Shown here: one piece after another, positions 1 through 64,000 of the stretch | Position numbering within the stretch: position 1 is the stretch's first letter | How the letters are laid out: the number at the start of each line of letters is the position of its first letter | Source of the DNA: Dehalococcoidia bacterium | GTDB lineage: Bacteria > Chloroflexota > Dehalococcoidia > SHYB01 | Reading direction: 5' to 3' | Assembly: GCA_965261455.1 (NCBI GenBank) | Contig: OZ253453.1 | Coordinates: forward strand, 3,511,372-3,575,371 | Length of the DNA: 64,000 bases | Translations under genes and position numbers: made by a program | Notes under the pieces: generated by a model | Told to the model about the DNA's origin: nothing | Databases searched by the model: none | The model's input: the letters and a program-made list of their open reading frames with translations, nothing else

Positions 1-810
1 CATCGCCCCCGTCTTCCCGAAGCCCGTGGCCACTTCATCGGCGATGAGCAGCACGTCGTGGCGGCGGCACAGGTCGGCGACGTAGCGCAGATGCCCCTCC
101 GGCGCGACGATGATCCCCCCCGCGCCCTGCACCCGGGGCTCGACGACCACCGCCGCGATCTCCTCGCCGCGCGCATCGAGCAGCGTCTCCAGCGACTCGG
201 CGCAGGCCAGGGTGCAGCCCTCCGGCGGCGCGCAGCGGCCGCACCGCAGCGCGTAGGGGTTGGCGAACCGCAGCGGCTCGAACATCGCCGCCTCGTAGGG
301 TTTGCGGAACGGCCCGTCGCCGCCCAGCGACGCCGCTCCCAGTGTGTCGCCGTGGTACGCCATGTCCATCGCGACCAGGCGGTTCCGCTCGGGCCGGCCC
401 ACGTTCACCCAATACTGGAGCGCCATCTTCAGCGCCGCCTCGACCGCGCTCGCGCCGTCGGAGCTGTAGAAGAAGTGCGCTAGTCCTTCAGGGACGTGCC
501 CCGCGAGACGCTCGGTGAGCTCCAACGCCGGCGCGTGGCCGATGCCCAGCAGCGTGCTGTGCTGCAGACGTTCCGCCTGCCGGGTGATCGCCTCAACAAT
601 ATGCGGATGGCTGTGGCCGTGGACGATGGCCCACAGCGACGCCACCCCGTCGATATACTCCCGCCCCTCGGTGTCGATGAGGCGGTTCCCCTCGGCCCGT
701 TCGACAACCAACTGCGGCTCGCGGTCGAAGCGGGCCATCGGGGTGAAGGAGTTCCACACACTCGCCGGGCGCTCTTCCCCTTCGTCATTCCCGCGTAAGC
801 GGGAATCCAT
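1..810 (-). CDS. bioA: adenosylmethionine-8-amino-7-oxononanoate aminotransferase (BioA), 3' end truncated by window edge
   Basis: Minus-strand translation from ATG at 810: MDSRLRGNDEGEERPASVWNSFTPMARFDRE... continuing to ...HDVLLIADEVATGFGKTGAM (class III aminotransferase PLP motif) at the window start. Lies immediately downstream of bioB. The six-frame track does not list it because the stop lies outside the window. Confidence 0.85.
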   Translation of the reverse strand, partial: MDSRLRGNDEGEERPASVWNSFTPMARFDREPQLVVERAEGNRLIDTEGREYIDGVASLWAIVHGHSHPHIVEAITRQAERLQHSTLLGIGHAPALELTERLAGHVPEGLAHFFYSSDGASAVEAALKMALQYWVNVGRPERNRLVAMDMAYHGDTLGAASLGGDGPFRKPYEAAMFEPLRFANPYALRCGRCAPPEGCTLACAESLETLLDARGEEIAAVVVEPRVQGAGGIIVAPEGHLRYVADLCRRHDVLLIADEVATGFGKTGAM

Positions 811-833
811 CCCCTGCCCCCGGCGGCGCTCCG

Positions 834-1826
834 TCACTCTTCTTCGACCTCGAACCCCATGTCCTCGAGCATCTGTAGGGCGTCCTTCGTGCTCTGCCCC
901 GGCGTCGTCAGATAGCCCTCGACGAAGATCGAGTTCGCCGCGTAGAGCGCCAGCGGCTGCAACGAGCGCAGGTGCAGCTCGCGCCCGCCGGCCACGCGGA
1001 TCTCTCGGTGCGGGTGCAGTAGACGCGCCAGACACAGGATGCGTAGACAGTGGTGCGGCGTGAGCCGCCACGTCCCCTCCAACGGCGTCCCATCGATAGG
1101 GTGAAGAAAGTTGATCGGTATCGACTGCGGGTCCAGATCCCGGAGCGCCAGCAGGACGTCGATTACGTCGTCGTCCGTCTCGCCCATGCCGAAGATCGCC
1201 CCGCTGCACAGATTTAGCCCCGCCGCCCGCGCCGCCTCCAGCGTCTTCACCCGGTCCTCGTAGCCGTGACTGGTGACGATGCTCGGCGTGAACCGCTCGC
1301 TGGTGTTGAGATTGTGGTTGAGTTGATCGACGCCGGCTTCCTTCAACGCCCGCGCCTTCTCCTCGTCGAGCAGCCCCACGCAGGCGCAGATCTTGATGTC
1401 GACCGCCTCGCGGATGCTCCGCGTCGCCGCGCTCAGGTACTCGACCTCGCGCCACGACGCCCCACGCCCGCTCGTCACGATGCAGAACCGCTTCGCCCGC
1501 GACTGCTTGGCCGCCCGCGCCTCTTCGAGCAGCCGCGCCTGGCTTACCATCGGATACTTCTCAATCGCCGCCGTCGAGACCCGCGACTGCGAACAATACC
1601 CGCAGTCCTCCGGGCACAGCCCGCTCTTCGCGTTCATTAATACGTGGAGGTGCACCTTGACGCCGCAGAAGTGCCGACGCACCCGGTACGTCTCCGCCAC
1701 CAGTCCCAGCACGTCCGCATCCGCCGCCCCCAGCACCGCGGCGCACTCCCCGCGAGTCAACGCCTCCCCCGCGATCGCCTTATCGGCAAGCGCCGCGAAG
1801 CTCGTGGTCTGGGGCGTGGTTGTCAT
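834..1826 (-). CDS. bioB: biotin synthase (radical SAM)
   Basis: CPEDCGYCSQS radical-SAM cysteine motif; full-length BioB-like sequence; followed by bioA in the same orientation. Confidence 0.9.
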   Translation of the reverse strand: MTTTPQTTSFAALADKAIAGEALTRGECAAVLGAADADVLGLVAETYRVRRHFCGVKVHLHVLMNAKSGLCPEDCGYCSQSRVSTAAIEKYPMVSQARLLEEARAAKQSRAKRFCIVTSGRGASWREVEYLSAATRSIREAVDIKICACVGLLDEEKARALKEAGVDQLNHNLNTSERFTPSIVTSHGYEDRVKTLEAARAAGLNLCSGAIFGMGETDDDVIDVLLALRDLDPQSIPINFLHPIDGTPLEGTWRLTPHHCLRILCLARLLHPHREIRVAGGRELHLRSLQPLALYAANSIFVEGYLTTPGQSTKDALQMLEDMGFEVEEE

Positions 1827-2158
1827 GGGTTCAGGCGGCCAGTTTGAGAGTCGCTACGGGAGCGGTCGCGGGCGACCGCGACTACAGTATAGGCGCTCGG
1901 ACTAGGTTAGCCTTCCTTGAGCGTGGGCATCCGAAGACCCACCGTCCCACACGAGTAACCAGGCCCTAGAACGGTATTATTGCGCTGGGTCACCCAGCGC
2001 CTTGCGTAAGGAAGTCTAGGTCTCCGCCCACTCCCCTCTTGCGCAATAGTCCAAGCAGACCCATGCTTCCCTTTGACTACCATCGTCCTCCTTTCTCGAG
2101 CTTGTTGCTTGGTCACTAGGGGTGACGCGGTCGTCTCCCTTCCTCCCGAAGGCGCGCC

Positions 2159-3259
2159 GTGACCCTCATCGATCAGCAGACCCGCCGCCGGATCATGCGG
2201 ACTGGGCTCACGGCCCTGGGCCGGCAGCGCGCCTGCCCCGGCCACGTGCTCTACACGCCTATGAGCGGCGATGGGGATGTCTACCTGATCGACCTTGAGG
2301 GTGAAGTAGCCCACCGCTGGGACCTGCCGCACCCGCCAGGCCCCTACGGCTACCTTCTGCCCAACGGCAACCTGTTCTATCTCGCCCGAGTGCGGGACGA
2401 GTCGTGGGACCGCTTTCCCGCGTGGAACCGGTTCAAGGGCGGCCTTATCCAGGAGATCGATTGGGGCGGCAAAGTGGTCTGGGAACACCGTGACCCGGAC
2501 CACCATCACGACGCCCGTCGCACGACGTCGGGAGGGGCCCTCTACCTAGCCCTGGAGCGAGTTCCCGCCGACTTGGCGGCCAGGGTCCGGGGCGGCGTCC
2601 CCGGTAGCGGTGGGGACGGCATGTGGGCCGACCGCATCCTTGAGGTCGATGCCGCGGGGAGACAGGTCTGGGAGTGGAGCGCCTACCGTCACCTCGACGT
2701 TGAGACCGACGTGCTCCCCCACAACGTCGACCGGACCGAATGGAGCCACGCCAACACCGTCGTTCCCCTGGACGGCGACCGAGTGATGGTGAGTCTTCGC
2801 CACATCTCCACCGTGGCTATCATCGACAAGAGCAGCGGCGACATCGTCTGGAAACTGGGTCCCGAGGTGCTCTCTCATCAGCACGATCCGAGCATGCTGC
2901 CCAACGGCAACATCTTGGTCTTCGACAACGGGGCGCTTAGGCAGCGGGTCCATCGGCCCTACTCCCGGGTCATCGAAATCGAGCCGGCGACGAAGGAGGT
3001 GGTGTGGGAGTACGTGGACTCGCCTACCTACAATTTCTTCAGCCACGCCATCTCGGGGGCGCGACGGCTGGTCAACGGCAACACGCTGATCACCGAGGGC
3101 AACTTCGGGCGGATATTCCAGGTCACGAGCGAAGGCGAGGTGGTCTGGGAATACATCAGCCCGCACTTCCCGAGCGGCTTCGGCAACGTGCCCGAGAACA
3201 TGGTCTTCCGGGCGACCCACTACCCGCCGGGCTCGATACCGGCCCTGCCGCGAGGCTGA
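2159..3259 (+). CDS. arylsulfotransferase (ASST)-like beta-propeller protein, possible Tat/Sec signal (RRRIMRTGLTALG)
   Basis: 366-aa ORF with repeated LPNGN...W(E/V)W blades; N-terminal RR motif; family assignment is from pattern memory only. Confidence 0.45.
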   Translation: MTLIDQQTRRRIMRTGLTALGRQRACPGHVLYTPMSGDGDVYLIDLEGEVAHRWDLPHPPGPYGYLLPNGNLFYLARVRDESWDRFPAWNRFKGGLIQEIDWGGKVVWEHRDPDHHHDARRTTSGGALYLALERVPADLAARVRGGVPGSGGDGMWADRILEVDAAGRQVWEWSAYRHLDVETDVLPHNVDRTEWSHANTVVPLDGDRVMVSLRHISTVAIIDKSSGDIVWKLGPEVLSHQHDPSMLPNGNILVFDNGALRQRVHRPYSRVIEIEPATKEVVWEYVDSPTYNFFSHAISGARRLVNGNTLITEGNFGRIFQVTSEGEVVWEYISPHFPSGFGNVPENMVFRATHYPPGSIPALPRG

Positions 3260-3262
3260 CGG

Positions 3263-3628
3263 CTACGGGTGATGGACGATCTCGATGCGATGGCCGTCGG
3301 GGTCGTAGATGATCAGCGAGTCTGAGCCATCGTAGTCGCGCTTGCGGGGCTCGCCGTCGATGTCGACATCCGTGGCCCGAAGGACCCGGAGAGCCTCGTC
3401 GAAGTCGCCGACCTCAAGGGCGAAGTGGCGTTTCGACTTGACCCTTGGCTCGGACAGTACGGTGACATGAAGCTGCTGGCCGTTCCCGAGCTCGAACCAC
3501 GCGCCGTCGTCGCGAATCTCGGGACGGGGAAGCTCGCGGAGACCCAGCACGCCGCCGTAGAAGCGGCAGGCCCGCTCCAGGTCGTCCACGTAAATGGCGA
3601 CATGGTGGTAGCCCTGAACGTCGATCAT
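3263..3628 (-). CDS. VOC/glyoxalase-family protein
   Basis: MIDVQGYHHVAIYVDDLERACRFYGGVLGL... typical glyoxalase/bleomycin-resistance fold start; internal ATG at 3628 preceded by AAGGGGA RBS. The listed 158-aa ORF is an N-terminal over-extension. Confidence 0.7.
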   Translation of the reverse strand: MIDVQGYHHVAIYVDDLERACRFYGGVLGLRELPRPEIRDDGAWFELGNGQQLHVTVLSEPRVKSKRHFALEVGDFDEALRVLRATDVDIDGEPRKRDYDGSDSLIIYDPDGHRIEIVHHP

Positions 3629-3752
3629 GACCGTCCCCTTCTGCAGTCGGTTCCATTCTAGTCGGGCGGCGCAAATGGCGGCGCGCCAGCGCCTGGGGCG
3701 ATTTTGTGCGAATGACCTAAAGAGCCCGACGCCAAACACGCCCCGCCCGCGC

Positions 3753-4112
3753 TGCCTCCTGTAGGGGCGTCCCTTGTGGGCGCCCTCCGGCCTCCCGAGG
3801 AAGACTGAGAGCGGCCTCCGCCGCCCCGTTGGCGTCTATTCCGCCGGCGCCGAGAACACCAGCGCCGCGTTCTGTCCCCCAAACCCAAAGGAGTTGGACA
3901 GTACGAGCCCCAGGGGCCGCCGGAGCGGAGCGCCCCGCACGCAGTCGATCGCCAGGCCGTCGTCGAGGTGCTCGCAGTTGATGGTTGGAGGCACGGTTCC
4001 CGAGGCGATGGCACGCGCCGCCGCTGTCCCCTCGGGATCGGGGCGTGTCTCGTGGAGGCCGTCGGTCGTCGCGCCGTAGCCGGAGAGCTCGGCGTAGATC
4101 CGCGCTCCAGCG
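3753..4112 (-). pseudogene. displaced/duplicated 3' fragment of a fabF paralog (KAS II C-terminus plus ~75 bp downstream REP), with an internal ~220-bp deletion relative to fabF
   Basis: Nucleotide homology (~85-90%) to 5088-5340 and 5558-5655. The minus-strand frame encodes AIASGTVPPTINCEHLDDGLAIDCVRGAPLRRPLGLVLSNSFGFGGQNAALVFSAP versus FabF ...AIVSGTVPPTINCEHLDDGLSIDCVRGAPRQGSLRLVLSNAFGFGGQNAALVFSAPPR. The deletion junction sits at a GATGGC microhomology. Confidence 0.6.
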
Positions 4113-4115
4113 CCC

Positions 4116-4620
4116 CCCGCCAGCCAATTTTCCGCGCCAATGATACTTGACAGGCCTTGTCAAGGGGGTTTATCGTTACCGTAGCGAACATGTGTTCTCC
4201 GCTGAGCGTCCCAAGGAATGCATGTTCCGCGCCTCCCGCAAGGGAGCGTGCACCTGCGCTGGGCCGCCCTCTAAGGTAGTCCCAGCGCCGCGCCTCCCGT
4301 AAGGGAGCGTGCACCCGCGTTGGGCTGCCCTCTAAGGTAGTCCAGCGCCGCGCCTCCCGTAAGGGAGCGTGCACCCCGCGTCGGCAGACCCCCTTCGGGG
4401 GCCTCCCCCGGCGCCGCGCCTCCCCGCGAGGGGAGTGTGCAACTGCGCCGGACCACCCATCAGTGCGTGTGCCGGCGCGCGCCTCCCCGCAAGGAGAGTG
4501 TGCGACTGCGCCAGGCAAAGGCCCTCCGGGGCCTTGCTTGGCGCGCCCCGCCCAAAGGTAGACGTGCGCCCAAAGCGCGCGCCCCGGCCCCTAGCGAAAG
4601 CCTCGCGCCCCGCGAGGCGG
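4116..4620 (+). repeat. structured repeat element, copy A. It has a boundary motif GGCGCGGAAAATTGGCTG, a near-palindrome CTTGACAGGCCTTGTCAAG, a Cheo-like box, and five degenerate ~60-bp tandem units (4229-4512) each containing a CTCCC-GNRA-GGGAG hairpin. It continues into a hairpin-rich leader ending at the RBS of the 4625 gene.
   Basis: Direct reading. Units begin at 4229, 4290, 4350, 4416 and 4479. Loops are GCAA/GTAA/GCGA with compensatory stem changes (CTCCC/GGGAG versus CTCCCC/GGGGAG). An inverted second copy lies at 26270-26745. Confidence 0.6.
4185..4198. promoter_or_regulatory. candidate LexA (Cheo-type) operator CGAACATGTGTTCT
   Basis: Perfect match to the Gram-positive/Chloroflexi-type consensus CGAAC-RNRY-GTTCG half-sites (GAAC-N4-GTTC), located ~430 nt upstream of the terS-like gene and just 3' of the TTGACA-containing palindrome. 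Confidence 0.4.
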
Positions 4621-4624
4621 AAAG

Positions 4625-5062
4625 GTGAGACTCATGCCCCACAAGCCCCGATCTTCCTCCCGCAAGCGGAAGATCACCGTCCGAGCGCGGCAGCGCATCT
4701 TCCTCGATAGGTTCGCCGCCGTCGGCGTCATGACCCCAAGCGCCGATGCCGCCGGCCTCCCCCTCAAGACCATCGCCCAATGGCTCAATGATGACCGAGA
4801 CTTCCGGGAAGCCTTCGACGAGGCCAAGCTCCGCTTCCACGATCAGCTCGAAGAGGCAATCGTCAACCGAATCAATGGCGTCGATCAACGCAGGAACGAC
4901 AACCTCCTGCGTTTCAAGACACAGGCCGAGCTCCCCGAAAAGTACGGCCGGCCGGGGAAGAAGCCCAAGGAGAGAGACCACCATTGTCTGACCTGGGACG
5001 ATCTAGAGCGCATTACCGAAGAAGCCAACGCCGAAGCCGCATCCAGATCGCCCGCCGCCTAG
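4625..5062 (+). CDS. phage small-terminase-like HTH protein (N-terminal HTH domain typical of TerS / prophage small DNA-binding proteins)
   Basis: Pattern F-L-x2-FA-x2-G-x4-SA-x-AAG-x4-T-x3-WL-x2-D-x2-F-x-EAFDEAK...LEEA common to phage terminase small-subunit HTH domains; AAAGGTGAG RBS; basic N-terminus. Confidence 0.5.
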   Translation: MRLMPHKPRSSSRKRKITVRARQRIFLDRFAAVGVMTPSADAAGLPLKTIAQWLNDDRDFREAFDEAKLRFHDQLEEAIVNRINGVDQRRNDNLLRFKTQAELPEKYGRPGKKPKERDHHCLTWDDLERITEEANAEAASRSPAA

Positions 5063-5162
5063 TCCTTTCTGCGAGACGGAGCGCATGCGCCTCCTGCAGG
5101 GGCGTCCCTTGTGGGCGGCTCCCGAGGAAGACTGAGAGTGGCCTCCGCCGCCCCGTTGGCGT

Positions 5163-6395
5163 CTATCGCGGAGGCGCCGAGAACACCAGCGCCGCGTTCT
5201 GCCCCCCGAAACCGAAGGCGTTGGACAGCACCAGCCGCAGCGAGCCCTGACGCGGAGCGCCCCGCACGCAGTCGATCGACAGGCCGTCGTCGAGGTGCTC
5301 GCAGTTGATCGTCGGAGGGACCGTTCCCGACACGATGGCCTTGACCGCCGCGACGGCTTGGGCCGCCCCCGAGGCGCCCAGCATGTGCCCCGTCATCGAC
5401 TTCATCGCCGTGACCGGGAGGCCGCCCAACGCCTCGCCGAGAGCCGCGCCCAGCGCCCGCACCTCCGCGGCGTCGCCCGCTTGGGTGCCGGCGGCGTGGG
5501 CGAAGACGGCGCTCACCTCGCGGGGCTCCGCCTCCGCCTTCTCCAGCGCCCTCCCGATGGCGCGCGCCGCCGCCGCTCCGTCGGGATCGGGGCGTGTCTC
5601 GTGGAGGCCGTCGGTCGTCGCGCCGTAGCCGGCAAGCTCGGCGTAGACCCGCGCTCCGCGTCGCCGCGCGTGCTCGAGGTCCTCCAGCACCAACGCCGCG
5701 GCCCCCTCTGCGAGCACGAACCCATCGCGGTCGCGGTCGAAGGGCCTGCAGGCGCGCTCCGGCTCATCGTTGCGGCGCGACAGCGCTCCCAGCGCGTCGT
5801 CCCCGGCCAGGGTTAGCGGCGTCACGCACGCCTCGGCGGCCCCCGCCAGCATCACCGACGCGTCGCCCCGCCGCACGATCTCCGCCGCCTCGCCGATGGC
5901 GTGGCCGCCCGTGGCGCACGCCGACGCGATGGCGAAGCCCGGCCCCCGCAGGTCCAGCAGCATCGCCGCCTGCGCCGCCGCCATGTTGCTCAGCATCCGC
6001 GGGATCAGGAAGGGGCTCACTCCCTTGGCCCCCGCGCCGAGCGCCGACGCGGCCTCCAGGGCCGAGCTCTCGCCCCCGTGGCTCGATCCGAGCACCAGAC
6101 CCGCTTCGTAGGGGTCATGGCCTTCGATGCCGGCGTCACGCCACGCCTCCAGCGCCGCGGCGGCGCCGAACCAGGCGTAGCGGTCGAAGCGCCGCGCCCG
6201 CCGCCGTTCGACCTCGGCGGGCGGCTCGAAGCCGACGACCTCGCCGGCGATGCGGACGGGAAACGCCGAGGCGTCGAACAGGGTGATGGGACGGACACCG
6301 GAGCGCCCCGCACAGAGGGCCGCCCAAAAGCCGGCCACGCCGGTGCCCACCGGGCTGACCACGCCCAAGCCGGTGACCGCGACCCTACGGCTCAT
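5163..6395 (-). CDS. fabF: beta-ketoacyl-ACP synthase II (KAS II)
   Basis: Active-site Cys in ASACATGG, catalytic His residues (HETRPD, GHMLGASG), C-terminal NAFGFGGQNAALVF; start taken at MSRRVAVTGLG (the listed ORF starts 7 codons earlier). Confidence 0.85.
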   Translation of the reverse strand: MSRRVAVTGLGVVSPVGTGVAGFWAALCAGRSGVRPITLFDASAFPVRIAGEVVGFEPPAEVERRRARRFDRYAWFGAAAALEAWRDAGIEGHDPYEAGLVLGSSHGGESSALEAASALGAGAKGVSPFLIPRMLSNMAAAQAAMLLDLRGPGFAIASACATGGHAIGEAAEIVRRGDASVMLAGAAEACVTPLTLAGDDALGALSRRNDEPERACRPFDRDRDGFVLAEGAAALVLEDLEHARRRGARVYAELAGYGATTDGLHETRPDPDGAAAARAIGRALEKAEAEPREVSAVFAHAAGTQAGDAAEVRALGAALGEALGGLPVTAMKSMTGHMLGASGAAQAVAAVKAIVSGTVPPTINCEHLDDGLSIDCVRGAPRQGSLRLVLSNAFGFGGQNAALVFSAPPR

Positions 6396-6450
6396 GTCCG
6401 CAACGCCACCACACACCTCTCCCCCTCGGGGGAGACTGAGAGAGGGCCGT
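6396..6450. repeat. REP-like palindromic element (CCTCTCCCCCTCGGGGGAGACTGAGAGAGGG)
   Basis: Inverted repeat TCTCCCCC-tcg-GGGGGAGA. The same family occurs at 5090-5160, 26746-27172, 32290-32530, 35790-35830 and 44578-44640. Confidence 0.4.
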
Positions 6451-9036
6451 CTACCCCCGCTCCGACAGCCACGCCGCGGTCTCGCCGCGGTTCAACTCCA
6501 GCCAGCGGGCGTTCAGTTCGATGCGCTCCAGCGTCTGCCGGACCGCGCGCGCCGCCGACGGCGCTGGGTTCGACTCGAAGAAGTCGCGCACGTCGTCGCG
6601 GCGGGCCGCCGTGGTGAACCCCCCGCCCACCGACACCAGCCGGGCGATCGCGAACCCGCCCGCGCCGTAGCGCCGGTCGAGCTCGCCCCAGTTGCTCTTG
6701 ATGAACTCCCACGCCAGGTCGCGCCCCTTCAGGTTCCCCGCCAGCGACACGATCACCAGCACCGCGTCTTGAATCCGGACCTCGTCCGTCAGCGAGCGTT
6801 CCAGCGTCTCCGCCAATAGCGCCTCGTCCTCGAAGCGGGTAAGTGCCCCAAGGAGCCGCATCTTCTCCTCGCTCAGCGTGGCCGCCTTCGCCAGCTTCCA
6901 CAGCTGATCGTAGGCCTCGCGGCCCCCGTACTGGGCGGCCAGACTGAAGACGACCGCTCGCACGTCGGGGTGAACGCTCGACTCGTCGTGCAGATAGCGC
7001 TCGAAGCGCCCGCGTGCCTCATCGGCGAGCGCGGCATCGCCGTAGTAGCCGCGCTGCCCCAGCACCGTGCTCCGGCGCAGCGATTCGAGGTGCCCCTCGC
7101 CGGGCCCCGCGTCCCAGCCGACCTCGCCCGCGATGCGCTCGAACAGACCGCCGGCGAACCGCCGGTACGCCGCCAGCGAAGGCTCGTCGGCGAGCAGCGT
7201 TTCAAAGCCGCGCAGGTTGCTTGCCAGGTCGCCCCATACCGTGGCGTCGTCCTCCCCCGCGTACGCGCCCGCCGCGTTAAGGAAGTGGGTCGCGGGCGCG
7301 ATGCCCGCGCGCATCAGGGCGTAGGCGTCGTTCTGCACACCCAAGCGGTCGGACGCGGAGAAGGCCTTGTCGGCCACCGCCCCGCACAGTCGCTCCCAGT
7401 CCTCGGCCTCATAGTTCACCCGGTAGAAACCCGTCTGCCCGGCGTTGACCTTGATCCAGCCGTCGCCCGCGGGGACGTCGATCTTGCCCTCCCGCGCGCT
7501 CAGCAGCGACGTCTGCAACTCGCCCCCGTGCGTCAGCGCCAGCACCGGCGTCTCCCACAGCGAGGGATCGTCCTTGCCGCCGCCAAGCAGGTGGCTGTAG
7601 AGGAAGCGGCGCTGCGAAAGCCCGACCCGCGTGCCGTCGCCGGAGCGCTCCGCCTTGACGTCGACGACGGGGTAGCCCATCTGCTGCGTCCAACTGTTCA
7701 TGATCCGCGTGACGGGCTCGCCGCTCGCCGCCTCCAACGCGTTCCAGAGATGAGCCGTGCGGGCGTTGGCGTACTGATGCTCGTCGATGTAGGCCCGCAG
7801 CCCGCCGCGGAAGGTGTCCGCACCAAGGTATTGCTCCAGCATCCGGAGCACGGAGCCGCCCTTGCTGTAGCTGATCGCGTCGAAGATCTCCCGGATCTCC
7901 GCGGGGTCTTTGACCGGCACCTCAATGGGGTGCGAGCTTTCCAAGCCGTCGAGGCTGAGCGCCGCGTTGGTGTCCTGGCTCACGAACTGCGTCCACATCC
8001 GCCACTCGGGGAACAGCACGTCGACGCCCTTGTCCCCCATCCACGAAGCGAAGCTCTCGTTGAGCCACAGGTCGTCCCACCACTCCATCGTCACCAGGTC
8101 GCCGAACCACATGTGCGCCATCTCGTGCGAGACGACCTGCATGATGCGCTGACGGGCCGCCGACGCCGAGTTGCCTTCCTCGAACAGCAGCGCCGTCTCG
8201 CGGTAGATGATGCAGCCCCAGTTCTCCATCGCCCCCGCCGCGAAGTCGGGGACCGCCACGTGGTCCATCTTGGGCAGCGGGTAGGGGATGCCGAAGTAGT
8301 CGTTGAAATAGCCGAGGAGCTTGACGGAGTTTTCCAGCGCGAACCGCCCCTGCTCCTCCTTGCCCCGCGTGGTGAATACCCGCACCAGCGTTCCGCCGGG
8401 CCCGGTGGCCTCGACCGACGCCAGGTCGCCCACGACAAAGGCCAGCAGATAGGTGGACATCTTCGGAGTCTCTTGGAACCGCACCGTCTTGAGCGGCCCC
8501 TCGACCGACTCCATCGCCACGGGCATGTTGGACAGCGTCGTCAGTTCCTTCGGCGCCGTCAGGGTGACCTCGAACGTGGCCTTCAGCGACGGCTCGTCCC
8601 AGCAGGGGAAAGCCCGCCGTGCGTCCGTGGCCTCGAACTGCGTCGTCGCCATGTAGCGCTTTTCGCCGGTCTCGTCGACGTACTCGCTGCGGTAGAAGCC
8701 GCGAAGCTGATCGTTGAGCACGCCGGTGAAGACGCAGGCCAGGGAGGCCCGCCCCGCCGGAAGTGTCTCGCCGAAGGAGAAGACCGCGGTCTCCTCCTCC
8801 TCGTGAGTCTCGATCGACGCCTCAACGCTCCGGCCATCGGCCAACGTCGCCACGACCGACGCGATCTCGAGCTCGGCGGCGTTGAGCGTGATGCGCTCCG
8901 TCGCCTCCAGCACCTCGATCTCGATGCTCACCGCCCCCTCGAACGTGAAGGCATCGAGGTCGGGCGCCAGATCGATGGCGTAGCGAAGCGGCTTGACGTT
9001 CCCGGGCAGTTTCTTGACGTCGCTCTCGTTCACCAC
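6451..9036 (-). CDS. pepN: aminopeptidase N (M1 family zinc metallopeptidase)
   Basis: GAMENWG exopeptidase motif and HEMAHMWFGDLVTMEWWDDLWLNESFA zinc-binding HExxH-x18-E. Likely GTG start at 9036, preceded by AAGGAG-acc. The listed 892-aa ORF is over-extended upstream. Confidence 0.85.
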   Translation of the reverse strand: MVNESDVKKLPGNVKPLRYAIDLAPDLDAFTFEGAVSIEIEVLEATERITLNAAELEIASVVATLADGRSVEASIETHEEEETAVFSFGETLPAGRASLACVFTGVLNDQLRGFYRSEYVDETGEKRYMATTQFEATDARRAFPCWDEPSLKATFEVTLTAPKELTTLSNMPVAMESVEGPLKTVRFQETPKMSTYLLAFVVGDLASVEATGPGGTLVRVFTTRGKEEQGRFALENSVKLLGYFNDYFGIPYPLPKMDHVAVPDFAAGAMENWGCIIYRETALLFEEGNSASAARQRIMQVVSHEMAHMWFGDLVTMEWWDDLWLNESFASWMGDKGVDVLFPEWRMWTQFVSQDTNAALSLDGLESSHPIEVPVKDPAEIREIFDAISYSKGGSVLRMLEQYLGADTFRGGLRAYIDEHQYANARTAHLWNALEAASGEPVTRIMNSWTQQMGYPVVDVKAERSGDGTRVGLSQRRFLYSHLLGGGKDDPSLWETPVLALTHGGELQTSLLSAREGKIDVPAGDGWIKVNAGQTGFYRVNYEAEDWERLCGAVADKAFSASDRLGVQNDAYALMRAGIAPATHFLNAAGAYAGEDDATVWGDLASNLRGFETLLADEPSLAAYRRFAGGLFERIAGEVGWDAGPGEGHLESLRRSTVLGQRGYYGDAALADEARGRFERYLHDESSVHPDVRAVVFSLAAQYGGREAYDQLWKLAKAATLSEEKMRLLGALTRFEDEALLAETLERSLTDEVRIQDAVLVIVSLAGNLKGRDLAWEFIKSNWGELDRRYGAGGFAIARLVSVGGGFTTAARRDDVRDFFESNPAPSAARAVRQTLERIELNARWLELNRGETAAWLSERG

Positions 9037-9043
9037 GGTCTCC

Positions 9044-10054
9044 TTAGCCTCGGAAGGCGGCCACCACGCCGGCAATGCTCGCGTCGTTCGCTCCCGGCGC
9101 GGGGTTGAAGGTGACCCGGTTGACCACACCGCCCCAGCGCTCCTCGAAGCGGTCGGCGATGTCGTCGTAGCGCCCCACCGTGACGAACGTGTCGAACATC
9201 TCCTCGGTCACCAGCTCCGCCATCTCGTCCCACTTGCCCTGCTTGGACAGCCGGTGCATCTCGACGGCCTCCTCGGTCCAGCCGTGCAGACTCATGACGC
9301 CGCGGTAGGCCGGCGTCGAGCCGTAGAACGAGATGCGGCGGCGCATGGCGGGCCGCTGCTCCTCGATCTCCTCCTCGTTCGCCCCGGCGATGTAGAACCC
9401 CTGCCCCACGAGATCGAAGTCGTCGAAGGTGCGGCCCGCCTTGGACAGACCCGCCTCGATGTGCGGCAGGATCACCTCCCGCGCATACCTTGGCGTGTTG
9501 AACGAATGCATGCGCAGGCCGTCGCAGATCTCACCGGACAGGCGCAGGTTGTAGGGATTCAAGGCCGAGATGTAGACCGGTATCCGGGGGTGCTCAATGG
9601 GCTCGGGAGTGAACAGCGGATTCGTCAAGCTGAACTGATAGAAATCGCCGGCGAAGTCGAGCTTAGTCCCGTTCTGCCAGCAGTCCCAGATATGACGCAG
9701 GGCCGCGATATACTCCCGCAGACGCGGGCCGGGCGAGTCCCACGCCACGCTGAACCGCCGCTCGATGTGCGCCTTGATCTGCGTCCCCAGGCCCAGCAGC
9801 AGCCGGCCCTTGGTGAACTCCTGCACGTCCCAAGCCTCGTAGGCCACCACCATCGGGCTTCGGGGGAAGGCGATGAGCACCGACGTGCACAGCGTCAGGC
9901 GGCTCGTATGCTCCCCGGCCAGCACGAGCCGGAAGAACGGGTCGTGGCTCGTCTCACCCGACGAGACGCCGTCGTAGCCGAGCGCCTCGGCGCGTTTCGC
10001 CTCCGCGATCACGCCCTCCAGCGTCTTCGATGCCAGCGTGTACTCGACTTTCAT
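9044..10054 (-). CDS. LLM-class (luciferase-like) flavin/F420-dependent oxidoreductase
   Basis: 336-aa TIM-barrel LLM-like sequence (MKVEYTLASKTLEGVIAEAKRAEALGYDGVS...). Confidence 0.75.
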   Translation of the reverse strand: MKVEYTLASKTLEGVIAEAKRAEALGYDGVSSGETSHDPFFRLVLAGEHTSRLTLCTSVLIAFPRSPMVVAYEAWDVQEFTKGRLLLGLGTQIKAHIERRFSVAWDSPGPRLREYIAALRHIWDCWQNGTKLDFAGDFYQFSLTNPLFTPEPIEHPRIPVYISALNPYNLRLSGEICDGLRMHSFNTPRYAREVILPHIEAGLSKAGRTFDDFDLVGQGFYIAGANEEEIEEQRPAMRRRISFYGSTPAYRGVMSLHGWTEEAVEMHRLSKQGKWDEMAELVTEEMFDTFVTVGRYDDIADRFEERWGGVVNRVTFNPAPGANDASIAGVVAAFRG

Positions 10055-10350
10055 ACGGCCTCAGACTGGTCGTCCTCCGGCTCCATGGGCGGTTCCGTAG
10101 GCGCCAGCGCCCTGTCCGCAGTCATGAATTTTACGATAGGGGGAACGAGGGCCATCCCGAGCCCCAACATGAGTAGGAAAGCAGCGAAAGCGATAACCCC
10201 CCTTTCGGCGAAGAACCATCCTTTGCTGAATAACCCCGCCCAAGCCCTCGCCATGTGCACCGCCGAAGTTCCCACGAAGATCACGCATGTCCCGAGCACC
10301 GCTAGGCCGATTCCGTAGACGAATTGTGTGTTTATGGCTATCTTCACCAT
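10051..10350 (-). CDS. small hypothetical membrane protein (two predicted TM helices, acidic C-terminus)
   Basis: ORF overlapping the LLM start by 4 nt (ATGA). Hydrophobic stretches IGLAVLGTCVIFVGT and VIAFAAFLLMLGLGMALV. The start is uncertain (MVKIAINT...). Confidence 0.3.
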   Translation of the reverse strand: MVKIAINTQFVYGIGLAVLGTCVIFVGTSAVHMARAWAGLFSKGWFFAERGVIAFAAFLLMLGLGMALVPPIVKFMTADRALAPTEPPMEPEDDQSEAV

Positions 10351-10386
10351 CGAAGGTTGGGGCGCACGGGAGCATAGCACAAGGGC

Positions 10387-11742
10387 TCACGCTGACCGCG
10401 GTGCCTTGCGCGAGCTCAACGCCGCCAACGTTAGGACGGCGATCGACGCCAGCATGATGAAGGAAATCCACCAGATCAGGTCGTAGCTGCCCGTCCTGTC
10501 GAAGGCGAACCCCGCCGCGAGTGGGCCGAACGCGTTGGACGTCATGTTGAACGCCATCACCACCCCCCGAATGGCGCCGAGCGCTTCGCGTCCGAAGTAC
10601 ACCGGCCACACCAGTTGGTGCAACGTCGTATTCATCCCGAAGGTGATCCCGTACGCCGCCGCCCAGAGGAATGCCGCCGGTGCGCCGCCGACTGCCAGCA
10701 ACAACAGCAAGCTCCCCGCCAGCCCCGCGTAGGCGGCGGCCAGCATCGGTTTCAACGGGACACGGTCGGCGATGAACCCCGTGGTGAATCCGCCGAGGAG
10801 CGTGCAGGCGGCCCACGCCGCCAGCACCAAGGTACCCACCGACGCGCCGATCCCTGTGTCGTCGAGATAGGCGATCAGGTGAAAGTTGACCGCCGCGCCC
10901 ACGAAGAATGTCACCGTGGTGACCACCAGCAGGACGTAGAAGGGCCGGGTGGAGGCAGCCTCCCGGAGCGTGTAGCTCCGCTCCTCCCGCGCCGCCTCCG
11001 GCATCCGGCCCGTCCCCTCGGCGAACGGGCCGCGTCGTGGAGGGCCTGCGTCGCCGTCGGGCCGCAGCCCCATATCCTCGGGGCGGCGGCGTAGGAAGAG
11101 CAGGCTGGGCAGGAACCCCACCGCCCATGCCACGATCCCCACAGAGAACATCGCCAGGCGCCAGTTGCTCGCCGCAAGGATGGCCTGGGCATACACCGGT
11201 GTGAGCCCGTTCCCGAAGCGTAGGCCCATTCCCGAAAGAGCGATGGCTTGGCCGCGCTTGCGCACGAACCACATCGGCGTGCTCACCTGCATCCCGAGGT
11301 TCACCACGCCCTGGACCACGACGCGCCCGACGATGGTCGCGAGGTAGAAGTGCCACAGCGCGCCGATCTGGGAGAGCGCGGCGATGCTTCCCCCGATCAC
11401 GACGAAGCCGACCGTCACCATCCAACGCGGCCCGTAGCGGTCGAGGAACGGCCCCACGAAGATCGCCGCCAGCCCGCCGACGATGGTGCCGATGGTGTTC
11501 GCCCCCGCGAAGGTCGCCCGCGACCAGCCGAACTCCTCCGTGATGGGCTTGATGAAGACCCCGATGGTCGGGTTGAACTGCCCCGCCATCGCAAAGCCGG
11601 CCGCCGCCACGACGGCGACGATCACCCAGCCGTAAAACAGCTTCTTCTTTCTCTTGATACGGAGTCCTCGCCAGGGCAGGGTGAAGCAGGGGAGCCGCGC
11701 AATCATACAAGACCCACTGTTGACGCGGCCCGCGCCCGCCAT
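10387..11742 (-). CDS. MFS transporter
   Basis: 12-TM-like hydrophobic profile, KKKLFYGWVIV N-terminus typical of MFS/OFA transporters; start may be the internal MIARL... Confidence 0.7.
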   Translation of the reverse strand: MAGAGRVNSGSCMIARLPCFTLPWRGLRIKRKKKLFYGWVIVAVVAAAGFAMAGQFNPTIGVFIKPITEEFGWSRATFAGANTIGTIVGGLAAIFVGPFLDRYGPRWMVTVGFVVIGGSIAALSQIGALWHFYLATIVGRVVVQGVVNLGMQVSTPMWFVRKRGQAIALSGMGLRFGNGLTPVYAQAILAASNWRLAMFSVGIVAWAVGFLPSLLFLRRRPEDMGLRPDGDAGPPRRGPFAEGTGRMPEAAREERSYTLREAASTRPFYVLLVVTTVTFFVGAAVNFHLIAYLDDTGIGASVGTLVLAAWAACTLLGGFTTGFIADRVPLKPMLAAAYAGLAGSLLLLLAVGGAPAAFLWAAAYGITFGMNTTLHQLVWPVYFGREALGAIRGVVMAFNMTSNAFGPLAAGFAFDRTGSYDLIWWISFIMLASIAVLTLAALSSRKAPRSA

Positions 11743-12092
11743 TCCCGCGGAATGCAGCGCCGCCCGCCATAAACCTCGCTCCCCGTGGGAGATGGCTGCG
11801 ATGCAATCGATACGGACTCATCGTCGATGGGTATCGCCAGGGTGCTACCGCCGCTATCGTAAGGTGGACCGCAGGCTCTTGGCGGCGTGCTTCCCAGCCG
11901 CCAAGAGCGCTTCGATTTGCCTGCCGGACCGGCTCTGCCTCCCGGCCCTGGTCCAGGCGCATAGGCCAATCTAACAGGGGCATGGTTGCAGGCTCCGGCT
12001 TGCGCATCCGGTTAAAGGCGTCGCAGTACGGAAGAACGCCTGGACGAATTGGCGAGTCAAATCGTTGAACTCGTCCGACGAAGGAGCGGGCG

Positions 12093-12821
12093 TTGACAGA
12101 ACGGGACCACATTCGTTTCGGCGACACGACCATCGAGTACCGGGTGCGCCGCAGCAAGCGTCGCAGGAAGACGGTCCAAATCACGGTGGACGGCGGCGGC
12201 GTACAGATCGCTGCGCCCACGACGACGACGGGTAAAGAGCTACGGGCCATCGTGCGCAAGCGCGCGCCTTGGATCATCAGTCACGCGTCCGGGGTATCGT
12301 TGAAGGCGGCGCCGAAGCGCTTCGTCAGCGGCGAGACGCTGCCGTACCTGGGGCGCAACGTCCGCATGATCGTGGAGCGCGCCGACGTGCGCTCACCGGA
12401 GGTCCGCTTCGACCATTGGCACTTCAGGGTCGCCGCGCCGCACGGCCTCGACGACGGTGAACGCTCCGAACGAATCCGGCACGCCGTCGTCAGGTGGTAC
12501 CGGGCCCGAGCCGCCGAACGGCTGCCGGCGAGCGTCGAGCGCTGGTGGCCCCGCCTCGCCCGAGGGACGAAGCCGCGCGTCCTCATCCGCGACCAGCGCC
12601 AACGCTGGGGGAGCTGCGCTCCCGATGGCACGCTACGCTTCAACTGGCGCACCATGATGTTGGAGCCTGCCCTCACTGAGTACGTGGTCGTCCATGAGCT
12701 GGCCCACCTGACGCACCGGAACCACTCGGCGGAGTTTTGGGAGCTGGTGTCCGCCGCGATGCCGGACGCGCAGGGACGTCGTCGGCGCCTGCGCGAGGAA
12801 GGTCGCGCGCTCCCTCTGTGA
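12093..12821 (+). CDS. YgjP-like / M48-family metal-dependent hydrolase (DUF45)
   Basis: QRWGSCAPDGTLRFNWRTMM ... HELAHLTHRNHSAEFW motif block characteristic of the YgjP/SprT-like zinc hydrolase family. Confidence 0.65.
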   Translation: MTERDHIRFGDTTIEYRVRRSKRRRKTVQITVDGGGVQIAAPTTTTGKELRAIVRKRAPWIISHASGVSLKAAPKRFVSGETLPYLGRNVRMIVERADVRSPEVRFDHWHFRVAAPHGLDDGERSERIRHAVVRWYRARAAERLPASVERWWPRLARGTKPRVLIRDQRQRWGSCAPDGTLRFNWRTMMLEPALTEYVVVHELAHLTHRNHSAEFWELVSAAMPDAQGRRRRLREEGRALPL

Positions 12822-13198
12822 CGCCTCCTGCCCCGACGACGCGAGGAGGTCCTAGCTTCGCCACAGATCGAGGGCAAGAACCCGGCGCACCCGCCGCCAT
12901 GGCAGCCGGGGTGGTAATTCGTTCTACAGGAGAGAATCTCCTACTCGGACTTGGGCAAGGAGACAGTGGCTTGGAACTAGTGCGGATGGTCCTCAACAGC
13001 GATCACGACGTTCCTACGCCGGCGGTATGCCCGTAGGCGCCCCGGCGCGGTTGACGCGGCGCCCCGTCTGATTTACGGTAACGCTCGAAAGAATACCTTG
13101 CTCCCAAGGAGGCGCGGATGCGCCCGGCTTGGGAACATCGCATGCAAGGCCGCGGCCCAATCGCGGGCCTGCGGCCTTCCGAGCCGTGGGGAGGCGTC

Positions 13199-14692
13199 AT
13201 GTTCAAGCCCGTCACGTTCGAGCCCGAAGTCGAAGAACTCGTCCACTTCATCGAGACCACGCCCCGCGAGGAGATCATCGAGGCCACCCACGGCAAGCTC
13301 GCCGCCGGGGTCCCGCCCGAGGACCTGGTGCGGGCCGGCACGCTCGCCGTCGTCCGCTCGACGGAGCTCCCCATGGGGCACCACGGCGGCCCCATCCATC
13401 CCATCTGCGGCGCGCACGCCGTCGGCCAGATGGCCAAGCGCCTTCGCAAACCCTGGGCCGAGCTTGCCGTCGTCCAATTCGTGACCCTGTGCAACAAGCA
13501 CGTCCACTCGCCCGAGCAGGGGCCCTACATCATGGCCGAGATGGCCCCCGCCGACTCAAACGACATCTTCATCTTCCGCGAGAAGAAACTCGTCTCCGAG
13601 GAGGGCGGCGTCGAAGTAACCAAGGAGACGTTCCGGCGCTCGATGCGCATGGCCTATCCGCCGGCGGCGGAAGCCACCATGCTCTACCTCCTCGAAAACG
13701 GCGTCACCGCCGGCGAAGTCCTTGACATCGTCCTCGACCTCGCCGTCCCCAAGAACCCCAGCGACGATCACTTCTTCCTCTTCCCCATGTACACCTGGCG
13801 CGCCCTCGATCAGATCGGCTGGGAGTACGCCCCCGTCCTTCTCCGTCCCGCCATCCGCTATGAGTCCCGCGGCGGCGCCACGCCCAAGTTCGAGCCTATC
13901 GCCGCGCTCCTCGACACCTACAAGCTCCTCGACCGCGACATCCCCATGATGACCACCACCGCCGAGACCGAGGCCATCGGCGAGCTTGCCGACCGCATCG
14001 GCGCCTCGACTGAGTTGAGCGACATCCCCGAGATGCTCGCCCAAGCCCTCGCCGACGGCATGTCCCTCGAAGGCGTCGGCGAGGCGCTTTCCATCGGCGC
14101 CGCGGTCATCCACCTGCGCACCAGCTACGGCAATCCGATGGACACCCACCTGCAGACGGGCATCAACACTCGCCGCTATCTCCTCGGCATCGAAGGCGTG
14201 AGCCTCCGCAACAAGATCCTCGCCCTCCTCACCTGGCACACCGGGCCCGAGATCTCGTCGAGCCTCGGCAAGTTCGACTACGACCCCCGAGAGGACGTCG
14301 CCGCGCTGCCCCCGCGCTCCGAGGATGAGCTCCTCGAAGCGATCACCGAAAGCATCGAGTCGCAGCCCCACGTCGAAGACCTCTCCGTGATGAAGCTCCC
14401 CCATCTCGTCGCCGCCCCCCAGGTGCGGGAGACGCTCGCCCTCACCCAGCAGTATCTCGATTCGGGCTACGACGTGATGGCGCTCTTCGACCGCCTCGGC
14501 GAGATCACCGCCCGCGACGACTTCAGCGAGATGCACGCCTTCAAGCACCACCAGGCCACGGTCGAGGAATACATCAATACCCGCGAGCCGTTCCGGTGGG
14601 TCCAGCCCATGTCGGCGGCGAAGATCGCGGCGATCGTCCACGGCAAGCGCCAAGAGAACTACCAGCAGGCCAAAGAGCTCATCGGCGTCTAG
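13199..14692 (+). CDS. conserved hypothetical protein (497 aa), no family recognised
   Basis: Long ORF with coding-like composition, GGGGAGG RBS before ATG at 13199 (MFKPVTFEPEVEEL...); convergent with dnaE2. Confidence 0.5.
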   Translation: MFKPVTFEPEVEELVHFIETTPREEIIEATHGKLAAGVPPEDLVRAGTLAVVRSTELPMGHHGGPIHPICGAHAVGQMAKRLRKPWAELAVVQFVTLCNKHVHSPEQGPYIMAEMAPADSNDIFIFREKKLVSEEGGVEVTKETFRRSMRMAYPPAAEATMLYLLENGVTAGEVLDIVLDLAVPKNPSDDHFFLFPMYTWRALDQIGWEYAPVLLRPAIRYESRGGATPKFEPIAALLDTYKLLDRDIPMMTTTAETEAIGELADRIGASTELSDIPEMLAQALADGMSLEGVGEALSIGAAVIHLRTSYGNPMDTHLQTGINTRRYLLGIEGVSLRNKILALLTWHTGPEISSSLGKFDYDPREDVAALPPRSEDELLEAITESIESQPHVEDLSVMKLPHLVAAPQVRETLALTQQYLDSGYDVMALFDRLGEITARDDFSEMHAFKHHQATVEEYINTREPFRWVQPMSAAKIAAIVHGKRQENYQQAKELIGV

Positions 14693-14716
14693 CCCTAGAG
14701 GCGCGCCGGCGGCGGG

Positions 14717-17700
14717 TCAGCGCCAGTCGTGGGCGGCTGGCATCGGGACCGTTGCATCGACGGTCTCGATGTCGGAGACGATGATGTCCGTCGTGCCGTC
14801 CCACCGGGAGACGACGCCCCCGGCCTGGATGACTTGGCTCCTGAGCTTCCCGCGGCAGCGGGCGAAGATCCGCGGCCAGAGGATGAGCTGCACGTCCCCG
14901 GTCTCGTCCTCGATGGTGACGAACACCGTGCCGTGCCTTCCCCGTGGGTGCTGCCGGGCGATGGGCCACCCCGCGACCAGCACCTCCTCGCCGTCGCCGC
15001 ATCCCTCCACGGCGTCGGCGGGCAGGACCCGGGGGTCCAGCACCGGCCGCACGAACTCCATGAGGTGGCCCCTAGGGTAGAGGCCCATGACCCGGTACTC
15101 GGTCGCCATCTTCTCGTATTCGGTGAAGTCGGCGAGTTCGGGGACGCCGCCCTGCGTCGATACGGGCAGGGCCCGCTGCCCCTTGCCGGAGGGACGGATG
15201 GCCAGGCCGGCGTCCCAGAGAGCCTCCCTGCGGTTGAGGGTCACGTCGTCGAAGGCCCCGGCCATGGCCAGCGACTCCACGGCCGCGGGCCGGAGGCCCG
15301 TCCGCCGCACCAGGTCCCCCGCACCGGAGTAGGGGCCGCCACGCTCCCGCTCCTCGACGATGGCCTCCGCCGACTCGGCTCCGACATCCTTTACGAGCTG
15401 AAGGCCCAGCAGCACCGAGCCCTCGTCGGGGATGCACCGGGCCCGGCTGCGGTTCACGCAGGGGTTTAGGAAGGGGACGCCGAAGCGCCGGGCGTCCTCC
15501 TTGAGGGTCTCGATGGGATAGAAGCCCATGGGCTGGTTGTTCATGAGCGCGGTGAAGAACTCCAGCGGGTGATGGCGCTTCAGCCAGGCGGCCTGGTAGG
15601 CGGTGACCGCGAAGGCGTGGGAGTGCGACTCGGGGAACATGTAGTGCCCGTTGATCTTGCCGAAGATCTTTGTGGCCATGTCCTCCGGGACCCCGTTTGC
15701 CCCGGCGCCCTCGAGGAACCGCCGCCGGTGCATGGCGATCAGGTGCTCGGCGTTGGGCTTGGCGAAGGCCCGCCTGATCTCATCGGCCTGAGCGGCGGTT
15801 AAGCCCGCGACGTCCATGATGAGTTGGACGACCTGCTCCTGCCAGACGATGATCCCGTAGCCCCGTTCGAGGGCGCGCTTTTCCAGCGGGTGGTCGTACT
15901 CCCACGCCGCCCCGTGCCGGTAACGTTCGACGAATTGGGAGACGGCGCTGCCCTGCACACCGACGCCGGGCCGGATGAGCGCGACTTGGTAGGCGAGGTC
16001 GAGGAGGTTGCGCGAGTTCAGCCGCTGCGCCAGCTTGAGCTGGGCGGGCGACTGCAGCAGGAAGACGCCCTTGGCCCCGCCGTCGTTGATCATGTCGTAG
16101 ACGGCGGGGTCCTCCGGGTCCACCTTGCCGAGGTCGAGCCTTTTCCCCTCGCGCCGTTCGACCAGATCGAGGGCCTCCTCCATCTGGTCCAGCACCGGCA
16201 GCGAGAGCAGGTCGATCTTGGCGAAGCCGGCGTCGGCGACGCTGTCCTTGTCCCAGTCCATGATGTAGCGCCCATCCATGGCCCCGGCCCGCATGGGGAC
16301 CATCTCCGGGATGGGGGAGCTGCTGAGGACCATGCCGCCGACATGCTGGCCCAGCGCCTTGGGCGCGCCGATCAGTTGCGGCGTGAGCGCCGCCAGGTCC
16401 CTCCAACCCGGTGCGTCCACCCGGTCCTTGAACGAGGGAAGCGCCAGCATCTCCTCCCGCAGGAGCCCTCCGCCGCCGTCCTCGACTTGCTTGGACAGCC
16501 TCCGCAGGTCCTCCTTCGGCAGGCCGAGGGCCTTCCCCAGGTCCTGAATAACGCCCTTGAGGGAGTAGGTGGCGACGGCCCCGGCGAGGACGGCAAACTC
16601 CGGCCCGAAGTGGCGGTGGACCCGCCGGATCAGCTCGTCGCGGAGCGCGCGGGGGAAGTCTAGGTCGATGTCGGGCAGCATGCTCATGTCCTCCGACATG
16701 AACCGCTCCAGGGTGAGGTCCCAGCGGAGGGGATTGACGTGGCTGATGCCGATTAGGTAGCCGGCGAGCAGCGCCACCGAGGAGCCCCTGCCCCTGCCAG
16801 GGGGCCGCTCCTCGAGGGGCGTCTCGGGGGAGGTCAGCCCCTTTTCCTCCATGATCCGCTGGGCGAGCAGGACGATCTCGCGGTAGAGGAGCAGAAAGCC
16901 AGCGAGGTTGTGTCTGCGTATCAGCCGCATCTCCTCGGCGAGGCGCCGCTCCACGCGCGGCGACACTGAGCCATAGCGGCGGACGGCGGCCTCGATGCAG
17001 AGCCGCTCCAGGTAGCTTTCGGCGGTGTACCCCTCCGGCGTCGCGGGGTCGGGGAGGGTGTAGCCCAAGTCGGTGGCGAGGTTGAAGGAGCACCGCTCCG
17101 CGATCCGCAGGGTGTTGGCGAGGGCGTCGGGGCGGTCCTGAAACAGGCGCGCCATCTGCATGGGAGACTTCAAGTACAGATGATGGTTCGGGCGGATGTA
17201 AGGGAGGGCCTGGTCGATGGTGGTGTTTCGCCTCGCCGCCGCCAACGCGTGTTGGAGGCGGTAGCGCTCGGGGGCGTGGTAGAGGACGTCGTTGGTGGCG
17301 GCCAGCGGAGCGCCCGCCTCGTCGGCCAAGGCCGCCAGCTCGCGGTTGCGGCGAGTGTCCCCGGAGAGGAAGTTGCGCTGCACTTCGACGAATACCGAGT
17401 CCGGGCCGAACCACTCCACGTACTGCCTGAGCAGGCCCGCGGCCTCCTCCCGGCGGCCGTCGAGCGCCAGGTTGGCGAGCCGTCCGTCGCGGCCGCCGGT
17501 GAGGAGGACCACGCCGCCGGCATGCTCGGACAGGTGGGTGGGGTCCAGCCTGGGCTGTCTCCGGTCGGTGGCGTTGGCTAGGGTGAACAGCCGGGAGATG
17601 TTGGCATAGCCCTGCCGCGTCTTGGCTAGGAGGACCAGACGGGAGCCGTCGCTGAGGGTCAACTCGCCCCCGGTGATGGGCTGGACGCCGAGGCTGTTAG

Positions 17701-17863
17701 CGAGGCGGGCGAACTCCAGCGCCCCGCAGAGGTTGGCGTCGGTGAGAGCCAGGGCGTCGTAGCCGTGCTCGCCCGCCTGGGCCAGCAGCTCGTGGGTGTG
17801 CGACGCGCCCAAGCCGAAGGAGTAGAAGCTCGCTGCATGCAACTCGACGTAGCCGGCGGTCAT
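14717..17863 (-). CDS. dnaE2: error-prone DNA polymerase III alpha subunit (DnaE2/ImuC)
   Basis: PHP-domain N-terminus MTAGYVELHAASFYSFGLGASHTHEL, ~1048 aa, directly downstream of an ImuB-like gene (16-nt gap). Confidence 0.85.
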   Translation of the reverse strand: MTAGYVELHAASFYSFGLGASHTHELLAQAGEHGYDALALTDANLCGALEFARLANSLGVQPITGGELTLSDGSRLVLLAKTRQGYANISRLFTLANATDRRQPRLDPTHLSEHAGGVVLLTGGRDGRLANLALDGRREEAAGLLRQYVEWFGPDSVFVEVQRNFLSGDTRRNRELAALADEAGAPLAATNDVLYHAPERYRLQHALAAARRNTTIDQALPYIRPNHHLYLKSPMQMARLFQDRPDALANTLRIAERCSFNLATDLGYTLPDPATPEGYTAESYLERLCIEAAVRRYGSVSPRVERRLAEEMRLIRRHNLAGFLLLYREIVLLAQRIMEEKGLTSPETPLEERPPGRGRGSSVALLAGYLIGISHVNPLRWDLTLERFMSEDMSMLPDIDLDFPRALRDELIRRVHRHFGPEFAVLAGAVATYSLKGVIQDLGKALGLPKEDLRRLSKQVEDGGGGLLREEMLALPSFKDRVDAPGWRDLAALTPQLIGAPKALGQHVGGMVLSSSPIPEMVPMRAGAMDGRYIMDWDKDSVADAGFAKIDLLSLPVLDQMEEALDLVERREGKRLDLGKVDPEDPAVYDMINDGGAKGVFLLQSPAQLKLAQRLNSRNLLDLAYQVALIRPGVGVQGSAVSQFVERYRHGAAWEYDHPLEKRALERGYGIIVWQEQVVQLIMDVAGLTAAQADEIRRAFAKPNAEHLIAMHRRRFLEGAGANGVPEDMATKIFGKINGHYMFPESHSHAFAVTAYQAAWLKRHHPLEFFTALMNNQPMGFYPIETLKEDARRFGVPFLNPCVNRSRARCIPDEGSVLLGLQLVKDVGAESAEAIVEERERGGPYSGAGDLVRRTGLRPAAVESLAMAGAFDDVTLNRREALWDAGLAIRPSGKGQRALPVSTQGGVPELADFTEYEKMATEYRVMGLYPRGHLMEFVRPVLDPRVLPADAVEGCGDGEEVLVAGWPIARQHPRGRHGTVFVTIEDETGDVQLILWPRIFARCRGKLRSQVIQAGGVVSRWDGTTDIIVSDIETVDATVPMPAAHDWR

Positions 17864-17879
17864 ACGCGGACGCCCGCTC

Positions 17880-19391
17880 CTAGGCGCTCTGCCGGTACCA
17901 GCGGGGCTCGTCGCGGTCACGGAAGAGCGTGAGCTGCGACCCGTCCTCGACACGGATCCGGTGGTAGGTGCGGGCGAGGGGCCTGGGCATCCACCAGAGG
18001 TCGAAGCTCCACGTGTCCTCGACGTCGTCCACCCGCCGCCAGTGCCCGCCCAGCCGGACCGCCGCGGGCCGGCGGTCCGGCCCCTCCCGGACCGCGACGG
18101 CGACGGGCGCGGAGAGCGAGCCGATGTCCTGCCGCCCTGAAGGATCGATGGGGACTCGCAGCGCGCGCATCTCCGGCGCCGGGTGCCAGGGAGCGACCTC
18201 GACTACCCGATAGAGGGCGTGGCCACCATCCATGTGGCCCCGCAGCCGCCGGTCGACCTCGACGAGCCGCTGCTCCCGGCTGTCCCGTATGTCCTCGGTC
18301 AACCCGAGCTGCAGGCCCGACTCGCCGGTGAGGTCGGAGAGGGCGAGGGTCACCTCCTCGACAGGCGCCCGCGGGTGGTCGGTCTCCAGCCGGCTCCTCA
18401 CGATGCGGGAGGCGCTCTGCCAATTCCCCGCCGCCTGCTTGAAGCGGAACGTTCGCTCCCAGGTCGCCTCCCGGTGGAGCAGGCACTCCACAGCGGCGCC
18501 GCCCGCGTACCTTCCCCGCATCTCGGGACGCGCGTACGCCTTCCTCAGCAGGGAGTCGACCGCGACGAAGAGGACTTCGATGGAGGCCGAGGTGAACGGG
18601 AGCGCGGCGTGCTCGGCCACGGCCTCCTCGTACTTCATGGGGACCAGGGGACTGTCGTCGACGCCGCGGGAAAGCCTCCATGCCCTCCGGCCCGCCGGTC
18701 CGAATTGGTCGACGATCGCTCCCTCCGGCATGGCGGCCACGTCGCCCATGGCGCGCTGGCCGAAGTGCTTGAGGCCGGTCTTGACCTCAGGGGTGATGGG
18801 CAGCAGGTCTATTGATTGGGGCGCGAGGAAGGCCCGGACGTCTGCGGGGGCTTGGCGGGCCCCGAGCGCCTCGGCGGTCCGCGCGGCGACAAGGGCTGGG
18901 AACTTGGCGTCCGCCACGCCGATACGCGGGGCGAAGTAGGTGGGGACGGCGTCCAGCAGGGCGCAGACGAGCCCGGCCTCCCCGCGGTACAGCCGTTCCA
19001 GACCGTCCATCCGCACGTAGGCCACCCCCAGCTCCGAGCGCTCGACGCGGTCGCCGACCGCCTGAAGGGAGGTGAGCATCCGGTGAAACGCCTTGCGGTA
19101 GGCGGGCTCGTCCGCCTCAATGACGGCGGCCTCGGCATGGCGCGACAAGGCCTGCTCCAACGTCATGCCCGCGGCCACCCCCACGGTGGCCGGGAGGAAG
19201 TCGACGACCACAGGCCTGCCGCCGGCGCGGTCGACGATGACGGCGGGCCTGCCGTCGAGATGCGGCTGCCGTCTCAGCTCGATCCTTGCCCGCAGGTGTG
19301 TGACGAGCACGCAGGCGACCCGCAAGGCGCCTCCTCGGTTACGAGAGTCCCCCGGAACGACCGGGGACGAAGGATGATAGAGAACGAACAT
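17880..19391 (-). CDS. imuB: ImuB-like Y-family polymerase paralog (mutasome accessory subunit)
   Basis: N-terminal Y-family palm-like region (VIVDRAGGRPVVVDF...AGMTLEQAL...VGDRVERSELGVAYVRMDGLERLY). Co-directional with and immediately upstream of dnaE2. The exact start is uncertain. Confidence 0.65.
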   Translation of the reverse strand: MFVLYHPSSPVVPGDSRNRGGALRVACVLVTHLRARIELRRQPHLDGRPAVIVDRAGGRPVVVDFLPATVGVAAGMTLEQALSRHAEAAVIEADEPAYRKAFHRMLTSLQAVGDRVERSELGVAYVRMDGLERLYRGEAGLVCALLDAVPTYFAPRIGVADAKFPALVAARTAEALGARQAPADVRAFLAPQSIDLLPITPEVKTGLKHFGQRAMGDVAAMPEGAIVDQFGPAGRRAWRLSRGVDDSPLVPMKYEEAVAEHAALPFTSASIEVLFVAVDSLLRKAYARPEMRGRYAGGAAVECLLHREATWERTFRFKQAAGNWQSASRIVRSRLETDHPRAPVEEVTLALSDLTGESGLQLGLTEDIRDSREQRLVEVDRRLRGHMDGGHALYRVVEVAPWHPAPEMRALRVPIDPSGRQDIGSLSAPVAVAVREGPDRRPAAVRLGGHWRRVDDVEDTWSFDLWWMPRPLARTYHRIRVEDGSQLTLFRDRDEPRWYRQSA

Positions 19392-19398
19392 TCTCTAT
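19377..19398. promoter_or_regulatory. perfect 22-bp palindrome ATAGAGAACGAACATTCTCTAT overlapping the annotated imuB ATG; candidate SOS-type operator
   Basis: 8-bp perfect inverted arms with a 6-nt centre. It contains GAAC-GAAC-ATTC, a one-mismatch Cheo-like GAAC-N4-GTTC. It lies in the 47-bp gap between the CoA-transferase stop and imuB. Confidence 0.35.
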
Positions 19399-19438
19399 GT
19401 CAAAGGGTCGATGACCCAGGGCCGAGGCGGCGAAGGGG

Positions 19439-20641
19439 CTAGATGATTCCGCGGTCGCGGAGCTCGACGATGCGCTCCCAGGAGAGGCCGAGGTCTTGGA
19501 GGACTTCCTCGGTGTGAGCGCCGAACTCTGGCGCCGTCGAGCGCGGCTTCCCCGGCGTCTCGCTGAGGCGGACGGGGAGGCCGACTTGCGTGATGGAGCC
19601 TGCCTCGGGGTGCTCCAGCTCGACGAGAAGCTCGTTGGCGATAACCTGGGGGTCGTTGGGGATGTCGTCGTATTTTTGGACGGGGCCGCAGAGGACGTCC
19701 TTGGCCCGCAGCAGGACGATCCACTCGTCGCGGGTCTTAGTGACGAAGGCGCGGTCCATGATCGGGATGAGCTCGCCGGCGTGTTGGCCGCGGGCGCGGA
19801 CCTCGGAGAAGCGCGGGTCATCGCGCAGCTCCTCAATGCCGAGGACCTCGCACAGCGCGGGCCAGTAGCGGTCGGGCTGGATGCCGCCGAGCGCGATCCA
19901 GCGATCGTCCTTGCAGCGGTAGATGTTGAATAAGGGGTTGTAGTTCGTCGCCCGGGGCCGGGGCAGCGGCATCTCGTCGTTCATCAGATAGCCGTTGAGG
20001 GCGAGCGCCTGGAGCGTCAGCTGCCCGCCGAGCTGAGAGACCTCGACGTGCTGGCCCTTGCCGGTGCGCTCGCGGTCGAAGAGGGCGAGCATGATCCCGT
20101 AGGCCATGGTGATGGCGCCGGTCTGGTCGGCGAGGCCGCCGCTGGAGCGGTAGGAGAGCTCGGGGTCGGCGATCGAGAGCAGTTCCATCAGGCCGCCGCG
20201 GGCCTGTCCGAGGATGTCGAATACGCCTTGTTTGGCTTCGGGGCCGCGCGAACCGAGGCCGGAGACGGAGGCGTAGACGATGCGGGGGTTGATCTTGCGG
20301 ACGGTCTCGTAATCGACCTTCAGTCGCTCGACGACGCCGACGCGGAAGTTCTGGGTGATCACGTCGCACCGCTTGGCGAGATCGTAGAAGATCTCGCGGC
20401 CGTCGTCGGACTTGAGGTTGAGCGTGATGCTCCGCTTGTTGCGGTTCATCGACTCGAAGTAGGTGGGGACGCGGCGTCCGGAGCGCCCCATGGGGGTGAG
20501 GGCGCGGCCGGGGTCGCCGTTGACGGGGTCTTCGACCTTGATCACCTCGGCGCCCATGTCCGAGAGCATCACGGTGCCCCAGGGGCCGTTCTGGTAGATG
20601 GTCAGGTCGAGGATGGTGATGCCGTCGAGTGGGCCTTGCAT
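19439..20641 (-). CDS. CoA-transferase family III (CaiB/BaiF-like)
   Basis: N-terminal GPLDGITILDLT...GPWGTVMLSDMGAEVIKVEDP signature of family III CoA transferases. Confidence 0.8.
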   Translation of the reverse strand: MQGPLDGITILDLTIYQNGPWGTVMLSDMGAEVIKVEDPVNGDPGRALTPMGRSGRRVPTYFESMNRNKRSITLNLKSDDGREIFYDLAKRCDVITQNFRVGVVERLKVDYETVRKINPRIVYASVSGLGSRGPEAKQGVFDILGQARGGLMELLSIADPELSYRSSGGLADQTGAITMAYGIMLALFDRERTGKGQHVEVSQLGGQLTLQALALNGYLMNDEMPLPRPRATNYNPLFNIYRCKDDRWIALGGIQPDRYWPALCEVLGIEELRDDPRFSEVRARGQHAGELIPIMDRAFVTKTRDEWIVLLRAKDVLCGPVQKYDDIPNDPQVIANELLVELEHPEAGSITQVGLPVRLSETPGKPRSTAPEFGAHTEEVLQDLGLSWERIVELRDRGII

Positions 20642-20663
20642 GGCGTCCTCCGATACTGGCGGG

Positions 20664-21872
20664 CTAGATCACGCCGCGGTCCCGAAAGCCTTCGAGGTCT
20701 TCCCAGGAGTAGCCGGCGGCGAGCAGTACGTCTTCGGTGTGAGCGCCGAACTCGGGGGCCGTCGAGCGGGGCTTCGCCGGCGTCTCGCTGAACCGGATGG
20801 GGCAGCCCGCCTGAATCAGCGTCCCCTCCGACGGATGCTCAAGTTCGACGACGTAGTCGTTGGCGCGCACCTGGGGGTCGTGGATTACATCTTCGTAGTC
20901 CTGCACCGGCGCGGCGAGCACGTCGGCGTCGTTGAACGCCTTCACCCACTCGTCGCGGTCCTTGGCAGCGAAGGCGTGGTCCATGATCTCCATGAGCTCA
21001 ATGGCGTTGTCGTTGCGCGGGCCGTTGCCGTTGAACTTGGAGTCGTGCTCCAGGTCCTGGATGCCGAGGATGCGGCAGATGTCGGGCCAGTAGCGGTCGC
21101 CCTGGACGCAGCCCAGAGCGAGCCACTTGCCGTCGCGGGCGGGGTAGATGTGGAAGAGGGGGCTGTTGCCGGCTTTGCCGCGCTGCTTACCCTGGGGCTT
21201 ATCGCCGGCGATGGTGTAGCGCCCGATGCTGAGTCCCTGGAGGAGCATCTGGCCGCCAAGCTGGGAGGTCTGGACGTGCTGGCCCTTGCCGGTGCGCTCG
21301 CGGGCCATGAGGCCGGCGAGGACGGCGTAGGCGAGGGTGATCGCCCCCACCTGATCGGCGATGCCCGCGCCCGCGCCGCGGTAGGTGGGGGCGTCCTCGC
21401 CGGCGGAGAGCATGTTCATCAGCCCCCCGCGCGACAGGCCCAGGATGTCGTAGACGCCCTGCTTTGAGTCGGGGCCGAGCGGCCCCCAGCCGGAGACGCT
21501 GCCGTAGACGATGCGGGGATTGATCGCGCGGACGGTCTCGTAGTCCACCTTCAGGCGCTCGACGACACCGAGACGGAAGTTCTGGGTGATGGCGTCGACG
21601 TCCTTGGCGATCCGGTAGAAGATCTCACGGCCCTCGTCGGACTGCAGGTTGAGCGTCATGCTCTTCTTGTTGCGGTTCAGGACCTGAAAGTAGGAGAACG
21701 AGGCGCGGGTCGAGCCGCCGGCGGGGAGAAGGCCGCGGCCGGGGTCGCCGGTCACCGGGTGCTCGACCTTGATCACGTCGGCGCCCAAGTCGGAGAGCAT
21801 CACCGTCGCCCACGGCCCGTTCTGCCAGATGGTCAGATCGAGGATGGTGATGCCGTCCAGGGGGCCGGGCAT
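20664..21872 (-). CDS. CoA-transferase family III (CaiB/BaiF-like), paralog of the preceding gene
   Basis: MPGPLDGITILDLTIWQNGPWATVMLSDLGADVIKVEHP. Internal ATG at 21872 with GGAGG RBS. The listed 631-aa ORF is a Pro-rich read-through extension. Confidence 0.8.
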   Translation of the reverse strand: MPGPLDGITILDLTIWQNGPWATVMLSDLGADVIKVEHPVTGDPGRGLLPAGGSTRASFSYFQVLNRNKKSMTLNLQSDEGREIFYRIAKDVDAITQNFRLGVVERLKVDYETVRAINPRIVYGSVSGWGPLGPDSKQGVYDILGLSRGGLMNMLSAGEDAPTYRGAGAGIADQVGAITLAYAVLAGLMARERTGKGQHVQTSQLGGQMLLQGLSIGRYTIAGDKPQGKQRGKAGNSPLFHIYPARDGKWLALGCVQGDRYWPDICRILGIQDLEHDSKFNGNGPRNDNAIELMEIMDHAFAAKDRDEWVKAFNDADVLAAPVQDYEDVIHDPQVRANDYVVELEHPSEGTLIQAGCPIRFSETPAKPRSTAPEFGAHTEDVLLAAGYSWEDLEGFRDRGVI

Positions 21873-22011
21873 AGGGAGAGACCTCCGGGGCGTCCTGAGT
21901 CGCGCTTTCACCGGAAACGGCGCGGAATTTCGAGGCGTCATCACGGTAGGACGCGGCCCCGCGAATGTCAACGAAAGGGCTTGCGCAGCCACGGCGCCCA
22001 CAGGGGGCCCC

Positions 22012-22674
22012 CTACGGGAGGGCTGTGGCGAAGGCGATGAGGGCCTCGGCGGCTTCGGCCCAGATGTCTTCGCGGGTGTGGCCGTCGGCCTTGCGGGCGG
22101 CGAAGCTGTGGTCGGCGCCTTGGAGGACGTGGACGCGGGCGTTGGGGGCCTTGGCGGCGGAGGCGGCGAGCTCGGCGGGCGTGGCGAAGGTGTCGCGGGT
22201 CCCCGAGCAGAAGAGCACCGGCATATCGAGAGCAGGAAAGTGCGCGTCGCGGAGGCGCTCCGGCTTCCCCGGCTGGTGCAGGGGGTAGGCGAAGAGGGCG
22301 AGACCGTCGACGGCGGCGCCGTTCGCGGCGGCCATCGAGGCGATACGGCCGCCCATCGAGCGCCCGCCGAGCAGCAGGACGCGCGCCGAGGGCCGCGCCG
22401 CGGTGATCGCGGCACGCCAGGTTGCCTCCAGCACCGGCGGACGGTCGGGCGCGCGCCGCCCCGCTTCCATGTAGGGGAACTGGAAGCGCAGGACACCCAG
22501 GCCCTCGGAGGGCAGGCGTTCCGCCAGGTAGGCCCCGAAGAGGTCGTCCAGGTTGGCACCCGCGCCGGGGACGTAGACGTAAAGCCGTCCGCCTCCGGTC
22601 TGGAGTGCGTCCGCCCGGATTGCGCTTACCGCGCCCTTACCGGGGACTTCTATCGAGAACCGCTCGCCGCTCAA
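22012..22674 (-). CDS. alpha/beta-fold hydrolase (dienelactone-hydrolase-like)
   Basis: GRSMGG nucleophile elbow, ~220 aa, Asp/His-containing C-terminal region. Confidence 0.55.
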   Translation of the reverse strand: MSGERFSIEVPGKGAVSAIRADALQTGGGRLYVYVPGAGANLDDLFGAYLAERLPSEGLGVLRFQFPYMEAGRRAPDRPPVLEATWRAAITAARPSARVLLLGGRSMGGRIASMAAANGAAVDGLALFAYPLHQPGKPERLRDAHFPALDMPVLFCSGTRDTFATPAELAASAAKAPNARVHVLQGADHSFAARKADGHTREDIWAEAAEALIAFATALP

Positions 22675-22710
22675 CCGTTGCTCCTCTATTCGAGGCGGTC
22701 GAGGGTAGCG

Positions 22711-22866
22711 TATCAGCTAACGGCGCTATATGCCGGGGTCCGGAGCTGCATCTCTTGTTCGGTGGTCAGATGACCGCCGCACTGGGCGCACTTTACGTAC
22801 GGGCCAAACTCGTCGTTGCCCGCGAACAGGTCGCCCTTGCACCTCTGGCACGCTTTCTCCCACAAC
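22711..22866 (-). CDS. small zinc-ribbon protein (51 aa; CxxC...CxxC)
   Basis: Manual translation gives MLWEKACQRCKGDLFAGNDEFGPYVKCAQCGGHLTTEQEMQLRTPAYSAVS, with an AAGGA RBS 6 nt upstream. It is below the 60-aa cutoff of the ORF track. Confidence 0.3.
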
Positions 22867-23205
22867 ATCACTGTTCCTTAGTCGGTCCGCGTCTTCCTTT
22901 TTGAAGCCGGACCGTCGATCATCCGCGCGACCCGCCCGCCGGCGCCCGCGCGAAGCTTTCCCGTGTCCGGCCCCAAACCATGAGGCCGAACGATTTCGAC
23001 GCCAAAACCGCGCGATAGTACGCCTTTCGCTACGTAAATGCAATAGTTACCTTGGCGAATTAGCGACGGATTTGGAAATAGGGTAGCCTATGGCGTCGCC
23101 ACACGTGTCCGCCGAGGCCCTGGTGCGACGCAGTTCGACTCGAAATGCGGCATGGAAGTGACCGTCGCGTGAGGGCGTCCAGGTACTGCGACGATATTCG
23201 TCAAA

Positions 23206-26200
23206 ATGTTGCCTTTTGACGCTGAGCGCGGGAGTGGGGTTGAAGGTCGCATCATGGCGTCGATGGCGTGCTCACAGGCGATTCCAGTAGAATCGCTTCT
23301 AGCAGAGGTGTACACCGACTTGACAACGCTTCCTCACCCGTCCGCCGCCGACTTCGCCGCCAAGTGGCGGGACAACCCCCGCCGGGAGCGCGCTTCGTCG
23401 CAGGAGCACTTCATCGACCTCTGCCGCCTGCTCGGTATGCCTACGCCCAACGAGGCCGACCCGACCGGCGACCGATACACGTTCGAGGCCGGGGCCGAGC
23501 GGACCAGCACGGGCAAGCGGGGCTGGGCCGACGTCTGGAAACGCGGCCATTTCGGCTGGGAGTACAAGGGCGCCCATGCCGACCTCGCCGCCGCCTACCG
23601 ACAGTTGCTTGACTATCGCGAGGCGCTGGAGAACCCGCCGCTGCTCGTCGTCAGCGACATGGAGCGAGTCGAGGTCCACACCAACTTCACCAATACCCGG
23701 ACTGCCGTCCATATTGTGACGCTCGCCGACCTTTCGGCGGGCGGCGAGCGGACCGCCGAGGCGTTGCGCATCCTGCGGGCGGTGATGAGCGAGCCCGAGG
23801 CGTTGCGGCCCAGGCAGACGCCCGAAGAGGTTACGAAGGAGGCCGCGTCCCGCTTCGCGGAACTCGCCCGTTCGATGCAGGAGCGCGGGCACGAACCGGA
23901 GGCGGTCGCCCACTTCCTCAACCGTGTGCTCTTCTGCCTCTTCGCCGAGGATGTCGCGTTGCTCCCCAAGCGGCTCATGAGCGACCTGATATCGTCGCGC
24001 GCCGACGAGCCGGAGGAGTTCACGGAGGGCCTCGCCGAGCTGTTCCGCCTGATGGCGGACCGGAAGGCAAGCCGCTTCTTCGGGACACAGCGGGTTGAGT
24101 GGTTCAACGGGGGCCTGTTCGACGATGACGCGACGCTCGCCTTCACCCGCGAGGAGCTTCGTATTGTCGGCGTCGCCTCCTCGCTCGATTGGTCACAGGT
24201 CGAGCCGGCGATTCTTGGCACGCTGTTCGAGCGGGGACTCGATCCCGCCAAGCGCGGCCAGTTGGGCGCCCACTACACCGACCACGAGAAGATCATGATG
24301 GTCGTTGAGCCGGTGGTGATGGCGCCCCTGCGCCGCGAGTTCGACGCCATGCGCGAGCAGGTCGACGAGCTGATGAGCGGCCGCGATCCGAGTCCACTTA
24401 CCCGCGACGGAGAGCGCCGGGCACGGCTGCCCGCATGGGAGCACAAGGCTGAGGCAGGGTGGCGCGCCTTTCTGGAACGGCTGCGCGCGGTGCGCGTGCT
24501 CGACCCGGCCTGCGGCTCGGGGAATTTCCTCTACGTCACGCTGCGGTTGCTCAAGGACCTGGAGCACGAGGCCATCCGCTGGGGTGCGGAGCGGCTGCGC
24601 ATCACCGGGGAGTTCCCGCAAGTCGGCCCGCACAATGTTTTGGGGATCGAGACTAACGCCTACGCGAAGGAGCTGGCGGGCGTCGCGATCTGGATCGGAC
24701 ACATTCAGTGGATGCTGGACCACGGCTACGGCTTCCCCCATGACCCCGTGCTCCAGCCGCTGGACAACATCGAGCGGCGAGATGCGATTCTCGCTTACGC
24801 CGATAAGGACGATAAGAAAGTTCCCATTCCGGCGACTTGGCCGGAGGCGGAGTTCATTGTCGGCAACCCGCCGTTCTTGGGCACGAAGCTGATGCGTCAA
24901 TCGTTGGGCGATGCCTACGTCGACGATGTGTTCCTTGCCTGGAAGGGTCAAGTCGCCCGCGAATCGGACTTGGCATGCTACTGGCACGAAGATGCGCGCC
25001 GCCAGATTGTCGCGGGCCACACGAGCCGTGCCGGTCTGCTGGCAACCAACTCGATCCGGGGCGGCGCGAACCGCTTAGTGCTTAACGGAATCAAGAAGAG
25101 CGGCGATATCTTCCTGGCCTGGTCGGACGAACCTTGGGTCGTTGAGGGCGCCGCCGTCCGCATCTCGATCGTGGGCCAGGACGACGGATCTGAGGAACAG
25201 CGCGAGTTGGACGGCAAGTCCGTCGAGGCGATCAACAGCGACCTGACAGCGGGCCTCGACCTGACACAGGCCCGTATCCTCCCCGAGAATCAGGGCGTCT
25301 CGTTCATGGGCGACACGAAGGGCGGCGCGTTCGACATCCGGGGCGAAGTTGCTCGAGGGATGCTCTCGCTGCCGGCGAACGTCAATGGCCGCACCAATGC
25401 CGATGTGGTCGTGCCCTGGGTGAACGGCATGGACATCACGCGCCGACCGCGTGGCATGTTCATCATCGACTTCGGCGCGGACATGTCCGAGTCGGACGCC
25501 GCCGCGTACGAGGCGCCATTCGAGTACGCGCGCGAGCATGTGCACCCGGTACGCGCAACAAACAAGCGCGAGTCCTATAGGGACCCTTGGTGGGTGCATC
25601 TCAGGCCCCGCCCGGCGATGCGGACGGCGCTGGCTCAACGGTCGCGGTTCATTGTCACGTCGACGGTCGCGAAGCATCGCCTGTTCACCTGGGTGTCGGC
25701 GCCGACGCTTCCCGACCACCAACTCATCGCGATCGCGCGCGACGACGACTACGCCTTCGGCGTCTTGCACGCACGCGCGCACGAACTGTGGTCGCTGCGG
25801 GTGGGCACAAGCCTTGAAGACCGCCCGCGTTACACGCCGACGACGACATTCGAGACGTTCCCCTTTCCGTGGCCGCTCAATACGCCGGACACGGCGCTGA
25901 CCTCTGAGCAGCGAGGCCACCGCGACGCCATCGGGGAGGCGGCGCGGGCGCTGGACGAGGCGCGCCGGCGCTGGCTCAACCCGTCGGAGTGGGTGCGCGA
26001 GGAGCCCGACGTCCTGCCCTCGCTTCCAGCGCGCCTGCTGCCGGTTGACGAAGATGCGGCCAAGCAACTGCGCAAGCGCACGCTTACCAACCTCTACAAC
26101 GCCCGCCCCACGTGGCTCGCCAACCTGCACGCGAATCTCGACGCCGCCGTGTTCGCCGCCTATGGCTGGCCGGAGAGACTTGACGATGGTGCATTGTTGG

Positions 26201-26262
26201 AGCGGCTGCTCGACCTCAACTTCGCGAGGGACCGAGCAAGCGGCCGCAGCGACACCAAATAA
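23206..26262 (+). CDS. MmeI-family type IIL restriction-modification enzyme (fused N-terminal PD-(D/E)xK-like nuclease domain, gamma-class N6-adenine methyltransferase and TRD)
   Basis: N-terminal GWADVWKRGHFGWEYKG ... AYRQLLDY ... PLLVVSDMERVEV parallels the MmeI D-x9-E-x-K nuclease block; MTase motif I LDPACGSGNFLY and motif IV NPPFLG; 1018 aa; lower-GC upstream region (23000-23200). Confidence 0.75.
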   Translation: MLPFDAERGSGVEGRIMASMACSQAIPVESLLAEVYTDLTTLPHPSAADFAAKWRDNPRRERASSQEHFIDLCRLLGMPTPNEADPTGDRYTFEAGAERTSTGKRGWADVWKRGHFGWEYKGAHADLAAAYRQLLDYREALENPPLLVVSDMERVEVHTNFTNTRTAVHIVTLADLSAGGERTAEALRILRAVMSEPEALRPRQTPEEVTKEAASRFAELARSMQERGHEPEAVAHFLNRVLFCLFAEDVALLPKRLMSDLISSRADEPEEFTEGLAELFRLMADRKASRFFGTQRVEWFNGGLFDDDATLAFTREELRIVGVASSLDWSQVEPAILGTLFERGLDPAKRGQLGAHYTDHEKIMMVVEPVVMAPLRREFDAMREQVDELMSGRDPSPLTRDGERRARLPAWEHKAEAGWRAFLERLRAVRVLDPACGSGNFLYVTLRLLKDLEHEAIRWGAERLRITGEFPQVGPHNVLGIETNAYAKELAGVAIWIGHIQWMLDHGYGFPHDPVLQPLDNIERRDAILAYADKDDKKVPIPATWPEAEFIVGNPPFLGTKLMRQSLGDAYVDDVFLAWKGQVARESDLACYWHEDARRQIVAGHTSRAGLLATNSIRGGANRLVLNGIKKSGDIFLAWSDEPWVVEGAAVRISIVGQDDGSEEQRELDGKSVEAINSDLTAGLDLTQARILPENQGVSFMGDTKGGAFDIRGEVARGMLSLPANVNGRTNADVVVPWVNGMDITRRPRGMFIIDFGADMSESDAAAYEAPFEYAREHVHPVRATNKRESYRDPWWVHLRPRPAMRTALAQRSRFIVTSTVAKHRLFTWVSAPTLPDHQLIAIARDDDYAFGVLHARAHELWSLRVGTSLEDRPRYTPTTTFETFPFPWPLNTPDTALTSEQRGHRDAIGEAARALDEARRRWLNPSEWVREEPDVLPSLPARLLPVDEDAAKQLRKRTLTNLYNARPTWLANLHANLDAAVFAAYGWPERLDDGALLERLLDLNFARDRASGRSDTK

Positions 26263-26269
26263 CAGCGGC

Positions 26270-26745
26270 ACTTGGCGGCGCGGCCCCCGTCGCGGCACGT
26301 TTTGGGCGCACCGCGCCCTTTGTAGGCGTGCGTCGACCCGCGCCCAGGAGGGGGCGGGTCGACGCGGTCGCACACTCCCCTTGCGGAGAGGCGCGCGCCG
26401 GCACACGCTCAGTCGGGTGGTCCGGCGCAGGTGCACGCTCCCCTCGCGGGGAGGCGCGGCGCCGGGGACGCCACGGGGGCGAGTCGGCGCGGGTTGCACG
26501 CTCCCTTACGGGAGGCGCGGCGCCGGTTGGAGGCCCGGAGGCCCTTGGCCGGCGCAGGTGCACGCTCCCTTACGGGAGGCGCGGCGCCGGTTGGAGGCCG
26601 GGAGGCCCTTGGCCGGCGGAGGTGCACGCTCCCTTGCGGGAGGCGCAGAACACAGCTTCTCCCGCCGCTGCGCGGGGTAGCACTAATGTTCTAGGCTAAC
26701 GATAAACCCCCTTGACAAGCCTTGTCAAGTATCATCGGCGGGCAA
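26270..26745 (-). repeat. structured repeat element, copy B. It is the inverted copy of 4116-4620, with five GNRA-hairpin units (~26365-26648) and the perfect palindrome CTTGACAAGCCTTGTCAAG (26711-26729).
   Basis: The reverse complement aligns with 4116-4600, including the boundary motif CAGCCAATTTTGCCCGCCGATGATACTTGACAAGGCTTGTCAAGGGGGTTTATCGTTA. The Cheo box is degenerate here (GCACTAATGTTC). Confidence 0.6.
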
Positions 26746-27172
26746 AATTGGCTGTGGGGCCAAGGTGGAGCGGCGCCGGCCTCCCCCCGCCCCTCCGACG
26801 CGCCCTTGGGGCGCGTGCCCTCTTTCAGTTTCCCCCAGAGGGGGAAAGGCCGGAGGGGAGGGCGCCCACGAGGGGCGCCCCTACGAGATGGGAGGCGCGG
26901 CGGGTTTTGCAAGGGCCTCCAGAGGGGGAAAGGGGGATGAGCGGCCTGCTCCGCCCGTTCGAGCCGGACGCGGAATTGGCTGTGGGGCCAAGGTGGAGCG
27001 GCGCCCTCCCCACCCCGCCCCTCCGACGCGCCCTTTGGGCGCGTGCCCTCTTTCAGTTTCCCCCAGAGGGGGAAAGGCCGGAGGGGAGGGCGCCCACGAG
27101 GGGCGCCCCTACGAGATGGGAGGCGCGGCGCGGCGGGTTTTGCAAGGGCCTCCAGAGGGGGAGCGTAGGGAG
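26746..27172. repeat. 2 x ~228-bp tandem repeat built from REP-like hairpins (GCGCCCTTGGGGCGC, TTTCCCCCAGAGGGGGAAA, GGGCGCCCACGAGGGGCGCCC, GGGTTTTGCAAGGGCCTCCAGAGGGGGA)
   Basis: Unit 1 starts at 26746 and unit 2 at 26974, both beginning AATTGGCTGTGGGGCCAAGGTGGAGCGGCGCC. Near-identical units. Confidence 0.55.
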
Positions 27173-27173
27173 G

Positions 27174-28190
27174 CTATTCGAGGGCTGGGGCGATTTCTTT
27201 CATGAAGAGGCGGGCGCCTTCGAGGTAGGCTTCGATGGTGGTGGGCATGAAGTTGGTGACGAAGGATGTCGAGCCGGCTTCTTTGAAGGCGAGGAATTCG
27301 TCGCGCAACTCGTCTACCGTCCCCTTGCAGGTAAAGAAGTCGATTTCGGAGATGGGGCGGCGGCGGTCCCGCGTGGACTTGGGCAGGAAGTTCAGGGGCG
27401 GGGCACTGCTCATCACGTACTCCAGCGGCGGCTTGCCCGTCTTCTCTCGCTCCGCGTCGGCCCACTCCTTGAGCTCGACGAGGCGGCTGGTGGAGACGCT
27501 CGACGACTGCGCGCCGCTCGGTCCGCCCTCGGTCTTGCCCGACGGATTCTGCACCGGCGGATAAGCGAAGCAGGTGGGCGTCCAGCCCTCCCCCACGCGG
27601 ATGGCTCGCGCCAGGCTCGCCTTGCTGCTGCCGCCGACCCACACCTCGGGCCTGGGCTGCTGCACCGGACGGACCACCAGGCTCACGTCCTCGAAGCTAT
27701 AGAACTCGCCGGAGAAGCTGGCGCGCTCGTTGGCCCAGAGGCGGTAGATGATTTCGATGTATTCGTCGGTCATCTTGCCCCGCTTGTTTCGAGGGAGCCG
27801 CATCACCTCGAACTCCGTGAGGTCGGAGCCGACGCCGGGGCAGAAGAGGAGACGGCCCCCCGACAGGGAGTCGATCGTGGCGAGGCCATGGGCCACGCCG
27901 AAGGGCTGGCGGTAGGGGAGCACGAGGACGCGGGGCATGATCTTGACGCGCTCGGTGATCGAGGCCAGGTAGCCGAGCATGGCCTGGGGGTCGGCGTAGC
28001 GCCATCCGGGATTATCGTTGACGGTGTGGCCGGTCAGTGACTGTCCGGGGTGGAAGATGTGGTCGGGCATGGAGATGCCCCAGAAGCCAAGTTCCTCGAT
28101 CTCGCGGACCACCTTCTCGATGCCCGATTTCTCGCCACGGCGGGCGTCGTTGAGGAACAACGCGATGGGGATGCCCGTCACCAGTTTCAT
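27174..28190 (-). CDS. LLM-class F420/flavin-dependent oxidoreductase
   Basis: 338-aa luciferase-like TIM-barrel sequence. Confidence 0.75.
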   Translation of the reverse strand: MKLVTGIPIALFLNDARRGEKSGIEKVVREIEELGFWGISMPDHIFHPGQSLTGHTVNDNPGWRYADPQAMLGYLASITERVKIMPRVLVLPYRQPFGVAHGLATIDSLSGGRLLFCPGVGSDLTEFEVMRLPRNKRGKMTDEYIEIIYRLWANERASFSGEFYSFEDVSLVVRPVQQPRPEVWVGGSSKASLARAIRVGEGWTPTCFAYPPVQNPSGKTEGGPSGAQSSSVSTSRLVELKEWADAEREKTGKPPLEYVMSSAPPLNFLPKSTRDRRRPISEIDFFTCKGTVDELRDEFLAFKEAGSTSFVTNFMPTTIEAYLEGARLFMKEIAPALE

Positions 28191-28268
28191 TAGCCGGCCT
28201 CCTCGTGGGGGGGGGATGCTCCGGCGCGCCCGCCGGACTCGGGCATGATAGCGCCCTTGGGGCGCGGG

Positions 28269-29549
28269 TTACAGGGCGAGGCCGGGACTGGGCCGGGCGT
28301 CGAGCAGATCGACTTGCAGCCCGTCCTCCGCCGCGCCGGCCACGCGCACGCGGGTGAACTCGTTGCGGAGGTCGCGGTGGGAAGCGGTGAAGGCGCGGAC
28401 ATAGTGCTCGGTGAGGCCGCTCCAGCGTCCACCCTTCTCTTCTTCCCAGAGCACCACGGCCTCGCGGCCCTCGAAGCGCCGGCGGTAGGCCCGCGCCGAC
28501 CGGTCCGCCAGAGCGAGCAGGCGCGCCTCCCGCGCCGCCTTGGTCTTGGGGTCGAGGTGATCGGCGAAGTGGGCCGCCGACGTTCCCGGCCGGTGGGAAT
28601 AGGGGAAGACGTGAATCTGCGCGAAGCTCACCTCCTCGGCGAGCGCGGCGGTGGCGTCGAAGTCCGCAGCGGTCTCGCCGGGGAAGCCGACGATGATGTC
28701 GGTGGTGATCGCGATGTCGGGGACCGCCGCGCGCAGGCCCTCGACGCAGCGGCGGAAGTCCCCGGCGTCGTATCGGCGCCGCATGCGGTGTAGGACGGCG
28801 TCGCTCCCGCTCTGGAGCGGGACGTGGACGTGGGGGCAGAGCCGGCCGGTGCGGTAGAGCTCGATCATCCCGTCGGTGATCTCCTGGGGTTGGAGCGAAG
28901 AGAAGCGCAGCCGGGTCACGCCCGTCTTGTCGAGGGCGCGGCGGACGAGCTCCTCGTACCAGGTGCGGCCCGTTGGGGGCGGGCCGAACTCGTAGCCGTA
29001 GGAGCCGAGCTGGGTGCCGGTGAGGACGATCTCGCGGTAGCCGGCGGCGGTGCGGTCGCGCATCGTGTCGAGAATCTCGTCGATGGGGAGGCTGCGCTCG
29101 CGCCCCCGCGTCTTGGGCACGATGCAGTAGGCGCAGACCTGGTTGCACCCCTCTTGAATCTTGACCATAGAGCGCGCCCGCAGTCCGCCGGGCGCCGCCG
29201 AGGCGTCCGCCTCCTGAACACCGAGGATGTCGAGGAGGCGCATCTTGCCGCGGTTGTCGACGACGAGGTCGACCTCGGCCATGGCTTCGAGCTCTTGCGG
29301 CGCGCGGTGCGCGTAGCACCCCGTCGCGATGATCTGCGAGCCGGGGTTGCGCCGCTTGGCCCGCCGCAGCATCTGGCGCGACTTGCGGTCGGCGACGTGG
29401 GTGACGGTGCAGCTATTGAGGACGAAGACGTCGGGGCCGTCGGCGGGCGCGACGATGTCGTAGCCGGCGCGGGCGAAGGCCAGCGACAAGGCTTCGGCCT
29501 CGGACTGGTTGAGCTTGCAGCCCAGGTGGGTGACGGCGGCGGTCGGCAT
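28269..29549 (-). CDS. mtaB: tRNA (t6A37) methylthiotransferase MtaB-like radical-SAM MTTase
   Basis: N-terminal THLGCKLNQSEAEAL (MtaB-type), radical-SAM CNQVCAYC, C-terminal TRAM-like region. Internal ATG at 29549 with GGAGGG RBS. The listed 776-aa ORF over-extends into gatB. Confidence 0.7.
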   Translation of the reverse strand: MPTAAVTHLGCKLNQSEAEALSLAFARAGYDIVAPADGPDVFVLNSCTVTHVADRKSRQMLRRAKRRNPGSQIIATGCYAHRAPQELEAMAEVDLVVDNRGKMRLLDILGVQEADASAAPGGLRARSMVKIQEGCNQVCAYCIVPKTRGRERSLPIDEILDTMRDRTAAGYREIVLTGTQLGSYGYEFGPPPTGRTWYEELVRRALDKTGVTRLRFSSLQPQEITDGMIELYRTGRLCPHVHVPLQSGSDAVLHRMRRRYDAGDFRRCVEGLRAAVPDIAITTDIIVGFPGETAADFDATAALAEEVSFAQIHVFPYSHRPGTSAAHFADHLDPKTKAAREARLLALADRSARAYRRRFEGREAVVLWEEEKGGRWSGLTEHYVRAFTASHRDLRNEFTRVRVAGAAEDGLQVDLLDARPSPGLAL

Positions 29550-29645
29550 GGAGAAAGTTCCCTCCGGTAAGGGTACGGCATGGAGCGCCGTGCGTGGAAG
29601 CGCCCGTGGGCGGGATGGCCGGAGCGCGGTATACTCGGAAGCGTC

Positions 29646-31136
29646 ATGACTACGACCGCGAAGACTGAGTACGAACCCGTTATCGGCCTCGAAGTCCACG
29701 CGCAGCTTCTGACGCGGAGCAAGATGTTCAGCCGCTGCCCGACGGACTACCAGACCGCGCCGCCGAACTCGCGCGTCGACCCCGTGTCGATGGGGCTCCC
29801 CGGGGCGCTGCCGGTGATCAACCGCACCGCCGTCGAGTACACCGTGATGACGGGGATCGCGCTGCACTGCGTCATCAACGAGCACACCAAGTTCGACCGC
29901 AAGAACTACCCCTACCCCGACCTCGTCAAGGGCTTCCAGATATCGCAGTACGACGAGCCCATCGCCAGCAATGGCTGGCTGGAGATCGAGACCGAGGACG
30001 GCGGCGTCCGCCGTGCCGGCATTACGCGCGTGCACCTGGAAGAGGACACCGCGAAGCTGCTCCACCGCGCCGAACCAGGCGGCGAGGGCTACAGCCTCGT
30101 CGATCTCAACCGCTCCGGCATTCCTCTGATGGAGATCGTCGGCGAGCCTGATCTGCGCTCCGCCGAGGAGGCCCGCCACTACATGGTCAAGCTCCGCGCC
30201 ATCCTCCAGTACCTCGGCGTGAGCACCGGGAGCATGGAGGAGGGGAGCTTCCGCTGCGACGCCAACGTGAGCCTCCGGCCCAGGGGGAGCACGGAGCTTC
30301 CCCCGACCAAGGTTGAAGTCAAGAACATGAACAGCTTCCGCTCGGTCTACCAGGCCTTGCTGTTCGAGATCGAGCGCCAGACGGCGCGGATGGGCGCGGG
30401 CGAGCGGATCGTGCAGGAGACCCGCGGCTGGAACGAGGCCCGGGCGGCGACGGTGAGTCAGCGCAGTAAGGAACAGGCCCACGACTACCGCTACCTTCCC
30501 GAGCCGGACCTGCCACCGCTGGCGCTGGCCCCGGCCTGGGTGGAGGAGATCGCGGCGAGCCTCCCGGAGCTTCCCGACGCCCGTGGTCGCCGCTTTCAAG
30601 ACCAGTACGGTCTATCGGACTACGACGCCGCGCAACTGACCTCGACCAAGCCTATGGCGGACTTCTTCGAGGGGGTGGTGAAGGTCAACCCCTCGGCGGA
30701 CGAGCAGCCGCGCGCCAAGGCGGCAGCGAACTGGGTGCTCGGCGAGGTCAGCCGCCTGCTCAACGAGGCGGGTAAGGAGATCGGCGACGCGGATCTCAAG
30801 CTCTCCCCCAAGCATCTCGTCGAAGTGCTCGACCTGATCGACGCGAAAACGATCACGGGCAACGTCGCCAAGGAAGTCTTTGAAGAGAGCTTCGCTACCG
30901 GCAAGGCGCCCGGCGCCATTGTCAGGGAGAAGGGGCTGACCCAGATCTCCGCCGCGGACGACATGCTACCGATCGTCGACGCGGCGATCGCCGGCAACGA
31001 CAAGGCGGTCGCCGACTACCGGGCCGGCAAGGAGACCGCGATCAAGTTCCTCGTGGGCCAGGTGATGAAGGCGACGAAAGGCCGCGCCAATCCGGGCGTG
31101 GTGACGGAGATGCTGCGGGAGCGGCTCGGCGGGTAG
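29646..31136 (+). CDS. gatB: Asp/Glu-tRNA(Asn/Gln) amidotransferase subunit B
   Basis: [21 protein letters not shown]... canonical GatB start; ~496 aa. Confidence 0.9.
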
Positions 31137-31185
31137 TGGCGTATACTGAACGGGACCGGCGGCCCGCCGGTCGAGGCGGAGACGT

Positions 31186-31413
31186 TTGGAAACGGCCCTC
31201 AACAGTGTAACGATAGTCCTGTCCGTCGTACTCGTCGGCATGGTATTGCTTCAGGTCAAAGGCAGCGGCGGCGGCCTCTTCGGCCAGGCTTACTCGTCGA
31301 ACTTCCGCAGTCGGCGCGGCTTCGAGCAGACACTCTTCCGCGGCACGATTTTCCTGACGGTGGTCTTTGTCATCCTCGCGCTGGTCAGTGCCCGTTTCAT
31401 CGATCGCGGGTGA
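31186..31413 (+). CDS. secG: preprotein translocase subunit SecG
   Basis: 75-aa two-TM protein with an LLQ-KGSGGG-FG glycine-rich loop typical of SecG. Confidence 0.7.
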   Translation: METALNSVTIVLSVVLVGMVLLQVKGSGGGLFGQAYSSNFRSRRGFEQTLFRGTIFLTVVFVILALVSARFIDRG

Positions 31414-32276
31414 CGCCCACCGTCACCCTCACGACCGACTTCGGCCACGGCGACGCCTACGCCGCCGCGATGAAGGGGGTCATCCTCACCAGCGCCCCCG
31501 GCGTCTCGTGCGTCGACATAACGCATGAGGTCCCGCCGCAGGACGTGCTGCACGGCGCCTACGTGCTCGCCGAGGCGGTCCCGTTCTTTCCCCAAGGCTC
31601 CGTCCACGCCGCCGTCGTCGATCCCGGTGTGGGGACGGCCCGCCGCGCCATCGCGGTGCGCGGCGGCGGCGTCCACCTCGTGGGCCCCGACAACGGCGTA
31701 CTGACCCTAGCCATCGAGGCGCTGCTGCCGGCATCCGCCGACTGGCCCCTTGCGAATGAGGCGGACGAGGAGGACGGCGCATTGGCGCGGACCGTCGAGT
31801 CGCCGGCGCCGACGGGTGTGGAGGTGTTCGAGCTTACCGACCCCGCCTACCGCCTCGCCGAGGTCAGCAACGTCTTCCACGGCCGCGACATCTTCGCTCC
31901 GGCGGCGGCGCATCTCTGCCTCGGCGTGGACGCGGCACGGATGGGCCCCCGGCTTGATACGCTGCGCCGGCTGCGCATCGCACGGCCCGCGCCGCCGGTG
32001 GACGGCGCGATCGCGGCGCGGGTCCTCCACGTCGATGGTTTCGGGAACGCCGTGACGAACCTTCGCCACACCGACGCCCCCAACGTCGCGTCGGTCGAGG
32101 CGGCGGGCCGCGTTATCGGCGGGGTGCGGCGCAGCTACGGGTCGGCGGAGGACGGTGCCCCGCTCGCTGTGTGGGGCAGCGGCGGACGCCTGGAAATCGC
32201 GGTCCGCAACGGAAGCGCGGCGCGGACGCTGGCCCTAGCGCGCGGCGACCGCGTACTGGCTCGGTTGGACGGATAG
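31410..32276 (+). CDS. SAM hydroxide adenosyltransferase family protein (DUF62)
   Basis: TDFGHGDAYAAAMKGVIL...HEVPPQDV...VVDPGVG motif set of the DUF62 family. Confidence 0.7.
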   Translation: MTPTVTLTTDFGHGDAYAAAMKGVILTSAPGVSCVDITHEVPPQDVLHGAYVLAEAVPFFPQGSVHAAVVDPGVGTARRAIAVRGGGVHLVGPDNGVLTLAIEALLPASADWPLANEADEEDGALARTVESPAPTGVEVFELTDPAYRLAEVSNVFHGRDIFAPAAAHLCLGVDAARMGPRLDTLRRLRIARPAPPVDGAIAARVLHVDGFGNAVTNLRHTDAPNVASVEAAGRVIGGVRRSYGSAEDGAPLAVWGSGGRLEIAVRNGSAARTLALARGDRVLARLDG

Positions 32277-32289
32277 GCGGGCCCTTTCC

Positions 32290-32530
32290 CCCGGCCTCGC
32301 TCCCTCTGGAGCCCTTTGCGTAACTTGGCGGGCGGGGAGGGAGCAGCGCCCTTCGGGCGCTCGCGCGCCTAGTGGCGCGCGCCCTCTCTCAGTCTCCCCC
32401 AGAGGGGGAGAGGCTTAAGCCAGCCCCACTCCGCTCCCCTCCGCCAAGACTCCGGTGGGTTTTGCAAAGATCTCCTCTGGCGGAGACTAAGAGGGGGCGC
32501 GCCGACAGGTGCGCCGACGCCCAAAGGGTG
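32290..32530. repeat. cluster of REP-like palindromes (core CCCTCTCTCAGTCTCCCCCAGAGGGGGAGAGG)
   Basis: Same hairpin family as 6396-6450 and 26746-27172; also shares the GGGTTTTGCAA motif. Confidence 0.4.
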
Positions 32531-32534
32531 ACCG

Positions 32535-33572
32535 CTACTCCTCGAAAAGGCTCGGCTGGTTCGAGGGGCCGCCCGATTCGGGGTAGGGCCGCTCGAGGTA
32601 CTCGTAGGCGAGGCGCGTGGCGATGCGCCCCCTGGGCGTGCGCTGGATGAAGCCGAGCTGGATGAGGTACGGCTCGTAGACGTCCATGATCGTGTCCGCC
32701 TCCTCGCTAAGCGACATCGCGAGGGTCTCGATGCCTACCGGCCCGCCCTCGAAACGGTCGATCACGGCGCCGAGGACGCGGAGGTCCATCTTGTCGAGGC
32801 CGCGGCGGTCGACCTGCATGCGGTCCAAGGCCTCGCGGCTGATGGCGGCGTCGAGCGTTCCGTCGCCCATGACCTGAGCGTAGTCGCGGACGCGCTTGAG
32901 GAGGCGGTTGGCCACGCGGGGCGTGCCTCGGGAGCGGGCGGCGATTTCGACGATAGCGTCGGGGTGGGCGCTGAGGCCGAAAATAGCCGCGGAGCGCGAC
33001 ACGATCAGCTCGATGGCCTCCGGCGAATAGAAGTCGAGGCGGTAGACCGCGCCGAAGCGGTCCCGCAGCGGCGCGCTCAGCATGGCATAGCGGGTGGTGG
33101 CGCCCACGAGGGTGAAGGGGGGGATCTTGAGCCGGATGCTGCGCGCCGTGGGGCCCTTGCCGATCACGATGTCGAGGGCGAAATCTTCCAGGGCGGGGTA
33201 GAGGATCTCCTCGACGCCCCGACTCAGGCGGTGAATCTCGTCGATGAACAGCACATCGTGCTTCTTGAGGTTCGTGAGGATGGCCGCCATGTCGCCGGGC
33301 CGCTCGACGGCGGGGCCCGACGTGATGCGGATGTTCACCCCCATCTCCGCCGCGATGATGTTGGCGAGCGTCGTCTTGCCCAGGCCGGGCGGCCCGTAGA
33401 GCAGCACGTGGTCCAGCGGCTCCTCCCGCTTTCGTGCCGCCAGCACGCTGATCCGAAGGTTGTCCTTAACCTCCTCTTGGCCGACGTACTCCTCCAGCGC
33501 CCGCGGACGCAGGGTCGTCTCGGCGTTGGTGTCCTCGGGCCGGGGCTTGGCTGAAACGATGCGCTCTTGCAT
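32535..33572 (-). CDS. ruvB: Holliday junction branch-migration helicase RuvB
   Basis: [11 protein letters not shown] Walker A, DEIHRL Walker B / sensor, full RuvB-like length; start taken at MQERIVS. Confidence 0.9.
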
Positions 33573-33683
33573 CCGCCCTTGGCTGCGTTCGGGGGTAACC
33601 GGATGGCGCGGCCCGGACGGGCCGCGTTCCAAGGCCATGCTAGGAAGCGCTTCTAGAAGTGTCAAGGACGCCATGGCGGACTC

Positions 33684-33738
33684 GTTAACACAGAGTTAAT
33701 GCCCCGTTAACCGTCTGTTAGTGGAGGGTTAACGCGCC
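33684..33738 (+). promoter_or_regulatory. Pho-box array: five direct GTTAAyn heptamers at exact 11-bp phasing (starts 33684, 33695, 33706, 33717, 33728)
   Basis: GTTAACA-cag-a / GTTAATG-cccc / GTTAACC-gtct / GTTAGTG-gagg / GTTAACG. Resembles PhoP (TTAACA direct repeats, 11-bp period) / PhoB-type binding sites, ~60 bp upstream of the pstS start in the ruvB-pstS divergent region. Confidence 0.55.
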
Positions 33739-33799
33739 GGGCCGACCATGATCGCGCCAATGGTGAAAGAAGGCGTAAAGCGCCAAAAGGGGGCACGGA

Positions 33800-35653
33800 A
33801 TGAAGGAACGCAGCTTCCCGGCTTTTACGCTGTTGCGTAGCAAGTCGGCGATGCTCGCCACGCTCTTGGCCGCCGTCGCGCTGGTGGTCGCTGCCTGTGG
33901 CGGCGGCGAGGACCCAACGGCCGCGCCGACAGACGCCATGATGCCCAAGGAAGACCTCGGCAGCCTCTCCGGCGACGTGGACATCGACGGTTCGAGCACG
34001 GTCTTCCCCATCTCCGAGGCGGTCGCCGAGGAGTTCCGCTCGGTGGCGCCGAAGGTCCGCGTGCAGGTGGGCGTCTCCGGCACCGGCGGCGGCTTCAAGC
34101 GGTTCTGCGCCGGCGAGACCGACATCTCCGACGCCTCGCGCCTCATCAAGGGCTCCGAGCGTGAGATCTGCGCCGCCAACGGCATTGAGTTCGTCGAGAT
34201 GCTGGTGGGCTGGGACGGCCTCTCCGTCGTGGTCAACCCGGACAACGACTTTGTCGGCGAGCTCAGCATTGAAGAGCTGAAGAAGATCTACGAGCCGGGC
34301 TCGACGGTCAACAACTGGAACCAGGTCCGCGCCTCCTTCCCCGACGAAGAGCTGACCATCTTCGCTCCTGACGTGGACTCGGGCACGTTCGACTTCTTCA
34401 CCGACGAAGTGGTCGGCGAGGAGGGCGCCTCCCGCTCGGACTACACCGCCTCCTCGGACGACAACGTCCTTGTCCAGGGCATCGCCGGCGAGCGCGGCGC
34501 GAAGGGCTACTTCGGGTATGCCTACTACGCGGAGAACCAGGACAAGCTGAAGGTCCTCGGCGTGGACGGCGTCGTTCCCAACGAAGAGACGATCCTCTCC
34601 GGCGAGTACCCGCTCACCAGGCCGCTCTTCATCTACGTGAAGACCTCGTCGCTGAGCGAGAAGGCCCACGTGGCCGAGTTCGTGAAGTTCTACATCGCGA
34701 ACTCGCCGGAGCTCGTGGCCGACGTGGACTACGTGCCGGTGAGCACGGAGCAGTACGACACCGCCCGCGGCGCCATCGCCCGCATCCTGGGCCTGGCCGA
34801 CATCGAAACGGGCCTCTCCGGCGACGTGGACATCGACGGTTCGAGCACGGTCTTCCCCATCTCCGAGGCGGTGGCCGAGGAGTTCCGCTCCGTGGCGCCG
34901 AAGGTCCGCGTGCAGGTCGGCGTCTCCGGCACGGGCGGCGGCTTCAAGCGTTTCTGCGCCGGCGAGACGGACATCTCCGACGCCTCGCGCCTCATCAAGG
35001 GCTCCGAGCGTGAGATCTGCGCCGCCAACGGCATCGAGTTCGTCGAGATGCTGGTGGGCTGGGACGGGCTCTCCGTCGTGGTCAACCCGGACAACGACTT
35101 TGTTGACGAGCTCAGCATCGAAGAGCTGAAGAAGATCTACGAGCCGGGCTCGACGGTCAACAACTGGAACCAGGTCCGCGCCTCCTTCCCGGACGAAGAG
35201 CTGACCATCTTCGCCCCTGACGTGGACTCGGGCACGTTCGACTTCTTCACCGACGAAGTAGTCGGCGAGGAGGGCGCCTCCCGCTCGGACTACACTGCCT
35301 CCTCGGATGACAACGTGCTCGTCCAGGGCATCGCCGGCGAGCGCGGCGCGAAGGGCTACTTCGGGTACGCCTACTACGCGGAGAACCAGGACAAGCTGAA
35401 GGTCCTCGGCGTGGACGGCGTCGTTCCCAACGAAGAGACGATCCTCTCCGGCGAGTACCCGCTCACTAGGCCGCTCTTCATCTACGTGAGGGTGGACTCG
35501 CTGGTGGACAAGCCGCAGGTCCGCGAGTTCGTCCGCTTCTACATCGAGAACTCGCCGGAGCTCGTGGCCGACGTCGACTACGTGCCGGTAAGTGCCGAGC
35601 AGTACGACGACGCCCGCGGGGCCATCGCCCGCCTGACCGAGATCGGCCTCTAA
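33800..35653 (+). CDS. pstS: phosphate ABC transporter substrate-binding protein PstS, fused tandem duplication (two complete PBP domains)
   Basis: N-terminal signal/lipobox-like [14 protein letters not shown]. The [19 protein letters not shown]...[13 protein letters not shown] block occurs twice. The two halves (about 33960-34650 versus 34810-35500) are ~98% identical at the nucleotide level. Confidence 0.8.
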
Positions 35654-35677
35654 GAAGTCGATACAAGGCAACGCACA

Positions 35678-35714
35678 GGGAGGCCCCCGCCAGCGGCGGG
35701 GGCCTCCCTCTTTT
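35678..35714 (+). terminator. intrinsic terminator after pstS (GGGAGGCCCCCGCC-agc-GGCGGGGGCCTCCC followed by TCTTTTG)
   Basis: 14-bp perfect GC-rich stem followed by a T-tract, 25 nt after the pstS stop. Confidence 0.6.
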
Positions 35715-35997
35715 GAGACCTTTGTGTAACCGGGGCTGACTGGCGCGAGGGTGGCGGACTTCGATAGCCCGTGGCGGTTGCGAGGGTGCCCCTCATCTCA
35801 ATCTTCTCCCGTGGGGAGAAGAGGCAAGACCTCCCGGCCCCACCCATGCTTGCCCGTGGGCGGTTGTGCAAGGGTCTCCGTTTGGTGAGCACTCCAACCC
35901 TCTCCTCCCACCACCTTGACCCTCTGCTTGGCCTCGTGCTAGCTTCAGGCGCCCGCTATCCGAAACGTCCGGTTACCCGGAGAGAAGAGGAGCCCAC

Positions 35998-36372
35998 ATG
36001 CCCGACGACCTGCTGCCCCCCGGCGCGGCCCGCGAGGAAGAGTTGCCCACCAAGCCCGGTATGGGCGTGACCCACGCCGGCCCCCTCGAGATGCTTTCCA
36101 CACCGGCGATGATCGGGCTCATGGAGGGCGTCTGCCTCCGCCTCATGCAGGAGCATCTGGAAGCGGGTCTGACCTCCGTCGGCGCGCGCGTCGACGTGCG
36201 CCACCTCGCGCCCCACGCCGTCGGCGGCCCCGTCCGCGTCAAGGCGTCCTTCGCCAGGACGGAAGGGCGGCGCCTCATCTTCGATGTCGAGGCCTGGTCC
36301 GGCGAGGTCAAGATCGGCTCCGGCAGCCACGAGCGGGCCGTAATCGACCCCTCGAAGTTCAAGCAGCGCTGA
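35998..36372 (+). CDS. hotdog-fold thioesterase family protein
   Basis: 124-aa ORF; family guess from size and motif pattern; putative promoter TTGACC-N17-TAGCTT upstream. Confidence 0.4.
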   Translation: MPDDLLPPGAAREEELPTKPGMGVTHAGPLEMLSTPAMIGLMEGVCLRLMQEHLEAGLTSVGARVDVRHLAPHAVGGPVRVKASFARTEGRRLIFDVEAWSGEVKIGSGSHERAVIDPSKFKQR

Positions 36373-36412
36373 GCCCCGCCGCAACGGCGGGAAGGGCTAG
36401 AATCGAGGGGCC

Positions 36413-37297
36413 ATGACCGAGTCCCTCGTCTATCTCAATGGGCGCATCGTCCCGGCGCGCGAAGCGCGCGTGTCGGTCTACGATCAAGGCCTCCTCTACG
36501 GCTACGGTCTGTTCGAGACGATGCGCGCTTATCAGGGCCGTGTCTTCCGCGCCGCGGAGCATCTGGACCGACTGGCCCGCTCCGCACGCGACCTTGGACT
36601 GCCCCTTGACGGCCGGCTCGGCGAGCTTGCTCGCGCCGTGAACGAGACGCTCGCCGCCAACCGCCTGAGCGATGCGCGGGTCCGGCTCACGGTCACCGCC
36701 GGCGACTCGGCCTCGGGGCCCGCGCTCCCCGCCCGCGGCGAGCCCACGATTCTCGTTACCGCGAGCGCCCTGCCGCCCGCCGAGGCGCGCGATCATGAGT
36801 ACGAGCGGGGCTGGGGCGCCGTCGCGGCCTCGCGGGCGCGCTACAGCCGCTCCGTTACGGCCGCCCACAAGACCTTAAGCTACGTCGAAAACCTCGTCGC
36901 CCGCGCCGAGGCGGTCCGCGCCGGCGCCGACGAGGCCCTCATCCTGAACGAGCGCGGCTGCCTTACCGAGGGCGCCATGACGAACGTCTTCGTCGTGAAG
37001 GGTGGCGTGCTGCTTACCCCGGCCACAGACTGCGGCCTCCTGCCCGGCATCACCCGCAGCTCCGTCGTCGCCTTGGCCGATCCCCGCATGACGGTCGTCC
37101 AAGGATGGATACCCCTCGCCCTCGCGCAGCAGGCCGACGAGATCTTCGTCACGAACTCGGTGATCGAGATCATGCCGGTGACGGAGCTCGCCGGGCGCGT
37201 GATCGGCGGCGGGTCGCCCGGCGAGGTCACTCGTGCCCTGACCCAGGACTACCGGCGTCTCGTCGCCGAAGAGTTGGGGCTCGCCGCGGAAGGCTAG
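36413..37297 (+). CDS. class IV aminotransferase (branched-chain/D-amino-acid aminotransferase or aminodeoxychorismate-lyase-like)
   Basis: YLNGRIVPAREARVSVYDQGLLYGYGLFETMRAY...EHLDRL fold-type IV PLP enzyme signature. Confidence 0.7.
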   Translation: MTESLVYLNGRIVPAREARVSVYDQGLLYGYGLFETMRAYQGRVFRAAEHLDRLARSARDLGLPLDGRLGELARAVNETLAANRLSDARVRLTVTAGDSASGPALPARGEPTILVTASALPPAEARDHEYERGWGAVAASRARYSRSVTAAHKTLSYVENLVARAEAVRAGADEALILNERGCLTEGAMTNVFVVKGGVLLTPATDCGLLPGITRSSVVALADPRMTVVQGWIPLALAQQADEIFVTNSVIEIMPVTELAGRVIGGGSPGEVTRALTQDYRRLVAEELGLAAEG

Positions 37298-38256
37298 GTC
37301 CGTTCGCCGGTGGGTTGGGTTGCGCGGCACAGCGGCAGCGCGGCCGCCGGGCACTCCGCGTCGCATCGGTCGCGCGGTGTATCGCACGGGTCGATGTGGA
37401 TGGTGACGATCGAGCCGGGGAGTGCTTCGTGGATGCCGGCCTCGATGGAGTCGCCGAGGTCGTGGGCGCGGGCCACGCTCTCCACCCGCGGGACCATGAG
37501 GTTGAGATCGACGAGGCGCGACCTGCCCGAGCGCCGCGTCCGCATCCCGGAGTACGAGATGAACGCGCCGGCGTGCTCATCGAGGACGCCGCGTATCGCG
37601 GCCTCCTCATCGTTGGAGAGGCGCGTGTCGATCAGGTCGTGGTACGCGCTGAGGAAGAGGTTGCGCCCCGTCCACGTGATGACCGCGGCGACACCCAAGG
37701 CCACCGCCGAGTCGAGGAAGGTCCACGGCGTCACGCCGATGAGTACGAGGCCTGTGAGCACGCCGACCGACGTCACGATGTCGGACATGCGGTGCCGCGC
37801 CGCCGCTTCCAGCGCGGGGGATGCGGTCCTTCGCGCCACGCGGCGCAGGTGAAACGCGACGGCGATGTTGACGACGAGGGAGACTGCCGTGGCGGCGATC
37901 CCGAGCTCGATGTTGCTGACCTCGTGGTCGCCGCCGAGCCGCCGGATGGCCTCGAAGGTGATGAAGCCCGCCGCGACGATGATGAGCGCCGCCTCGACGA
38001 TCCCGCTCACGCTTTCGATCTTGCCGTGGCCGTAGGGGTGGTCCCGGTCGGCGGGCCGGGCCGCGAACGACACTGCCATCCACGCGAACAGCGCGCCGAG
38101 CAGGTCCATCCCGCTGTCGAGCGCGTCGGAGAGCACGCTGATGCTGCCGATGATCAGCCCAACGGTGACCTTGAGCGCGACAAGGTTGATGATGGCCAGG
38201 AGGGAGACGGCGGCCGCCCCTCCCGGCGTGCTGAGTATGGCAATGGCGCGCGACAT
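37294..38256 (-). CDS. cation diffusion facilitator (CDF) family transporter
   Basis: SDALDSGMDL and HPYGHGKIESV motifs with six TM segments plus a C-terminal cytoplasmic domain. Confidence 0.8.
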   Translation of the reverse strand: MSRAIAILSTPGGAAAVSLLAIINLVALKVTVGLIIGSISVLSDALDSGMDLLGALFAWMAVSFAARPADRDHPYGHGKIESVSGIVEAALIIVAAGFITFEAIRRLGGDHEVSNIELGIAATAVSLVVNIAVAFHLRRVARRTASPALEAAARHRMSDIVTSVGVLTGLVLIGVTPWTFLDSAVALGVAAVITWTGRNLFLSAYHDLIDTRLSNDEEAAIRGVLDEHAGAFISYSGMRTRRSGRSRLVDLNLMVPRVESVARAHDLGDSIEAGIHEALPGSIVTIHIDPCDTPRDRCDAECPAAALPLCRATQPTGERT

Positions 38257-38342
38257 GGCTCTAAGGGAATCCCGCGCCTTCGGCCTCGCGGACTGAGGCG
38301 CGCAGGTAGATTATGCCGTCATCGGAGCGGCCGCGTCAGGGG

Positions 38343-41027
38343 CTACGCGGCGGCGGTCCGGCGAGACCTGAAGGGAATCCGGAGTTTGGGCAGCTCGCCC
38401 TTCTCCGCCGCCACGAGAATGTTCGGCGCGAGCATGAGGGAGCTATACGCCCCCGCGATCACGCCGGTCAGCAGGATGCCCATGAAGTCGCGGATGGTCT
38501 CGCCGCCGAAGAGCAAGACGGCGAGGATGGCGGCGGCGGTGGTCAGCGTGGTGTTGAGGTTCCGTATCAGCGTCTCGTTGAGGCTGATGTTGACCGAGGT
38601 CTCGAATGGCCTGCCAGGGCTCTTCACCACGTTCTCGCGGATGCGGTCGAAGACCACGATGGTGTTGTTCACGCTATAGCCGATGACCGCCAGGATGCCG
38701 ACGATCATCAACGAGTTGATCTCGACGTCGGTGAACTTAGCCAGCAGTCCGTAGAGGCCGAGCACGATCAGCACGTCGTGGCTCAACCCCACAATGGCGG
38801 CGAGGCCGTAACGGTACGAGCGCGGGATGCGGCGGAAGGCCCACCAGATGTAGAGCAGGATGCCCACCGTGCCCGCGAGCACGGCCCAGAACGTGTTGAG
38901 GATGCTGCGCTTGGCGATCTCCGCGTCCACCGAGGTGAAGTCCACGGCGTCGGCGTTGATGGGAGCGACGCTGCCGAGCGCGGTGAGCAGCACGCTGCGC
39001 CCGTCGGACTCGGCGCGGCTGCCGCGGATGAAGATACCGTCGCCCCGGGCCTCCGCCGTCAGGTCGACGTAACCCACGTCGTCGAGCTCGTTTACAACGG
39101 CCTCGGGAGAGACGGGGCGCTCGAAGACCAGGGTCTGCGCGACGTGTGTGGAGAAGTTGAGGCCGGTCGCGACGATCTCCCCGAACTCGCTCCGCAGCGT
39201 GGACAGGACCAACCCCTGCTGCTCCGAGCTCAGCCGGTTACCTGCGATGAAGAACTGGTTCGGCCCGTCCCGCTGAATGATTACAAGGTTTCTGACTGCC
39301 TGGATGGACTGCGCGGCGTCGGTTGGCAGGACCGTGAAGAGCCCTTCCGCGGTGAGATCGAGCGGCCCGGTCTCCGCCGGTCCCAGCGCCTCTTCGACCG
39401 CGGCGACGATGGTGTCGCTGAGTTCCGCCGCGTCTTGGCCGAAGACCACGTAGCCGCCGAAGAGTCGCGGCGCGCTCGAGGCCGCGCCGTCGCTCGCGTC
39501 GGTCACGGCCTCCGCGACGTCGTTACTGCCGTAGCTCGGGCCAAAGTCGACGATGAAAGCCGCGCCTGGATTCACCGGGACCGGCTCCTGCTCGAACTCG
39601 CCGAAACGGACCGTGAGGTCGTCGAGCACCTGCTGCCGCGTCGCTTCGGACAGGCCTTCGCCCAGCAGGACGAAGCTCCCGTCCGTCTCCATCGCGGCAA
39701 CCTCGTCGAGGCCGAGCAGGCTGATCTCCGCCCGCAGGGTGTCCAAGTCGACGTCCACCGTTTCGGGGAACGTGATGGATATGGCCAGGTCGTCCGCCGG
39801 ATCGAACGTGGTCAACTCGGCGGAGCCGAAGCGTAGCTGGAGCCCTTGAACCAGGCCCGTAAGCTCCTCCTCGGTGATGGCGGCGTCGAGGCCGCCGAAG
39901 CGGTTCTCGCTCAGCAGCGACGACGTGAGATCGGCCCGCCCTTGGGCGCGGACCTCGCCGTCGAAGTCGAAGGTGTTGACTATGGGCGTGCCAAGGTCGA
40001 GCGAGAGCGCGAGGTCGCCCTCTCCACCGAAGCCGCGCCACTCGATGGTGCCGAGGGCGTTCTCGATGTCCGCCGCAGCGATGTCGGCGTTGACGCCGAG
40101 CTCTTCGCCTTGCAACAGGAACTCGCCGCTCTCCCGCGGCGAGACCGAGACACCCTCGCCCGCGGCTGCGGTGAGGGGCAGGATGACGAGGGTGTCGAGC
40201 ACCTGTTCGAGGGTGACAGTTTCGCTGAAGTCCAGGATGAAGATGGGGTCCTGCGCGAGGTCGACCGGGGCGCGCTCGATGTCGCCGAAGCGCCCTACGA
40301 GCGTGTCGATCAGGGTCGTCTCGTCCTCCGCTGCGAGGTCCTGCGCGGCGGTGAAGAGAGTGTTTGGAGTCTCGACGACGGCGGTCACGGCCCCGGCGGT
40401 GCTCAGGCCGGCGAGTATCGTGTCTACCTCCCCTTGGGTCACGTCGGCGTCATCGGGGAAGGTGAGGACCGCTGCAAAGCTGTTCTCGTCGAAGTCGGTG
40501 CGGGTTACCGTCCCGATAGGCTCCCAGGCGGCGATGATCTCTGCTAGGCGCTCCTCATCTACACCGGGCGCGGCCACGAGGAAGCGGTCGGCGCCGGTGG
40601 CCTCGACCCGTGTGCCTTCGGCGGGCTCGTCGCCGAACGCTTCGAGAACGTCATCCGCCGCGACGGTGTCCACGAAGAGCACCGTCTCCGCCATGTCGGA
40701 GGCCCGCTCGAAGCCGAAGGGGGTGAGCGGCCCAAAGGCGTCGGCAAGGCGGGCCAGCAGGTCTTCCTCGACGAACTCGGTGCGGATGAAGAAGGTCGTG
40801 TCGTTCAGGGCTTGGACGGAGGCGTCCCCGTGGTCGATCTCGGCGAGGCGGGCGCGCACGTCTTCAAGGTCAACGGGCTCGTCGAATTGGACGGTGAGCG
40901 AGGTGCCGCTGGAGAACTCGAGGCCGAAGGGCAGCCGCGGCGGGATGAGCAGCGCGGCGAGGCACACAGCGACGATGGCCGCGGTGAACATGAAGGCGAG
41001 CCGCCGGTTGGCTACGAATTCATACAC
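38343..41027 (-). CDS. secF: protein translocase subunit SecF with a greatly expanded (~550 aa) periplasmic domain
   Basis: N-terminal TM plus GLEFSSGTSL (SecF P1 start). The C-terminal 6-TM SecF core is FWAVLAGTVGILLYIWWAFR...VVFDRIRENV. 894 aa versus ~300-400 typical. Follows secD. Confidence 0.75.
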   Translation of the reverse strand: MYEFVANRRLAFMFTAAIVAVCLAALLIPPRLPFGLEFSSGTSLTVQFDEPVDLEDVRARLAEIDHGDASVQALNDTTFFIRTEFVEEDLLARLADAFGPLTPFGFERASDMAETVLFVDTVAADDVLEAFGDEPAEGTRVEATGADRFLVAAPGVDEERLAEIIAAWEPIGTVTRTDFDENSFAAVLTFPDDADVTQGEVDTILAGLSTAGAVTAVVETPNTLFTAAQDLAAEDETTLIDTLVGRFGDIERAPVDLAQDPIFILDFSETVTLEQVLDTLVILPLTAAAGEGVSVSPRESGEFLLQGEELGVNADIAAADIENALGTIEWRGFGGEGDLALSLDLGTPIVNTFDFDGEVRAQGRADLTSSLLSENRFGGLDAAITEEELTGLVQGLQLRFGSAELTTFDPADDLAISITFPETVDVDLDTLRAEISLLGLDEVAAMETDGSFVLLGEGLSEATRQQVLDDLTVRFGEFEQEPVPVNPGAAFIVDFGPSYGSNDVAEAVTDASDGAASSAPRLFGGYVVFGQDAAELSDTIVAAVEEALGPAETGPLDLTAEGLFTVLPTDAAQSIQAVRNLVIIQRDGPNQFFIAGNRLSSEQQGLVLSTLRSEFGEIVATGLNFSTHVAQTLVFERPVSPEAVVNELDDVGYVDLTAEARGDGIFIRGSRAESDGRSVLLTALGSVAPINADAVDFTSVDAEIAKRSILNTFWAVLAGTVGILLYIWWAFRRIPRSYRYGLAAIVGLSHDVLIVLGLYGLLAKFTDVEINSLMIVGILAVIGYSVNNTIVVFDRIRENVVKSPGRPFETSVNISLNETLIRNLNTTLTTAAAILAVLLFGGETIRDFMGILLTGVIAGAYSSLMLAPNILVAAEKGELPKLRIPFRSRRTAAA

Positions 41028-41098
41028 GTTACGTTCTGTCCTGCCGTTATGCCTAGCGTGGTTTCAAGTCTCTCAGTGTTCGGTAGCGCATCGCCGAG

Positions 41099-42436
41099 TC
41101 AGCTCAGCGCGGGAGTGGTCCGTTGGGGTTCGCGGATGTCGGCGAAGAGCCTGGGCTTCCCCGCCAGCGGCGTGCCGACGAGGAGCCGGAGGATGGTCCG
41201 GGTGACGACGAAGGCGGTGAACACGCTGGCGATGATGGCTAGCATCAGGGTGATGGCGAAGCCGATCACACGCGGTTCGCCGAGCTGATCGCCGAACCAC
41301 CACAGGATGAGCATCACGATGAACGTGGTGACCTGGCTATCGCGGATCGCCGACCAAGCGCGGTCGAAGCCGGCCTCAATGGCCGCACCCAGCGTGCGGC
41401 CCGACCGCAATTCCTCGCGCATACGCTCGAAGATGATGACGTTGGCGTCCACCGCCATACCCACGGACACCACGAAGGCGGAGAGGCCGGACAGCGTCAG
41501 CGTGACGCCCACGAGCTTGAAGGCGGCGAGCACCAGCACGGTGTAGAGGACCAGGCCCCCCACGGCCACCAAGCCGAGCAGCCGGTAGTAGAGCAGCATG
41601 AAGAGCATCACCAGGGCCAGCCCAATCATGGCGGCGAGGTAGCTCTTGTTCAGCGAGTCCTCGCCCAACGTGGCGGAGACGTCGTCTTCGCGCACGACGC
41701 TGATGCTCACCGGCAGCGCGCCCGCGTTCAGTTGAATGGCGAGGGTGCGGGCGTTCGACCGCGAGAGGCCGGTAATGCGCCCGCTGCCGCTGATGACGGA
41801 TTGGACGGTGGGGGCGGAAATCAGACCGCCATCGAGGAAGATGCCCAAGGGCTGACCGATGTTGCGCCGCGTGATCTGCTCGAACATGCGCGACCCTTCG
41901 CCGTCGAAATCGAACGTCACCACGGGCAGGCCCGTCGTGGGGTCGGAGACCACGCTCGAGGTGGGGCGGAGGAACTCACCGGTGAGGTGCTTCGTCACGC
42001 CCCCGTTGCCTGCAGCGAGTGCCGGCTGGTTCTGCGAGCACTGCGTGTCGAGGCATTCGCGGTAGTCGAGCTGAGCCGTGCCCCCGATGAGGCTCTTCGC
42101 CTCGTCGATGTCGGTGATCCCAGCGAGCTGCACGATGATCTCGTTGCTGCCGCTGCGCTGGATCAGGGGCTCGGTCACGCCGAAGGCGTTGATGCGGCGG
42201 CTCATCACGTCCACCACGCCCTCGACCTGCTGGTCGGTGACGCCGGGGTCGTCGGCGCGGTAGATGAGCAGCGTGCCGCCTTGCAGGTCGAGGCCGAGCC
42301 GCAGGCCGAGCGGGCCGTCCTCCGAGCCGCGCTCGAAGCCGCCGATGTTGACGGTGCGGAAGATGAGGGACAGGATCGCCAGCGTGAAGACGATGACGAT
42401 GATCGCCAAAGACAAGCGGTTTCGACTAATCCGCAC
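41099..42436 (-). CDS. secD: protein translocase subunit SecD
   Basis: GLDLQGGTLLIYRAD P1 head start; C-terminal TM core VIIFERMREEL; 445 aa. Confidence 0.85.
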   Translation of the reverse strand: MRISRNRLSLAIIVIVFTLAILSLIFRTVNIGGFERGSEDGPLGLRLGLDLQGGTLLIYRADDPGVTDQQVEGVVDVMSRRINAFGVTEPLIQRSGSNEIIVQLAGITDIDEAKSLIGGTAQLDYRECLDTQCSQNQPALAAGNGGVTKHLTGEFLRPTSSVVSDPTTGLPVVTFDFDGEGSRMFEQITRRNIGQPLGIFLDGGLISAPTVQSVISGSGRITGLSRSNARTLAIQLNAGALPVSISVVREDDVSATLGEDSLNKSYLAAMIGLALVMLFMLLYYRLLGLVAVGGLVLYTVLVLAAFKLVGVTLTLSGLSAFVVSVGMAVDANVIIFERMREELRSGRTLGAAIEAGFDRAWSAIRDSQVTTFIVMLILWWFGDQLGEPRVIGFAITLMLAIIASVFTAFVVTRTILRLLVGTPLAGKPRLFADIREPQRTTPALS

Positions 42437-43919
42437 GCCAGCTCCTTTGGGGGCGCGCTTCGGGGTCGGCCGTGGAGCCCTCGGCCAGCAGCTTGCCGGC
42501 GAGGGCGATGGCTTGAGGCCGCGTCTCGATCTCTCCGGCGGCTTGCGCTTCTCTCAGGGTTTCCATAAGCCGACCGATGATCGGGCCGGGTTCGAGGCCG
42601 AGCGCTCCCATCAGGTCATGACCGTCGACGATGCGGGGAGCGGGGACCTCGCTCACTCTCGAATAGTAGGCGACAAGGATACCATGAATCCTTTCGGCGT
42701 ACGCGGCCCAGTTCGCGGGGTTGAGCCGGGGGCCTTTCGCCGCCAGAAAATCGGCGTAGCTCAGGTACAGCGTGTCGATGGCGGCGTCTCCCGCGTCGCG
42801 GAAGTAGCGGTACAGCGCGCGCCGGCTCGGTCCGTCCGGCTCGCGGCTGATCATCTCCGGCCGCAAGTGCTCCCGCACCATGACCGCGACCAGGCGCCGC
42901 TCACGGTTGGAGAAGCACAGCCGCTCCATAACCCCCTCGGTCATGATCGCCCCCGCCTTGGGGTGGCCGAGAAACCGGATGCGGCCATCGGCCTCGACGG
43001 TCTTGCAGGCCGGCTTTGCTACGTCGTGCAGCAGGGCGGCTAGGCGGAGGGCATCGGCCCGCGTTCGGCCGCCGCCGATGGCCTCGTCGGCGTAGGAGGC
43101 GTCCCGCTCATCCCAGGAAATCGCGGGCTCGGGATCGGGAGCAAGCGGCTCGACGTGCAGGACGCCTTGGACTTTGCCCACGGCCTCCAGGGAATGTTCG
43201 AGCACGTCCCAGTAGTGCTCCTTGGGCTGGCCGGCGCCGCGCGCCGCTTCGAGCTCGGGAATGATCTGCGTCAGCAAACCGAGGCGGTCGAGCAGGCGCA
43301 GATGGCGCGCCGCGCCGGGCGGGCGCATCAGCCGGACAAGCTCATCCCGCACGCGCTCCCCCGCGCTCGACGTAATGCGGTCCGCTCCGGCAGCGATCCA
43401 CGCCGCGGTCTGGGGCTCCATCTCGAATCCAAGCTCGGCGCAGAGGCGGACCGCCCGGGCCATGCGTACCGGATCGGCGGCCAGAACCTCTTCGCTGACG
43501 GCCCGCAGGTGTTTGGCCCGCAGGTCCTCCAGCCCGCCCGCGGGATCGACGACCTGCGAAGGCGCGACGTTGGGCCAGAGCTGCAACGGCAGCGCCATGG
43601 CGTTGATGGTGAAGTCGCGCCGCAGCAGATCGGGGCCGATGCCTCCGTCGGCGCGCGTCAAGTCGATAGACGCCGCGTCGTCGCGGGAGACGATGCGGTG
43701 GACGTCCCGCTCGGCGTCGAGCGGGACGGCGGCGGCCCCGGCGCCCCTCGCGATGGCGCGCGCCAGCTCGCCAACATCCTCGACGTCAACGGCGAGGTCG
43801 AGATCGGCCGGCTCGCGGCCCAGCAGCGCGTCCCGCACCGCGCCGCCGGCGACCCACGCCGAGGCGTGGCGCTCGCCCAGCGCGCGGCGCGCGGAGCCGA
43901 GGATTGCGGACAGAGACAT
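42426..43919 (-). CDS. cca: CCA tRNA nucleotidyltransferase / poly(A) polymerase family protein with C-terminal HD domain
   Basis: AWVAGGAVRDALLGREPADLDLAV nucleotidyltransferase head motif; HD domain region HDVAKP; start at MSLSAILG (the listed 581-aa ORF is over-extended). Confidence 0.7.
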   Translation of the reverse strand: MSLSAILGSARRALGERHASAWVAGGAVRDALLGREPADLDLAVDVEDVGELARAIARGAGAAAVPLDAERDVHRIVSRDDAASIDLTRADGGIGPDLLRRDFTINAMALPLQLWPNVAPSQVVDPAGGLEDLRAKHLRAVSEEVLAADPVRMARAVRLCAELGFEMEPQTAAWIAAGADRITSSAGERVRDELVRLMRPPGAARHLRLLDRLGLLTQIIPELEAARGAGQPKEHYWDVLEHSLEAVGKVQGVLHVEPLAPDPEPAISWDERDASYADEAIGGGRTRADALRLAALLHDVAKPACKTVEADGRIRFLGHPKAGAIMTEGVMERLCFSNRERRLVAVMVREHLRPEMISREPDGPSRRALYRYFRDAGDAAIDTLYLSYADFLAAKGPRLNPANWAAYAERIHGILVAYYSRVSEVPAPRIVDGHDLMGALGLEPGPIIGRLMETLREAQAAGEIETRPQAIALAGKLLAEGSTADPEARPQRSWRAD

Positions 43920-43942
43920 AGTCGGGGCGTCCCCCGGGCCCG

Positions 43943-44506
43943 CTACGCGGCGGGCGCTTCGCCGTACACTTCGCGCAGGGCTTCCGACTCCTCGGACTCC
44001 TCTTGCTCGATGGGTGCGAGGGTGTCGAGCGTGCCCTGCTCTTTCATGCGGTCCACGTATAGCATGCCGTCGAGGTGGTCGATCTCGTGTTCGAGCGCCT
44101 GGGCCATGATGCCGTCGGCCTTCAGGCGCACCGCCTTCCCCTCGCGGTCGAGGCCCTTGACCTTGACCCACTCGGCGCGGTTGAGCTTGCCGCGGTAGCC
44201 GGGGATGCTCAAGCAGCCCTCCGAGACCAGCCGCTCCCCGCCCTTCTTCACGAACTCGGGGTTCACCAGGACGTACTCTTCGCGGTAGACCTCTTCGGTG
44301 TCGGGATCCTGGTAGGGAATCCCCATGACGAGGACGCGAAGCGGCACGCCCACTTGGTTCGCGGCGAGGCCGATCCCCTCCTCGGCGTACATCGTCTCCA
44401 TCAGGTCGTCGATCAGCCGCTGCACCGAGGCGTCGATCTTGGAGACGCGCTTTGCCTTCCGGCGAAGCACGGACTCAGGCGCATATTTGAGCGGAAGTAC
44501 CGTCAC
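43943..44506 (-). CDS. def: peptide deformylase
   Basis: GIGLAANQVG, EGCLSIPG and HEIDHLDG motifs. Confidence 0.9.
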   Translation of the reverse strand: MTVLPLKYAPESVLRRKAKRVSKIDASVQRLIDDLMETMYAEEGIGLAANQVGVPLRVLVMGIPYQDPDTEEVYREEYVLVNPEFVKKGGERLVSEGCLSIPGYRGKLNRAEWVKVKGLDREGKAVRLKADGIMAQALEHEIDHLDGMLYVDRMKEQGTLDTLAPIEQEESEESEALREVYGEAPAA

Positions 44507-44577
44507 GCTCGCTCCTACCCTGGCGGGCCTCCCGGCCCGATTGGGCTCTAGGCCCTAAGTATACCGTGACACGTGCC

Positions 44578-44640
44578 CTAGGGAGACCGGCTCCCCCGCT
44601 GTCCCCCACCGGGGAGCGCCCTTTGGGCGCCCCTCCCATC
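44578..44640. repeat. REP-like palindromes (GGGAGACCGGCTCCCCC...CCCCCACCGGGGAGCGCCCTTTGGGCGCCCCTCCC)
   Basis: Same GC-rich hairpin family, in the def-isochorismatase intergenic region. Confidence 0.35.
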
Positions 44641-44653
44641 CCAACGGCCGGTG

Positions 44654-45211
44654 TTATCCCCGCATCTGGGCGGCGAATTCGTCCACGGTGAGCGTGTTGG
44701 TGAAAACGCTGCCTGTGAGGACGCGGTGGGCCTCTTCGTTGGGGTCGGCGATGGCGTCGGAGAGAATGCCGACGCGGTAGGAGCTGTCGGCTCCCCAGCA
44801 CGCCGTATACATGATGGCCCCCGTGGTGCGGACGCCCATGAGGACAATCTGCGAGCGCCCTTGCGCCCGCAGGATGTCGTCGAGGTCGGTGGCGGCGAAG
44901 GCCCCAACGCGGCGTTTTCGTAGGATCGCCTCGCCGTCGGCGTAGACGTCGGGATGGGGTTCGACCTGGGGCCCGTCGCCTTCCATCGCCAAGCCCGCGT
45001 TCTTGAACGACTCGAACGCGCTGCCGGGGGTGACTTCGGGGTAGCCGGGGCGGAACTGCACGATCCCGTGGAGCACCGGAATGCCCGCGGCCCGCGCCGC
45101 CTCGGCCGCCCGCCGCCCGTTCGCCACGAGGCTGGCCTCGTAGTTCGCCATGATGCCCTTCGTCATGGAGAGCGCTATCAGCGCGGTCTTGGCCGGGTCG
45201 AATGTCGTCAT
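44654..45211 (-). CDS. isochorismatase-family cysteine hydrolase
   Basis: 185-aa isochorismatase-like sequence with conserved Cys in TTGAIMYTACWGADS. Confidence 0.7.
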   Translation of the reverse strand: MTTFDPAKTALIALSMTKGIMANYEASLVANGRRAAEAARAAGIPVLHGIVQFRPGYPEVTPGSAFESFKNAGLAMEGDGPQVEPHPDVYADGEAILRKRRVGAFAATDLDDILRAQGRSQIVLMGVRTTGAIMYTACWGADSSYRVGILSDAIADPNEEAHRVLTGSVFTNTLTVDEFAAQMRG

Positions 45212-45304
45212 GGTGTCCCTCCCGCGAACGCCTGTGCCGCTCGGACTGCGGCGGGCGACGCGGCGCAGTCTAGCAAAACGGCGGGGAGTCCGACAGCGAG
45301 CGCG

Positions 45305-45338
45305 CAGAGAACGCCCGGGGCCGCCCGGGCGTTCTCTG
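45305..45338 (-). terminator. GC-rich 15-bp perfect hairpin (CAGAGAACGCCCGGG-gccg-CCCGGGCGTTCTCTG) downstream of the peroxiredoxin gene
   Basis: Direct reading; no adjacent U-tract, so the terminator role is inferred. Confidence 0.35.
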
Positions 45339-45356
45339 TGTGCGTTCGGCTGGCGG

Positions 45357-45809
45357 CTAGAGCTTGTCGACTTCGGCGAGCACGGCGTCGACTTGGGGAA
45401 GCCCGCTGGAGAAGATCTCCTTGTAGCGGATGACGCCCTCTCCGTCGATGATGATGACGGCGCGGCGCGCCATCCCCGCGTCCTCGTTGTAGACGCCGTA
45501 GGCCTTGGCGACGTCGCCCTTGGGGTGGTAGTCGCCCAGGATCGGATGGCTGACCCCGCCGAGGCTGGTGGCGAATGCCTTCTGGCTGAATTGGCTATCG
45601 GTGCTTGCGCTCAAAACCTGAGCGCCCTTCTCCTCGAACCGCTTGTTGGCCAAGTGGAACGAGGAGACCTGGTTCGTTCAGCCACCGGTGAAGGCGGCGG
45701 GGAACCACCCTATAACGATAGCCTTACCCTTCAACTCGCTCAGGCTGACCTTCCCCGTCGAAGACGGCAGGGTGAAGTCAGGAGCCTTGTCCCCTACTTC
45801 TGCTGACAT
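45357..45809 (-). CDS. peroxiredoxin (Bcp/PrxQ/AhpE-like) with an in-frame TGA (45678-45680) at the peroxidatic-cysteine position: candidate selenocysteine-containing Prx, or a pseudogene
   Basis: Two same-frame ORFs (45678..45866 and 45357..45653) join as MSAEVGDKAPDFTLP...AIVIGWFPAAFTGG-[TGA]-TNQVSSFHLANKRFEEKGAQVLSASTDS.... F-T-G-G-U-T matches the Prx Cp motif FTxxC(T). AAGGGAGA RBS before the ATG at 45809. Confidence 0.55.
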
Positions 45810-45899
45810 GGAGTCTCCCTTCATGGAATGCATGGGCCGCCCGCGCGGCGGGCCTATTATACTCACCCTCCCGCGTCCGTGCGCCCCCGGTCGCCCGGG

Positions 45900-45928
45900 G
45901 CGCGGCCGATGACATCGGTGGGGCGGTT
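45900..45928 (+). promoter_or_regulatory. near-consensus sigma-70-type promoter for tRNA-Gly (TGACAT-N17-TATAGT with TGn extension)
   Basis: -35 TGACAT at 45900-45905, 17-nt spacer, -10 TATAGT at 45923-45928, 16 nt before the tRNA 5' end. Confidence 0.4.
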
Positions 45929-45944
45929 TTGGTATAGTGAGCCT

Positions 45945-46019
45945 ATCCCCGCGGGCGGAAGTGGCTCAGTGGTAGAGCATCTCCTTGCCAAGGAGAGGGT
46001 CGCGGGTTCGAATCCCGTC
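45945..46019 (+). tRNA. tRNA-Gly (anticodon GCC)
   Basis: Acceptor stem GCGGAAG/CTTCCGC, D-arm GGCTCAGTGGTAGAGC, anticodon stem-loop TCTCC-TTGCCAA-GGAGA (GCC), T-arm GCGGGTTCGAATCCCGT, encoded CCA. Confidence 0.85.
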
Positions 46020-46072
46020 TTCCGCTCCATTCTCCCCCTCTTTAGACTCGGCAGCCCAGCGGCGCTTGGCGT

Positions 46073-46882
46073 TTGAAGGATGCAATGGCAGGACCCGGCG
46101 GCGCGACCCCCCGCACCATGACCGTGGAGACAAGCGTCGCATCGCTGCGCGTGACCGTGCGCGGTGAGGGGGCCAGCGTCGTCATGGTCCCATCCCTGGG
46201 ACGCAACGTCGAAGACTTCGATGAGTTGGCCGAGACGCTTGCCCGCGATGGCTACCGCACGGCGGCGCTCTCGCCGCGAGGAATCGGCGGCAGCACCGGA
46301 CCGCTGGAAGGCCTGACGCTCCGCAACCTCGCCGGCGACGTCGCCGCCGTGATCGACGCGCTCGACGCCGCTCCGGCGCATCTGATCGGCCACGCCTTCG
46401 GCAATCAGGTGGTGCGCTGCACGGCGGCGTGGTTTCCCGATTCGGTGGGCTCGGTCACCCTGCTCGCCGCCGGGGGCAAGGTCCACGCGGCGACCGAGGT
46501 CCTGAACGCTTTCTCCAGCTTCCTCGCCGGTGGGCTTTCCGACGACGAGGCCCGCGCCGCGATCAAGCTGGTGCACTATGCGGAGGCCAGCGATCCCTCG
46601 CCCTGGCTGAAGGGATGGTGGCTGGAGGCGGCGCAGGCGCAATCGAGCGCCGTCCGCAGCGCGGTCCTCGAGGAGTGGTGGGAGGCAGGCCAAGCGCAGC
46701 TCCTCATCATCCAAGGCCTGGAGGACGCCATCGCGCCGGTTGCGAATGGCCGTCAACTGGCCGAGGTGCTGGGGGACCGGGCCAAGCTCGTCGAGCTCGC
46801 CAACGCCGGCCACGCACTGCTCCCGGAGCAGCCCGACGCGATCGCCCAGGAGATATCCGCCTTCCTCGCGACCTTCGCGTGA
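46073..46882 (+). CDS. alpha/beta-fold hydrolase family protein
   Basis: ~260-aa alpha/beta hydrolase-like sequence (start possibly the internal MTVETSV); nucleophile-elbow-like GHAFG. Confidence 0.5.
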   Translation: MKDAMAGPGGATPRTMTVETSVASLRVTVRGEGASVVMVPSLGRNVEDFDELAETLARDGYRTAALSPRGIGGSTGPLEGLTLRNLAGDVAAVIDALDAAPAHLIGHAFGNQVVRCTAAWFPDSVGSVTLLAAGGKVHAATEVLNAFSSFLAGGLSDDEARAAIKLVHYAEASDPSPWLKGWWLEAAQAQSSAVRSAVLEEWWEAGQAQLLIIQGLEDAIAPVANGRQLAEVLGDRAKLVELANAGHALLPEQPDAIAQEISAFLATFA

Positions 46883-46942
46883 GGCTGTACCGAGAGTCTC
46901 AGGGACAGAGGGGCAAAGGTTCGCTAGAGGAGAAGGAACGCG

Positions 46943-47269
46943 ATGATCTACGAGCTGCGGACCTACGACGCTCACCCCGGCAAGCTCGGCGCGCTGAGCC
47001 GGCGCTTCGCCGACCACACCCTGGCGCTCTTCGACCGCCACGGCATCAAGTCCGCGGGGTATTGGACCGACGCCAAGGATGCCGCGAGCAACCGCCTGAC
47101 CTACCTCCTCGCGTTCGAGAGCGAGGAACAGTACAAGACCGCCTGGGCGTCGTTCATCGCAGACCCCGACTGGAAGGCGGTCCGCGAGGAGACCGAGGCG
47201 GACGGCCCGCTGGTCGAGACGATAGGCTCGACGCTGCTGTGCCCCACGGACTACTCGCCGCTGCGGTGA
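46943..47269 (+). CDS. NIPSNAP-family protein
   Basis: 108-aa protein MIYELRTYDAHPGKLGAL...YLLAFESEEQYKTAW typical of NIPSNAP/Dabb-fold proteins. Confidence 0.65.
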   Translation: MIYELRTYDAHPGKLGALSRRFADHTLALFDRHGIKSAGYWTDAKDAASNRLTYLLAFESEEQYKTAWASFIADPDWKAVREETEADGPLVETIGSTLLCPTDYSPLR

Positions 47270-47273
47270 CGCC

Positions 47274-48143
47274 CTAGCCGGCGCCCCATGTTTCGCCGAA
47301 CTGGACGGTGAAGAGTATCTGGCCCGTCATCACGTCCGGTGTGACGTTGGCGAGGTAGAGGAGGGCCGGCCCGATGAGCTCCGGCGTGCAGGGGTCGCGG
47401 GGGAACTCGCCCATGAAGTCGTAGTCGTCGGAGTTCGTCTCGATGCCGCCTTCGGTCAGGATCATGCCGGGCGCGAGGGCGTTGACCGCCACGCCGTGCT
47501 GCGCCATCTCGCGGGCTAGGACCTGGGTCTGGCGATTCAGGCCGTGCTTGGTCGTGGTGTAACAGATGATGCCCTGCGCCGACTTGAGCCTGCCGCTCGC
47601 CGTCGGGTCCGGCGAACCCGTCGTGATGTTTATCACCGAGCCCGACCCCCGCTCGATCATGTGGGGCAGGACGTGCTTGGCGCAGAGGTACGGCCCGAGC
47701 ATGTTCACCCGGAAGACGGCCTCGTACATCTCCGGCGTCACCTCCAAGGTGTTGAATCGGGGAAAGATGCCGGCGTTGCTCACCATGACGTCGATGCGTC
47801 CGAAGCGGTCGAGCGCCGCCTGCGCCATCGCGCGCACGTCGTCCTCGTTCCCTACGTCGCAGCGCACCGCCATCGCCGTGCCGCCCGCTTCCTCGATTGA
47901 CGCCACGGTCTCCTGCAGGCTGCCCGGTAGGAGGCCGGCCAACTGCCGCGCCCCCTTCCCCGCGTGCATTTCGCCGGGCATGTGCATCGGCGCGTCGGTC
48001 AGCGCGGCCGGCTTGTCGGTGCGGGCCCCGACGACGACGCTCGCCCCTGCCAAGGCCAGCGCTTGCGCGTAGGACCGGCCCGTGCCGCGGCTCGCCCCGG
48101 TGACAATCGCGACCTTGCCTTCAAGACTCCGTTCGATGCCCAT
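47274..48143 (-). CDS. SDR-family oxidoreductase
   Basis: VTGASRGTG cofactor motif and YxxxK (YTTTKHGL) catalytic motif. Confidence 0.8.
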   Translation of the reverse strand: MGIERSLEGKVAIVTGASRGTGRSYAQALALAGASVVVGARTDKPAALTDAPMHMPGEMHAGKGARQLAGLLPGSLQETVASIEEAGGTAMAVRCDVGNEDDVRAMAQAALDRFGRIDVMVSNAGIFPRFNTLEVTPEMYEAVFRVNMLGPYLCAKHVLPHMIERGSGSVINITTGSPDPTASGRLKSAQGIICYTTTKHGLNRQTQVLAREMAQHGVAVNALAPGMILTEGGIETNSDDYDFMGEFPRDPCTPELIGPALLYLANVTPDVMTGQILFTVQFGETWGAG

Positions 48144-48166
48144 AGCACCACCTCCGATTCAGGCGT

Positions 48167-49033
48167 TCACTCGCCGCCCCACGTTTCGCCGAACTGCACG
48201 GCGAAGAGTATCTCACCGGTCATGACGTCTGGGGTGATCCCGGCGAGGTAGACCACGGGCGGGCCGATGAACTCCGGCGTGCAGGGGCCTCGGGGGAACT
48301 CGCCGAAGTCGAAGTCGTTGGCGAGCGTCTCCACGTCGCCCTCGGTCAAGATCATGCCCGGCGCGAGCGCGTTGACCGCAACGCCGAGTTGGGCCGTCTC
48401 GCGGGCTAGAATCTGCGTCAGGCGGTCCAGCCCAGCCTTCGTCGTCATATAGCAGAGGATACCCTGCGCCGATCTGAGGTTGGCGGTCTCCTCTGGGTCC
48501 GGCGAGCCCGTCGTGATGTTGATCACCGACCCCGAGCCCCGCTCGATCATGTGTGGCAGGACGTGTTTGGCGCAGAGGTACGGACCGAGCATGTTCACCC
48601 GGAAGACCGCCTCGTACATCTCCGGCGTCACCTCCAGGGTGTTGAGTCGCGGAAAGACGCCGGCGTTGTTCACCAAGACGTCGATGCGCCCGAAATGATC
48701 CAGCGCCGCCTGCGCCATGGCTCGCACGTCGTTCTCGTTCCCTACGTCGCACCGTACGGCTACCGCCGTGCCGCCGGTCTCCTTGATCGAAGCCACGGTC
48801 TCTTGCAGGCTGCCCGGCAGGAGGCCCGCCAACTGGCGCGCACCCCTGCCCGCGTGCATTTCACCGGGCAGGCGCATCGGCACGTCAGTCAGCGCGGCCG
48901 GCTTGTCGGTGCGGGCCGCGACGACGACGCTCGCCCCCGCCATCGCCAGGGCTTGGGCGTAGGCGCGCCCCGTGCCCCGGCTAGCGCCGGTGACGATTGC
49001 GACCCTGCCCTCCAAATTCCGCTCGATGCCCAT
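48167..49033 (-). CDS. SDR-family oxidoreductase (tandem paralog of 47274-48143, ~85% aa identity)
   Basis: Same motifs; near-identical architecture. Confidence 0.8.
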   Translation of the reverse strand: MGIERNLEGRVAIVTGASRGTGRAYAQALAMAGASVVVAARTDKPAALTDVPMRLPGEMHAGRGARQLAGLLPGSLQETVASIKETGGTAVAVRCDVGNENDVRAMAQAALDHFGRIDVLVNNAGVFPRLNTLEVTPEMYEAVFRVNMLGPYLCAKHVLPHMIERGSGSVINITTGSPDPEETANLRSAQGILCYMTTKAGLDRLTQILARETAQLGVAVNALAPGMILTEGDVETLANDFDFGEFPRGPCTPEFIGPPVVYLAGITPDVMTGEILFAVQFGETWGGE

Positions 49034-49198
49034 AGCGCACTCCGCCGCACGCAGACCTCGCGGGCTTCACCTACACTTGCAGGGAGGCCAAGCCAAGCGC
49101 CCCGCCAGGCGGCGATTATAGCCGCCAACCCACCTTTCCCCTCATCCGTGGGGAGAGGGCCGGGGTCGGCGCTTGCGATACCAAGGAGGCCCGCCGCC

Positions 49199-50095
49199 AT
49201 GCCGAAAGTCGCGCTGGTTACCGGAGCGAGCCGAGGGATCGGGAAGGTCATCGCGGCGCACATGGCGCTGCGGGGCCTCGACGTCGCCCTCGCCGCCCGC
49301 TCCGTCTCCGAACGGGACGTCACCCCCTACCCAGGGACCATCCACGCGACGGCGGCGCTGGTTGAGTCGCTCGGCGCGCGGGCGCTACCCCTTCGGTGCG
49401 ACATCGGCGTCGAGGCCGAGGTTGAGGCCGCCGTCGAACGGGCGCTTGATCACTTCGGGCGTGTCGACGTACTGGTGAACAACGCGCGCTACGAAGGGCC
49501 GGCGATGTGGGACGACTTCGCCGCCAGTTCGTGGGATGAGATCGGCAAGCTGCTCGATTGCAACGTCCGCGCCCCGCTGCGCTTCATGCACCTGCTGGCG
49601 CCGGCTATGCGCGCCCAAGGCGGCGGGCTCGTCATCAACATCACCACGACGATGGACTACCACCTCGACCCCGCGTATCAGCCGGGGAAGGGGGCCACGA
49701 CGTCGCTCTATCCCTCAACCAAGGCTCACCTCAACTGGGCGACGATGATGCTCGCTCGCGAGATGCGCCGCGACAACATCGCGGTAATCGGCGCGCACCC
49801 GGGCAGCGTGCTCACCGAGCGCGTCACCACGCAGGCCATGGGCGCCTTCGACCCCCGCAAGCGCTACACCGCGCACGTCCCCGGCGTCATCGCGGCCCAC
49901 CTCGCCACACTCGCCGACCCCATGGCGTACACGGGGAAGATCCTCGATGACCCGCTCGGCTTCGTCCGGGAACACGGCCTCATGGCCGAAGCGGACATCA
50001 CCTATCCCTTCCGCGAAGACCCCTCCGGCAACGCTGAGGTCTACGATCCCTTCAGCGAGCCCTTTTGGCGCCGCATCACCGGGCAGCGCCGCTAG
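49199..50095 (+). CDS. SDR-family oxidoreductase
   Basis: VTGASRGIGK and YPSTKAHL; GGAGG RBS before the ATG at 49199; the listed 514-aa ORF is an over-extension. Confidence 0.7.
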   Translation: MPKVALVTGASRGIGKVIAAHMALRGLDVALAARSVSERDVTPYPGTIHATAALVESLGARALPLRCDIGVEAEVEAAVERALDHFGRVDVLVNNARYEGPAMWDDFAASSWDEIGKLLDCNVRAPLRFMHLLAPAMRAQGGGLVINITTTMDYHLDPAYQPGKGATTSLYPSTKAHLNWATMMLAREMRRDNIAVIGAHPGSVLTERVTTQAMGAFDPRKRYTAHVPGVIAAHLATLADPMAYTGKILDDPLGFVREHGLMAEADITYPFREDPSGNAEVYDPFSEPFWRRITGQRR

Positions 50096-50206
50096 CCGCC
50101 CCACGGTTGGTAGGACGGACGCCGCCGGCGGGGTCGACATCCCCCGCTTCTTCAAAGTCGTGCTCACCCACTAGCCTCGGGCCGCGGAGCCCGGCATACT
50201 GCGCCC

Positions 50207-50962
50207 ATGGGACGGCTCACCGGCAACGTGGCCATCGTCACCGGCGCCAGCCGGGGCATTGGCAAGGGAATCGCCGCCGACCTTGGGCGTGAGGGGGCCG
50301 CCGTGGTAGTCGCCGCCCGCAGCGTCGAGCCGCGCCCGGGCCTTCTCGGCTCCATCGGCGAGACCGCCGGCGCCATCGAGGCCGCCGGCGGCAAGGCCAT
50401 CGCCGTTCCCTGCGACATCACCGACGAGGCCAGCGTCGACGCCCTCTTCCAGCGCACCCTCGACGAGTTCGGACGCGTCGATCTCCTCGTCAACAACGCC
50501 GGTGGATCGGGGACCTTCGCCCCTGTCGAGGGCTATCCCATGCGCCGCTTCGATCGTGTCGTCGCGCTCAACGTCCGCGGGACCTTCCTATGCTGTCGCG
50601 CCGCCATCGGGCCCATGACGAGCCAGGGTGGCGGTGTCATCGTCAACGTCAGCTCCGATTCCGCCCAGTACCTCGCCTTCCCCGACGACGCGATCTACGG
50701 CATGGTCAAGGCCGGAATCGAGCGGCTCACCCTCGGCCTCGCCGAGGAATTGCGCGGGCGCGGCGTCTCCGTTGTGGCCTTCTGGCCCGCCAAGGTCAAG
50801 ACGGAAGGTGCCCAGGCCATCCACCCGCCCGACTTCGATTGGACCGACTGGATCGACCCCGAGGATGTCGGCCCCGCCGTCGTCGACCTCGCCACCGGCG
50901 CCGCCGCCCGCTACAACGGCGAAGTCCTCGACCTCCGCCGTCACGGCAAAGACTGGCCGTAG
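50207..50962 (+). CDS. SDR-family oxidoreductase
   Basis: VTGASRGIGKG and YGMVKAGI. Confidence 0.8.
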   Translation: MGRLTGNVAIVTGASRGIGKGIAADLGREGAAVVVAARSVEPRPGLLGSIGETAGAIEAAGGKAIAVPCDITDEASVDALFQRTLDEFGRVDLLVNNAGGSGTFAPVEGYPMRRFDRVVALNVRGTFLCCRAAIGPMTSQGGGVIVNVSSDSAQYLAFPDDAIYGMVKAGIERLTLGLAEELRGRGVSVVAFWPAKVKTEGAQAIHPPDFDWTDWIDPEDVGPAVVDLATGAAARYNGEVLDLRRHGKDWP

Positions 50963-51005
50963 CGGGTCCGCGCCGCGCACCCGCACCACTCCCGAGAGGC
51001 GCCTC

Positions 51006-52073
51006 ATGAAAGTCTCCACCAGCTTCTTCACCGGCTACGCAGTCAAGGACTGGGAGGAGCTGACCGAGTTCGCCCTGGCATTGGAGCGCGTCGGGGTGGC
51101 GGGGCTGTGGTCGCCGGAGGCATGGGGGCACGACGGCGCGACGCCGCTGGCCTACCTCGCGGCGAAGACCTCGACGCTCGAGCTCGGAACGAGCATTCTC
51201 CAGGTCGGGGCTCGCACGCCGGCAAACCTTGCCATGACCGCCATGTCGCTGCACTCGATGTCGGGCGGACGTTTCAAGCTCGGCATCGGCACGAGCGGCC
51301 CGCAGGTGATGGAGGGCTGGCACGGCGTCGTCTTCGACCGCCCCGTGCAGCGCACCCGCGAGACCATCGAGATCGCGCGGCGCATCTTCCGGGGCGAACG
51401 CGTCTCCTACGAGGGGGAGCTCTACCGGCTGCCCGCCCGCGACGGCGAGGGCAAGCCGCTGACGAGCGTTGCCCCGCCCACGCCCGACCTGCCGATCTAC
51501 GTCGCCTCCCTGGGGCCCGCCAATCTGCGGCTCACCGGCGAGCTCGCCGACGGCTGGCGCGGCACCTCGTTCATGCCGGAGCACGCCGACGTCTTCTTCG
51601 GCCCCATGGCCGAGGGCGCGGCGAGCGCGGGCCGGTCCCTGAGCGACCTCGACCTGCAGGTCGGCGGCACGGTGTGGTTCACCGATGACGTCGACGCGGC
51701 GGTCGAGGAGATGCGTCCCGCGCTGGCGTTCAGCCTCGGCGCGATGGGGTCGCGCCGCCACAACTTCTACAACAACGCGTATAAGCGGGCCGGGTACGCC
51801 GACCTCGCCACCGAGATACAAGAGCTGTGGCTCGCTGGCAAGCGGGACGAGGCGCGGCGGCTCGTCCCCGCCGAGGTCATTCTGAAGACGCACCTCATCG
51901 GGACGGACGAGATGATCGCCGACCGCATCCGCGCCTACCGCGACGCCGGCGTCACCACCATCAGCGCGCGGCCCGCGCCCAAGGGCCTTCCCGGCGCCGA
52001 GCCCGGGGCCAAAACCCGCATCGGCGTGCTCGAACGCTTCGTCGATCTCGTCGAACGGGTCAACGCCGAGTAG
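51006..52073 (+). CDS. LLM-class F420/flavin-dependent oxidoreductase
   Basis: Luciferase-like TIM-barrel sequence from MKVSTSFFTGYAVKDWEEL... Confidence 0.75.
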   Translation: MKVSTSFFTGYAVKDWEELTEFALALERVGVAGLWSPEAWGHDGATPLAYLAAKTSTLELGTSILQVGARTPANLAMTAMSLHSMSGGRFKLGIGTSGPQVMEGWHGVVFDRPVQRTRETIEIARRIFRGERVSYEGELYRLPARDGEGKPLTSVAPPTPDLPIYVASLGPANLRLTGELADGWRGTSFMPEHADVFFGPMAEGAASAGRSLSDLDLQVGGTVWFTDDVDAAVEEMRPALAFSLGAMGSRRHNFYNNAYKRAGYADLATEIQELWLAGKRDEARRLVPAEVILKTHLIGTDEMIADRIRAYRDAGVTTISARPAPKGLPGAEPGAKTRIGVLERFVDLVERVNAE

Positions 52074-52122
52074 CCGCGCGCCAGGAGCGGCCCCAAAGCC
52101 GAAAAAGAGGAGGCGTGGCGGT

Positions 52123-53178
52123 ATGGGAACGCGCATCGATTTTGGACTCGCCTACAACTTTCGGAACCCGGAGGCGTTCAAGCAGGACCCCGCCGAGTTC
52201 TACGAGGACATGTTCCAGCAGATCGCCTACGCCGAGGAGGTGGGCTTCGACAGCGTCTGGCTCCCCGAGCATCATTTCTCGCCCGCCGACGGCTACAACC
52301 CCTCGCCGCTCACCGTGGCCGCCGCCATTGCGGCTCGCACCAAGCGCATCAAGATCGGCACGTGGCTCCTGTTGCTCCCGCTGAACAACGCGCTCAAGGT
52401 CGCCGAGGACGCCGCCATCGTCGATATCATCTCCAACGGCCGGCTCATGCTCGGCATGGGGCTCGGCTACCGCAAGGAAGAGTTCGACGCCTTCGGCATC
52501 GACCGCCGCCACCGCGCCGGACGTATGGAGGAGGGCCTCGAAGTCATCCGCGGCGCGTTGGGCGACGAGCCGTTCTCGTTCTCGGGACGGCACTACCAAC
52601 TTGAAGGCGCCTCCGTTTATCCCAAGCCGGTGCAGCGTCCACTGCCGTTTTGGGTAGGCGCGCGGAGTATCCCCGCGGCCCAGCGCGCCGCCCGCCACGA
52701 CGCCTCGCTCCTCCTCATCGATGTCGGGGGCAACGCCAAAGAGACTTACGCCGCCTACAGCGACGGCCTCCGTGCCCGGGGCCGCGACCCTAAGGACTTC
52801 GGCCTGCAAGGGATGATCGTGGACTCCTTCTTCATCTCCGACGACCCCGCCGCGACGATGGAGGAGATCCGCCCCTACGTCGAGTGGCAGTCCGCGGCAA
52901 TGAAGGGCTGGTATGAGGAGTCGGCCTACAGCGGGCACGATCCCGCCCTCTTGGAGGTGCTGCAAAGCCAGGGTCGCCGCCGGTCGTGGGGTCTGAGGGG
53001 CTACGTGGTCGACGACCCCGGCGAGATCGCGCGCCGCGTCGAGGCCAAGCTCGACGAGGCGCCCTACACCCACCTCGTGTTCGGCGGGGGCAACACCACG
53101 CCCTCCGGGTTCCCCGCCAAGAAGATGTATCCCTACATGGAACGCTTCGCCCGCGGCGTCATCGACCGCTTCCGCTAG
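52123..53178 (+). CDS. LLM-class F420/flavin-dependent oxidoreductase
   Basis: Luciferase-like sequence with a FDSVWLPEHHF region. Confidence 0.75.
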   Translation: MGTRIDFGLAYNFRNPEAFKQDPAEFYEDMFQQIAYAEEVGFDSVWLPEHHFSPADGYNPSPLTVAAAIAARTKRIKIGTWLLLLPLNNALKVAEDAAIVDIISNGRLMLGMGLGYRKEEFDAFGIDRRHRAGRMEEGLEVIRGALGDEPFSFSGRHYQLEGASVYPKPVQRPLPFWVGARSIPAAQRAARHDASLLLIDVGGNAKETYAAYSDGLRARGRDPKDFGLQGMIVDSFFISDDPAATMEEIRPYVEWQSAAMKGWYEESAYSGHDPALLEVLQSQGRRRSWGLRGYVVDDPGEIARRVEAKLDEAPYTHLVFGGGNTTPSGFPAKKMYPYMERFARGVIDRFR

Positions 53179-53225
53179 TGCCTGTGCTAGAATCGCGCCG
53201 CCAATCCCCCACGCGGAGGCTCACT

Positions 53226-53651
53226 ATGGCGTCAACGATGCAGAAGTCCACCATTACGATCGAGGCTGCCAAAGCCATGATCGAGGCGTCGGAGGCCAAG
53301 GCCCGCGAGATCGGCGTGCCGATGTGCACCGCCATCGCCGACCCTGACGGCAACCTGAAGGCGTTCAGCAGGATGGACGGCGCGGCGCTCCTCTCGATCA
53401 AGATCGCCCAGGACAAGGCCTACACCGCCATCGCCTTCGGCCTCTCCACCAAGGACTGGTGGCAGTTCATCAAGGACGACGGCCCTCTGCTCCACGGCAT
53501 CACCCACGCCGAGCGAGTGGTCATCTACGAAGGCGGCATTCCCATCCAGAAGGACGGCCAGATCGTCGGCGGCATCGGCGTCAGCGGCGGCTACTACACC
53601 CAGGACCAGGAATGCGCCGAGGCCGGAATCGAGGCCTTCGGCAAGCTCTAG
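53226..53651 (+). CDS. GlcG/HbpS-family (DUF336) heme-binding-like protein
   Basis: GGIPI...DGQIVGGIGVSGG signature; start at MASTMQ. Confidence 0.65.
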   Translation: MASTMQKSTITIEAAKAMIEASEAKAREIGVPMCTAIADPDGNLKAFSRMDGAALLSIKIAQDKAYTAIAFGLSTKDWWQFIKDDGPLLHGITHAERVVIYEGGIPIQKDGQIVGGIGVSGGYYTQDQECAEAGIEAFGKL

Positions 53652-53797
53652 CCCCTGTCTTAACCCCTTCCGTCCGCGCGCCCCTTCCGCATCTGGACAA
53701 GGGAAGCGGGCCGGATGGAGAGCGTCCCCGGTTGAGCATCCGCCGCACCTACCGTTAGAGTGTCCGCGCCGGGCTTCTGTGCCGGCATAGAGGACTC

Positions 53798-55051
53798 TTG
53801 GCCCCAGAGGACGTCTCGGCCGGACCCAAGATCGGCATGCTGCGCGCCCGCGCCGGGCGCAGCCTGAGCCCGCTCGTCCACGACGACTTCCGCCGCCTCA
53901 TCATCGGAAGCGGCGCTACCGGCATCGCCAACTGGGTGCAGCAGATCGCCAAGGGTCTGCTGGTCTTCCATCTCACCGATTCCTACCTTCAGCTCGGCCT
54001 CGTGATGTTCGCCCAGGGCTTCCCCATGTTTCTCAGCTCGCCCATCGGCGGCGCGCTGGCCGACCGCTTCGATCAGCGCACCGTAATCTGGATGAGCCAG
54101 GCGGTGATGAGCATGGTGGGCGTGGCGCTCGCGCTGCTTGTTCTGACCGACGTGGTGGCGATCTGGCACATCTACGTCCTGGCGGTAATGAGCGGCATCC
54201 TGTTCGGCATCAACGGCCCGCCGCGCCAAGCCATCGTCTACGACCTGGTAGGGCCCGGCGATCTGCGCCAGGCCATCGCGCTCAATTCGATGGTGCAGAA
54301 CATGGCCCGCGTCCTCGGCCCTCTGATGGGCGCGGGGCTTGTGGCCGCCATTGGGCTGGAAGGCGCCTTCTTCCTCCAGGCCGCCGGCTACCTCGTCGGC
54401 ATGGTCACCGTGCTCATGATCCAGACCCGCAGCCCAAGGCGCGCCTCCTCGGCCGTCTCGCTCCTGAGCAACCTAAGGGAAGGCCTTGCCTACGTGCGCC
54501 CCGACCGGCTCCTGAACGCCCTCGTGATCATCGCCGTCATCAACGCCGGGATGGCCTGGCCCTATATGAACCTAATGCCCGCCTTTGCCGTCGATACCTT
54601 AGGACTCAGCGATAGCGGCTTTGGCCTGCTCATGGCGGGCGCGGGCGCGGGCGCGTTTATCGGAGCGACGGGGGTCGTTTTTCTCGGCGAGTCTCGCCAC
54701 GGCGGGCACATCCTCGTGTGGACGGTGCTCGGCATGGGCTGTGGTCTGGTCGCCATGTCCCTCACCGACCTCCTGCCCCTCATCGCCGCGCTCGTCGTTG
54801 GCATGGGCCTGTTCAGTGCCGTCCAGCAGATACTCAACAACACCCTGATACAAGTCCACGTGGACGACCGATACCGGGGCCGCGTGACCTCGCTCTACTT
54901 CCAGACGTGGGGGCTCACCCCGGTGGGCGGCCTTGCGATCAGCGCGCTCGCCGAGGCCATCGGCCTGCAACAGGCGTTCTTCGTCACGGGCCTCGCCATC
55001 CTCGCCGTTACGCTGTGGCTCTACGCCGCGTCGCCGATCCGGCGGGCGTAG
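53798..55051 (+). CDS. MFS transporter
   Basis: 12-TM-like profile, 417 aa. Confidence 0.7.
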   Translation: MAPEDVSAGPKIGMLRARAGRSLSPLVHDDFRRLIIGSGATGIANWVQQIAKGLLVFHLTDSYLQLGLVMFAQGFPMFLSSPIGGALADRFDQRTVIWMSQAVMSMVGVALALLVLTDVVAIWHIYVLAVMSGILFGINGPPRQAIVYDLVGPGDLRQAIALNSMVQNMARVLGPLMGAGLVAAIGLEGAFFLQAAGYLVGMVTVLMIQTRSPRRASSAVSLLSNLREGLAYVRPDRLLNALVIIAVINAGMAWPYMNLMPAFAVDTLGLSDSGFGLLMAGAGAGAFIGATGVVFLGESRHGGHILVWTVLGMGCGLVAMSLTDLLPLIAALVVGMGLFSAVQQILNNTLIQVHVDDRYRGRVTSLYFQTWGLTPVGGLAISALAEAIGLQQAFFVTGLAILAVTLWLYAASPIRRA

Positions 55052-55077
55052 AACTCCCCACGCACGCAGCTAGCGCG

Positions 55078-58000
55078 CTACTCGTAGCGGAGCGCCTCCG
55101 CCGGCGGGACGTTCGCCGCCTGCCGCGACGGCAGCCACGTCGTCGCGAACGTGAAGACGTAGGCGATGATGGCGATCAAGGCAACCCGAAGCCACGGTAT
55201 CGAGACCGCGAAATCGGGCTCGTTTGCTTTGATCGCCGGGCCGATCACGATGATGTTCTGCAAGAGCGACAAGACGATGCCCAGCCCGATGCCGGTGATC
55301 GCGATGAACGAGGACTCGAGCAGGAAACTGAGTTGCACCCGCCCTTTCGAGAACCCGATGGCGCGTAGGACGCCGATCTGCTGGCGGCGCTCGATCACGG
55401 CGCGGGCGCTGATGACGCCAAGCCCGGCGATACCGACGACCAGCCCCAGCCCCATGAAGGCCATTAAGAGCGTGTTGAAGGACGAATTGGCCGCCTGGCT
55501 GTTGTCAATCGCTTCCTGGATGTCGATGCTCTGGAGGCCGTATTCGAAAAAAGCCGATTCGATGCGCCGATCAGCGTTCTCCGTACCCGGGACCGTCTCG
55601 AACCAGACCCTCGTGATGTCGATCTCCCGCCCCACCTGCCCGGTCAGGAATTCGGTGGAGGCGTACATGCCGGAAGGTAGGAAGAACTGTGGGTCCGAGG
55701 CGATGCCGTCTATGACGCCGATGACTGTTACCTCGAAGGTGCGTGCGCTGTCGAGGTCAAGGATAGTGACCGGTACGGGATCCATGACCTCGTTCTCAAC
55801 AAACAGACCCTCGACGTCCTCCAGGGAGAAACCCTCAGCGACGTTGAAGCCGAAATTCGCTCGCGTGGGGACTTGCTGGGCGTTGATGACCGCCACACCG
55901 GGCCGCTCCTCCAAGGCCCGCCAGACCGCCTCGGCATCGAAGCCGTCGCCGGTGCGGAACTCGGCCGTCGCGAGCGTGATCCTGAAGTCGTTGGTGCGCA
56001 CGAAGTCCGGGTCTACCGCCGTAATCAGGGTGGCGCCATAGGCGTCGTCGGCCTGCGCGGGCAACTTAGCCTCCGCGTCGCCGATGGTTCTGAACACGCC
56101 GACGGCGGGCCCCTCGGTATCCCGTACGACGAAGTCCAACTCGTGGTCCGCTTCCACGATCGGTGCCACGTCCCGGATCGGGTTCAAGTCGCCGAGGGCA
56201 GCGCCGACCACGTCGTAGCCGCCGGCCAGCCGCTGCTGGTTTTCGATGATGCCGCCGAAGCTGTTGTTGATCACGGAGACCGAGGTCACTGAAAGGACGA
56301 CCACGGCGAACATGGTGATGGAGAGGCCGGTGCGGAAGCCGTTTCGCAGCGGGTAGGCCACCGCCGACTTGATGACCGGCGCGAGGCCAAGGAAGCGGCC
56401 GGCGAGCCATGACGCCCCCGCCTGTACGTAGGCCGTGTTGTTCATGATGACCATGATCGCGCCGGCGACGAGCACAAAGCTGCTGATGATGAAGATGGAG
56501 AAGTCGATCTGCCAGTCGTCTCGCAGCCGCTCGGTGAACCAGGGGTGCCGCAGCGGAAGGTAGAACACGATCAGCCACAGGCCCACGACGGTCATGAGGA
56601 GCCGCTGGGAAACGCCGAAGAAGCGGAGTGCGAAGGCGACGCCCATCGGCAGCAGAGCTCCGCCGAGCAGGAACGGCGTGGTTTGGCCGGCGTTAAAGCC
56701 GCTGAAGAGCAACAAGAAGCCGACCAGGGCAAGGATCGTGCCCCAGACTAGCCTGCCGACGCCGCCGCGCGCCCGCTCCGGTTCGGGAAGGTCGCGGATC
56801 GCCCGCACGATGTTGAGCCGGCTCACGCGCAGCGACGCGAAGCCGACGGTGATGAAGGTGACGATGCTTCCCAAGAAGAAAGAGACGAGCAGGCTGCGGA
56901 GCGTGATCGTCGGCGTGAGTGTGATATCGCCGGAGGGAGAGGCTTGGGCGAAGGCCGCGGATGTACCGATCACGAGGAGCGCCCCGATGCCCGCGCCAAT
57001 CAGCGTCCCGACGATGGCCGAGCCGATGCTGTAGATCGCGCCTTCGGCGATGAACATCTGCACGAGCTGGCTCCGGCGCATCCCGATGGCGCGGGACATG
57101 CCCATCTCCGGTTTCCGCTCCGCCGCCAGCATCTGGAAGATAAGGAAGATGAGCAGTATCCCCACGCATACGGAGAAGAGGCCGAAGAGCGTGAAGAAGG
57201 TCACGAAGAGCGAGCCGACCAGGTTGGCAAATTCGATGAAATCCTGCTTGAGCGGCGTGAGTTCAAGGCCGTTTTCCCGAAGGAGAGGATGATCGGCCAG
57301 GCGTTCCTGAATCTCCGCGGTGAGGCCGATGCCCTCGTCCCCTTCGCCCAGGTTCGAGACCATGATCGCGCTGATCAGGCCCTCTTTCCCCGTCACCTCT
57401 TGGGCGTGGGCCAACGACGTCATCAGCACGACCCGGTGCTCAACCTGCTTCACGTAGTGGGCCTCGGCGATCGCCTTGACAGAGAACTGTCTTATCTGTC
57501 CGGGGCCTACCGGAATGCCGACGAGGTCGCCGGCTTCGACGCTGATCTCCTCGGCCCCGTCTCGGTCGATATAGACCTCATCGGGCGCCAAGGCACCGAG
57601 GTCGACCACCTGGCCGTCTACGGTCTCTAGGGGGTCAAAGGCACGGGCAGCCTGGGGATCCAGGCCGGTCAGCACCGCCGAGATCTCGAAGAGTCGGTCG
57701 TCGAGGTTCACGACCGCGACGTCCTCGAAGAGGATCGGCGCCACCCCGTCGATCGCGGGGTCGGCATTGAGGAGCGGGACGACTTCGGTGACCAACCGCT
57801 CGTCGATGTCCTCGGCGACGGGCACGAGCGCATCGAGGTCGTCGTCGTGGACTGTCACCAGTTGGTCGAGGTTCCGCAGATCCTCCGTCGCCACCCGCTC
57901 GATGCTGGCGGTGACGGAGTCGCCGGTGGTGAAGGCGCTCGATATCGTGACCGTGGCCATCATCAGCCCGGCGATGACAAGCGCGGTCTGCGCCTTGCGA

Positions 58001-58140
58001 CGGGGGATGTTGCGGGCCGCCATCCTCACCAGCAGCGGATTGCGGACGAAGATGTACAGGAGCGCGGCGAACACAACGAAGAACATGACCGCCAAGACGC
58101 TGGCGACCACGCTCATCGGCGCGCCGAATAGCTCCTCCAT
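55078..58140 (-). CDS. ABC-transporter permease with duplicated FtsX-like domains (MacB/YbbP-like)
   Basis: 1020 aa, two 4-TM FtsX-type modules separated by large extracytoplasmic regions. Confidence 0.65.
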   Translation of the reverse strand: MEELFGAPMSVVASVLAVMFFVVFAALLYIFVRNPLLVRMAARNIPRRKAQTALVIAGLMMATVTISSAFTTGDSVTASIERVATEDLRNLDQLVTVHDDDLDALVPVAEDIDERLVTEVVPLLNADPAIDGVAPILFEDVAVVNLDDRLFEISAVLTGLDPQAARAFDPLETVDGQVVDLGALAPDEVYIDRDGAEEISVEAGDLVGIPVGPGQIRQFSVKAIAEAHYVKQVEHRVVLMTSLAHAQEVTGKEGLISAIMVSNLGEGDEGIGLTAEIQERLADHPLLRENGLELTPLKQDFIEFANLVGSLFVTFFTLFGLFSVCVGILLIFLIFQMLAAERKPEMGMSRAIGMRRSQLVQMFIAEGAIYSIGSAIVGTLIGAGIGALLVIGTSAAFAQASPSGDITLTPTITLRSLLVSFFLGSIVTFITVGFASLRVSRLNIVRAIRDLPEPERARGGVGRLVWGTILALVGFLLLFSGFNAGQTTPFLLGGALLPMGVAFALRFFGVSQRLLMTVVGLWLIVFYLPLRHPWFTERLRDDWQIDFSIFIISSFVLVAGAIMVIMNNTAYVQAGASWLAGRFLGLAPVIKSAVAYPLRNGFRTGLSITMFAVVVLSVTSVSVINNSFGGIIENQQRLAGGYDVVGAALGDLNPIRDVAPIVEADHELDFVVRDTEGPAVGVFRTIGDAEAKLPAQADDAYGATLITAVDPDFVRTNDFRITLATAEFRTGDGFDAEAVWRALEERPGVAVINAQQVPTRANFGFNVAEGFSLEDVEGLFVENEVMDPVPVTILDLDSARTFEVTVIGVIDGIASDPQFFLPSGMYASTEFLTGQVGREIDITRVWFETVPGTENADRRIESAFFEYGLQSIDIQEAIDNSQAANSSFNTLLMAFMGLGLVVGIAGLGVISARAVIERRQQIGVLRAIGFSKGRVQLSFLLESSFIAITGIGLGIVLSLLQNIIVIGPAIKANEPDFAVSIPWLRVALIAIIAYVFTFATTWLPSRQAANVPPAEALRYE

Positions 58141-58326
58141 CGATCGCTCCCTCTGCTCTCAGCGGTGGGGGGCCGCACGCGAAACCCCTCAGTCGACCGA
58201 GGGGCTTCCACAGGCTACGCGGCCCGCCGGGACATCCGCTCCGGCAAGCGCATTCAAGGATACCATGAGGCCTCGGCGGCGCTTTCGGCGCCGCTGACGC
58301 CTACCCCGGGGAGTTGTACTTTCGGG

Positions 58327-59115
58327 TCAGCCTGGGCGGAACTGCTTCATGATCTGTTCGTGGGCGGCGATCATGTGGCCGCCGTCGACGTAGAGCGTGA
58401 CGCCGGTGATGAAGTCGGCATCGTCGGAGGCGAGAAAGACGGCGGCCTTGCCGATGTCGTCGGGCTGGCCGACGCGGCCCCACGGTATCTTTACTGCCAC
58501 CCCCGCTTCCCACAGGGGGCTGTCCATCAGGTGGCGGGTGATCTCCGTCTCGCAGATGCCGGGGCCGATGCAGTTGACGCGGATGCGGTGCTCGGCGAGG
58601 GCAAGGGCTGTGGACTGAGTGAGCATCTTCAGCCCGGCCTTCGAGGCGTTGTAGTGGGGGTTGTGGGGGTAGGGCATCGTGTCGTCGACGGAGCTGATGT
58701 TGATCACCGCGCCGCCGCGCCCTTCTTCGACCCAGTAGCGGGCCGCCTCCTGCGTGCCCATGAAGGCGGACTTGAGGTTGGTGTCCATCACGAAGTCCCA
58801 TGCCTCGTCGGTCAGTTCGAGGAACGGCATACCTCGCGACACCCCGGCGTTGTTCACCAGGATGTCCAGACCGCCCAGCTCGCGGACGGCGTCGCGGACC
58901 ATCCGCGTGTTGTCGGCGCGCTGGGAGACGTCGACTTCGATTGCGGCGGCGGAGGCGCCGGTTTCTCGCACGGCCTCGGCGGCGCGCTGGGCGCGGCCGG
59001 GATCGATGTCGGCGATGGCGATGCTTGCGCCGGCGCGGGCCATCTCAAGGGCGATGCCACGCCCGATGCCCACGCCGCCGCCGGTGACGAGCGCTACGCG
59101 GCCTTCGAGTTTCAT
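58327..59115 (-). CDS. SDR-family oxidoreductase
   Basis: VTGGGVGIGRG and YNASKAGL. Confidence 0.8.
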   Translation of the reverse strand: MKLEGRVALVTGGGVGIGRGIALEMARAGASIAIADIDPGRAQRAAEAVRETGASAAAIEVDVSQRADNTRMVRDAVRELGGLDILVNNAGVSRGMPFLELTDEAWDFVMDTNLKSAFMGTQEAARYWVEEGRGGAVINISSVDDTMPYPHNPHYNASKAGLKMLTQSTALALAEHRIRVNCIGPGICETEITRHLMDSPLWEAGVAVKIPWGRVGQPDDIGKAAVFLASDDADFITGVTLYVDGGHMIAAHEQIMKQFRPG

Positions 59116-59125
59116 GGGTGAGGCC

Positions 59126-60280
59126 CTAGTCGTAGAACTTGTAGAAGCGGACGGGATTGTCCCACAGGATCTTGCGGCGGAACTCAGGCGTGATCTCGTC
59201 GTTCTCGAAGAGGCCGCCGACGGTGTCGGGGAAGTGCTCCATGTCGTCCGGGTGTGGGTAGTCGGAGGCCCACATCAAGCAGTCCTCGCCGACCAGACGG
59301 GCGAGCATGGGGATAGTCTCCTCGCGGGACTCGCAGGAGAGGTAGCAGCGGCCTAGGTGGAAGTAGTCGGAGGGGCGCTCCTTGCCCTCGTAGCCGTCGC
59401 GGAAGATGGGGTTGTCGTACATAACGTCCAGGCGTTCCAGCCAGTAGGGGAGCCAGCCGCTGCCCGATTCCAGGAAGGCGGCGCGGAACTTGGGGAAGCG
59501 ATCGAAGACGCCGTCGGAGGCGAGGGCGAGGAAGGAGCCCATCTGCTCCATGGGGTGACTCGTCGCGTGGCGGGTGAACTGGTTGCCGTTGCGACCGCGC
59601 GCGAAGTAGGGGAGAAGCTCCTGTTGGCCTTCGTGGGAGCACATCGGCACGTCTAGATCTTCGCAGGCGGCGAAGAGCGGGTCGTAGTCGGTGTGGGAGA
59701 CACGCCGCCCCAGCACGGGATTGGGCCGCCAAAAAATGCCGGCCATGTCGAGTTCCTTGACCGCGCGCGCGAGCTCTTGGACCGTAAGCTCGACGTCTTG
59801 GAACGGTAGAAGGCAGACGCCCTTCATCCGCGCGGGGTCCTCGGCGCAATAGTCGCGCAGCCAGTTGTTATAGGCGCGGCACATCGCCGCGGCCAGGCCG
59901 GGGTCGATGTCGTCCCGGTACGTGGCGTAGAGGCCGATGCTGGTGAAGAGCACCGCCATGTCGACGTCCTCGCGCTCCATGTCGTCGATATACGCGACGC
60001 TGTCGAACTTGCGGAACAGCGAGTGCTTGAACTTGCTGCGCCACATGGGGTTGCGGTCCATGCCTAGGTGGGGAGTCTGGGGGCCGCCGCTATCGGGCGG
60101 CGTGATTCCGGCGGTGCCCACGCGGCTCGACGCGACGGAATCGATCGTGGTGCCGAAGGTGAACCATCCCGGAGTCTTCACGTTGTGGTGCCGGTAGGCG
60201 GGCTCCAGGTAGTTGTCCCAGATGTCCCCGGGCTCCATCACGTGGCGGTCGCAGTCGAGAATCTTGACGCTGTCCCTCAT
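59126..60280 (-). CDS. amidohydrolase-2 family protein (ACMSD-like metal-dependent hydrolase/decarboxylase)
   Basis: ILDCDRHVMEPGDIW... start and overall amidohydrolase-2-like pattern; paralog at 61212. Confidence 0.6.
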   Translation of the reverse strand: MRDSVKILDCDRHVMEPGDIWDNYLEPAYRHHNVKTPGWFTFGTTIDSVASSRVGTAGITPPDSGGPQTPHLGMDRNPMWRSKFKHSLFRKFDSVAYIDDMEREDVDMAVLFTSIGLYATYRDDIDPGLAAAMCRAYNNWLRDYCAEDPARMKGVCLLPFQDVELTVQELARAVKELDMAGIFWRPNPVLGRRVSHTDYDPLFAACEDLDVPMCSHEGQQELLPYFARGRNGNQFTRHATSHPMEQMGSFLALASDGVFDRFPKFRAAFLESGSGWLPYWLERLDVMYDNPIFRDGYEGKERPSDYFHLGRCYLSCESREETIPMLARLVGEDCLMWASDYPHPDDMEHFPDTVGGLFENDEITPEFRRKILWDNPVRFYKFYD

Positions 60281-60426
60281 CGCCTCCGCCTCCTGCGTGC
60301 GGGCTCGCCGTTCGCGGCCAACGAGGCGCCGCGCGGCTTCCCTCGCCGGGGATGCTACGGACGGCGGCTCGCGCGTGTCAACCCAACGGGAGGCCGGACT
60401 GGGCTGGACGGCATCGGGACGGCTCG

Positions 60427-60460
60427 CTAATATGACTAGGTCATGACCAGGTCATATTAG
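60427..60460. promoter_or_regulatory. candidate TA operator: CTAATATGAC-tag-GTCATGAC-cag-GTCATATTAG
   Basis: 10-bp perfect outer inverted repeat plus a central palindrome GTCATGAC, i.e. three TATGAC/GTCATA half-site pairs, ending 10 nt upstream of the antitoxin ATG. Confidence 0.45.
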
Positions 60461-60469
60461 GGTAGACGG

Positions 60470-60697
60470 ATGAAAACCATTACGGCGTCTGAATTCAAGG
60501 CGAAATGCCTCAAGATCATGGACGAGGTGGCCGCCACGGGTGAACGGGTCGAGATCACCAAGAACGGCGTGCCGGTGGCCAAACTCATTCCGGCCCGGCC
60601 CAAGCCGGAAAGCCTCTATGGGGCGCTCAAGGACTCAATGGTCATCCTCGGCGACATCGAGAAACCCATCGACGTTGAATGGGACGCCATGAAGTGA
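60470..60697 (+). CDS. type II antitoxin, Phd/YefM-like
   Basis: 75-aa protein MKTITASEFKAKCLKIMDEV...; immediately precedes and overlaps the VapC-like gene. Confidence 0.6.
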   Translation: MKTITASEFKAKCLKIMDEVAATGERVEITKNGVPVAKLIPARPKPESLYGALKDSMVILGDIEKPIDVEWDAMK

Positions 60698-61101
60698 CGC
60701 CGGTAGTCCTGGATACGCATGTATTGGTCTGGCTGTTGATGCAGGACACTCGCCTTGGCACTGCCGCGCGGCGGCTGGCGGACGAGGCCCTTACGGAGGA
60801 GTCGCTCCTGGTGTCGGCGATGTCCTTCTGGGAGGTCGCCATGCTGGTCCAAAAGGGACGCCTCGATGTGGGTGGCCCGGTAGGCGCGTGGCGGCGGTTC
60901 GTGTTGGAGCGCGGGGTCGAGGAGGTCGCGGTCTCGGGAGACGTTGCGGTCTTGTCCGTCAATCTCGAAGGGCTGCCGTCCGATCCCGCTGACCGGATCA
61001 TTGCCGCGACCGCATTGGCGCGGCGAGGAACGCTGCTGACCGCCGACAAATGGATGCTGAAATGGTCTGGTGGCCTGAGCTTGCGTGACGCCCGACTCTG
61101 A
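60694..61101 (+). CDS. vapC: PIN-domain toxin (VapC family)
   Basis: VVLDTHVLVWLL...D...SAMSFWEV...IIAATAL PIN acidic residues; probable GTG start at 60694 overlapping the antitoxin stop by 4 nt (the listed ORF starts at 60679). Confidence 0.7.
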   Translation: MTPVVLDTHVLVWLLMQDTRLGTAARRLADEALTEESLLVSAMSFWEVAMLVQKGRLDVGGPVGAWRRFVLERGVEEVAVSGDVAVLSVNLEGLPSDPADRIIAATALARRGTLLTADKWMLKWSGGLSLRDARL

Positions 61102-61211
61102 GCCCGCCGCGCGGGAGACTTGACCCGCAAACGCCGCCCCTCTACCGTTCACGCTGCTTTGCGTGAGGACTACGACCGTGGGCCTCGTCCCGCGGCACAT
61201 GGAGGTCGGCA

Positions 61212-62300
61212 GTGAAGGGACAGTTCAAGGTGTTCGATGCGGCGAGGCACGTCGTCGAGCCGGCGGACCTTTGGGAGAGCCGGATCGGGCCCGCCTATGC
61301 GGGCGCCGTCGAGGTACGCCGCGACGGTGGCTCGGTCACGGTCCGGGGACGTCCGACGACGACGCCGCGCCCCGACGTGATGGCGCATCCCCACTACCAA
61401 GATGCGTACCGCGCCGCCATCGCCGCGGACTTCAGCCCCGAGTCGTGTTTGGCCGACATGGACCGCGAGGGCATCGACGCGTCGCTACTCTTGCCCACGT
61501 TTGGCATGTATGCGATCTGGGCCGATCACGTCGACGGCGACCTTTCGTCGGCGATCTGCCGCGCCTATAACGATTGGCTTCACGACTACTGCGGCGCCGA
61601 CCGCGAACGGTTGAAGGCGGTAGCGCTGCTCCCGCAGCAGGATCCCGAGGCCGCGGCCGTCGAGCTTCGCCGCGCCGTGGGCAAGGGCTTCGTCGCCGGC
61701 TTCATGCGGCCCAACCAGCTTGTCGGGCGCCGTCCGCACGACGCCGCCTACGATCCGCTCTACGCCGAGGCGGCGTCGCTTGGAGTCCCGCTGGTGCTCT
61801 GCGAGATGGGCGGCTCGGTGCTCCATCAGCTCGGGACCGACCGTTTCGAGGGCTTCTTCAGCCGGGAGGCCGTCCTAGACCCCTACGAGATGATGCTGGT
61901 CTTCATGTCGTTCATGGGGCACAACGTGTTGGAGCGCTTCCCCGGCCTCAACGTCGGCTACCTCGGCGCGGGTGTCGGCTGGCTCCCCTACTGGCTCGAC
62001 CGTGTCGACGAGCACTGGGGCGGCTTCTTCGGCGTCGACGCGCCGAGCACCCAGGCTCCGAGCCTGATGTTCAAGTCGCAGGGCTTTGCCGCCGCCGACC
62101 CCTGGGAACGGACGCTGCCCGAGGTGATCGAAGAGTGCGGCGAGCATACCATCGTGTGGGGCAGCCAGTACCCTCGCCCGGAGCTCGCCGGACTCTTCCC
62201 CAACGAGCTCGACACTGTGGTCAACGACGCCCTGCTCACCGACGGGCAGAAACAGGCCGTGCTCTGGGATAACGCGGCCCGCCTGTTCAAGTTGGGCTGA
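61212..62300 (+). CDS. amidohydrolase-2 family protein (paralog of 59126-60280)
   Basis: Similar motif order (FKVFDAARHVVEPADLWE...). Confidence 0.6.
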   Translation: MKGQFKVFDAARHVVEPADLWESRIGPAYAGAVEVRRDGGSVTVRGRPTTTPRPDVMAHPHYQDAYRAAIAADFSPESCLADMDREGIDASLLLPTFGMYAIWADHVDGDLSSAICRAYNDWLHDYCGADRERLKAVALLPQQDPEAAAVELRRAVGKGFVAGFMRPNQLVGRRPHDAAYDPLYAEAASLGVPLVLCEMGGSVLHQLGTDRFEGFFSREAVLDPYEMMLVFMSFMGHNVLERFPGLNVGYLGAGVGWLPYWLDRVDEHWGGFFGVDAPSTQAPSLMFKSQGFAAADPWERTLPEVIEECGEHTIVWGSQYPRPELAGLFPNELDTVVNDALLTDGQKQAVLWDNAARLFKLG

Positions 62301-62360
62301 AGGCCGCCCGCGCCACGCGCCGAATTCTGCGATAATGCACCGCGCCGCGTCCGCGGCCCC

Positions 62361-63122
62361 ATGGAGGTTTGCATGAAATTTGCACGGTATTTTGCCCACG
62401 GAGAGACTGCTTACGGCGTCGTGGAAGGCGACCGCGTGCGCCAGATCACGACGACGCCGTTCGAGGAATACGAGGTCACCGACCACGAGCACGGCCTCGA
62501 CGAAGTGCGCTTGCTCGCGCCCCTCGAGCCCCGCAAGGTGATGGCGATCGCGCTCAACTACGAATCGCACCTCGCCAACTGGAAGGCGCCCACGCAGCCC
62601 GAGCCGTTCTTCAAGAACCCGACGTCAGTCATCGGGCCCGACGACACGATCGTGCTCCCGCCCGATTCGGGGAAAGTGGACGCCGAGGGCGAGCTCGTTG
62701 TCGTCATGGGCCGGCGAGCCAAGGCCGTCGCGAAAGAGTCGGCGTTGGACTACGTGCTGGGCTACACCTGCGGCAACGACGTGAGCGCGCGCCCCTGGCA
62801 GAGCAATGACATCCAGTGGTGGCGGGGCAAGGGCTGTGACACCTTCGCGCCCCTCGGCCCCTTCATCACCACGGGCCTCGACCCCACGAAGCTCGAGGTG
62901 CGCACCCGCGTAAATGGTGAGGAAAAGCAGGCATCGAGCGTAAGTCTGCTGCTGTTCGACATACCCACCATCATCAGCTTCATTAGCCAGGCGGTGACGC
63001 TGGATCCCGGCGACGTGATCTACAGCGGCACGCCGGGGATTCCGCCGCAGATGCACCCGGGCGATGTCGTCGAGGTCGAAGTGACCGATGTCGGCGTGCT
63101 GCGCAACACCGTGACCGGCTAG
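62361..63122 (+). CDS. fumarylacetoacetate hydrolase (FAH) family protein
   Basis: EGELVVVMGRRAK, GYTCGNDVSAR and FDIP motifs of FAH-fold hydratase/hydrolase proteins. Confidence 0.75.
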   Translation: MEVCMKFARYFAHGETAYGVVEGDRVRQITTTPFEEYEVTDHEHGLDEVRLLAPLEPRKVMAIALNYESHLANWKAPTQPEPFFKNPTSVIGPDDTIVLPPDSGKVDAEGELVVVMGRRAKAVAKESALDYVLGYTCGNDVSARPWQSNDIQWWRGKGCDTFAPLGPFITTGLDPTKLEVRTRVNGEEKQASSVSLLLFDIPTIISFISQAVTLDPGDVIYSGTPGIPPQMHPGDVVEVEVTDVGVLRNTVTG

Positions 63123-63170
63123 ACGCGCCGTCCGCATGCAAGGCCGTCGATCGCTCAAGGGAGATACGCC

Positions 63171-64000
63171 ATGTCGGACAGACCCATAGCGGCCATGGAC
63201 TTCATCGACGCCGCGAAGGCGTCGACGCCGGACGCGACGATACTGCGCGACGCGGGCGTCGAGGTCCGCGGTGAGCGGTGCGTGACCGAGGACGACGTCA
63301 TCCGCGTCGCGGCGGAAGCCGACGTGCTCCTCGACGGGATGGGCCCGATCACGCGGCGCGTACTCTCGTCGCTGCCCGACTGCAAGGTGGTGGTGCGCTA
63401 CGGGGTCGGCGTGGACAACGTGGACCTGGACGCGGCCACGGACGAGGGCATCACCGTCGTCAACGTGCCCGACTATTGCGTGGAAGAGGTCTCGAACCAC
63501 GTGATCACCTTCCTGCTGGCCTGGGCGAAGCAGCTGGCGCCGCTCGACCGGTGCGTCCGCAGCGGGGAGTGGGCGGAGCAGAAGCGCTGGCCGATGGAGA
63601 ACGTACAATCGGTGCACCAACAGACGCTGGGCGTGATCGGTGCGGGCCGCATCGGGCTTGCCGCCGCGCGCAAGGCCAAGGCCCTTTCTATGGAAGTGCT
63701 GGTGTTCGACCCCTACGTGGACGAGCAGGCGCTTGCCGCTGAGGGCCTAGTGCCCGCCAGCTTCGACCGTGTGCTCGCGGAGAGTGACTACGTGTCCGTT
63801 CACACGCCGCTGACGGAAGAGACGCGCCACATCATCGGGCGGGACGCGCTGCGTGCGATGAAGGAGACGGCGTTTCTGATTAACGTGTCGCGCGGCCCTA
63901 TCGTCGACGAGGCCGCGCTGATCGCCGCGCTCGAGGCAGGTGAGATCGCGGGGGCGGCGCTCGACGTGTTCGAGACGGAGCCGATTGGGGCCGATAACCC
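63171..64000 (+). CDS. D-isomer-specific 2-hydroxyacid dehydrogenase (NAD-binding), 3' end truncated by window edge
   Basis: GVIGAGRIGLAAARKA Rossmann motif, VSVHTPLTEETRHII, NVSRGPIVDE; AAGGGAGA RBS before the ATG at 63171. Confidence 0.75.
   Translation, partial: MSDRPIAAMDFIDAAKASTPDATILRDAGVEVRGERCVTEDDVIRVAAEADVLLDGMGPITRRVLSSLPDCKVVVRYGVGVDNVDLDAATDEGITVVNVPDYCVEEVSNHVITFLLAWAKQLAPLDRCVRSGEWAEQKRWPMENVQSVHQQTLGVIGAGRIGLAAARKAKALSMEVLVFDPYVDEQALAAEGLVPASFDRVLAESDYVSVHTPLTEETRHIIGRDALRAMKETAFLINVSRGPIVDEAALIAALEAGEIAGAALDVFETEPIGADN

Follow-up and report, generated by a model that had tools for sequence, protein, structure and literature searches.

The cosB site of phage lambda and many pac sites lie at or beside terS, the gene for the small terminase. 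Lambda boxB, to which an arginine-rich peptide binds, folds into a short hairpin whose loop is GNRA-like; the put element of HK022 comprises two hairpins in about 65-70 nt. For phage satellites, operon I of SaPI is LexA-regulated and encodes terS (PMC3152322). The locus described here, in a 64-kb stretch of DNA analysed as a whole (the window), resembles the SaPI/PICI arrangement in that a chromosomal terS stands away from terL and capsid genes behind a promoter with a predicted LexA operator, in that in a relative the same promoter and a paralogous terS occur in a head module elsewhere on the contig, and in that defence-type genes abound in the variable neighbouring slots. It differs in that LexA binding is a prediction from the motif and in that the window cassette is about 1 kb long; neither integrase nor att pair, nor any replication, regulatory or capsid-remodelling module, was found among the larger window ORFs scanned. 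To our knowledge, no SaPI operon carries a tandem-hairpin leader such as the one found here.

A first-pass annotation of the sequence had described five hairpin units on the + strand, with a second copy elsewhere, as a structured leader of a terS-like gene. Much of that description stands, but it lacked the promoter, the LexA-type box and the multi-copy nature of the module. The features of both copies are as follows (CM, covariance model).

3792..4108, − strand: displaced 3' end of a FabF-like ketosynthase (KS) gene, the left-edge KS pseudo-copy
4103..4146, + strand: upstream block CCAGCCAATTTTCCGCGCCAATGATAC, with CCAATTT...GATGATAC kept in all array modules
4147..4176, + strand: sigma-70-type promoter, −35 TTGACA at 4147-4152, 18-nt spacer, −10 TATCGT at 4171-4176
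4186..4197, + strand: LexA-type (Cheo) box GAACATGTGTTC, at the predicted transcription start
4186..4227, + strand: 5' closing stem-loop, LexA-box RNA GAACAUG... pairing with ...CAUGUUC right before unit 1 (MFE and centroid fold)
4229..4289, + strand: unit 1, hairpin A with GCAA loop and hairpin B (CM 83.9 bits, E 1e-12; fold)
4290..4349, + strand: unit 2, hairpin A with GUAA loop and hairpin B (CM 76.2 bits; fold)
4350..4415, + strand: unit 3, hairpin A with GUAA loop and a longer hairpin B with cap CCCCC-UUC-GGGGG (CM 50 bits; fold)
4416..4478, + strand: unit 4, hairpin A stem CUCCCC/GGGGAG with GCGA loop (CM 39.7 bits over 4416-4473)
4479..4547, + strand: unit 5, terminal, GCAA loop (CM 25.3 bits, E 0.036; fold)
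4548..4633, + strand: conserved tail (...GCGCCCAAAGCGCGCGCC) after unit 5
4634..5062, + strand: orphan terS (small terminase), 142 aa, a helix-turn-helix preceded by a basic N-terminal arm
26285..26772, − strand: copy 2 module, five units (26646-26329) and then the tail, no gene downstream
26594-26646, 26519-26582, 26458-26518, 26400-26457 and 26329-26394, − strand: copy 2 units (CM matches)

With a covariance model from related units, exactly ten units were detected in the window, five per strand, at E-values from 1e-12 to 0.04, while every other window match had E ≥0.3. Both arrays were recovered by TRF and a repeat finder, and the 23-nt core pattern gave 6 matches against a chance expectation of 0.01. 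Each unit is 59-69 nt long and consists of hairpin A and hairpin B. Hairpin A (GCGCCUCCC-GNRA-GGGAG-Y-GUGC) hardly varies and has a stem of 9-10 bp, an invariant G.U wobble at the third pair, one bulged pyrimidine and a GNRA loop, and its stem is usually followed by A-C-C; the hairpin is longer than first described, the outer GCGC/GUGC stem with the wobble and the bulge being added. The loops follow the order GCAA, GTAA, GTAA, GCGA and GCAA in both copies, as the first reading had it. In hairpin B the base is conserved and the tip varies. The sequence GGCGC...GCGCC was correctly noted, but rather than bracketing each unit it forms the stem of hairpin B inside it. Unit 4 represents a conserved penultimate type present in all arrays compared, and the terminal unit is likewise conserved across arrays, its hairpin B in copy 1 being extended and capped by AAGGCCC-UCCG-GGGCCUU. 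This tip and a hairpin GCCUCGCG-CCC-CGCGAGGC before the ribosome-binding site are the two additional hairpins seen at the outset, and both are real. A coding array was rejected, since third-position GC supports no frame and the unit lengths are not multiples of three; a 249-aa 'gene' called over the array of locus L001 is spurious.

A hairpin-forming repeat of about 27 nt alternating with segments of about 34 nt superficially has the layout of a CRISPR array, and hairpin plus GCGUG loosely recalls type I-C repeats. RNA anti-CRISPRs that mimic repeats have been described (PMC10651486). Nevertheless, that the element is a degenerate CRISPR array, or an RNA anti-CRISPR mimicking a host repeat, is scarcely credible. 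The segments between repeats can pair with themselves, occur in duplicate within arrays and are conserved as hairpins from one locus to another, while the distant subfamily has no spacer at all. No Cas domain was found in Pfam scans of the larger window ORFs, and the array gave no CRISPR-DR match up to E 10. As guides or spacers the hairpin B tips were also rejected, several of them being mere extended stems with UUCG or UCCG (UNCG-type) caps. The first-pass view that this is not a CRISPR array is thus upheld.

The array folds in a strand-specific manner. Relative to shuffled sequences, the fold z-score of copy 1 is −8.55 on the promoter strand versus −2.9 on the opposite strand, and that of copy 2 is −7.43 versus −4.2, in agreement with the proposal of a structured element that is oriented like the gene behind it. 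Hairpin B is not biased toward the promoter strand: its G-rich complement folds slightly better, with more G.U pairs. It was rejected as strand evidence, which therefore rests on hairpin A and the whole-array z-scores. In hairpin A, the lower-stem G.U is kept in 96 of 98 hairpins, and twelve U.G wobbles in the upper stem would become A.C mismatches on the opposite strand. On a spanning tree of 84 units, all 46 loop changes fall at positions 2 and 3 and none at 1 or 4; the loops are GCAA, GUAA, GCGA or GUGA. The suggested GNRA constraint is therefore sound within the subfamily of the window, apart from one close allele with a GCUA loop, but it does not extend to the distant subfamily (L006/L023), in which the loops are AGAGCA, CAUUCA, UCGU and others.

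The covariation claimed among the ten units turned out to be weak. In a MAFFT alignment, units with an extra C-G pair were misaligned, and in another alignment a one-column register ambiguity arose in hairpin B; pairs were thus counted by anchored parsing and a CM-fitted alignment. The seed alignment contains no variation in hairpin A, and a single hairpin B pair changes on both sides. The stem changes once taken as compensatory are of other kinds: CUCCC/GGGAG versus CUCCCC/GGGGAG is an inserted C-G pair, and CUCUCC/GGGGAG contains a U.G wobble. Over the 93 model-fitted matches, 95.9% of cells are paired, with two-sided changes in 6 pairs versus 1.6 in shuffles. In the window's subfamily the stem of hairpin A is essentially invariant and without covariation, and it is unchanged where the dS of the neighbouring terS reaches 0.43-0.56. 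Only in the L006/L023 subfamily does stem covariation appear convincing: 15 distinct upper stems occur in 16 hairpins, and cognate arms pair in 101 of 105 cells, a level reached by 0 of 20000 permutations.

The invariance of hairpin A would also fit a conserved DNA site. The main rival explanation is that the array is a pac/cos-like site, read as duplex DNA by the neighbouring TerS, with the repeats loading a ring-shaped oligomer; we consider it unlikely. A helix-turn-helix reading duplex DNA needs no complementarity between half-sites, yet the upper stem of L006/L023 covaries, and only one of the two strands tolerates wobble pairs. Extrusion of a cruciform would presumably be disfavoured by the bulge and the G.T pair.

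The promoter of copy 1 scored 10 of 12 in the promoter scan, with 1 match versus 0.0 in shuffles, and its −35 element sits within the palindrome TTGACAGGCCTTGTCAA (4147-4163). This 50-nt promoter block hardly differs among about 35 loci, between which TerS identity has dropped to 35-50%. The box GAACATGTGTTC is the sole perfect GAAC-N4-GTTC, the Gram-positive-type LexA box, in the 64-kb window. For B. subtilis LexA the consensus is given as CGAACN4GTTCG (PMC3091678). In the array-less promoters, read by eye, GAAC and GTTC are kept in all and N4 varies. Pairing of the 5' stem is maintained despite sequence change, being GAACGUAUG/CAUACGUUC in L002 versus GAACAUAUG/CUAUGUUC in L001. An inverted repeat (I2) connects 4103-4184 with 26691-26772 at 83% identity. 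At the other end, the tail of copy 1 alone is followed by the hairpin before the ribosome-binding site (4600-4618) and by the Shine-Dalgarno sequence AAAGGUGA (4621-4628); in arrays without terS, homology ends at ...CCGCGA just past the tail. No intrinsic terminator was found on the + strand between the array and terS.

The downstream gene is terS-like, as first proposed: its product matches phrog_4044 (PHROG 4044; E 7e-13) and phrog_1482 (E 4e-4), while a Pfam search and PADLOC gave no match. Its start is ATG 4634 instead of GTG 4625, as judged from the Shine-Dalgarno sequence and from the close homologues, all of which start with MPHK. The five units end 87 nt upstream of this start codon. 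An AF2 model of TerS has pLDDT 71.5, with residues 16-80 confident, and the top Foldseek matches are 2ao9 and Sf6 gp1 at probability 0.92-0.98, yet at E 0.1-0.5 over 66-110 residues. The N-terminal arm is rich in arginine and lysine. The dN/dS of 0.25-0.5 points to purifying selection on terS. Homologues in L003, L015, L024 and L027 precede terL, portal and capsid genes, and in L032 terS is probably placed upstream of packaging genes likewise (an unannotated ORF follows it). In the window, no terL, portal, capsid or other phage genes were detected among the larger ORFs scanned.

The pseudo-copy at 3792..4108 matches 5119-5351 and 5555-5657 (direct repeats D5 and D10, 86-92% identity), and its translation matches the KS C-terminus; the intact KS gene (5163-6416) has both ketoacyl-synt N and C domains. 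This duplicated KS 3' end is the sole insertion footprint in the window, and the pseudo-copy marks the left edge of the inserted cassette. The inserted cassette measures only about 1 kb. An island of 22 kb bounded by the two inverted copies was rejected because the interval holds housekeeping genes, namely KS, M1 peptidase, luciferase-like oxidoreductase, MFS, YgjP, dnaE2-imuB and CoA-transferases; the gene order of KS, peptidase and luciferase is kept in relatives.

For copy 2, the promoter (−35 at 26728-26723, −10 at 26704-26699) again scored 10 of 12, and the LexA-type box GAACAUUAGUGC at 26691-26680 has one mismatch, as is mostly the case for arrays without terS. Its neighbour is a convergently oriented type IIG RM gene, whose 3' end it adjoins; arrays without terS face convergent genes. 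No gene lies behind at least 5 of about 17 arrays (copy 2 and at least four in relatives), all with the same conserved tail end, and the array is accordingly a discrete module and not only a leader. The phrase 'leader of terS' thus describes the position of copy 1 but is too narrow for the element. With a loop-agnostic pattern on both strands of about 315 kb, 93 of 101 hairpin-A matches were located within 1.4 kb downstream of the promoter on the same strand, and 5 further matches belong to a contig beginning inside an array. As 98 of the 101 are in promoter-linked direct arrays, a REP/BIME element with RAYT was rejected. The same promoter is present 11 times in one related MAG, and in relatives it heads terS-terL or portal genes. 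A metagenome promoter scan yielded two loci only, and the family could therefore not be widened much. The slots occupied by the modules are variable and rich in defence-type genes, and the module ends are discrete. A faint Pfam match to Y1 transposase was noted on one gene near the L003 module.

The number of units per array ranges from 2 to 11 and differs between orthologous loci (L001b, L033), L001b being short of exactly one unit and L033 being a terS-linked array of 2; multiplicity may therefore not matter. Units are more alike within than between arrays. Variable unit number, homogeneity within arrays and discrete ends in variable slots are what would be expected of a selfish or neutral repeat, that is, a leader hairpin expanded by slippage and unequal crossing-over within a non-autonomous insertion, the array itself being functionless. 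Such an origin without function is very improbable, however, as the sequence and pairing of hairpin A are intact across genomes at dS of about 0.5, and the GNRA-preserving loop changes and wobble-only stem changes indicate selection on each hairpin. Neither transposase, terminal inverted repeats nor target duplication was identified for the module.

At the place of the array, array-less relatives have a terminator-containing leader between promoter and terS, usually a small hairpin plus an intrinsic terminator. In L006/L023 the array is situated downstream of the leader terminator, with linkers of 8-12 nt and no spacer segments. Other lineages carry quite different repeats at this position: in L015, runs of about 10 bp resembling CGTGAACGTT separate terminator and terS, and L014, L026 and L028 have comparable runs after the terminator. 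These different repeats fit a TerS-specific DNA site or a repeat-prone leader no less well than an RNA function. The pac/cosB explanation draws further on the location of repeated sites directly upstream of terS, on this correspondence between TerS lineage and repeat sequence, and on one relative in which a head module (terL, portal, capsid, and a paralogous terS with the same promoter) shares its contig with the orphan terS and array. The extra chromosomal arrays would then be additional packaging starts, with lateral-transduction or GTA-like behaviour. However, the promoter keeps its orientation at every array, a feature with which a DNA site could dispense, and no terS stands beside several copies; single-strand hairpins with one-strand wobbles and covarying stems likewise differ from known pac and cosB sites. 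Furthermore, the unit, the promoter and relatives of TerS were all absent from the viral contigs searched, and blastn of 4100-5120 against known phages and plasmids gave no match.

Loss of the leader terminator in the window's subfamily also bears on control of elongation, in which the array would be a cis-acting signal to RNA polymerase or Rho, through nut/boxB- or put-like antitermination or as a Rho-loading attenuator in place of the intrinsic terminator found in array-less leaders. The boxB/boxA combination resembles a GNRA hairpin with conserved flanks, HK022 put resembles two-hairpin units of about 65 nt, and the promoter-terS terminator of array-less relatives is of late-operon type. 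As in nut and put, the array would be a cis RNA just downstream of a phage promoter, and the TerS here has an arginine/lysine-rich N-terminal arm. We regard this role as improbable. In L006/L023 the array, with loops that are not GNRA, comes after the terminator and thus cannot rescue it; stand-alone arrays have no operon to control and nothing to antiterminate; known nut and put sites are single, in contrast to arrays of 2-11; and no sequence or Rfam similarity was found.

The element is real and matches no RNA family described in Rfam. At the gathering threshold, the window yields a single match, a tRNA at 45955, and nothing passes in the L023 array; in a search of the array to E 10, the best match was Burkholderiales-2 at 19 bits, compared with its threshold of 67.9. 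It shares with CsrB/RsmZ the presence of many copies of one short hairpin in a non-coding RNA, in variable number and with several genes per genome. A sponge of this type was rejected since the loops are not GGA: CsrA sites have GGA in the loop, whereas here GGGA is within the stem, the loops are GNRA, and the lower stem is conserved with its G.U and bulge. We know of no Csr-type partner in this context. Type III toxin-antitoxin systems (ToxI) are also similar in placing tandem RNA repeats behind a single promoter and directly ahead of a gene for a small protein, in a mobile-element context, but they were rejected because no terminator precedes the gene, the units are plain 61-nt hairpins, and TerS is not a ToxN/AbiQ-type endoribonuclease.

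RNase P cleaves substrates made of a hairpin plus RCC, and matures the c4 RNA of phage P1 and the CI RNA of P4. A processing array, the transcript being cut once per unit into RNAs of about 61 nt as for ToxI or P1 c4/P4 CI, may thus be envisaged, in which hairpin A with A-C-C would be a tRNA-acceptor-like minihelix (RNase P/CCA-type) or a handle for a Cas6-like nuclease. The regular unit size agrees with it, as do the invariant G1-C, C2-G and G3.U of the lower stem, followed by a purine in 82 of 82 cases and by ACC in 59 of 82. Even so, we give processing little chance. No tRNA-like gene was detected in the array by ARAGORN, and the Rfam search of the array to E 10 gave no tRNA or RNase P-substrate match. 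The 3' flank varies (AAC, GAC and GCC, with CACC or CAAC in the distant subfamily), and the tips of hairpin B are not guide-like.

As the best explanation, to which we assign about an even chance, the element would specify a structured RNA, induced in the SOS response, on which multiple hairpin-A sites are displayed. The analysis establishes the repeats, the match to the promoter, the box motif, a fold specific to one strand, constraint on sequence and structure, a modular distribution in several copies, and terS as the gene. The function of the RNA, and with it transcription, the start site, control by LexA and the role of hairpin A as a binding site, we infer from the sequence and its conservation. 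The array would form the main part of a transcript from a strong promoter, which the LexA-type operator probably represses until DNA damage. The RNA would start at about 4183-4186, its 5' end pairing with the segment before unit 1, and would then fold as a string of independent two-hairpin units. Hairpin A may be the functional element, with a sequence frozen where the dS of the neighbouring gene is 0.4-0.6, and hairpin B a stable spacer with a free tip that lets the A hairpins fold independently. In this way 2-11 A hairpins per transcript, from several transcripts per genome, would be offered to a trans-acting partner; candidates are TerS, whose basic N-terminal arm could make the contact, and proteins of a helper phage or of the host. 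The copy 1 RNA would double as the 5' leader of the orphan terS, and copy 2 would be a stand-alone non-coding RNA gene. The module may have originated from the packaging-operon promoter of a prophage-like Dehalococcoidia element, its short leader of small hairpin and intrinsic terminator having been replaced by the hairpin array.

A bolder version of the SOS-induced RNA is quite unlikely but would be of wider consequence. The damage-induced RNA could work physically with the packaging machinery, as a multivalent partner or decoy of TerS, a functional analogue of the phi29 pRNA or an RNA 'pac mimic' with which satellites or hosts capture or divert TerS; or it could be a precursor that is cleaved into tRNA-acceptor-like minihelices (G3.U and ACC). 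Either way it would represent a new class of phage or satellite RNA, encoded in several chromosomal copies and controlled by LexA.

If the RNA reading is true, this is an undescribed structured RNA motif, in which frozen GNRA hairpins in tandem alternate with spacer hairpins, placed under an SOS-type promoter and present at many places in the chromosomes of an uncultured Dehalococcoidia branch with high GC. The combination of G.U wobble, bulge and GNRA loop makes hairpin A a candidate module for RNA-protein recognition. If the arrays are instead pac sites, their scatter along the chromosome, each with its promoter, would mean that selected chromosomal regions are packaged in a programmed way. 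The array links DNA-damage signalling, a satellite-type orphan terS (packaging hijack) and slots of restriction and defence genes. It thereby gives a handle on phage-satellite-host biology in a phylum whose mobile elements are almost uncharted.

TRF detected a 61-nt period at 4227-4381 of the window and a second, inverted array at 26350-26646, and a repeat finder paired 4103-4184, 4223-4262, 4342-4420 and 4406-4510 with 26363-26772 on the opposite strand. Search of the 64-kb window with a covariance model (CM) of 22 related units yielded exactly ten units, and beyond these nothing better than E 0.3.

4229-4289, 4290-4349, 4350-4415, 4416-4473, 4479-4547, + strand: units of copy 1 (CM)
26594-26646, 26519-26582, 26458-26518, 26400-26457, 26329-26394, - strand: units of copy 2 (CM)

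Since the model finds ten units and a 23-nt core pattern has 6 matches where chance predicts 0.01, the array is real and not a chance pattern, its sequence being as described in the first-pass annotation. Each unit contains two hairpins. Hairpin A, 5'-GCGC-C-UCCC-[GYRA]-GGGA-G-(Y)-GUGC-3', has an outer stem GCGC/GUGC with G.U as the third pair, a single bulged pyrimidine and an inner stem of 5-6 pairs; the base 3' of the stem is a purine in 82/82 hairpins, with ACC in 59/82. The GGCGC...GCGCC bracket noted earlier exists, and its real nature is hairpin B, of which the base GCGCCGG/CCGGCGC is conserved and the tip is variable, being in some units only an extended stem with a UUCG or UCCG cap. 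The final two units and the tail (...GCGCCCAAAACGCACCGCGA) are kept in all arrays, while the number of internal units varies. The lower stem of hairpin A, a part of all units (e.g. window 4229-4254), reads G1-C, C2-G, G3.U; with A-C-C after it, we presume a likeness to the acceptor minihelix of a tRNA-Ala type or to a model substrate of RNase P. That the array is a processing array of such minihelices is improbable.

By a loop-agnostic parse, the 82 hairpins of the subfamily carry the loops GCAA (30), GUAA (27), GCGA (21) and GUGA (4). On a minimum spanning tree drawn from the non-loop sequence, 46 loop changes were counted, 31 at position 2, 15 at position 3 and none at 1 or 4. This constraint is real even if the changes were heavily over-counted. 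One allele, present in three later loci, has a GCUA loop on the doubly changed stem CUCUCC/GGAGAG, and the loops of a distant subfamily (L006/L023) are non-GNRA. GNRA is therefore under selection in the clade of the window but does not define the family; the claim of constant GNRA loops thus holds for all 82 loops of the subfamily but not family-wide.

On the promoter strand the whole array folded with z of -8.55 (copy 1) and -7.43 (copy 2), the opposite strand reaching -2.9 and -4.2; the minimum free energy of the promoter-strand fold of copy 1 was nearly equal to that of the centroid. The lower-stem G.U was found in 96/98 hairpins, together with twelve U.G wobbles in upper stems, which would be A.C mismatches on the opposite strand. 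In L006/L023, 15 different upper stems were observed among 16 hairpins (for example, CUUCUC/GAGAAG, CUCCUU/AAGGAG, CUUCGCA/UGCGAAG and CUCGCC/GGUGAG); cognate arms paired in 101/105 cells, equalled in 0/20000 permutations, a statistic somewhat inflated by the partial orthology of the two loci. Differences between orthologous arrays were wobble-preserving or compensated. The strand-specific fold, the wobbles and the L006/L023 covariation are evidence for a probable single-stranded element on the promoter strand. An alternative is that the array is a duplex, pac-like site for TerS, which is favoured by its position and by the unlike repeats that other lineages carry there; the covariation and the obligatory promoter speak against this, and we consider it unlikely. 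Within the subfamily of the window, hairpin A is invariant and without covariation, and the argument from covariation among the ten window units is therefore weak. In a CM-fitted alignment, which leans towards the model, 6 pairs were changed on both sides, compared with 1.6 after shuffling. Hairpin B exhibited no promoter-strand bias. The hairpin A stem was unchanged between genomes in which terS dS is 0.43-0.56.

One upstream block is common to both copies.

4147-4176, + strand: promoter of copy 1 (10/12 match; single match vs 0.0 in shuffles)
26728-26699, - strand: promoter of copy 2 (10/12 match; single match vs 0.0 in shuffles)
4186-4197, + strand: LexA-type box GAACATGTGTTC of copy 1, starting nine bases 3' of the -10

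The -35 TTGACA sits within the palindrome TTGACAGGCCTTGTCAA, and is separated by an 18-nt spacer from the -10 TATCGT. The window has a single perfect GAAC-N4-GTTC, the box GAACATGTGTTC; it appears to be a Gram-positive-type LexA box, as CGAACN4GTTCG is the B. subtilis LexA consensus (quoted in PMC3091678). In every array-less relative read, GAAC and GTTC were constant and N4 was variable, the likely signature of a dimeric operator. Dehalococcoides LexA reportedly has the same type of box. In copy 2, as in most arrays that lack terS, the box has one mismatch (e.g. GTGC, GTAC, GTCC). As RNA, the box pairs with the segment directly 5' of unit 1, and this pairing is retained in two variants, GAACGUAUG/CAUACGUUC (L002) and GAACAUAUG/CUAUGUUC (L001). 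The 50-nt promoter block is nearly constant even between loci whose TerS proteins share only 35-50% identity; in about 35 loci (window 4120-4197, L019 and L032 among them), a block of ~50-60 nt comprising CCAATTT, the palindrome, GGGGGTTTATCGTTA and the box is almost invariant. Such conservation should exceed the need of a promoter and one operator, and a possible second operator is the palindrome that covers the -35. Conservation of hairpin A and of the promoter block points to a probable specific recognition of the hairpin A lower stem (G.U, bulge and flanks), beyond the need for a generic hairpin. An imuB-dnaE2 mutagenesis cassette lies at window 14717-19391 (- strand), with a CoA-transferase gene starting only 48 bp upstream and no perfect GAAC-N4-GTTC box nearby; cassettes of this type are usually LexA-regulated. 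In one MAG (L016 3613-4689, - strand), what comes after a promoter copy is neither a packaging gene nor an array but the gene of an IS-type transposase (phrog_3598, E 2e-82).

The gene downstream of copy 1 was then placed in its surroundings.

4634-5062, + strand: terS ORF, ATG start preceded by AAAGGUGA
4109-5118: cassette, between the ketosynthase (KS) pseudo-copy and the intact KS
3792-4108: displaced pseudo-copy of the FabF-like KS 3' end, 86-92% identical to 5119-5657, with an internal 203-bp deletion
5163-6416: intact FabF-like KS gene

The ORF is a small terminase gene, as first annotated: it matches phrog_4044 (E 7e-13), and its homologues lie directly 5' of terL, portal and capsid genes. 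The best fold matches of its AF2 model, 2ao9 and the Sf6 small terminase, were both weak. Since dN/dS among orthologues is 0.25-0.5, the gene is maintained. Neither terL, portal, capsid, integrase nor cas was found among the scanned ORFs of the window, the others being ordinary chromosomal genes, and terS, without terL, portal or capsid there, is therefore an orphan. The KS pseudo-copy and intact gene around the cassette are a putative insertion footprint, the pseudo-copy looking like that of an insertion carrying or regenerating the KS 3' end.

All 18 TerS family members in the protein database come from metagenome-derived assemblies. Scanning genomes for the promoter motif gave 22 loci: 20 belong to MAGs of Dehalococcoidia, with eleven in a single MAG, one to another Chloroflexota MAG and one to Streptomyces, this last looking like a chance match; a metagenome scan added two loci. 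Promoter and box precede terS-terL in L015, L024 and L027, a full terS-terL-portal-capsid module in L003, and the portal gene in L012 and L028; L032 has the layout of the terS-terL loci, with an unannotated terL-like ORF after terS. In these loci a short leader (small hairpin plus intrinsic terminator) comes first, and this is the ancestral design. One clade has the two-hairpin array in place of that leader; that the array is a cis elongation-control element is as improbable as the processing array. In the distant clade of L006 and L023, the arrays consist solely of hairpin A (period ~39 nt) and lie 3' of the terminator. In other lineages, quite different repeats lie between the SOS-type promoter and packaging genes: a 189-bp unit x 2.8 at L003 5247-5787 (single occurrences in L004, L007 and L014), a structured duplication of ~125 nt at L031 about 440-700, and runs of ~10-bp CGTGAACGTT-like repeats downstream of the terminator in L014, L015, L026 and L028.

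About 17 two-hairpin arrays of 2-11 units were found. Ten are followed by terS, at least five are not (window copy 2, L013, L021, L029, L030), and two are cut off by the sequence end. Where terS is lacking, convergent genes come next and homology stops at the common tail. When about 315 kb were searched with a loop-agnostic pattern, 101 candidates for hairpin A emerged: 93 lie within 1.4 kb downstream of the promoter on the same strand, five are on a contig beginning inside an array, and three look like chance. Hence the array is more than a leader of terS, the role assigned to it earlier, which fits the position of copy 1 but is not general; it is a discrete module coupled to the promoter. 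One 1.6-Mb contig of a close relative carries both an orphan terS with array and, about 560 kb away, a complete head module headed by the same promoter. Near-identical loci differ in unit number (two at L033 about 2760-2900, four in L034 and L035), and L001b has exactly one unit fewer than the window array; whole units are therefore gained and lost on short time scales. Neutral expansion as the full explanation is still less probable than either improbable reading named so far.

The slot beside the module differs among relatives (L001 3078-5096; L033-L035 about 841-2577; 5' of the promoter in L002 and L005; window 23206-26262) and holds genes of nuclease or defence type. Those of the relatives are GmrSD-like, HNH/type II REase-like and the 3' end of a low-GC gene; copy 2 of the window adjoins a type IIG restriction-methylase of MmeI-like type (PADLOC E 1e-287). 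Such a pattern is reminiscent of a hotspot for defence genes. Directly upstream of copy 2 there is a tandem duplication of 228 bp. Intergenic GC-rich REP-like palindromes of type GGGGCGCCCCTCGTGGGCGCCC occur at window 3750-3790, 5085-5118, 26746-27162, 32368-32414 and 58509-58556, and similar elements before the modules of L013, L017 and L020. Tandem paralogues or internal duplications were found at window 19436-21872, 33963-35111 and 47279-48604; these are two CoA-transferase III genes, a duplicated PBP-like domain (97% identity) and two short-chain dehydrogenase genes.

Searches of Rfam and of phage, plasmid and viral contigs gave no match to the element. It fails the defining tests of a CRISPR array, of a type III toxin-antitoxin system, of REP/BIME elements and of CsrB-type sponge RNA. 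With no cas gene among the scanned window ORFs, the original judgement against CRISPR was sound, and a CRISPR-related element is the least probable reading of all. Sites of the nut, put and pac types share only single features with the array. Biologically, the closest frame is the terS operon that LexA represses in SaPI-type satellites (PMC3152322).

We propose that a damage-inducible promoter would drive a long RNA folding into a string of independent hairpin pairs, in which hairpin A may be the recognition site of a trans-acting partner, hairpin B an insulating spacer, and the array a multiplier of hairpin-A sites. Copy 1 RNA would also carry terS, and copy 2 would be a stand-alone non-coding RNA gene. 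This reading as a whole we hold to be about evenly balanced between right and wrong. TerS, via its own basic N-terminal arm, is a candidate partner of hairpin A. What is known in kind is a terS cassette of satellite type, with a structured leader and under putative SOS control; what is new is an RNA module of tandem two-hairpin units, undescribed so far, that is also free-standing and multi-copy. For this module of a narrow, uncultured lineage we infer the function, and its structure and distribution are striking and easily testable.

Follow-up and report, generated by a model that had tools for sequence, protein, structure and literature searches.

The window, by which we mean the whole stretch of 64,000 nucleotides (64 kb) that was analyzed, contains two copies of one element in opposite orientation, copy A at 4109-4633 on the (+) strand and copy B at 26290-26772 on the (−) strand, approximately 22.6 kb apart. 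They share 84% identity and consist of the same parts in the same order: a promoter of the sigma70 type whose −35 box is covered by a 9-1-9 palindrome, a hairpin at the 5' end, five modules of two hairpins each, and a conserved tail. When 4080-4640(+) and 26240-26800(−) are aligned with gaps, 84% of the columns are likewise identical (A1), and three inverted-repeat pairs (I1, 105 nt, 91%; I2, 82 nt, 83%; I4, 79 nt, 76%) join 4103-4510 to 26363-26772. The sequence-only reading had equated the reverse complement of 26270-26745 with 4116-4600; the alignment is real, but the copies extend further, to about 4109-4590 and 26772-26290. Its account of the parts stands. The boundary motif CAGCCAATTTT..GATGATACTTGACA.G.CTTGTCAAGGGGGTTTATCGTTA is present in A and B with 4 differences, each copy carries five hairpins of the form GCGCCUCCC-GNRA-GGGAGYGUGC, the fourth spacer is similar in both, and the first and second spacers are near-duplicates within each copy and different between the copies (D11/D15). 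The genes between the copies are also confirmed: fabF, pepN (Peptidase_M1), dnaE2, an imuB-like gene and the gene of a type IIG MmeI-like enzyme.

Copy A is adjoined on its left edge by a displaced 3' fragment of fabF (fabF', 3792-4108, − strand), a direct repeat of 5119-5351 and 5555-5657 (D5, 86%; D10, 92%) which appears as a Ketoacyl-synt_C fragment call in the strain contigs. Both fabF' and copy A are absent from the corresponding site of locus L014. The A/T-rich, UP-like upstream boundary CAGCCAATTTTCCGCGCCAATGATAC (4121-4146, +) marks the start of family homology, and upstream of CCAATTT similarity is lost in all family members. The promoter (4146-4176, +) has a −35 box TTGACA at 4147-4152 and a −10 box TATCGT at 4171-4176, and the palindrome CTTGACAGG-C-CTTGTCAAG (4146-4164, +), which overlaps the −35 box, has the one mismatch reported before. 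A perfect GAAC-N4-GTTC box of the LexA/Cheo type, GAACATGTGTTC, follows at 4186-4197(+), about +3 to +14; this box had been overlooked, as had its degenerate counterpart in copy B. One half of it pairs with GGAAUGCAUGUUC in the 5' hairpin P0 (4184-4227, +) in the MFE as well as the centroid structure. The five modules of the array (4229-4543, +) start at 4229, 4290, 4350, 4416 and 4479. A conserved 3' tail (4544-4633, +; ..CAAAGGNNGANNUGCGCCCAAARCG..) leads to a hairpin at 4600-4618 directly before the Shine-Dalgarno sequence AAAGGUGAG. Directly downstream lies a further feature that had been missed, the reading frame 4634-5062(+) of 142 amino acids (ORF142), an orphan that resembles small terminases (TerS) by a profile match to phrog_4044.

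Copy B has the upstream boundary CAGCCAATTTTGCCCGCCGATGATAC (26729-26754, −), a promoter at 26699-26729(−) with the −35 box at 26728-26723 and the −10 box at 26704-26699, and a palindrome that is perfect, as noted previously (CTTGACAAG-G-CTTGTCAAG on the element strand, 26729-26711, −). Its LexA-type box GAACATTAGTGC (26691-26680, −) is degenerate by one mismatch (GTTC to GTGC) and is identical in the ortholog of copy B in MAG CBDCOW01. The modules of its array (26330-26646, −) start at 26646, 26582, 26518, 26457 and 26394, modules 1 and 2 being near-identical. The conserved tail occupies 26290-26329(−), and family homology stops about 28 nt short of the stop codon of the MmeI-like gene (26260-26262). 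Beyond the tail we found neither an ORF on the same strand nor a terminator-like site, which agrees with the earlier description of a gene-less copy pointing antisense toward the restriction-modification gene; the copy runs into the MmeI-like stop at 26262. The element edges showed no terminal inverted repeats and no target-site duplications, and no transposase was found there. Outside the element, beside copy B, lies a 228-bp tandem duplication (26746-27130) carrying GTAG-headed REP hairpins (D6, 97%; D12, I21, I22), and the same GTAG REP occurs at 3761-3788, outside copy A.

The inverted arrangement had led to the proposal that recombination between the copies would invert the 22-kb block. 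According to this proposal the copies of about 500 bp serve as substrates of homologous or site-specific recombination, which flips 22 kb and swaps the genes behind the promoters. As in known inverted-repeat-bounded invertible segments, two inverted homologous sequences, here 84% identical, surround a gene block. Identical stretches, the longest of them 31 bp, could allow rare RecA events, and the convergent A/B pair is kept in MAG CBDCOW01. All genomes compared show one orientation, however. Glyoxalase, fabF', element, ORF142, fabF and pepN follow in this order in 10 out of 10 strain contigs with ORF142, the window and MAG CBDCOW01 are collinear at either side (L017, L037), and in the two more distant relatives L013 and L014 the relative orientation of bioB (outside the bracket) and fabF-pepN-luciferase (inside) is unchanged. 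The search for both orientations in related strains thus returned a single arrangement, and no second one in 12+ genomes. The sign of the GC skew flips near 14.7 kb and at neither of the copies (4.1 and 26.7 kb). A and B are identical in patches, and the longest exact run (31 bp) lies inside the repeated unit, which favors gain or loss of units within the array. Unlike invertible segments the locus has no recognized recombinase in or beside the interval. Pfam revealed no recombinase domain in ORF142, FabF, the MmeI-like protein, two CoA-transferases, ORF 10061-12277, ORF 13118-14692 and the imuB-like protein. For pepN and the luciferase-like gene next to it the coverage consists of precomputed Pfam marks on strain contigs. 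PADLOC (ORF142, two unknown ORFs, MmeI) and NCBIfam (ORF142, two unknown ORFs, dnaE2, imuB) gave no recombinase either; the two unknown interval ORFs had no match whatever in the domain scans. Since the repeats belong to a dispersed family and the element stands as single copies at at least seven other loci, we regard an invertible segment as very unlikely; that A and B lie inverted to each other would be incidental.

Neither the MmeI-like nor the luciferase-like protein is on record by exact-protein look-up, so that the context of copy B in other genomes comes from MAG CBDCOW01 alone. We also considered 9.1-27.2 kb of the window as an 18-kb island ending at copy B, as L013 and L014 might suggest, and rejected it, as the luciferase-like gene that follows pepN there matches 9044-10054. 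The latter is a paralogue of 27174-28190.

The exact promoter pattern yielded 22 genomic loci, of which 21 belong to Dehalococcoidia/Chloroflexota MAGs; MAG CBDCOW01 alone accounts for 11. Arrays of 4-11 modules follow seven of these 11 promoter copies and are spread over three contigs with unrelated surroundings. Mapping of the element genome-wide, as had been suggested, hence shows it dispersed in this MAG, where the promoter stands 11 times and arrays number 7 or more, that is at several loci and not at dozens. Most of what had been named as refuting an invertible block is thus observed. Across the family an array holds 3-11 modules, and the strains carry 4 or 5. Arrays stand upstream of ORF142 homologues (48-100% identity) at L011, L013, L014, L016, L017 and L041, and alone between convergent genes at L021, L029, L038 and at copy B with its ortholog L037. 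L011 is a 10-module copy with a second paralogue beside GmrSD, and L001 is a one-module remnant. Rfam searches at gathering and permissive thresholds with copies A and B, with 16 related loci and with 5 low-GC ones gave no match for the element, the best score being 27.6 bits for naRNA4 against a gathering score of 59.5. Elsewhere Rfam reported a tRNA, an SRP RNA and a sub-threshold T-box only. Scanning IMG/VR viral contigs with the promoter pattern and with the first hairpin of the module (H1) gave 0 matches, and blastn and tblastn against GenBank phages gave none to the element, so it does not derive from a known phage. As judged from its sequence, the element is an uncatalogued multi-copy family of high-GC soil Dehalococcoidia (Chloroflexota), tied to phage-derived DNA-packaging genes.

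The promoter-like pattern TTGACA-18-TATCGT occurs once per copy, at 4147-4176(+) and 26728-26699(−), with a chance expectation of 0.0-0.1, and it is conserved at 30+ loci. The box of copy A is the only exact GAAC-N4-GTTC match in the 64 kb; as about one such match per window is expected by chance alone, the argument rests on its position and on family-wide conservation, the same motif being found at about +3 to +14 in most family members. Copy A thereby has GAAC-N4-GTTC over its start site, as LexA (SOS) operators overlap the promoter or start site, and LexA control is predicted for it. A one-mismatch LexA-type box is located at 19382-19393 between the −35 and −10 boxes of the imuB(-dnaE2) promoter. 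The boxes are degenerate in most arrays, namely in all gene-less ones and in three preceding terS-like genes (L011, L013, L014), and for these co-induction may not hold. Promoter, LexA control and transcript are all to be read as predictions.

A module is 60-66 nt long, keeps no reading frame, and comprises H1, with its GCGCCUCCC-GNRA-GGGAGYGUGC stem, a bulged Y and a conserved G.U pair, and a variable hairpin H2. The exact H1 core occurs 6 times in the window, only at copies A and B (0.00 expected), and the five H1 loops are GCAA, GUAA, GUAA, GCGA and GCAA in identical order in A and B. P0, internal modules, two conserved terminal modules (modules 4 and 5 in copy A) and tail have a fixed order and orientation behind the promoter in every copy. 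Folding of the leader is strongly biased toward the sense strand, with z = −8.75 (A) and −5.30 (B) compared to −2.81 and −2.94 on the opposite strand. For a single module we obtained −40.0 kcal/mol (z = −6.3) in sense and −24.6 (z = −0.3) in antisense direction. The G.U pair of the lower H1 stem is kept in 92 out of 92 instances. The P0 arms co-vary among family members (GAACAUGUG/GCAUGUUC, GAACAUA/UAUGUUC, GAACGUAUG/CAUACGUUC), and so do the upper H1 stems between array types, with 100 out of 112 cells paired compared to 82.5 ± 2.4 after shuffling, where 91 was the highest value in 2000 trials. In the H2 of the last module 92% of the cells pair compared to 81% in shuffles (0 out of 500 reached it), both sides having changed in 7 out of 14 pairs, and slid controls yield at most 50%. 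RNAalifold picked an alternative nested pairing between neighboring H1 copies in the terminal modules; for this reason the count was restricted to the last H2 helix, which is unambiguous. The outer H2 stem shows no covariation beyond shuffles, which is uninformative because its sequence is conserved.

The strand-asymmetric folding, the conserved G.U, the GNRA loops and the compensatory changes point to a structured RNA on the sense strand. One must keep in mind that the main-type H1 loops are all GYRA, and that variants differing by transitions alone could reflect shallow divergence instead of selection. DNA can also maintain variable palindromes, and conservation of hairpins by itself is compatible with a role at the DNA level. 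A CRISPR array was rejected, as its “spacers” would be conserved hairpins common within and between arrays and no cas domains occur among the proteins scanned near and between A and B. TIGR-like guide arrays, integron attC sites, a retron and a type I toxin were set aside for lack of associated genes, for the same conserved hairpins in place of spacers and for lack of a conserved reading frame.

REP/BIME sequences are GTAG-headed imperfect palindromes which are intergenic, dispersed and mobilized by RAYT. Together with naRNA4/REP325 they resemble the element in being dispersed, intergenic, GC-rich tandem hairpins of strain-variable number. The arrays could accordingly be pictured as a neutral or selfish, BIME-like expandable cluster of palindromes hitch-hiking on a duplicated promoter fragment, with gene-less copies as decaying, functionless remnants. 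Such a view would account for the variable copy number, the concerted evolution within arrays and the degenerate one-module remnant in L001; genuine REPs lie close by, as may a Y1 transposase, and the sub-threshold naRNA4 score is a weak resemblance to a REP-derived RNA. It does not explain why every copy has its own promoter and operator, a single orientation behind that promoter and conserved terminal modules and tail, nor why copy B and its ortholog L037 (94.6%) are conserved as much as their flanking genes. H1 and H2 lack the GTAG head, the GTAG-REPs being a separate, adjoining repeat class, and pairing is retained across array types whose accompanying proteins are just 48% identical. We consider a neutral repeat quite improbable as an explanation of the family. 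The arrays with degenerate LexA-type boxes could be decaying relics, as in L001.

ORF142 has a basic, arginine-rich N-terminus, an HTH and a long helix. It matches phrog_4044 with E=7e-13; for its homologue P0011 the value is E=4e-20. P0011 (L012) precedes TerL, portal, major head protein and adaptor. The AF2 model of ORF142 reaches a pLDDT of about 90 for residues 16-80, and its top fold matches in the PDB are all small terminases, albeit weak ones (E about 0.2, probability up to 0.94). Across 14 homologues 19 columns are invariant. Searches of ORF142 against Pfam, NCBIfam and PDB sequences, including a protein profile against the PDB, gave nothing significant, and PADLOC had no match. We call ORF142 TerS-like, an assignment based on one profile match and context. 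It is not directly upstream of terL, as the convergent fabF comes next, whereas the TerS copies in L012 (P0011), L023 and L035 do precede TerL. The element-type promoter is found ahead of TerS-TerL-portal-major head protein-adaptor (L012), portal (L020, L036) and TerS-TerL (L023, L035), and at the true TerS-TerL loci (L012, L023, L035) the array is absent. L012 also bears a faint Y1_Tnp mark, possibly of a Y1 transposase.

The link between arrays and TerS paralogues raises the question whether the repeats act as DNA. A pac-like site would have H1 repeats approximately 61-64 bp apart, about six helical turns, wrapping a TerS ring, and the gene-less arrays would be extra starts of unidirectional, GTA-like packaging. 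The promoter common to the multi-locus TerS-TerL and portal loci is in agreement with this. [quoted passage not shown] Here, too, a terS-type gene from a packaging module of phage origin has a repeat array between its promoter and its 5' end, or over them. The present arrays differ from it by their 3-11 two-hairpin modules of 60-66 nt, the sense-only structure, G.U pairs and compensatory changes, and by gene-less copies at scattered chromosomal sites. Folding that differs so strongly between the strands, like the conserved G.U pairs, would be meaningless in duplex DNA, the upper stems and loops of H1 vary freely between array types with pairing retained, and no such array is present where these genomes have full TerS-TerL loci. 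A pac-like site is thus unlikely in our view.

Promoter, tandem RNA repeats and protein gene also make up type III toxin-antitoxin loci, and one might assume that the repeats neutralize the downstream protein in the ToxI-ToxN fashion, orphan arrays being spare antitoxin. GmrSD, the type IIG restriction-modification enzyme and an LRR plus GmrSD_C pair are neighbors, which resembles the defense-island setting of ToxI/ToxN loci, where repeat arrays can lack the protein as well. ORF142, however, is TerS-like and not an endoribonuclease of the ToxN/AbiQ type, and it has no PADLOC match. The modules are in tandem behind one promoter, yet they are not identical units: they are unequal in length, keep a fixed 5'-to-3' order and end in distinct terminal modules. 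No terminator separates array and gene, and an SOS-type box is present. A type III-like or other defense module therefore seems hardly credible to us.

In the leaders of lambdoid phages the nut boxB hairpin is bound by the arginine-rich N peptide, and HK022 has the put RNA. A possible resemblance is that of GNRA-type hairpins in a phage-derived leader next to a protein with an arginine-rich N-terminus. The lambdoid hairpin is present in one copy compared to 3-11 here, we identified nothing like N, Nus or boxA, and the protein encoded downstream resembles TerS.

Taken together, it appears probable that A and B are paralogous members of a lineage-specific RNA unit of promoter plus hairpin array, with copy A as the leader of ORF142 and copy B gene-less, and that the RNA is damage-induced, multivalent and regulatory or protein-binding. 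A strong sigma70-type promoter, with the −35 box within the 19-bp palindrome and the start site under the LexA-type box, would drive a modular non-coding RNA that folds on the sense strand only. The RNA of copy A would form a leader of about 450 nt of the orphan small-terminase paralogue; a transcript of copy B, if made, would run antisense into the MmeI-like gene. As the same promoter stands at the TerS-TerL and portal-capsid loci, these and the RNA are probably de-repressed jointly after DNA damage. As the most likely mechanism, the repeated H1 hairpins would represent a multivalent platform for one RNA-binding protein. The most obvious candidate, as a guess, is ORF142 with its arginine-rich N-terminus; TerS proteins are known as binders of DNA and not of RNA. 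In cis the platform would determine how stable the terS-like mRNA is or how well it is translated, whereas copies without a gene would work in trans.

A further hint comes from unrelated low-GC bacteria, where an identical 23-nt H1 hairpin is part of a small promoter-hairpin-U-tract unit upstream of NYN-domain genes. Because of this H1 could be an ancient protein-recognition motif. Array RNA and orphan TerS paralogue could form an undescribed RNA-protein module accessory to GTA-like particles that Dehalococcoidia would make from several loci upon SOS induction. In it the multivalent H1 hairpins would bind a TerS-like or other packaging factor and titrate or assemble it, thereby controlling the timing or the content of packaging, gene-less arrays acting in trans. 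We regard this extension as rather unlikely.

The modest message is that a striking pair of long inverted repeats represents two copies of a dispersed element and not an inversion switch. If the RNA reading is true, the family would be a new class of large modular bacterial RNA of 0.4-0.8 kb with 3-11 modules, for which the LexA-type box would provide a regulatory handle and the small-terminase paralogues a genetic partner. The host lineage is uncultured and lives in soil, and its phage-like gene-transfer machinery is unexplored. The element would then give an entry to the retention of orphan small-terminase paralogues and to the ligand of a hairpin common to distant phyla, as well as to the coupling of DNA damage, phage-derived particles and RNA in Chloroflexota.

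The two copies, A (4109-4633, plus strand) and B (26290-26772, minus strand), consist of the same parts in identical order: a boundary motif (CAGCCAATTTT..GATGATAC), a predicted promoter (TTGACA-18-TATCGT), a 5' hairpin of ~45 nt, five modules with a period of 60-66 nt, and a conserved tail at the 3' end. Aligning 4080-4640 with the reverse complement of 26240-26800 gives 84% column identity, and a repeat finder returned many inverted pairs joining both regions, the longest of 105 nt at 91%. The promoter site occurs once in each 1.6-kb region (0.0-0.1 expected), and its -35 hexamer is covered by a 19-bp palindrome that is perfect in copy B and has one mismatch in copy A. Each module combines a conserved hairpin, H1 (GCGCCUCCC-GNRA-GGGAG-Y-GUGC), with a variable hairpin, H2. 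Six occurrences of the H1 core were counted over the 64 kb, all of them within the two copies, with 0.00 expected. The GNRA loops, the common fourth spacer and the independent duplication of spacers 1 and 2 in each copy, all described in the sequence-only reading, were recovered, as were the position of copy B at the stop codon of the MmeI-like gene and the genes between the copies (fabF, pepN, dnaE2, an imuB-like gene and a type IIG enzyme).

The same reading had interpreted the copies as a switch whose recombination would invert the 22-kb block between them. Two inverted copies do exist, but an inversion system as originally described does not hold, as one arrangement only was observed. In ten out of ten strain contigs the order is glyoxalase, fabF' (a displaced fabF 3' fragment), element, ORF142 (the gene downstream of copy A), fabF, pepN. 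The window and the reference MAG CBDCOW01 are collinear on either flank of each copy, and the A/B pair of the MAG is likewise convergent, ~23.5 kb apart. At two related loci, L013 and L014, whose ORF142 homologues show 64-70% identity, bioB, which lies outside the bracket, keeps its orientation relative to fabF-pepN-luciferase, which lies inside it. A and B share no exact run longer than 31 bp, and that run falls within the repeated module; the variation observed among strains is gain or loss of modules (4 versus 5). GC skew flips at ~14.7 kb and not at either copy, and none of the interval proteins scanned was recognisable as a recombinase. Because of the conserved gene order, the short identity, the GC skew and the lack of a recognisable recombinase we regard the inverted arrangement as incidental, judging from sequence comparison; rare recombination between A and B may occur.

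The skew changes from ~-0.07 to ~+0.06 at about 14000-15000, between an ORF at 13118-14692 (+) and dnaE2 (14717-17953, -), with mostly minus-strand genes on both sides. It could represent a replication landmark or a junction of DNA with different histories. That ORF (524 aa) and another in the bracketed block, 10061-12277 (-, 738 aa), had no match in Pfam, NCBIfam or PADLOC. Tandem CoA-transferase family III paralogues (19439-20641 and 20664-22559) share 71-82% DNA identity; two further tandem duplications lie at 33963-35111 and 47279-48604 (D1 97%, D2/D9 80-83%).

The exact pattern TTGAC-N4-5-TTGTCAAGGGGGTTTA was scanned in one genome per species. It yielded 22 loci, 21 of them in Dehalococcoidia/Chloroflexota MAGs (11 in MAG CBDCOW01 alone) and one a chance match in Streptomyces. 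Three downstream classes were found. In the first an array is followed by a terS-like gene (window copy A, L011 with 10 modules, L013 with 5, L014 with 3, L016 with about 10 short modules, L017 and L041). In the second the array has no same-strand gene and typically faces a convergent gene (window copy B and its ortholog L037, L021 with 8 modules, L025 with 10, L029 with 11 and L038 with 5); L028, with at least 4 modules, is placed here although the locus stops within the array and its downstream side is outside view. The third has no array but a short hairpin and a terminator-like hairpin, either 5' of portal (L020, L036), 5' of TerS-TerL (L023, L035), or standing alone. All arrays have the 5' hairpin, two terminal modules and the tail in common, and only the internal modules, homogenised within each array, differ in number. 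The family therefore represents dispersed copies of one homologous unit, 0.45-0.8 kb long and with its parts in a fixed order. A rival explanation of the array is neutral, BIME-like expansion.

Several results favour an RNA that folds on the strand the promoter would transcribe. For leader A, z is -8.75 in sense versus -2.81 in antisense, and for leader B -5.30 versus -2.94; a single module reaches -40.0 kcal/mol (z = -6.3), its complement -24.6 (z = -0.3). The asymmetry is due to G.U pairs, one of which is present in the H1 lower stem in 92 of 92 instances. Main-type loops are GCAA, GUAA, GCGA or GUGA without exception, although these variants differ by transitions only. In the array type of L016 and L031 the flanks GCGCCU...AGYGUGC are constant, while the H1 upper stem and loop are altered with pairing preserved. 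For the H1 upper stem, 100 of 112 cells are paired, whereas shuffling gave 82.5 +/- 2.4 and at most 91. In the H2 of the last module, 92% of cells are paired versus 81% shuffled (0/500), with both sides changed in 7 of 14 pairs and slid pairing at <=50%. The arms of the 5' hairpin also co-vary among arrays; the outer H2 stem is sequence-conserved and thus uninformative for covariation. One must keep in mind that palindromes may persist in DNA for reasons other than RNA folding. A pac-like site acting at the DNA level is a rival reading, with the SPP1 pac region as the closest positional analogue (PMC4737164).

The earlier reading had overlooked a LexA-type box. Copy A carries GAACATGTGTTC at 4186-4197 (~+3 to +14), and no other exact GAAC-N4-GTTC occurs in the window; copy B carries GAACATTAGTGC in the equivalent position. 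The promoter of imuB-dnaE2, a classical SOS operon, at 19370-19410 (-) reads TTGACA-17-TATCAT with the box GAATGTTCGTTC (one mismatch) between the hexamers. The LexA of Dehalococcoides uses the Gram-positive-type box GAAC-N4-GTTC. As the listed imuB ATG falls within GAATGTTCGTTC, imuB translation probably begins at a later codon.

ORF142 (4634-5062, plus strand, 142 aa), likewise overlooked in that reading, starts 40 nt past the end of copy A and has a good Shine-Dalgarno sequence. Profile searches relate it to small terminases (phrog_4044, E = 7e-13). In its AF2 model the N-terminal domain is helical and predicted with confidence, and the best PDB matches of the model are small terminases throughout, but weak. 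An identical ORF142 is present on 14 long-read metagenome contigs. A type III toxin-antitoxin-like module is a further rival reading.

The cassette of array and terS-like gene is dynamic. Copy A and ORF142 lie between fabF' (3792-4108) and intact fabF, whose 3' end (5119-5657) repeats fabF' at 86-92%, a partial direct duplication bracketing the cassette that resembles what integration or recombination at the 3' end of fabF would leave behind. A diverged fabF fragment is also seen 5' of the cassette in L013. In L014 fragment and cassette are both missing at the fabF site, a cassette being present 2.5 kb leftward; in L011 both positions are occupied, the left cassette adjoining a GmrSD gene, and L001-type strains keep GmrSD but, of the cassette, only a one-module remnant with a damaged promoter. 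Defence genes are frequent neighbours (GmrSD, MmeI-like, an LRR + GmrSD_C pair). In MAG CBDCOW01 the MmeI-like gene has an in-frame internal deletion of 2547 bp (L037 3670/3671 versus window 23290-25836), and the copy B ortholog is intact despite it. GTAG-headed REP hairpins (GTAGGGGCGCCCCTCGTGGGCGCCC) occur in composite repeats at 3761-3788, 26746-27130 and 32368-32414; the one immediately outside copy B is a 228-bp tandem duplication, and in other genomes many members of the family have composites of similar type on their 5' side.

No Rfam family matched the element, and nothing resembling it was found in IMG/VR or GenBank phages. In JGI metagenomes the H1 pattern gave one more array with a terS-like gene (L041) and one chance coding match on three contigs. 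We class the element, whose taxonomic range is narrow, as akin to two known kinds, structured repeat RNAs and the leaders of packaging genes derived from phages. An exact match to the 23-nt H1 hairpin (GCGCCUCCCG-A/U-AAGGGAGUGUGC) was also seen in unrelated low-GC JGI contigs of 34-45% GC (L039, L042, L043, L044, L045, L047, L049), in a conserved mini-unit of a predicted strong promoter, H1 as stem and a U-tract, which had no Rfam match. It lies 31-38 nt 5' of NYN-domain genes in four contigs, and its lower stem has a compensatory change in L045. This could be a shared protein-recognition hairpin or convergence.

We consider the anatomy, dispersal and strand-specific structure of the element, and its tie to TerS paralogues and a shared promoter, established. 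Mechanistically, LexA would repress the promoter and DNA damage would induce it. The resulting transcript of ~450 nt would, from copy A, be the leader of ORF142 and, from copy B, a free RNA. Its repeated H1 hairpins could form a multivalent platform for one protein, the obvious candidate being ORF142, whose N-terminus is rich in arginine. Acting in cis, the platform might control how stable the terS-like message is or how it is translated; for action in trans, the gene-less copies might supply it.

In L012 (5104-12703) the same LexA-box promoter precedes TerS-TerL-portal-major head protein-adaptor (head-tail), with a divergent 4-oxalocrotonate tautomerase gene alongside; the TerS gene of this series, immediately 5' of TerL, encodes an ORF142 homologue (50% identical). 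Between promoter and full-length TerS gene lie three ~200-bp tandem repeats with REP-like hairpins (5230-5800), a class distinct from the hairpin array in an equivalent position. In several genomes the promoter adjoins the divergent tautomerase gene and precedes head genes; in others (L020, L036; L023, L035, L032) it precedes portal at the tautomerase locus, and a second locus has TerS-TerL behind this promoter as well. Read from a few loci, this suggests that Dehalococcoidia keep, by vertical descent, a phage-derived (GTA-like) gene set that is spread over several loci and controlled by one SOS-type promoter.

Follow-up and report, generated by a model that had tools for sequence, protein, structure and literature searches.

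Peroxiredoxins with a TxxU active site are an established family of bacterial selenoproteins (PMC1794560, PMC1088965, PMC13188914). The selenocysteine (Sec) forms arose repeatedly from cysteine forms (PMC1794560). A 2026 review sets peroxiredoxin apart from families known from bioinformatics only, and gives PxxxTxxU as the conserved motif (PMC13188914). Described members include PrxU of Eubacterium acidaminophilum (NF040737) and 43 peroxiredoxin selenoproteins from the Sargasso Sea (COG1225). These proteins have the AhpC/TSA fold, with Sec at the peroxidatic position of PxxxTxxU, and the UGA codon is followed by a hairpin in the coding region. Prx-SUH (NF045827), another selenoprotein peroxidase in this superfamily, carries CxxU instead. 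For the hairpin, known as the bacterial SECIS (bSECIS), the published constraints are an apical loop of 3–9 nt with G in the first two loop positions, an upper stem of 4–16 bp, a spacing of 16–37 nt and a minimum free energy of −7.5 kcal/mol or lower (PMC13188914). Most published loops have G followed by G or U (PMC13188914).

Here, we describe a peroxiredoxin gene from a Dehalococcoidia bacterium. Coordinates refer to the window, the whole 64-kb stretch of DNA that was analysed. A first-pass annotation of the window had flagged the gene as a candidate selenoprotein and had called Sec-containing peroxiredoxin-like proteins an established bacterial class; the literature cited above agrees on the latter point. 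The gene product is predicted to share the AhpC/TSA fold with the Sec-peroxiredoxin family. Likewise, the UGA stands at the peroxidatic position of PxxxTxxU and precedes a coding-region hairpin. It passes each family feature that we tested, yet falls outside the curated PrxU and Prx-SUH models.

Gene structure and active site

Two open reading frames on the minus strand (45866..45678 and 45653..45357) lie in a common frame and are parted by a single TGA (45680..45678). The first-pass annotation had reported this split, and the frame and translation bear it out. We define one coding sequence of 150 residues (45357..45809, minus strand), with the candidate Sec at codon 44, from the frame, the Pfam match, solved homologues and the N-terminus of orthologues. 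On the minus strand, it runs from an ATG (45809..45807) to a TAG stop (45359..45357). Translated from the ATG, the 150 codons read MSAEVGDKAPDFTLPSSTGKVSLSELKGKAIVIGWFPAAFTGG, then one internal stop, then TNQVSSFHLANKRFEEKG and onwards to a final DKL. Around the TGA, the translation is GWFPAAFTGG-stop-TNQVSSFHLANKRFEEKG. The flanking DNA on the minus strand is GGTGGTTCCCCGCCGCCTTCACCGGTGGC TGA ACGAACCAGGTCTCCTCG. Translation probably starts at the ATG at 45809, because GGGAG, which resembles a Shine-Dalgarno sequence, can be read 5 nt upstream (45815..45819, minus strand) and because the N-terminus M-x-A-E-V-G-x-x-A-P-D-F is common to the window protein and its orthologues. A GTG further upstream, at 45866, is a less likely start.

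When the stop was replaced by Cys, the translation matched the Pfam AhpC/TSA family (PF00578) at 7e-33, with 113.6 bits where the cut-off is 26. The match spans residues 5–129 and profile positions 1–123 of 124. Of the solved structures, S. tokodaii peroxiredoxin 2ywn (1.6e-22) and AhpE of M. tuberculosis (about 8e-21) matched best. In the alignment, the TGA column corresponds to the peroxidatic Cys of both AhpE (FTGIC) and 2ywn (FTQVC). Hence, the TGA falls exactly where the first-pass annotation had put it, and its codon (45678..45680, minus strand) would encode U44, the peroxidatic residue of P37-A-A-F-T41-G-G-U44. This assignment rests on the alignment and on conservation of the TGA, described below. 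T41 completes the universal PxxxTxxC motif, here PxxxTxxU, and R116 aligns with the catalytic Arg116 of AhpE (..ANRGTFVVD). Both the motif and R116 are invariant in a four-sequence orthologue alignment. From the solved homologues, the product is predicted to adopt a thioredoxin fold with the peroxidatic residue located in helix alpha-2, in its first turn.

The 150-residue product contains zero Cys residues. Hence, it would be a one-redox-residue enzyme like AhpE. The features of AhpE-type one-Cys enzymes are found here: there is no resolving Cys, and AhpE chains are among the top PDB matches. On its sequence, we class the protein as an AhpE/BCP-like one-redox-residue peroxiredoxin that appears to represent a distinct cysteine-free subfamily. 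AhpE (Rv2238c; PDB 1XXU, 4X0X) resembles the window protein in size, in the FTG(I/G)(C/U) sequence, in the Arg and in lacking a resolving Cys. Its peroxidatic residue is Cys, whereas that of the window protein would be Sec. The reductants of AhpE are mycothiol and mycoredoxin, which we presume to be absent from Chloroflexota.

No NCBIfam model reached its curated cut-off. The best was PrxU (NF040737), with 82.8 bits against a cut-off of 270. The PrxU model has 233 positions, whereas the window protein has 150 residues, is Cys-free and is nearest to the AhpE/BCP type. Prx-SUH (NF045827) scored 50.7 bits against a cut-off of 298, and the motif here is TxxU, not CxxU.

The peroxiredoxin gene appears to be solitary. 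Downstream on the same strand are genes of the isochorismatase family, peptide deformylase and CCA-adding/poly(A) polymerase types. The isochorismatase neighbour is also found at orthologous loci L007 and L013; synteny is otherwise not conserved. No reductase partner gene is evident within the window. Upstream, a tRNA-Gly(GCC) gene (45955..46029; ARAGORN and Rfam) is divergently oriented. Read from the sequence, a perfect TATAAT hexamer lies 47 nt 5′ of the ATG (45856..45861, minus strand). This possible −10 element has no matching −35 and is offered as a lead only. A consensus scan of the window for promoters and terminators returned nothing on the minus strand. Also read from the sequence is a perfect 14-bp GC-rich hairpin with a CGGC loop, 20 nt past the stop codon (45306..45337, minus strand). 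It has no U tract, and the scan missed it for want of a T run. This hairpin is likely to be a transcript end, or a stabiliser between the peroxiredoxin and isochorismatase genes.

Orthologues and selection either side of the TGA

In a search of 5.8 billion proteins, the closest relatives had 61–94% identity. All were fragments of about 85–101 residues, covering the C-terminal two thirds only. This is the pattern expected of a selenoprotein gene that is systematically split. On the contigs of these relatives, there was in each case an upstream open reading frame of 44–97 residues in the same frame, stopping at the same column. Further loci came from a scan of one genome per species. Overall, TGA occupies the column in 31 sequences (window included) with 38–98% identity. 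Hence, the codon is shared with 30 other independent assemblies. The loci with TGA at the column are L001–L030, L034, L036, L037, L048, L067, L079 and L088. They include 23 from Dehalococcoidia/Chloroflexota metagenome-assembled genomes (L010–L029, L037, L048, L088), with others from Binatia (L030), Acidobacteriota (L034, L036) and Burkholderiales/Betaproteobacteria (L067, L079). The closest genome, that of the Dehalococcoidia bacterium represented by L010, has 97.8% nucleotide identity and keeps the TGA. We refer to these sequences as Sec forms.

In more distant homologues, which come from Streptomyces and other groups, the column holds TGC. There are 52 such Cys homologues (L031, L033, L035, L049, L058 and 47 more). 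The U/C column is the peroxidatic position, as the alignment with AhpE and 2ywn showed. In a neighbour-joining tree, the Sec forms of Dehalococcoidia, Binatia and Burkholderiales fell in one clade, and those of Acidobacteriota lay apart.

We compared the window gene with six orthologues using Nei-Gojobori counts, taking the halves either side of the UGA separately. In both halves, dN was far below dS. For example, comparison with L013 gave a dS of 0.91 and a dN of 0.05 in the N-terminal half, and a dS of 0.83 and a dN of 0.10 in the C-terminal half. We conclude that purifying selection acts on both halves of the gene. In five of the six comparisons, synonymous change was depressed over the 24 codons past the UGA. 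With L011, dS was 0.07 in these codons and 0.44 in the remainder of the C-terminal half. The exception was L013, with values of 0.69 and 0.88, respectively.

Hairpins downstream of the UGA

The RNA following the UGA folds more stably than dinucleotide shuffles of the same sequence (z = −2.66); this, the codon shuffles below and the conserved TGA put the pattern well outside what chance would give. Two hairpins are formed. The first, hairpin 1 (45629..45667, minus strand), is the SECIS candidate at the canonical position, and was defined by its fold, covariation, Sec specificity and codon shuffles. After a 10-nt spacer, there is a lower stem of 8 bp, UCUCCUCG/CGAGGAGA, pairing 45667-45660 with 45636-45629. 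Above this are an internal loop, the pairings CC/GG and CUUG/CAAG, and a 5-nt apical loop, GCCAA (45650-45646). The apical loop is 27 nt past the UGA, the upper stem is 4 bp and the free energy is about −24 kcal/mol. The first-pass annotation had described a 7-bp stem starting 11 nt after the UGA with a G-rich loop. The stem is real. Its length is 8 bp, and what had been read as the loop holds the upper stem.

Hairpin 1 of the window satisfies every published bSECIS constraint, and the earlier suggestion that the stem lies roughly where a bacterial SECIS would sit therefore holds. When all bSECIS criteria were applied to the single minimum-energy fold, 17 of the 29 Sec-form sequences passed, including the window. 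Compared with the consensus bSECIS, for which E. coli fdhF is the archetype, hairpin 1 shares a 5-nt loop with G first and an upper stem of 4 bp that sits on a longer helix. The loop has the required G, but this is followed by C rather than the usual G or U. Rfam searches around the gene and across the whole window returned no SECIS family, around the gene not even at E = 10; the only match was the tRNA-Gly. This result is weakly informative, because bacterial SECIS elements have little sequence in common.

Hairpin 2 (45607..45625, minus strand) begins 3 nt after hairpin 1. It has 7–8 bp, GCGCUCA(G)/(U)UGAGCGC, and a GGUUU loop. It is 59 nt past the UGA in the window and 59–60 nt past it across the Sec forms, outside the 16–37 nt range of the consensus bSECIS. 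It was recognised from covariation and Sec specificity, and is a second conserved hairpin beyond the stem that the first-pass annotation had described.

To compare the Sec forms, we took the 84 nt surrounding the UGA in 26 distinct sequences, which align without gaps. RNAalifold recovered two helices from this alignment. In a two-hairpin structure drawn by hand, 81% of cells were paired, against 39–48% when the partners were slid by 1–3 columns. In twelve pairs, both partners had changed, and the observed covariation score was not reached in any of 500 shuffles. These pairs comprise 7 of the 13 in hairpin 1 and 5 of the 8 in hairpin 2, where 95% of cells were paired. In hairpin 2, the compensation links a synonymous third base of an Ala codon with its partner: U occurs with AGC (Ser) and C with GGC (Gly). 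Across 29 Sec-form sequences, the mean z was −2.7 for hairpin 1 and −4.1 for hairpin 2. The equivalent values for the 52 Cys homologues were +0.35 and −0.42. We conclude that both hairpins covary and are specific to Sec forms, being absent from the 52 Cys homologues. We also considered an extended lower stem encompassing the UGA (alignment columns 9–19 with 63–72). It was 76% paired with one compensatory pair, which is weaker than hairpin 2, and it was set aside.

We also used synonymous-codon shuffles, which hold each protein and its codon usage fixed. In the window, hairpin 1 had a free energy of −23.5 kcal/mol, compared with −8.4 kcal/mol for the shuffles (z = −5.8). For 23 genes, the mean z was −3.4. 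Hairpin 2 gave −12.0 against −6.9 kcal/mol in the window (z = −1.85) and a mean z of −2.2 over 23 genes. Part of hairpin 2 comes free from the GC-rich codons of A-Q-V-L-G, and a Cys paralogue at L026 has a 6-bp version. Hairpin 2 is nonetheless consistently optimised beyond the codon baseline. It constitutes a conserved additional element specific to Sec forms, which may be auxiliary or may possibly be the hairpin bound by SelB.

The second of these roles deserves consideration. The gene could be a genuine selenoprotein gene in which SelB binds the GGU loop of hairpin 2, at 59–60 nt, and hairpin 1, of 39 nt, is a structured spacer that, once folded, places hairpin 2 near the ribosome. Together, the two would then form a displaced SECIS outside the 16–37 nt rule. 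We regard each part of this arrangement as a tentative proposal. When contiguous-stem hairpins with G[G/U] loops were searched for in the Sec forms, the loop of hairpin 2 fitted in 26 of 31 sequences. The loop of hairpin 1 lacks the pattern in most Sec forms, and at 16–37 nt a G[G/U]-loop hairpin is missing from the window and from about half of the Sec forms. Five Sec forms are without hairpin 2 (L017, L018, L022, L067, L079), and all of them have a G[G/U]-loop hairpin at 17–18 nt. The near-complete pairing of hairpin 2, and its compensation between synonymous and non-synonymous sites, point the same way. Furthermore, with hairpin 1 folded, hairpin 2 starts about 13 single-stranded nt from the UGA. 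Conversely, the complementary pattern of hairpins comes from two independent clades only, and hairpin 1 already passes the published minimal bSECIS model. For these two reasons, we hold SelB binding to hairpin 2 as the minority interpretation. In addition, the core of hairpin 2 is partly a by-product of codons, as the 6-bp version in the L026 paralogue illustrates, and its excess in the window is modest. No bacterial SECIS at about 60 nt was found in the literature surveyed. If the displaced arrangement were true, standard SECIS searches that use the 16–37 nt rule would mis-assign or miss such elements.

Probable decoding of the UGA and its implications

Taken with the conserved UGA, selection on both halves and a covarying Sec-specific hairpin, the first-pass reading of the gene as a candidate selenoprotein is well supported. 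We conclude that the in-frame UGA is very probably decoded as Sec, and that this is very probably a genuine Sec-decoding gene. In the model that we infer, selenium would be incorporated in a SelB-dependent manner. The gene (45809..45357, minus strand) would encode a small AhpE/BCP-type peroxiredoxin with one redox residue, the Sec specified by the UGA at 45680..45678. Structure 3′ of the UGA, hairpin 1 and then hairpin 2, would recruit SelB carrying Sec-tRNA(Sec). With SelB recruited, the ribosome would insert Sec and would not terminate. The enzyme would then reduce peroxide by oxidising Sec44 to a selenenic acid, with the site expected to be activated by Thr41 and Arg116, as happens throughout the peroxiredoxins. 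The reductant would be an external thiol, which must regenerate the enzyme because the protein is without cysteine.

The Sec machinery was sought by tblastn in the window and the fetched loci, using E. coli SelA, SelB and SelD as probes. No selA, selB or selD was found within the 64-kb window, and ARAGORN and Rfam found no tRNA-Sec there. The first-pass annotation had remarked on the same absence. With these probes, neither SelB nor SelD had a match in the window or the fetched loci, and ARAGORN detected no tRNA-Sec in the window or in 89 loci. A selA gene lies 5–9 kb downstream of the Sec-peroxiredoxin orthologue in three related Dehalococcoidia genomes (L016, L019, L020). The L019 SelA scored 552 bits on TIGR00474, for which the cut-off is 268. 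The organism presumably has the Sec machinery. Dehalococcoidia are among the bacteria richest in selenoproteins, with 46–49 genes per genome (PMC13326102).

A different explanation is that the two open reading frames are remnants of a dead Cys-peroxiredoxin, split by a nonsense mutation or by a sequencing or assembly error. Gene callers do report two open reading frames, and the 64-kb window yielded no Sec machinery. However, 30 other independent assemblies share the TGA, with identities as low as 38%, and among them is the 97.8%-identical L010. Furthermore, the dN/dS ratio of each half is well below 1, and covarying hairpins specific to Sec forms follow the TGA. Neither a pseudogene nor an assembly error can account for the TGA conservation and the dN/dS pattern. 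Judged from these sequence comparisons, such an origin is highly improbable and appears to be effectively refuted. The first-pass annotation had argued that a random nonsense mutation would not be expected at this codon, and the comparative data likewise go against a pseudogene.

Equally improbable is an altered code or general read-through. UGA is reassigned in some uncultured bacteria. UGA might stand for Trp, Gly or Cys in the whole organism, or a near-cognate tRNA might suppress it, with no involvement of Sec machinery. However, ordinary genes in the window stop at TGA. They include Pfam-supported genes for an alpha/beta hydrolase (46882) and a NIPSNAP protein (47269), and an open reading frame ending at 62300. 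This indicates a standard code with local recoding. In addition, where the window has the UGA, homologues carry the catalytic Cys rather than Trp or Gly, and a global reassignment needs no local hairpin specific to TGA forms. In a scan of the window for other genes split by TGA, the one promising candidate, at 62298, proved to be an ordinary stop with the next gene in the same frame. The same scan of Dehalococcoidia and Binatia loci gave no convincing second selenoprotein.

Least probable of all is a split enzyme, in which a 43-residue N-terminal peptide accompanies a separately initiated C-terminal protein with no peroxidatic residue: an in-frame TTG does lie 8 codons past the TGA and gene callers use such starts, but this TTG has no Shine-Dalgarno sequence, the first available start varies among orthologues, neither the catalytic residue nor the beginning of helix alpha-2 would be present in the product, and the Sec-specific hairpins would be left unexplained.

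Bacterial Sec-peroxiredoxins are already known. What is mildly new is that another hairpin, with GGU in its loop, is conserved 59–60 nt past the UGA. Hairpin 2 is a modest mechanistic curiosity, and provides a concrete, testable case for the non-canonical class of bacterial SECIS that, according to recent reviews, must exist. The main practical value of the finding is for annotation. The Sec-peroxiredoxin family gains a compact, cysteine-free member with one selenocysteine, and is seen to extend over Chloroflexota, Binatia, Acidobacteriota and Burkholderiales. Among the proteins searched, the gene and its relatives are represented by two meaningless fragments, and the window protein falls below the cut-off of every curated NCBIfam model. 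Hence, the antioxidant capacity and selenium dependence of the abundant uncultured Dehalococcoidia are under-counted.

Annotation and distribution of the Sec-peroxiredoxins

The closest protein-database entries for the window peroxiredoxin (P0001–P0010 and P0012, from our search of 5.8 billion proteins) are, without exception, C-terminal fragments. No NCBIfam model reached the cut-off. The subfamily is systematically mis-annotated in public MAGs as two short ORFs. Sec forms of the window-type peroxiredoxin also occur in MAGs of Burkholderiales/Betaproteobacteria, Binatia and Acidobacteriota (homologue loci L067:5531, L079:10133, L030:10133, L034 and L036). The Burkholderiales forms have one hairpin only, with an AGU(A/C)G loop, 18 nt past the UGA; the second conserved hairpin is absent. 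Separately, at L057:4643–4731 (Streptomyces sp. CB00455, complementary strand) ARAGORN called a tRNA-Pyl (CUA), which is probably a false positive.

Surroundings of the gene and stop codon use

The interval that separates the isochorismatase gene from the stop codon of the peroxiredoxin contains a perfect, GC-rich, 14-bp inverted repeat with a CGGC loop and no T tract (window 45306–45337). Rfam gave nothing beyond chance-level matches at these positions. On the other side of the peroxiredoxin gene, a promoter-like site (ATGACA-18-TATAGT, with TG; 45909–45938) is directed away from it, and a tRNA-Gly(GCC) is encoded on the forward strand at 45955–46029. The CCA-adding/poly(A) polymerase-type gene (42426–44506) was called as a GTG-start ORF of 581 amino acids, which overlaps the peptide deformylase ORF by ~230 nt. 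Its first Pfam domain begins only at residue 105. Hence, the real start is probably downstream of the called GTG.

In genomes of 68% GC, TGA is normally the dominant stop. Across the whole window, 38 long ORFs with coding-like GC3, a crude set that includes some off-frame ORFs, end in TAG (24), TGA (10) or TAA (4). TAG as the commonest stop in this crude set is unusual at such GC content.

Sec machinery, a possible reductase and possible resolving cysteines

In three Dehalococcoidia/Chloroflexota genomes, selA lies 5–9 kb downstream of the Sec-peroxiredoxin orthologue (L016:18938–20236, L019:15342–16697 and L020:17766–19052). It encodes L-seryl-tRNA(Sec) selenium transferase; the L019 copy scores 552 bits on TIGR00474. 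Neither selB, selD nor tRNA-Sec adjoins selA at these loci. In the L001–L003 lineage, the Sec-peroxiredoxin gene is adjacent to, and divergent from, a gene for a 472-residue pyridine-nucleotide disulfide oxidoreductase (1283–2701; Pyr_redox_2 plus dimerisation domain). The oxidoreductase is possibly a dedicated reductase. The window has no equivalent.

In L026 (~9430–9900) and L029 (~9420–9890), a Cys-containing paralogue sits immediately upstream of the Sec form, as a tandem pair. The paralogue is of the two-Cys type (FTGVC-T-x-E-M-C) and likewise has a 5–6 bp version of the A-Q-V-L-G palindrome. The L015–L022 clade carries Cys at the fourth residue after Sec (U-T-H-Q-C; e.g. L016:10001–10456). 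With Val at this position, the window peroxiredoxin would be unable to form an intramolecular selenenyl-sulfide. For the L015–L022 proteins, the Cys after Sec suggests that an intramolecular selenenyl-sulfide may serve as the resolving step.
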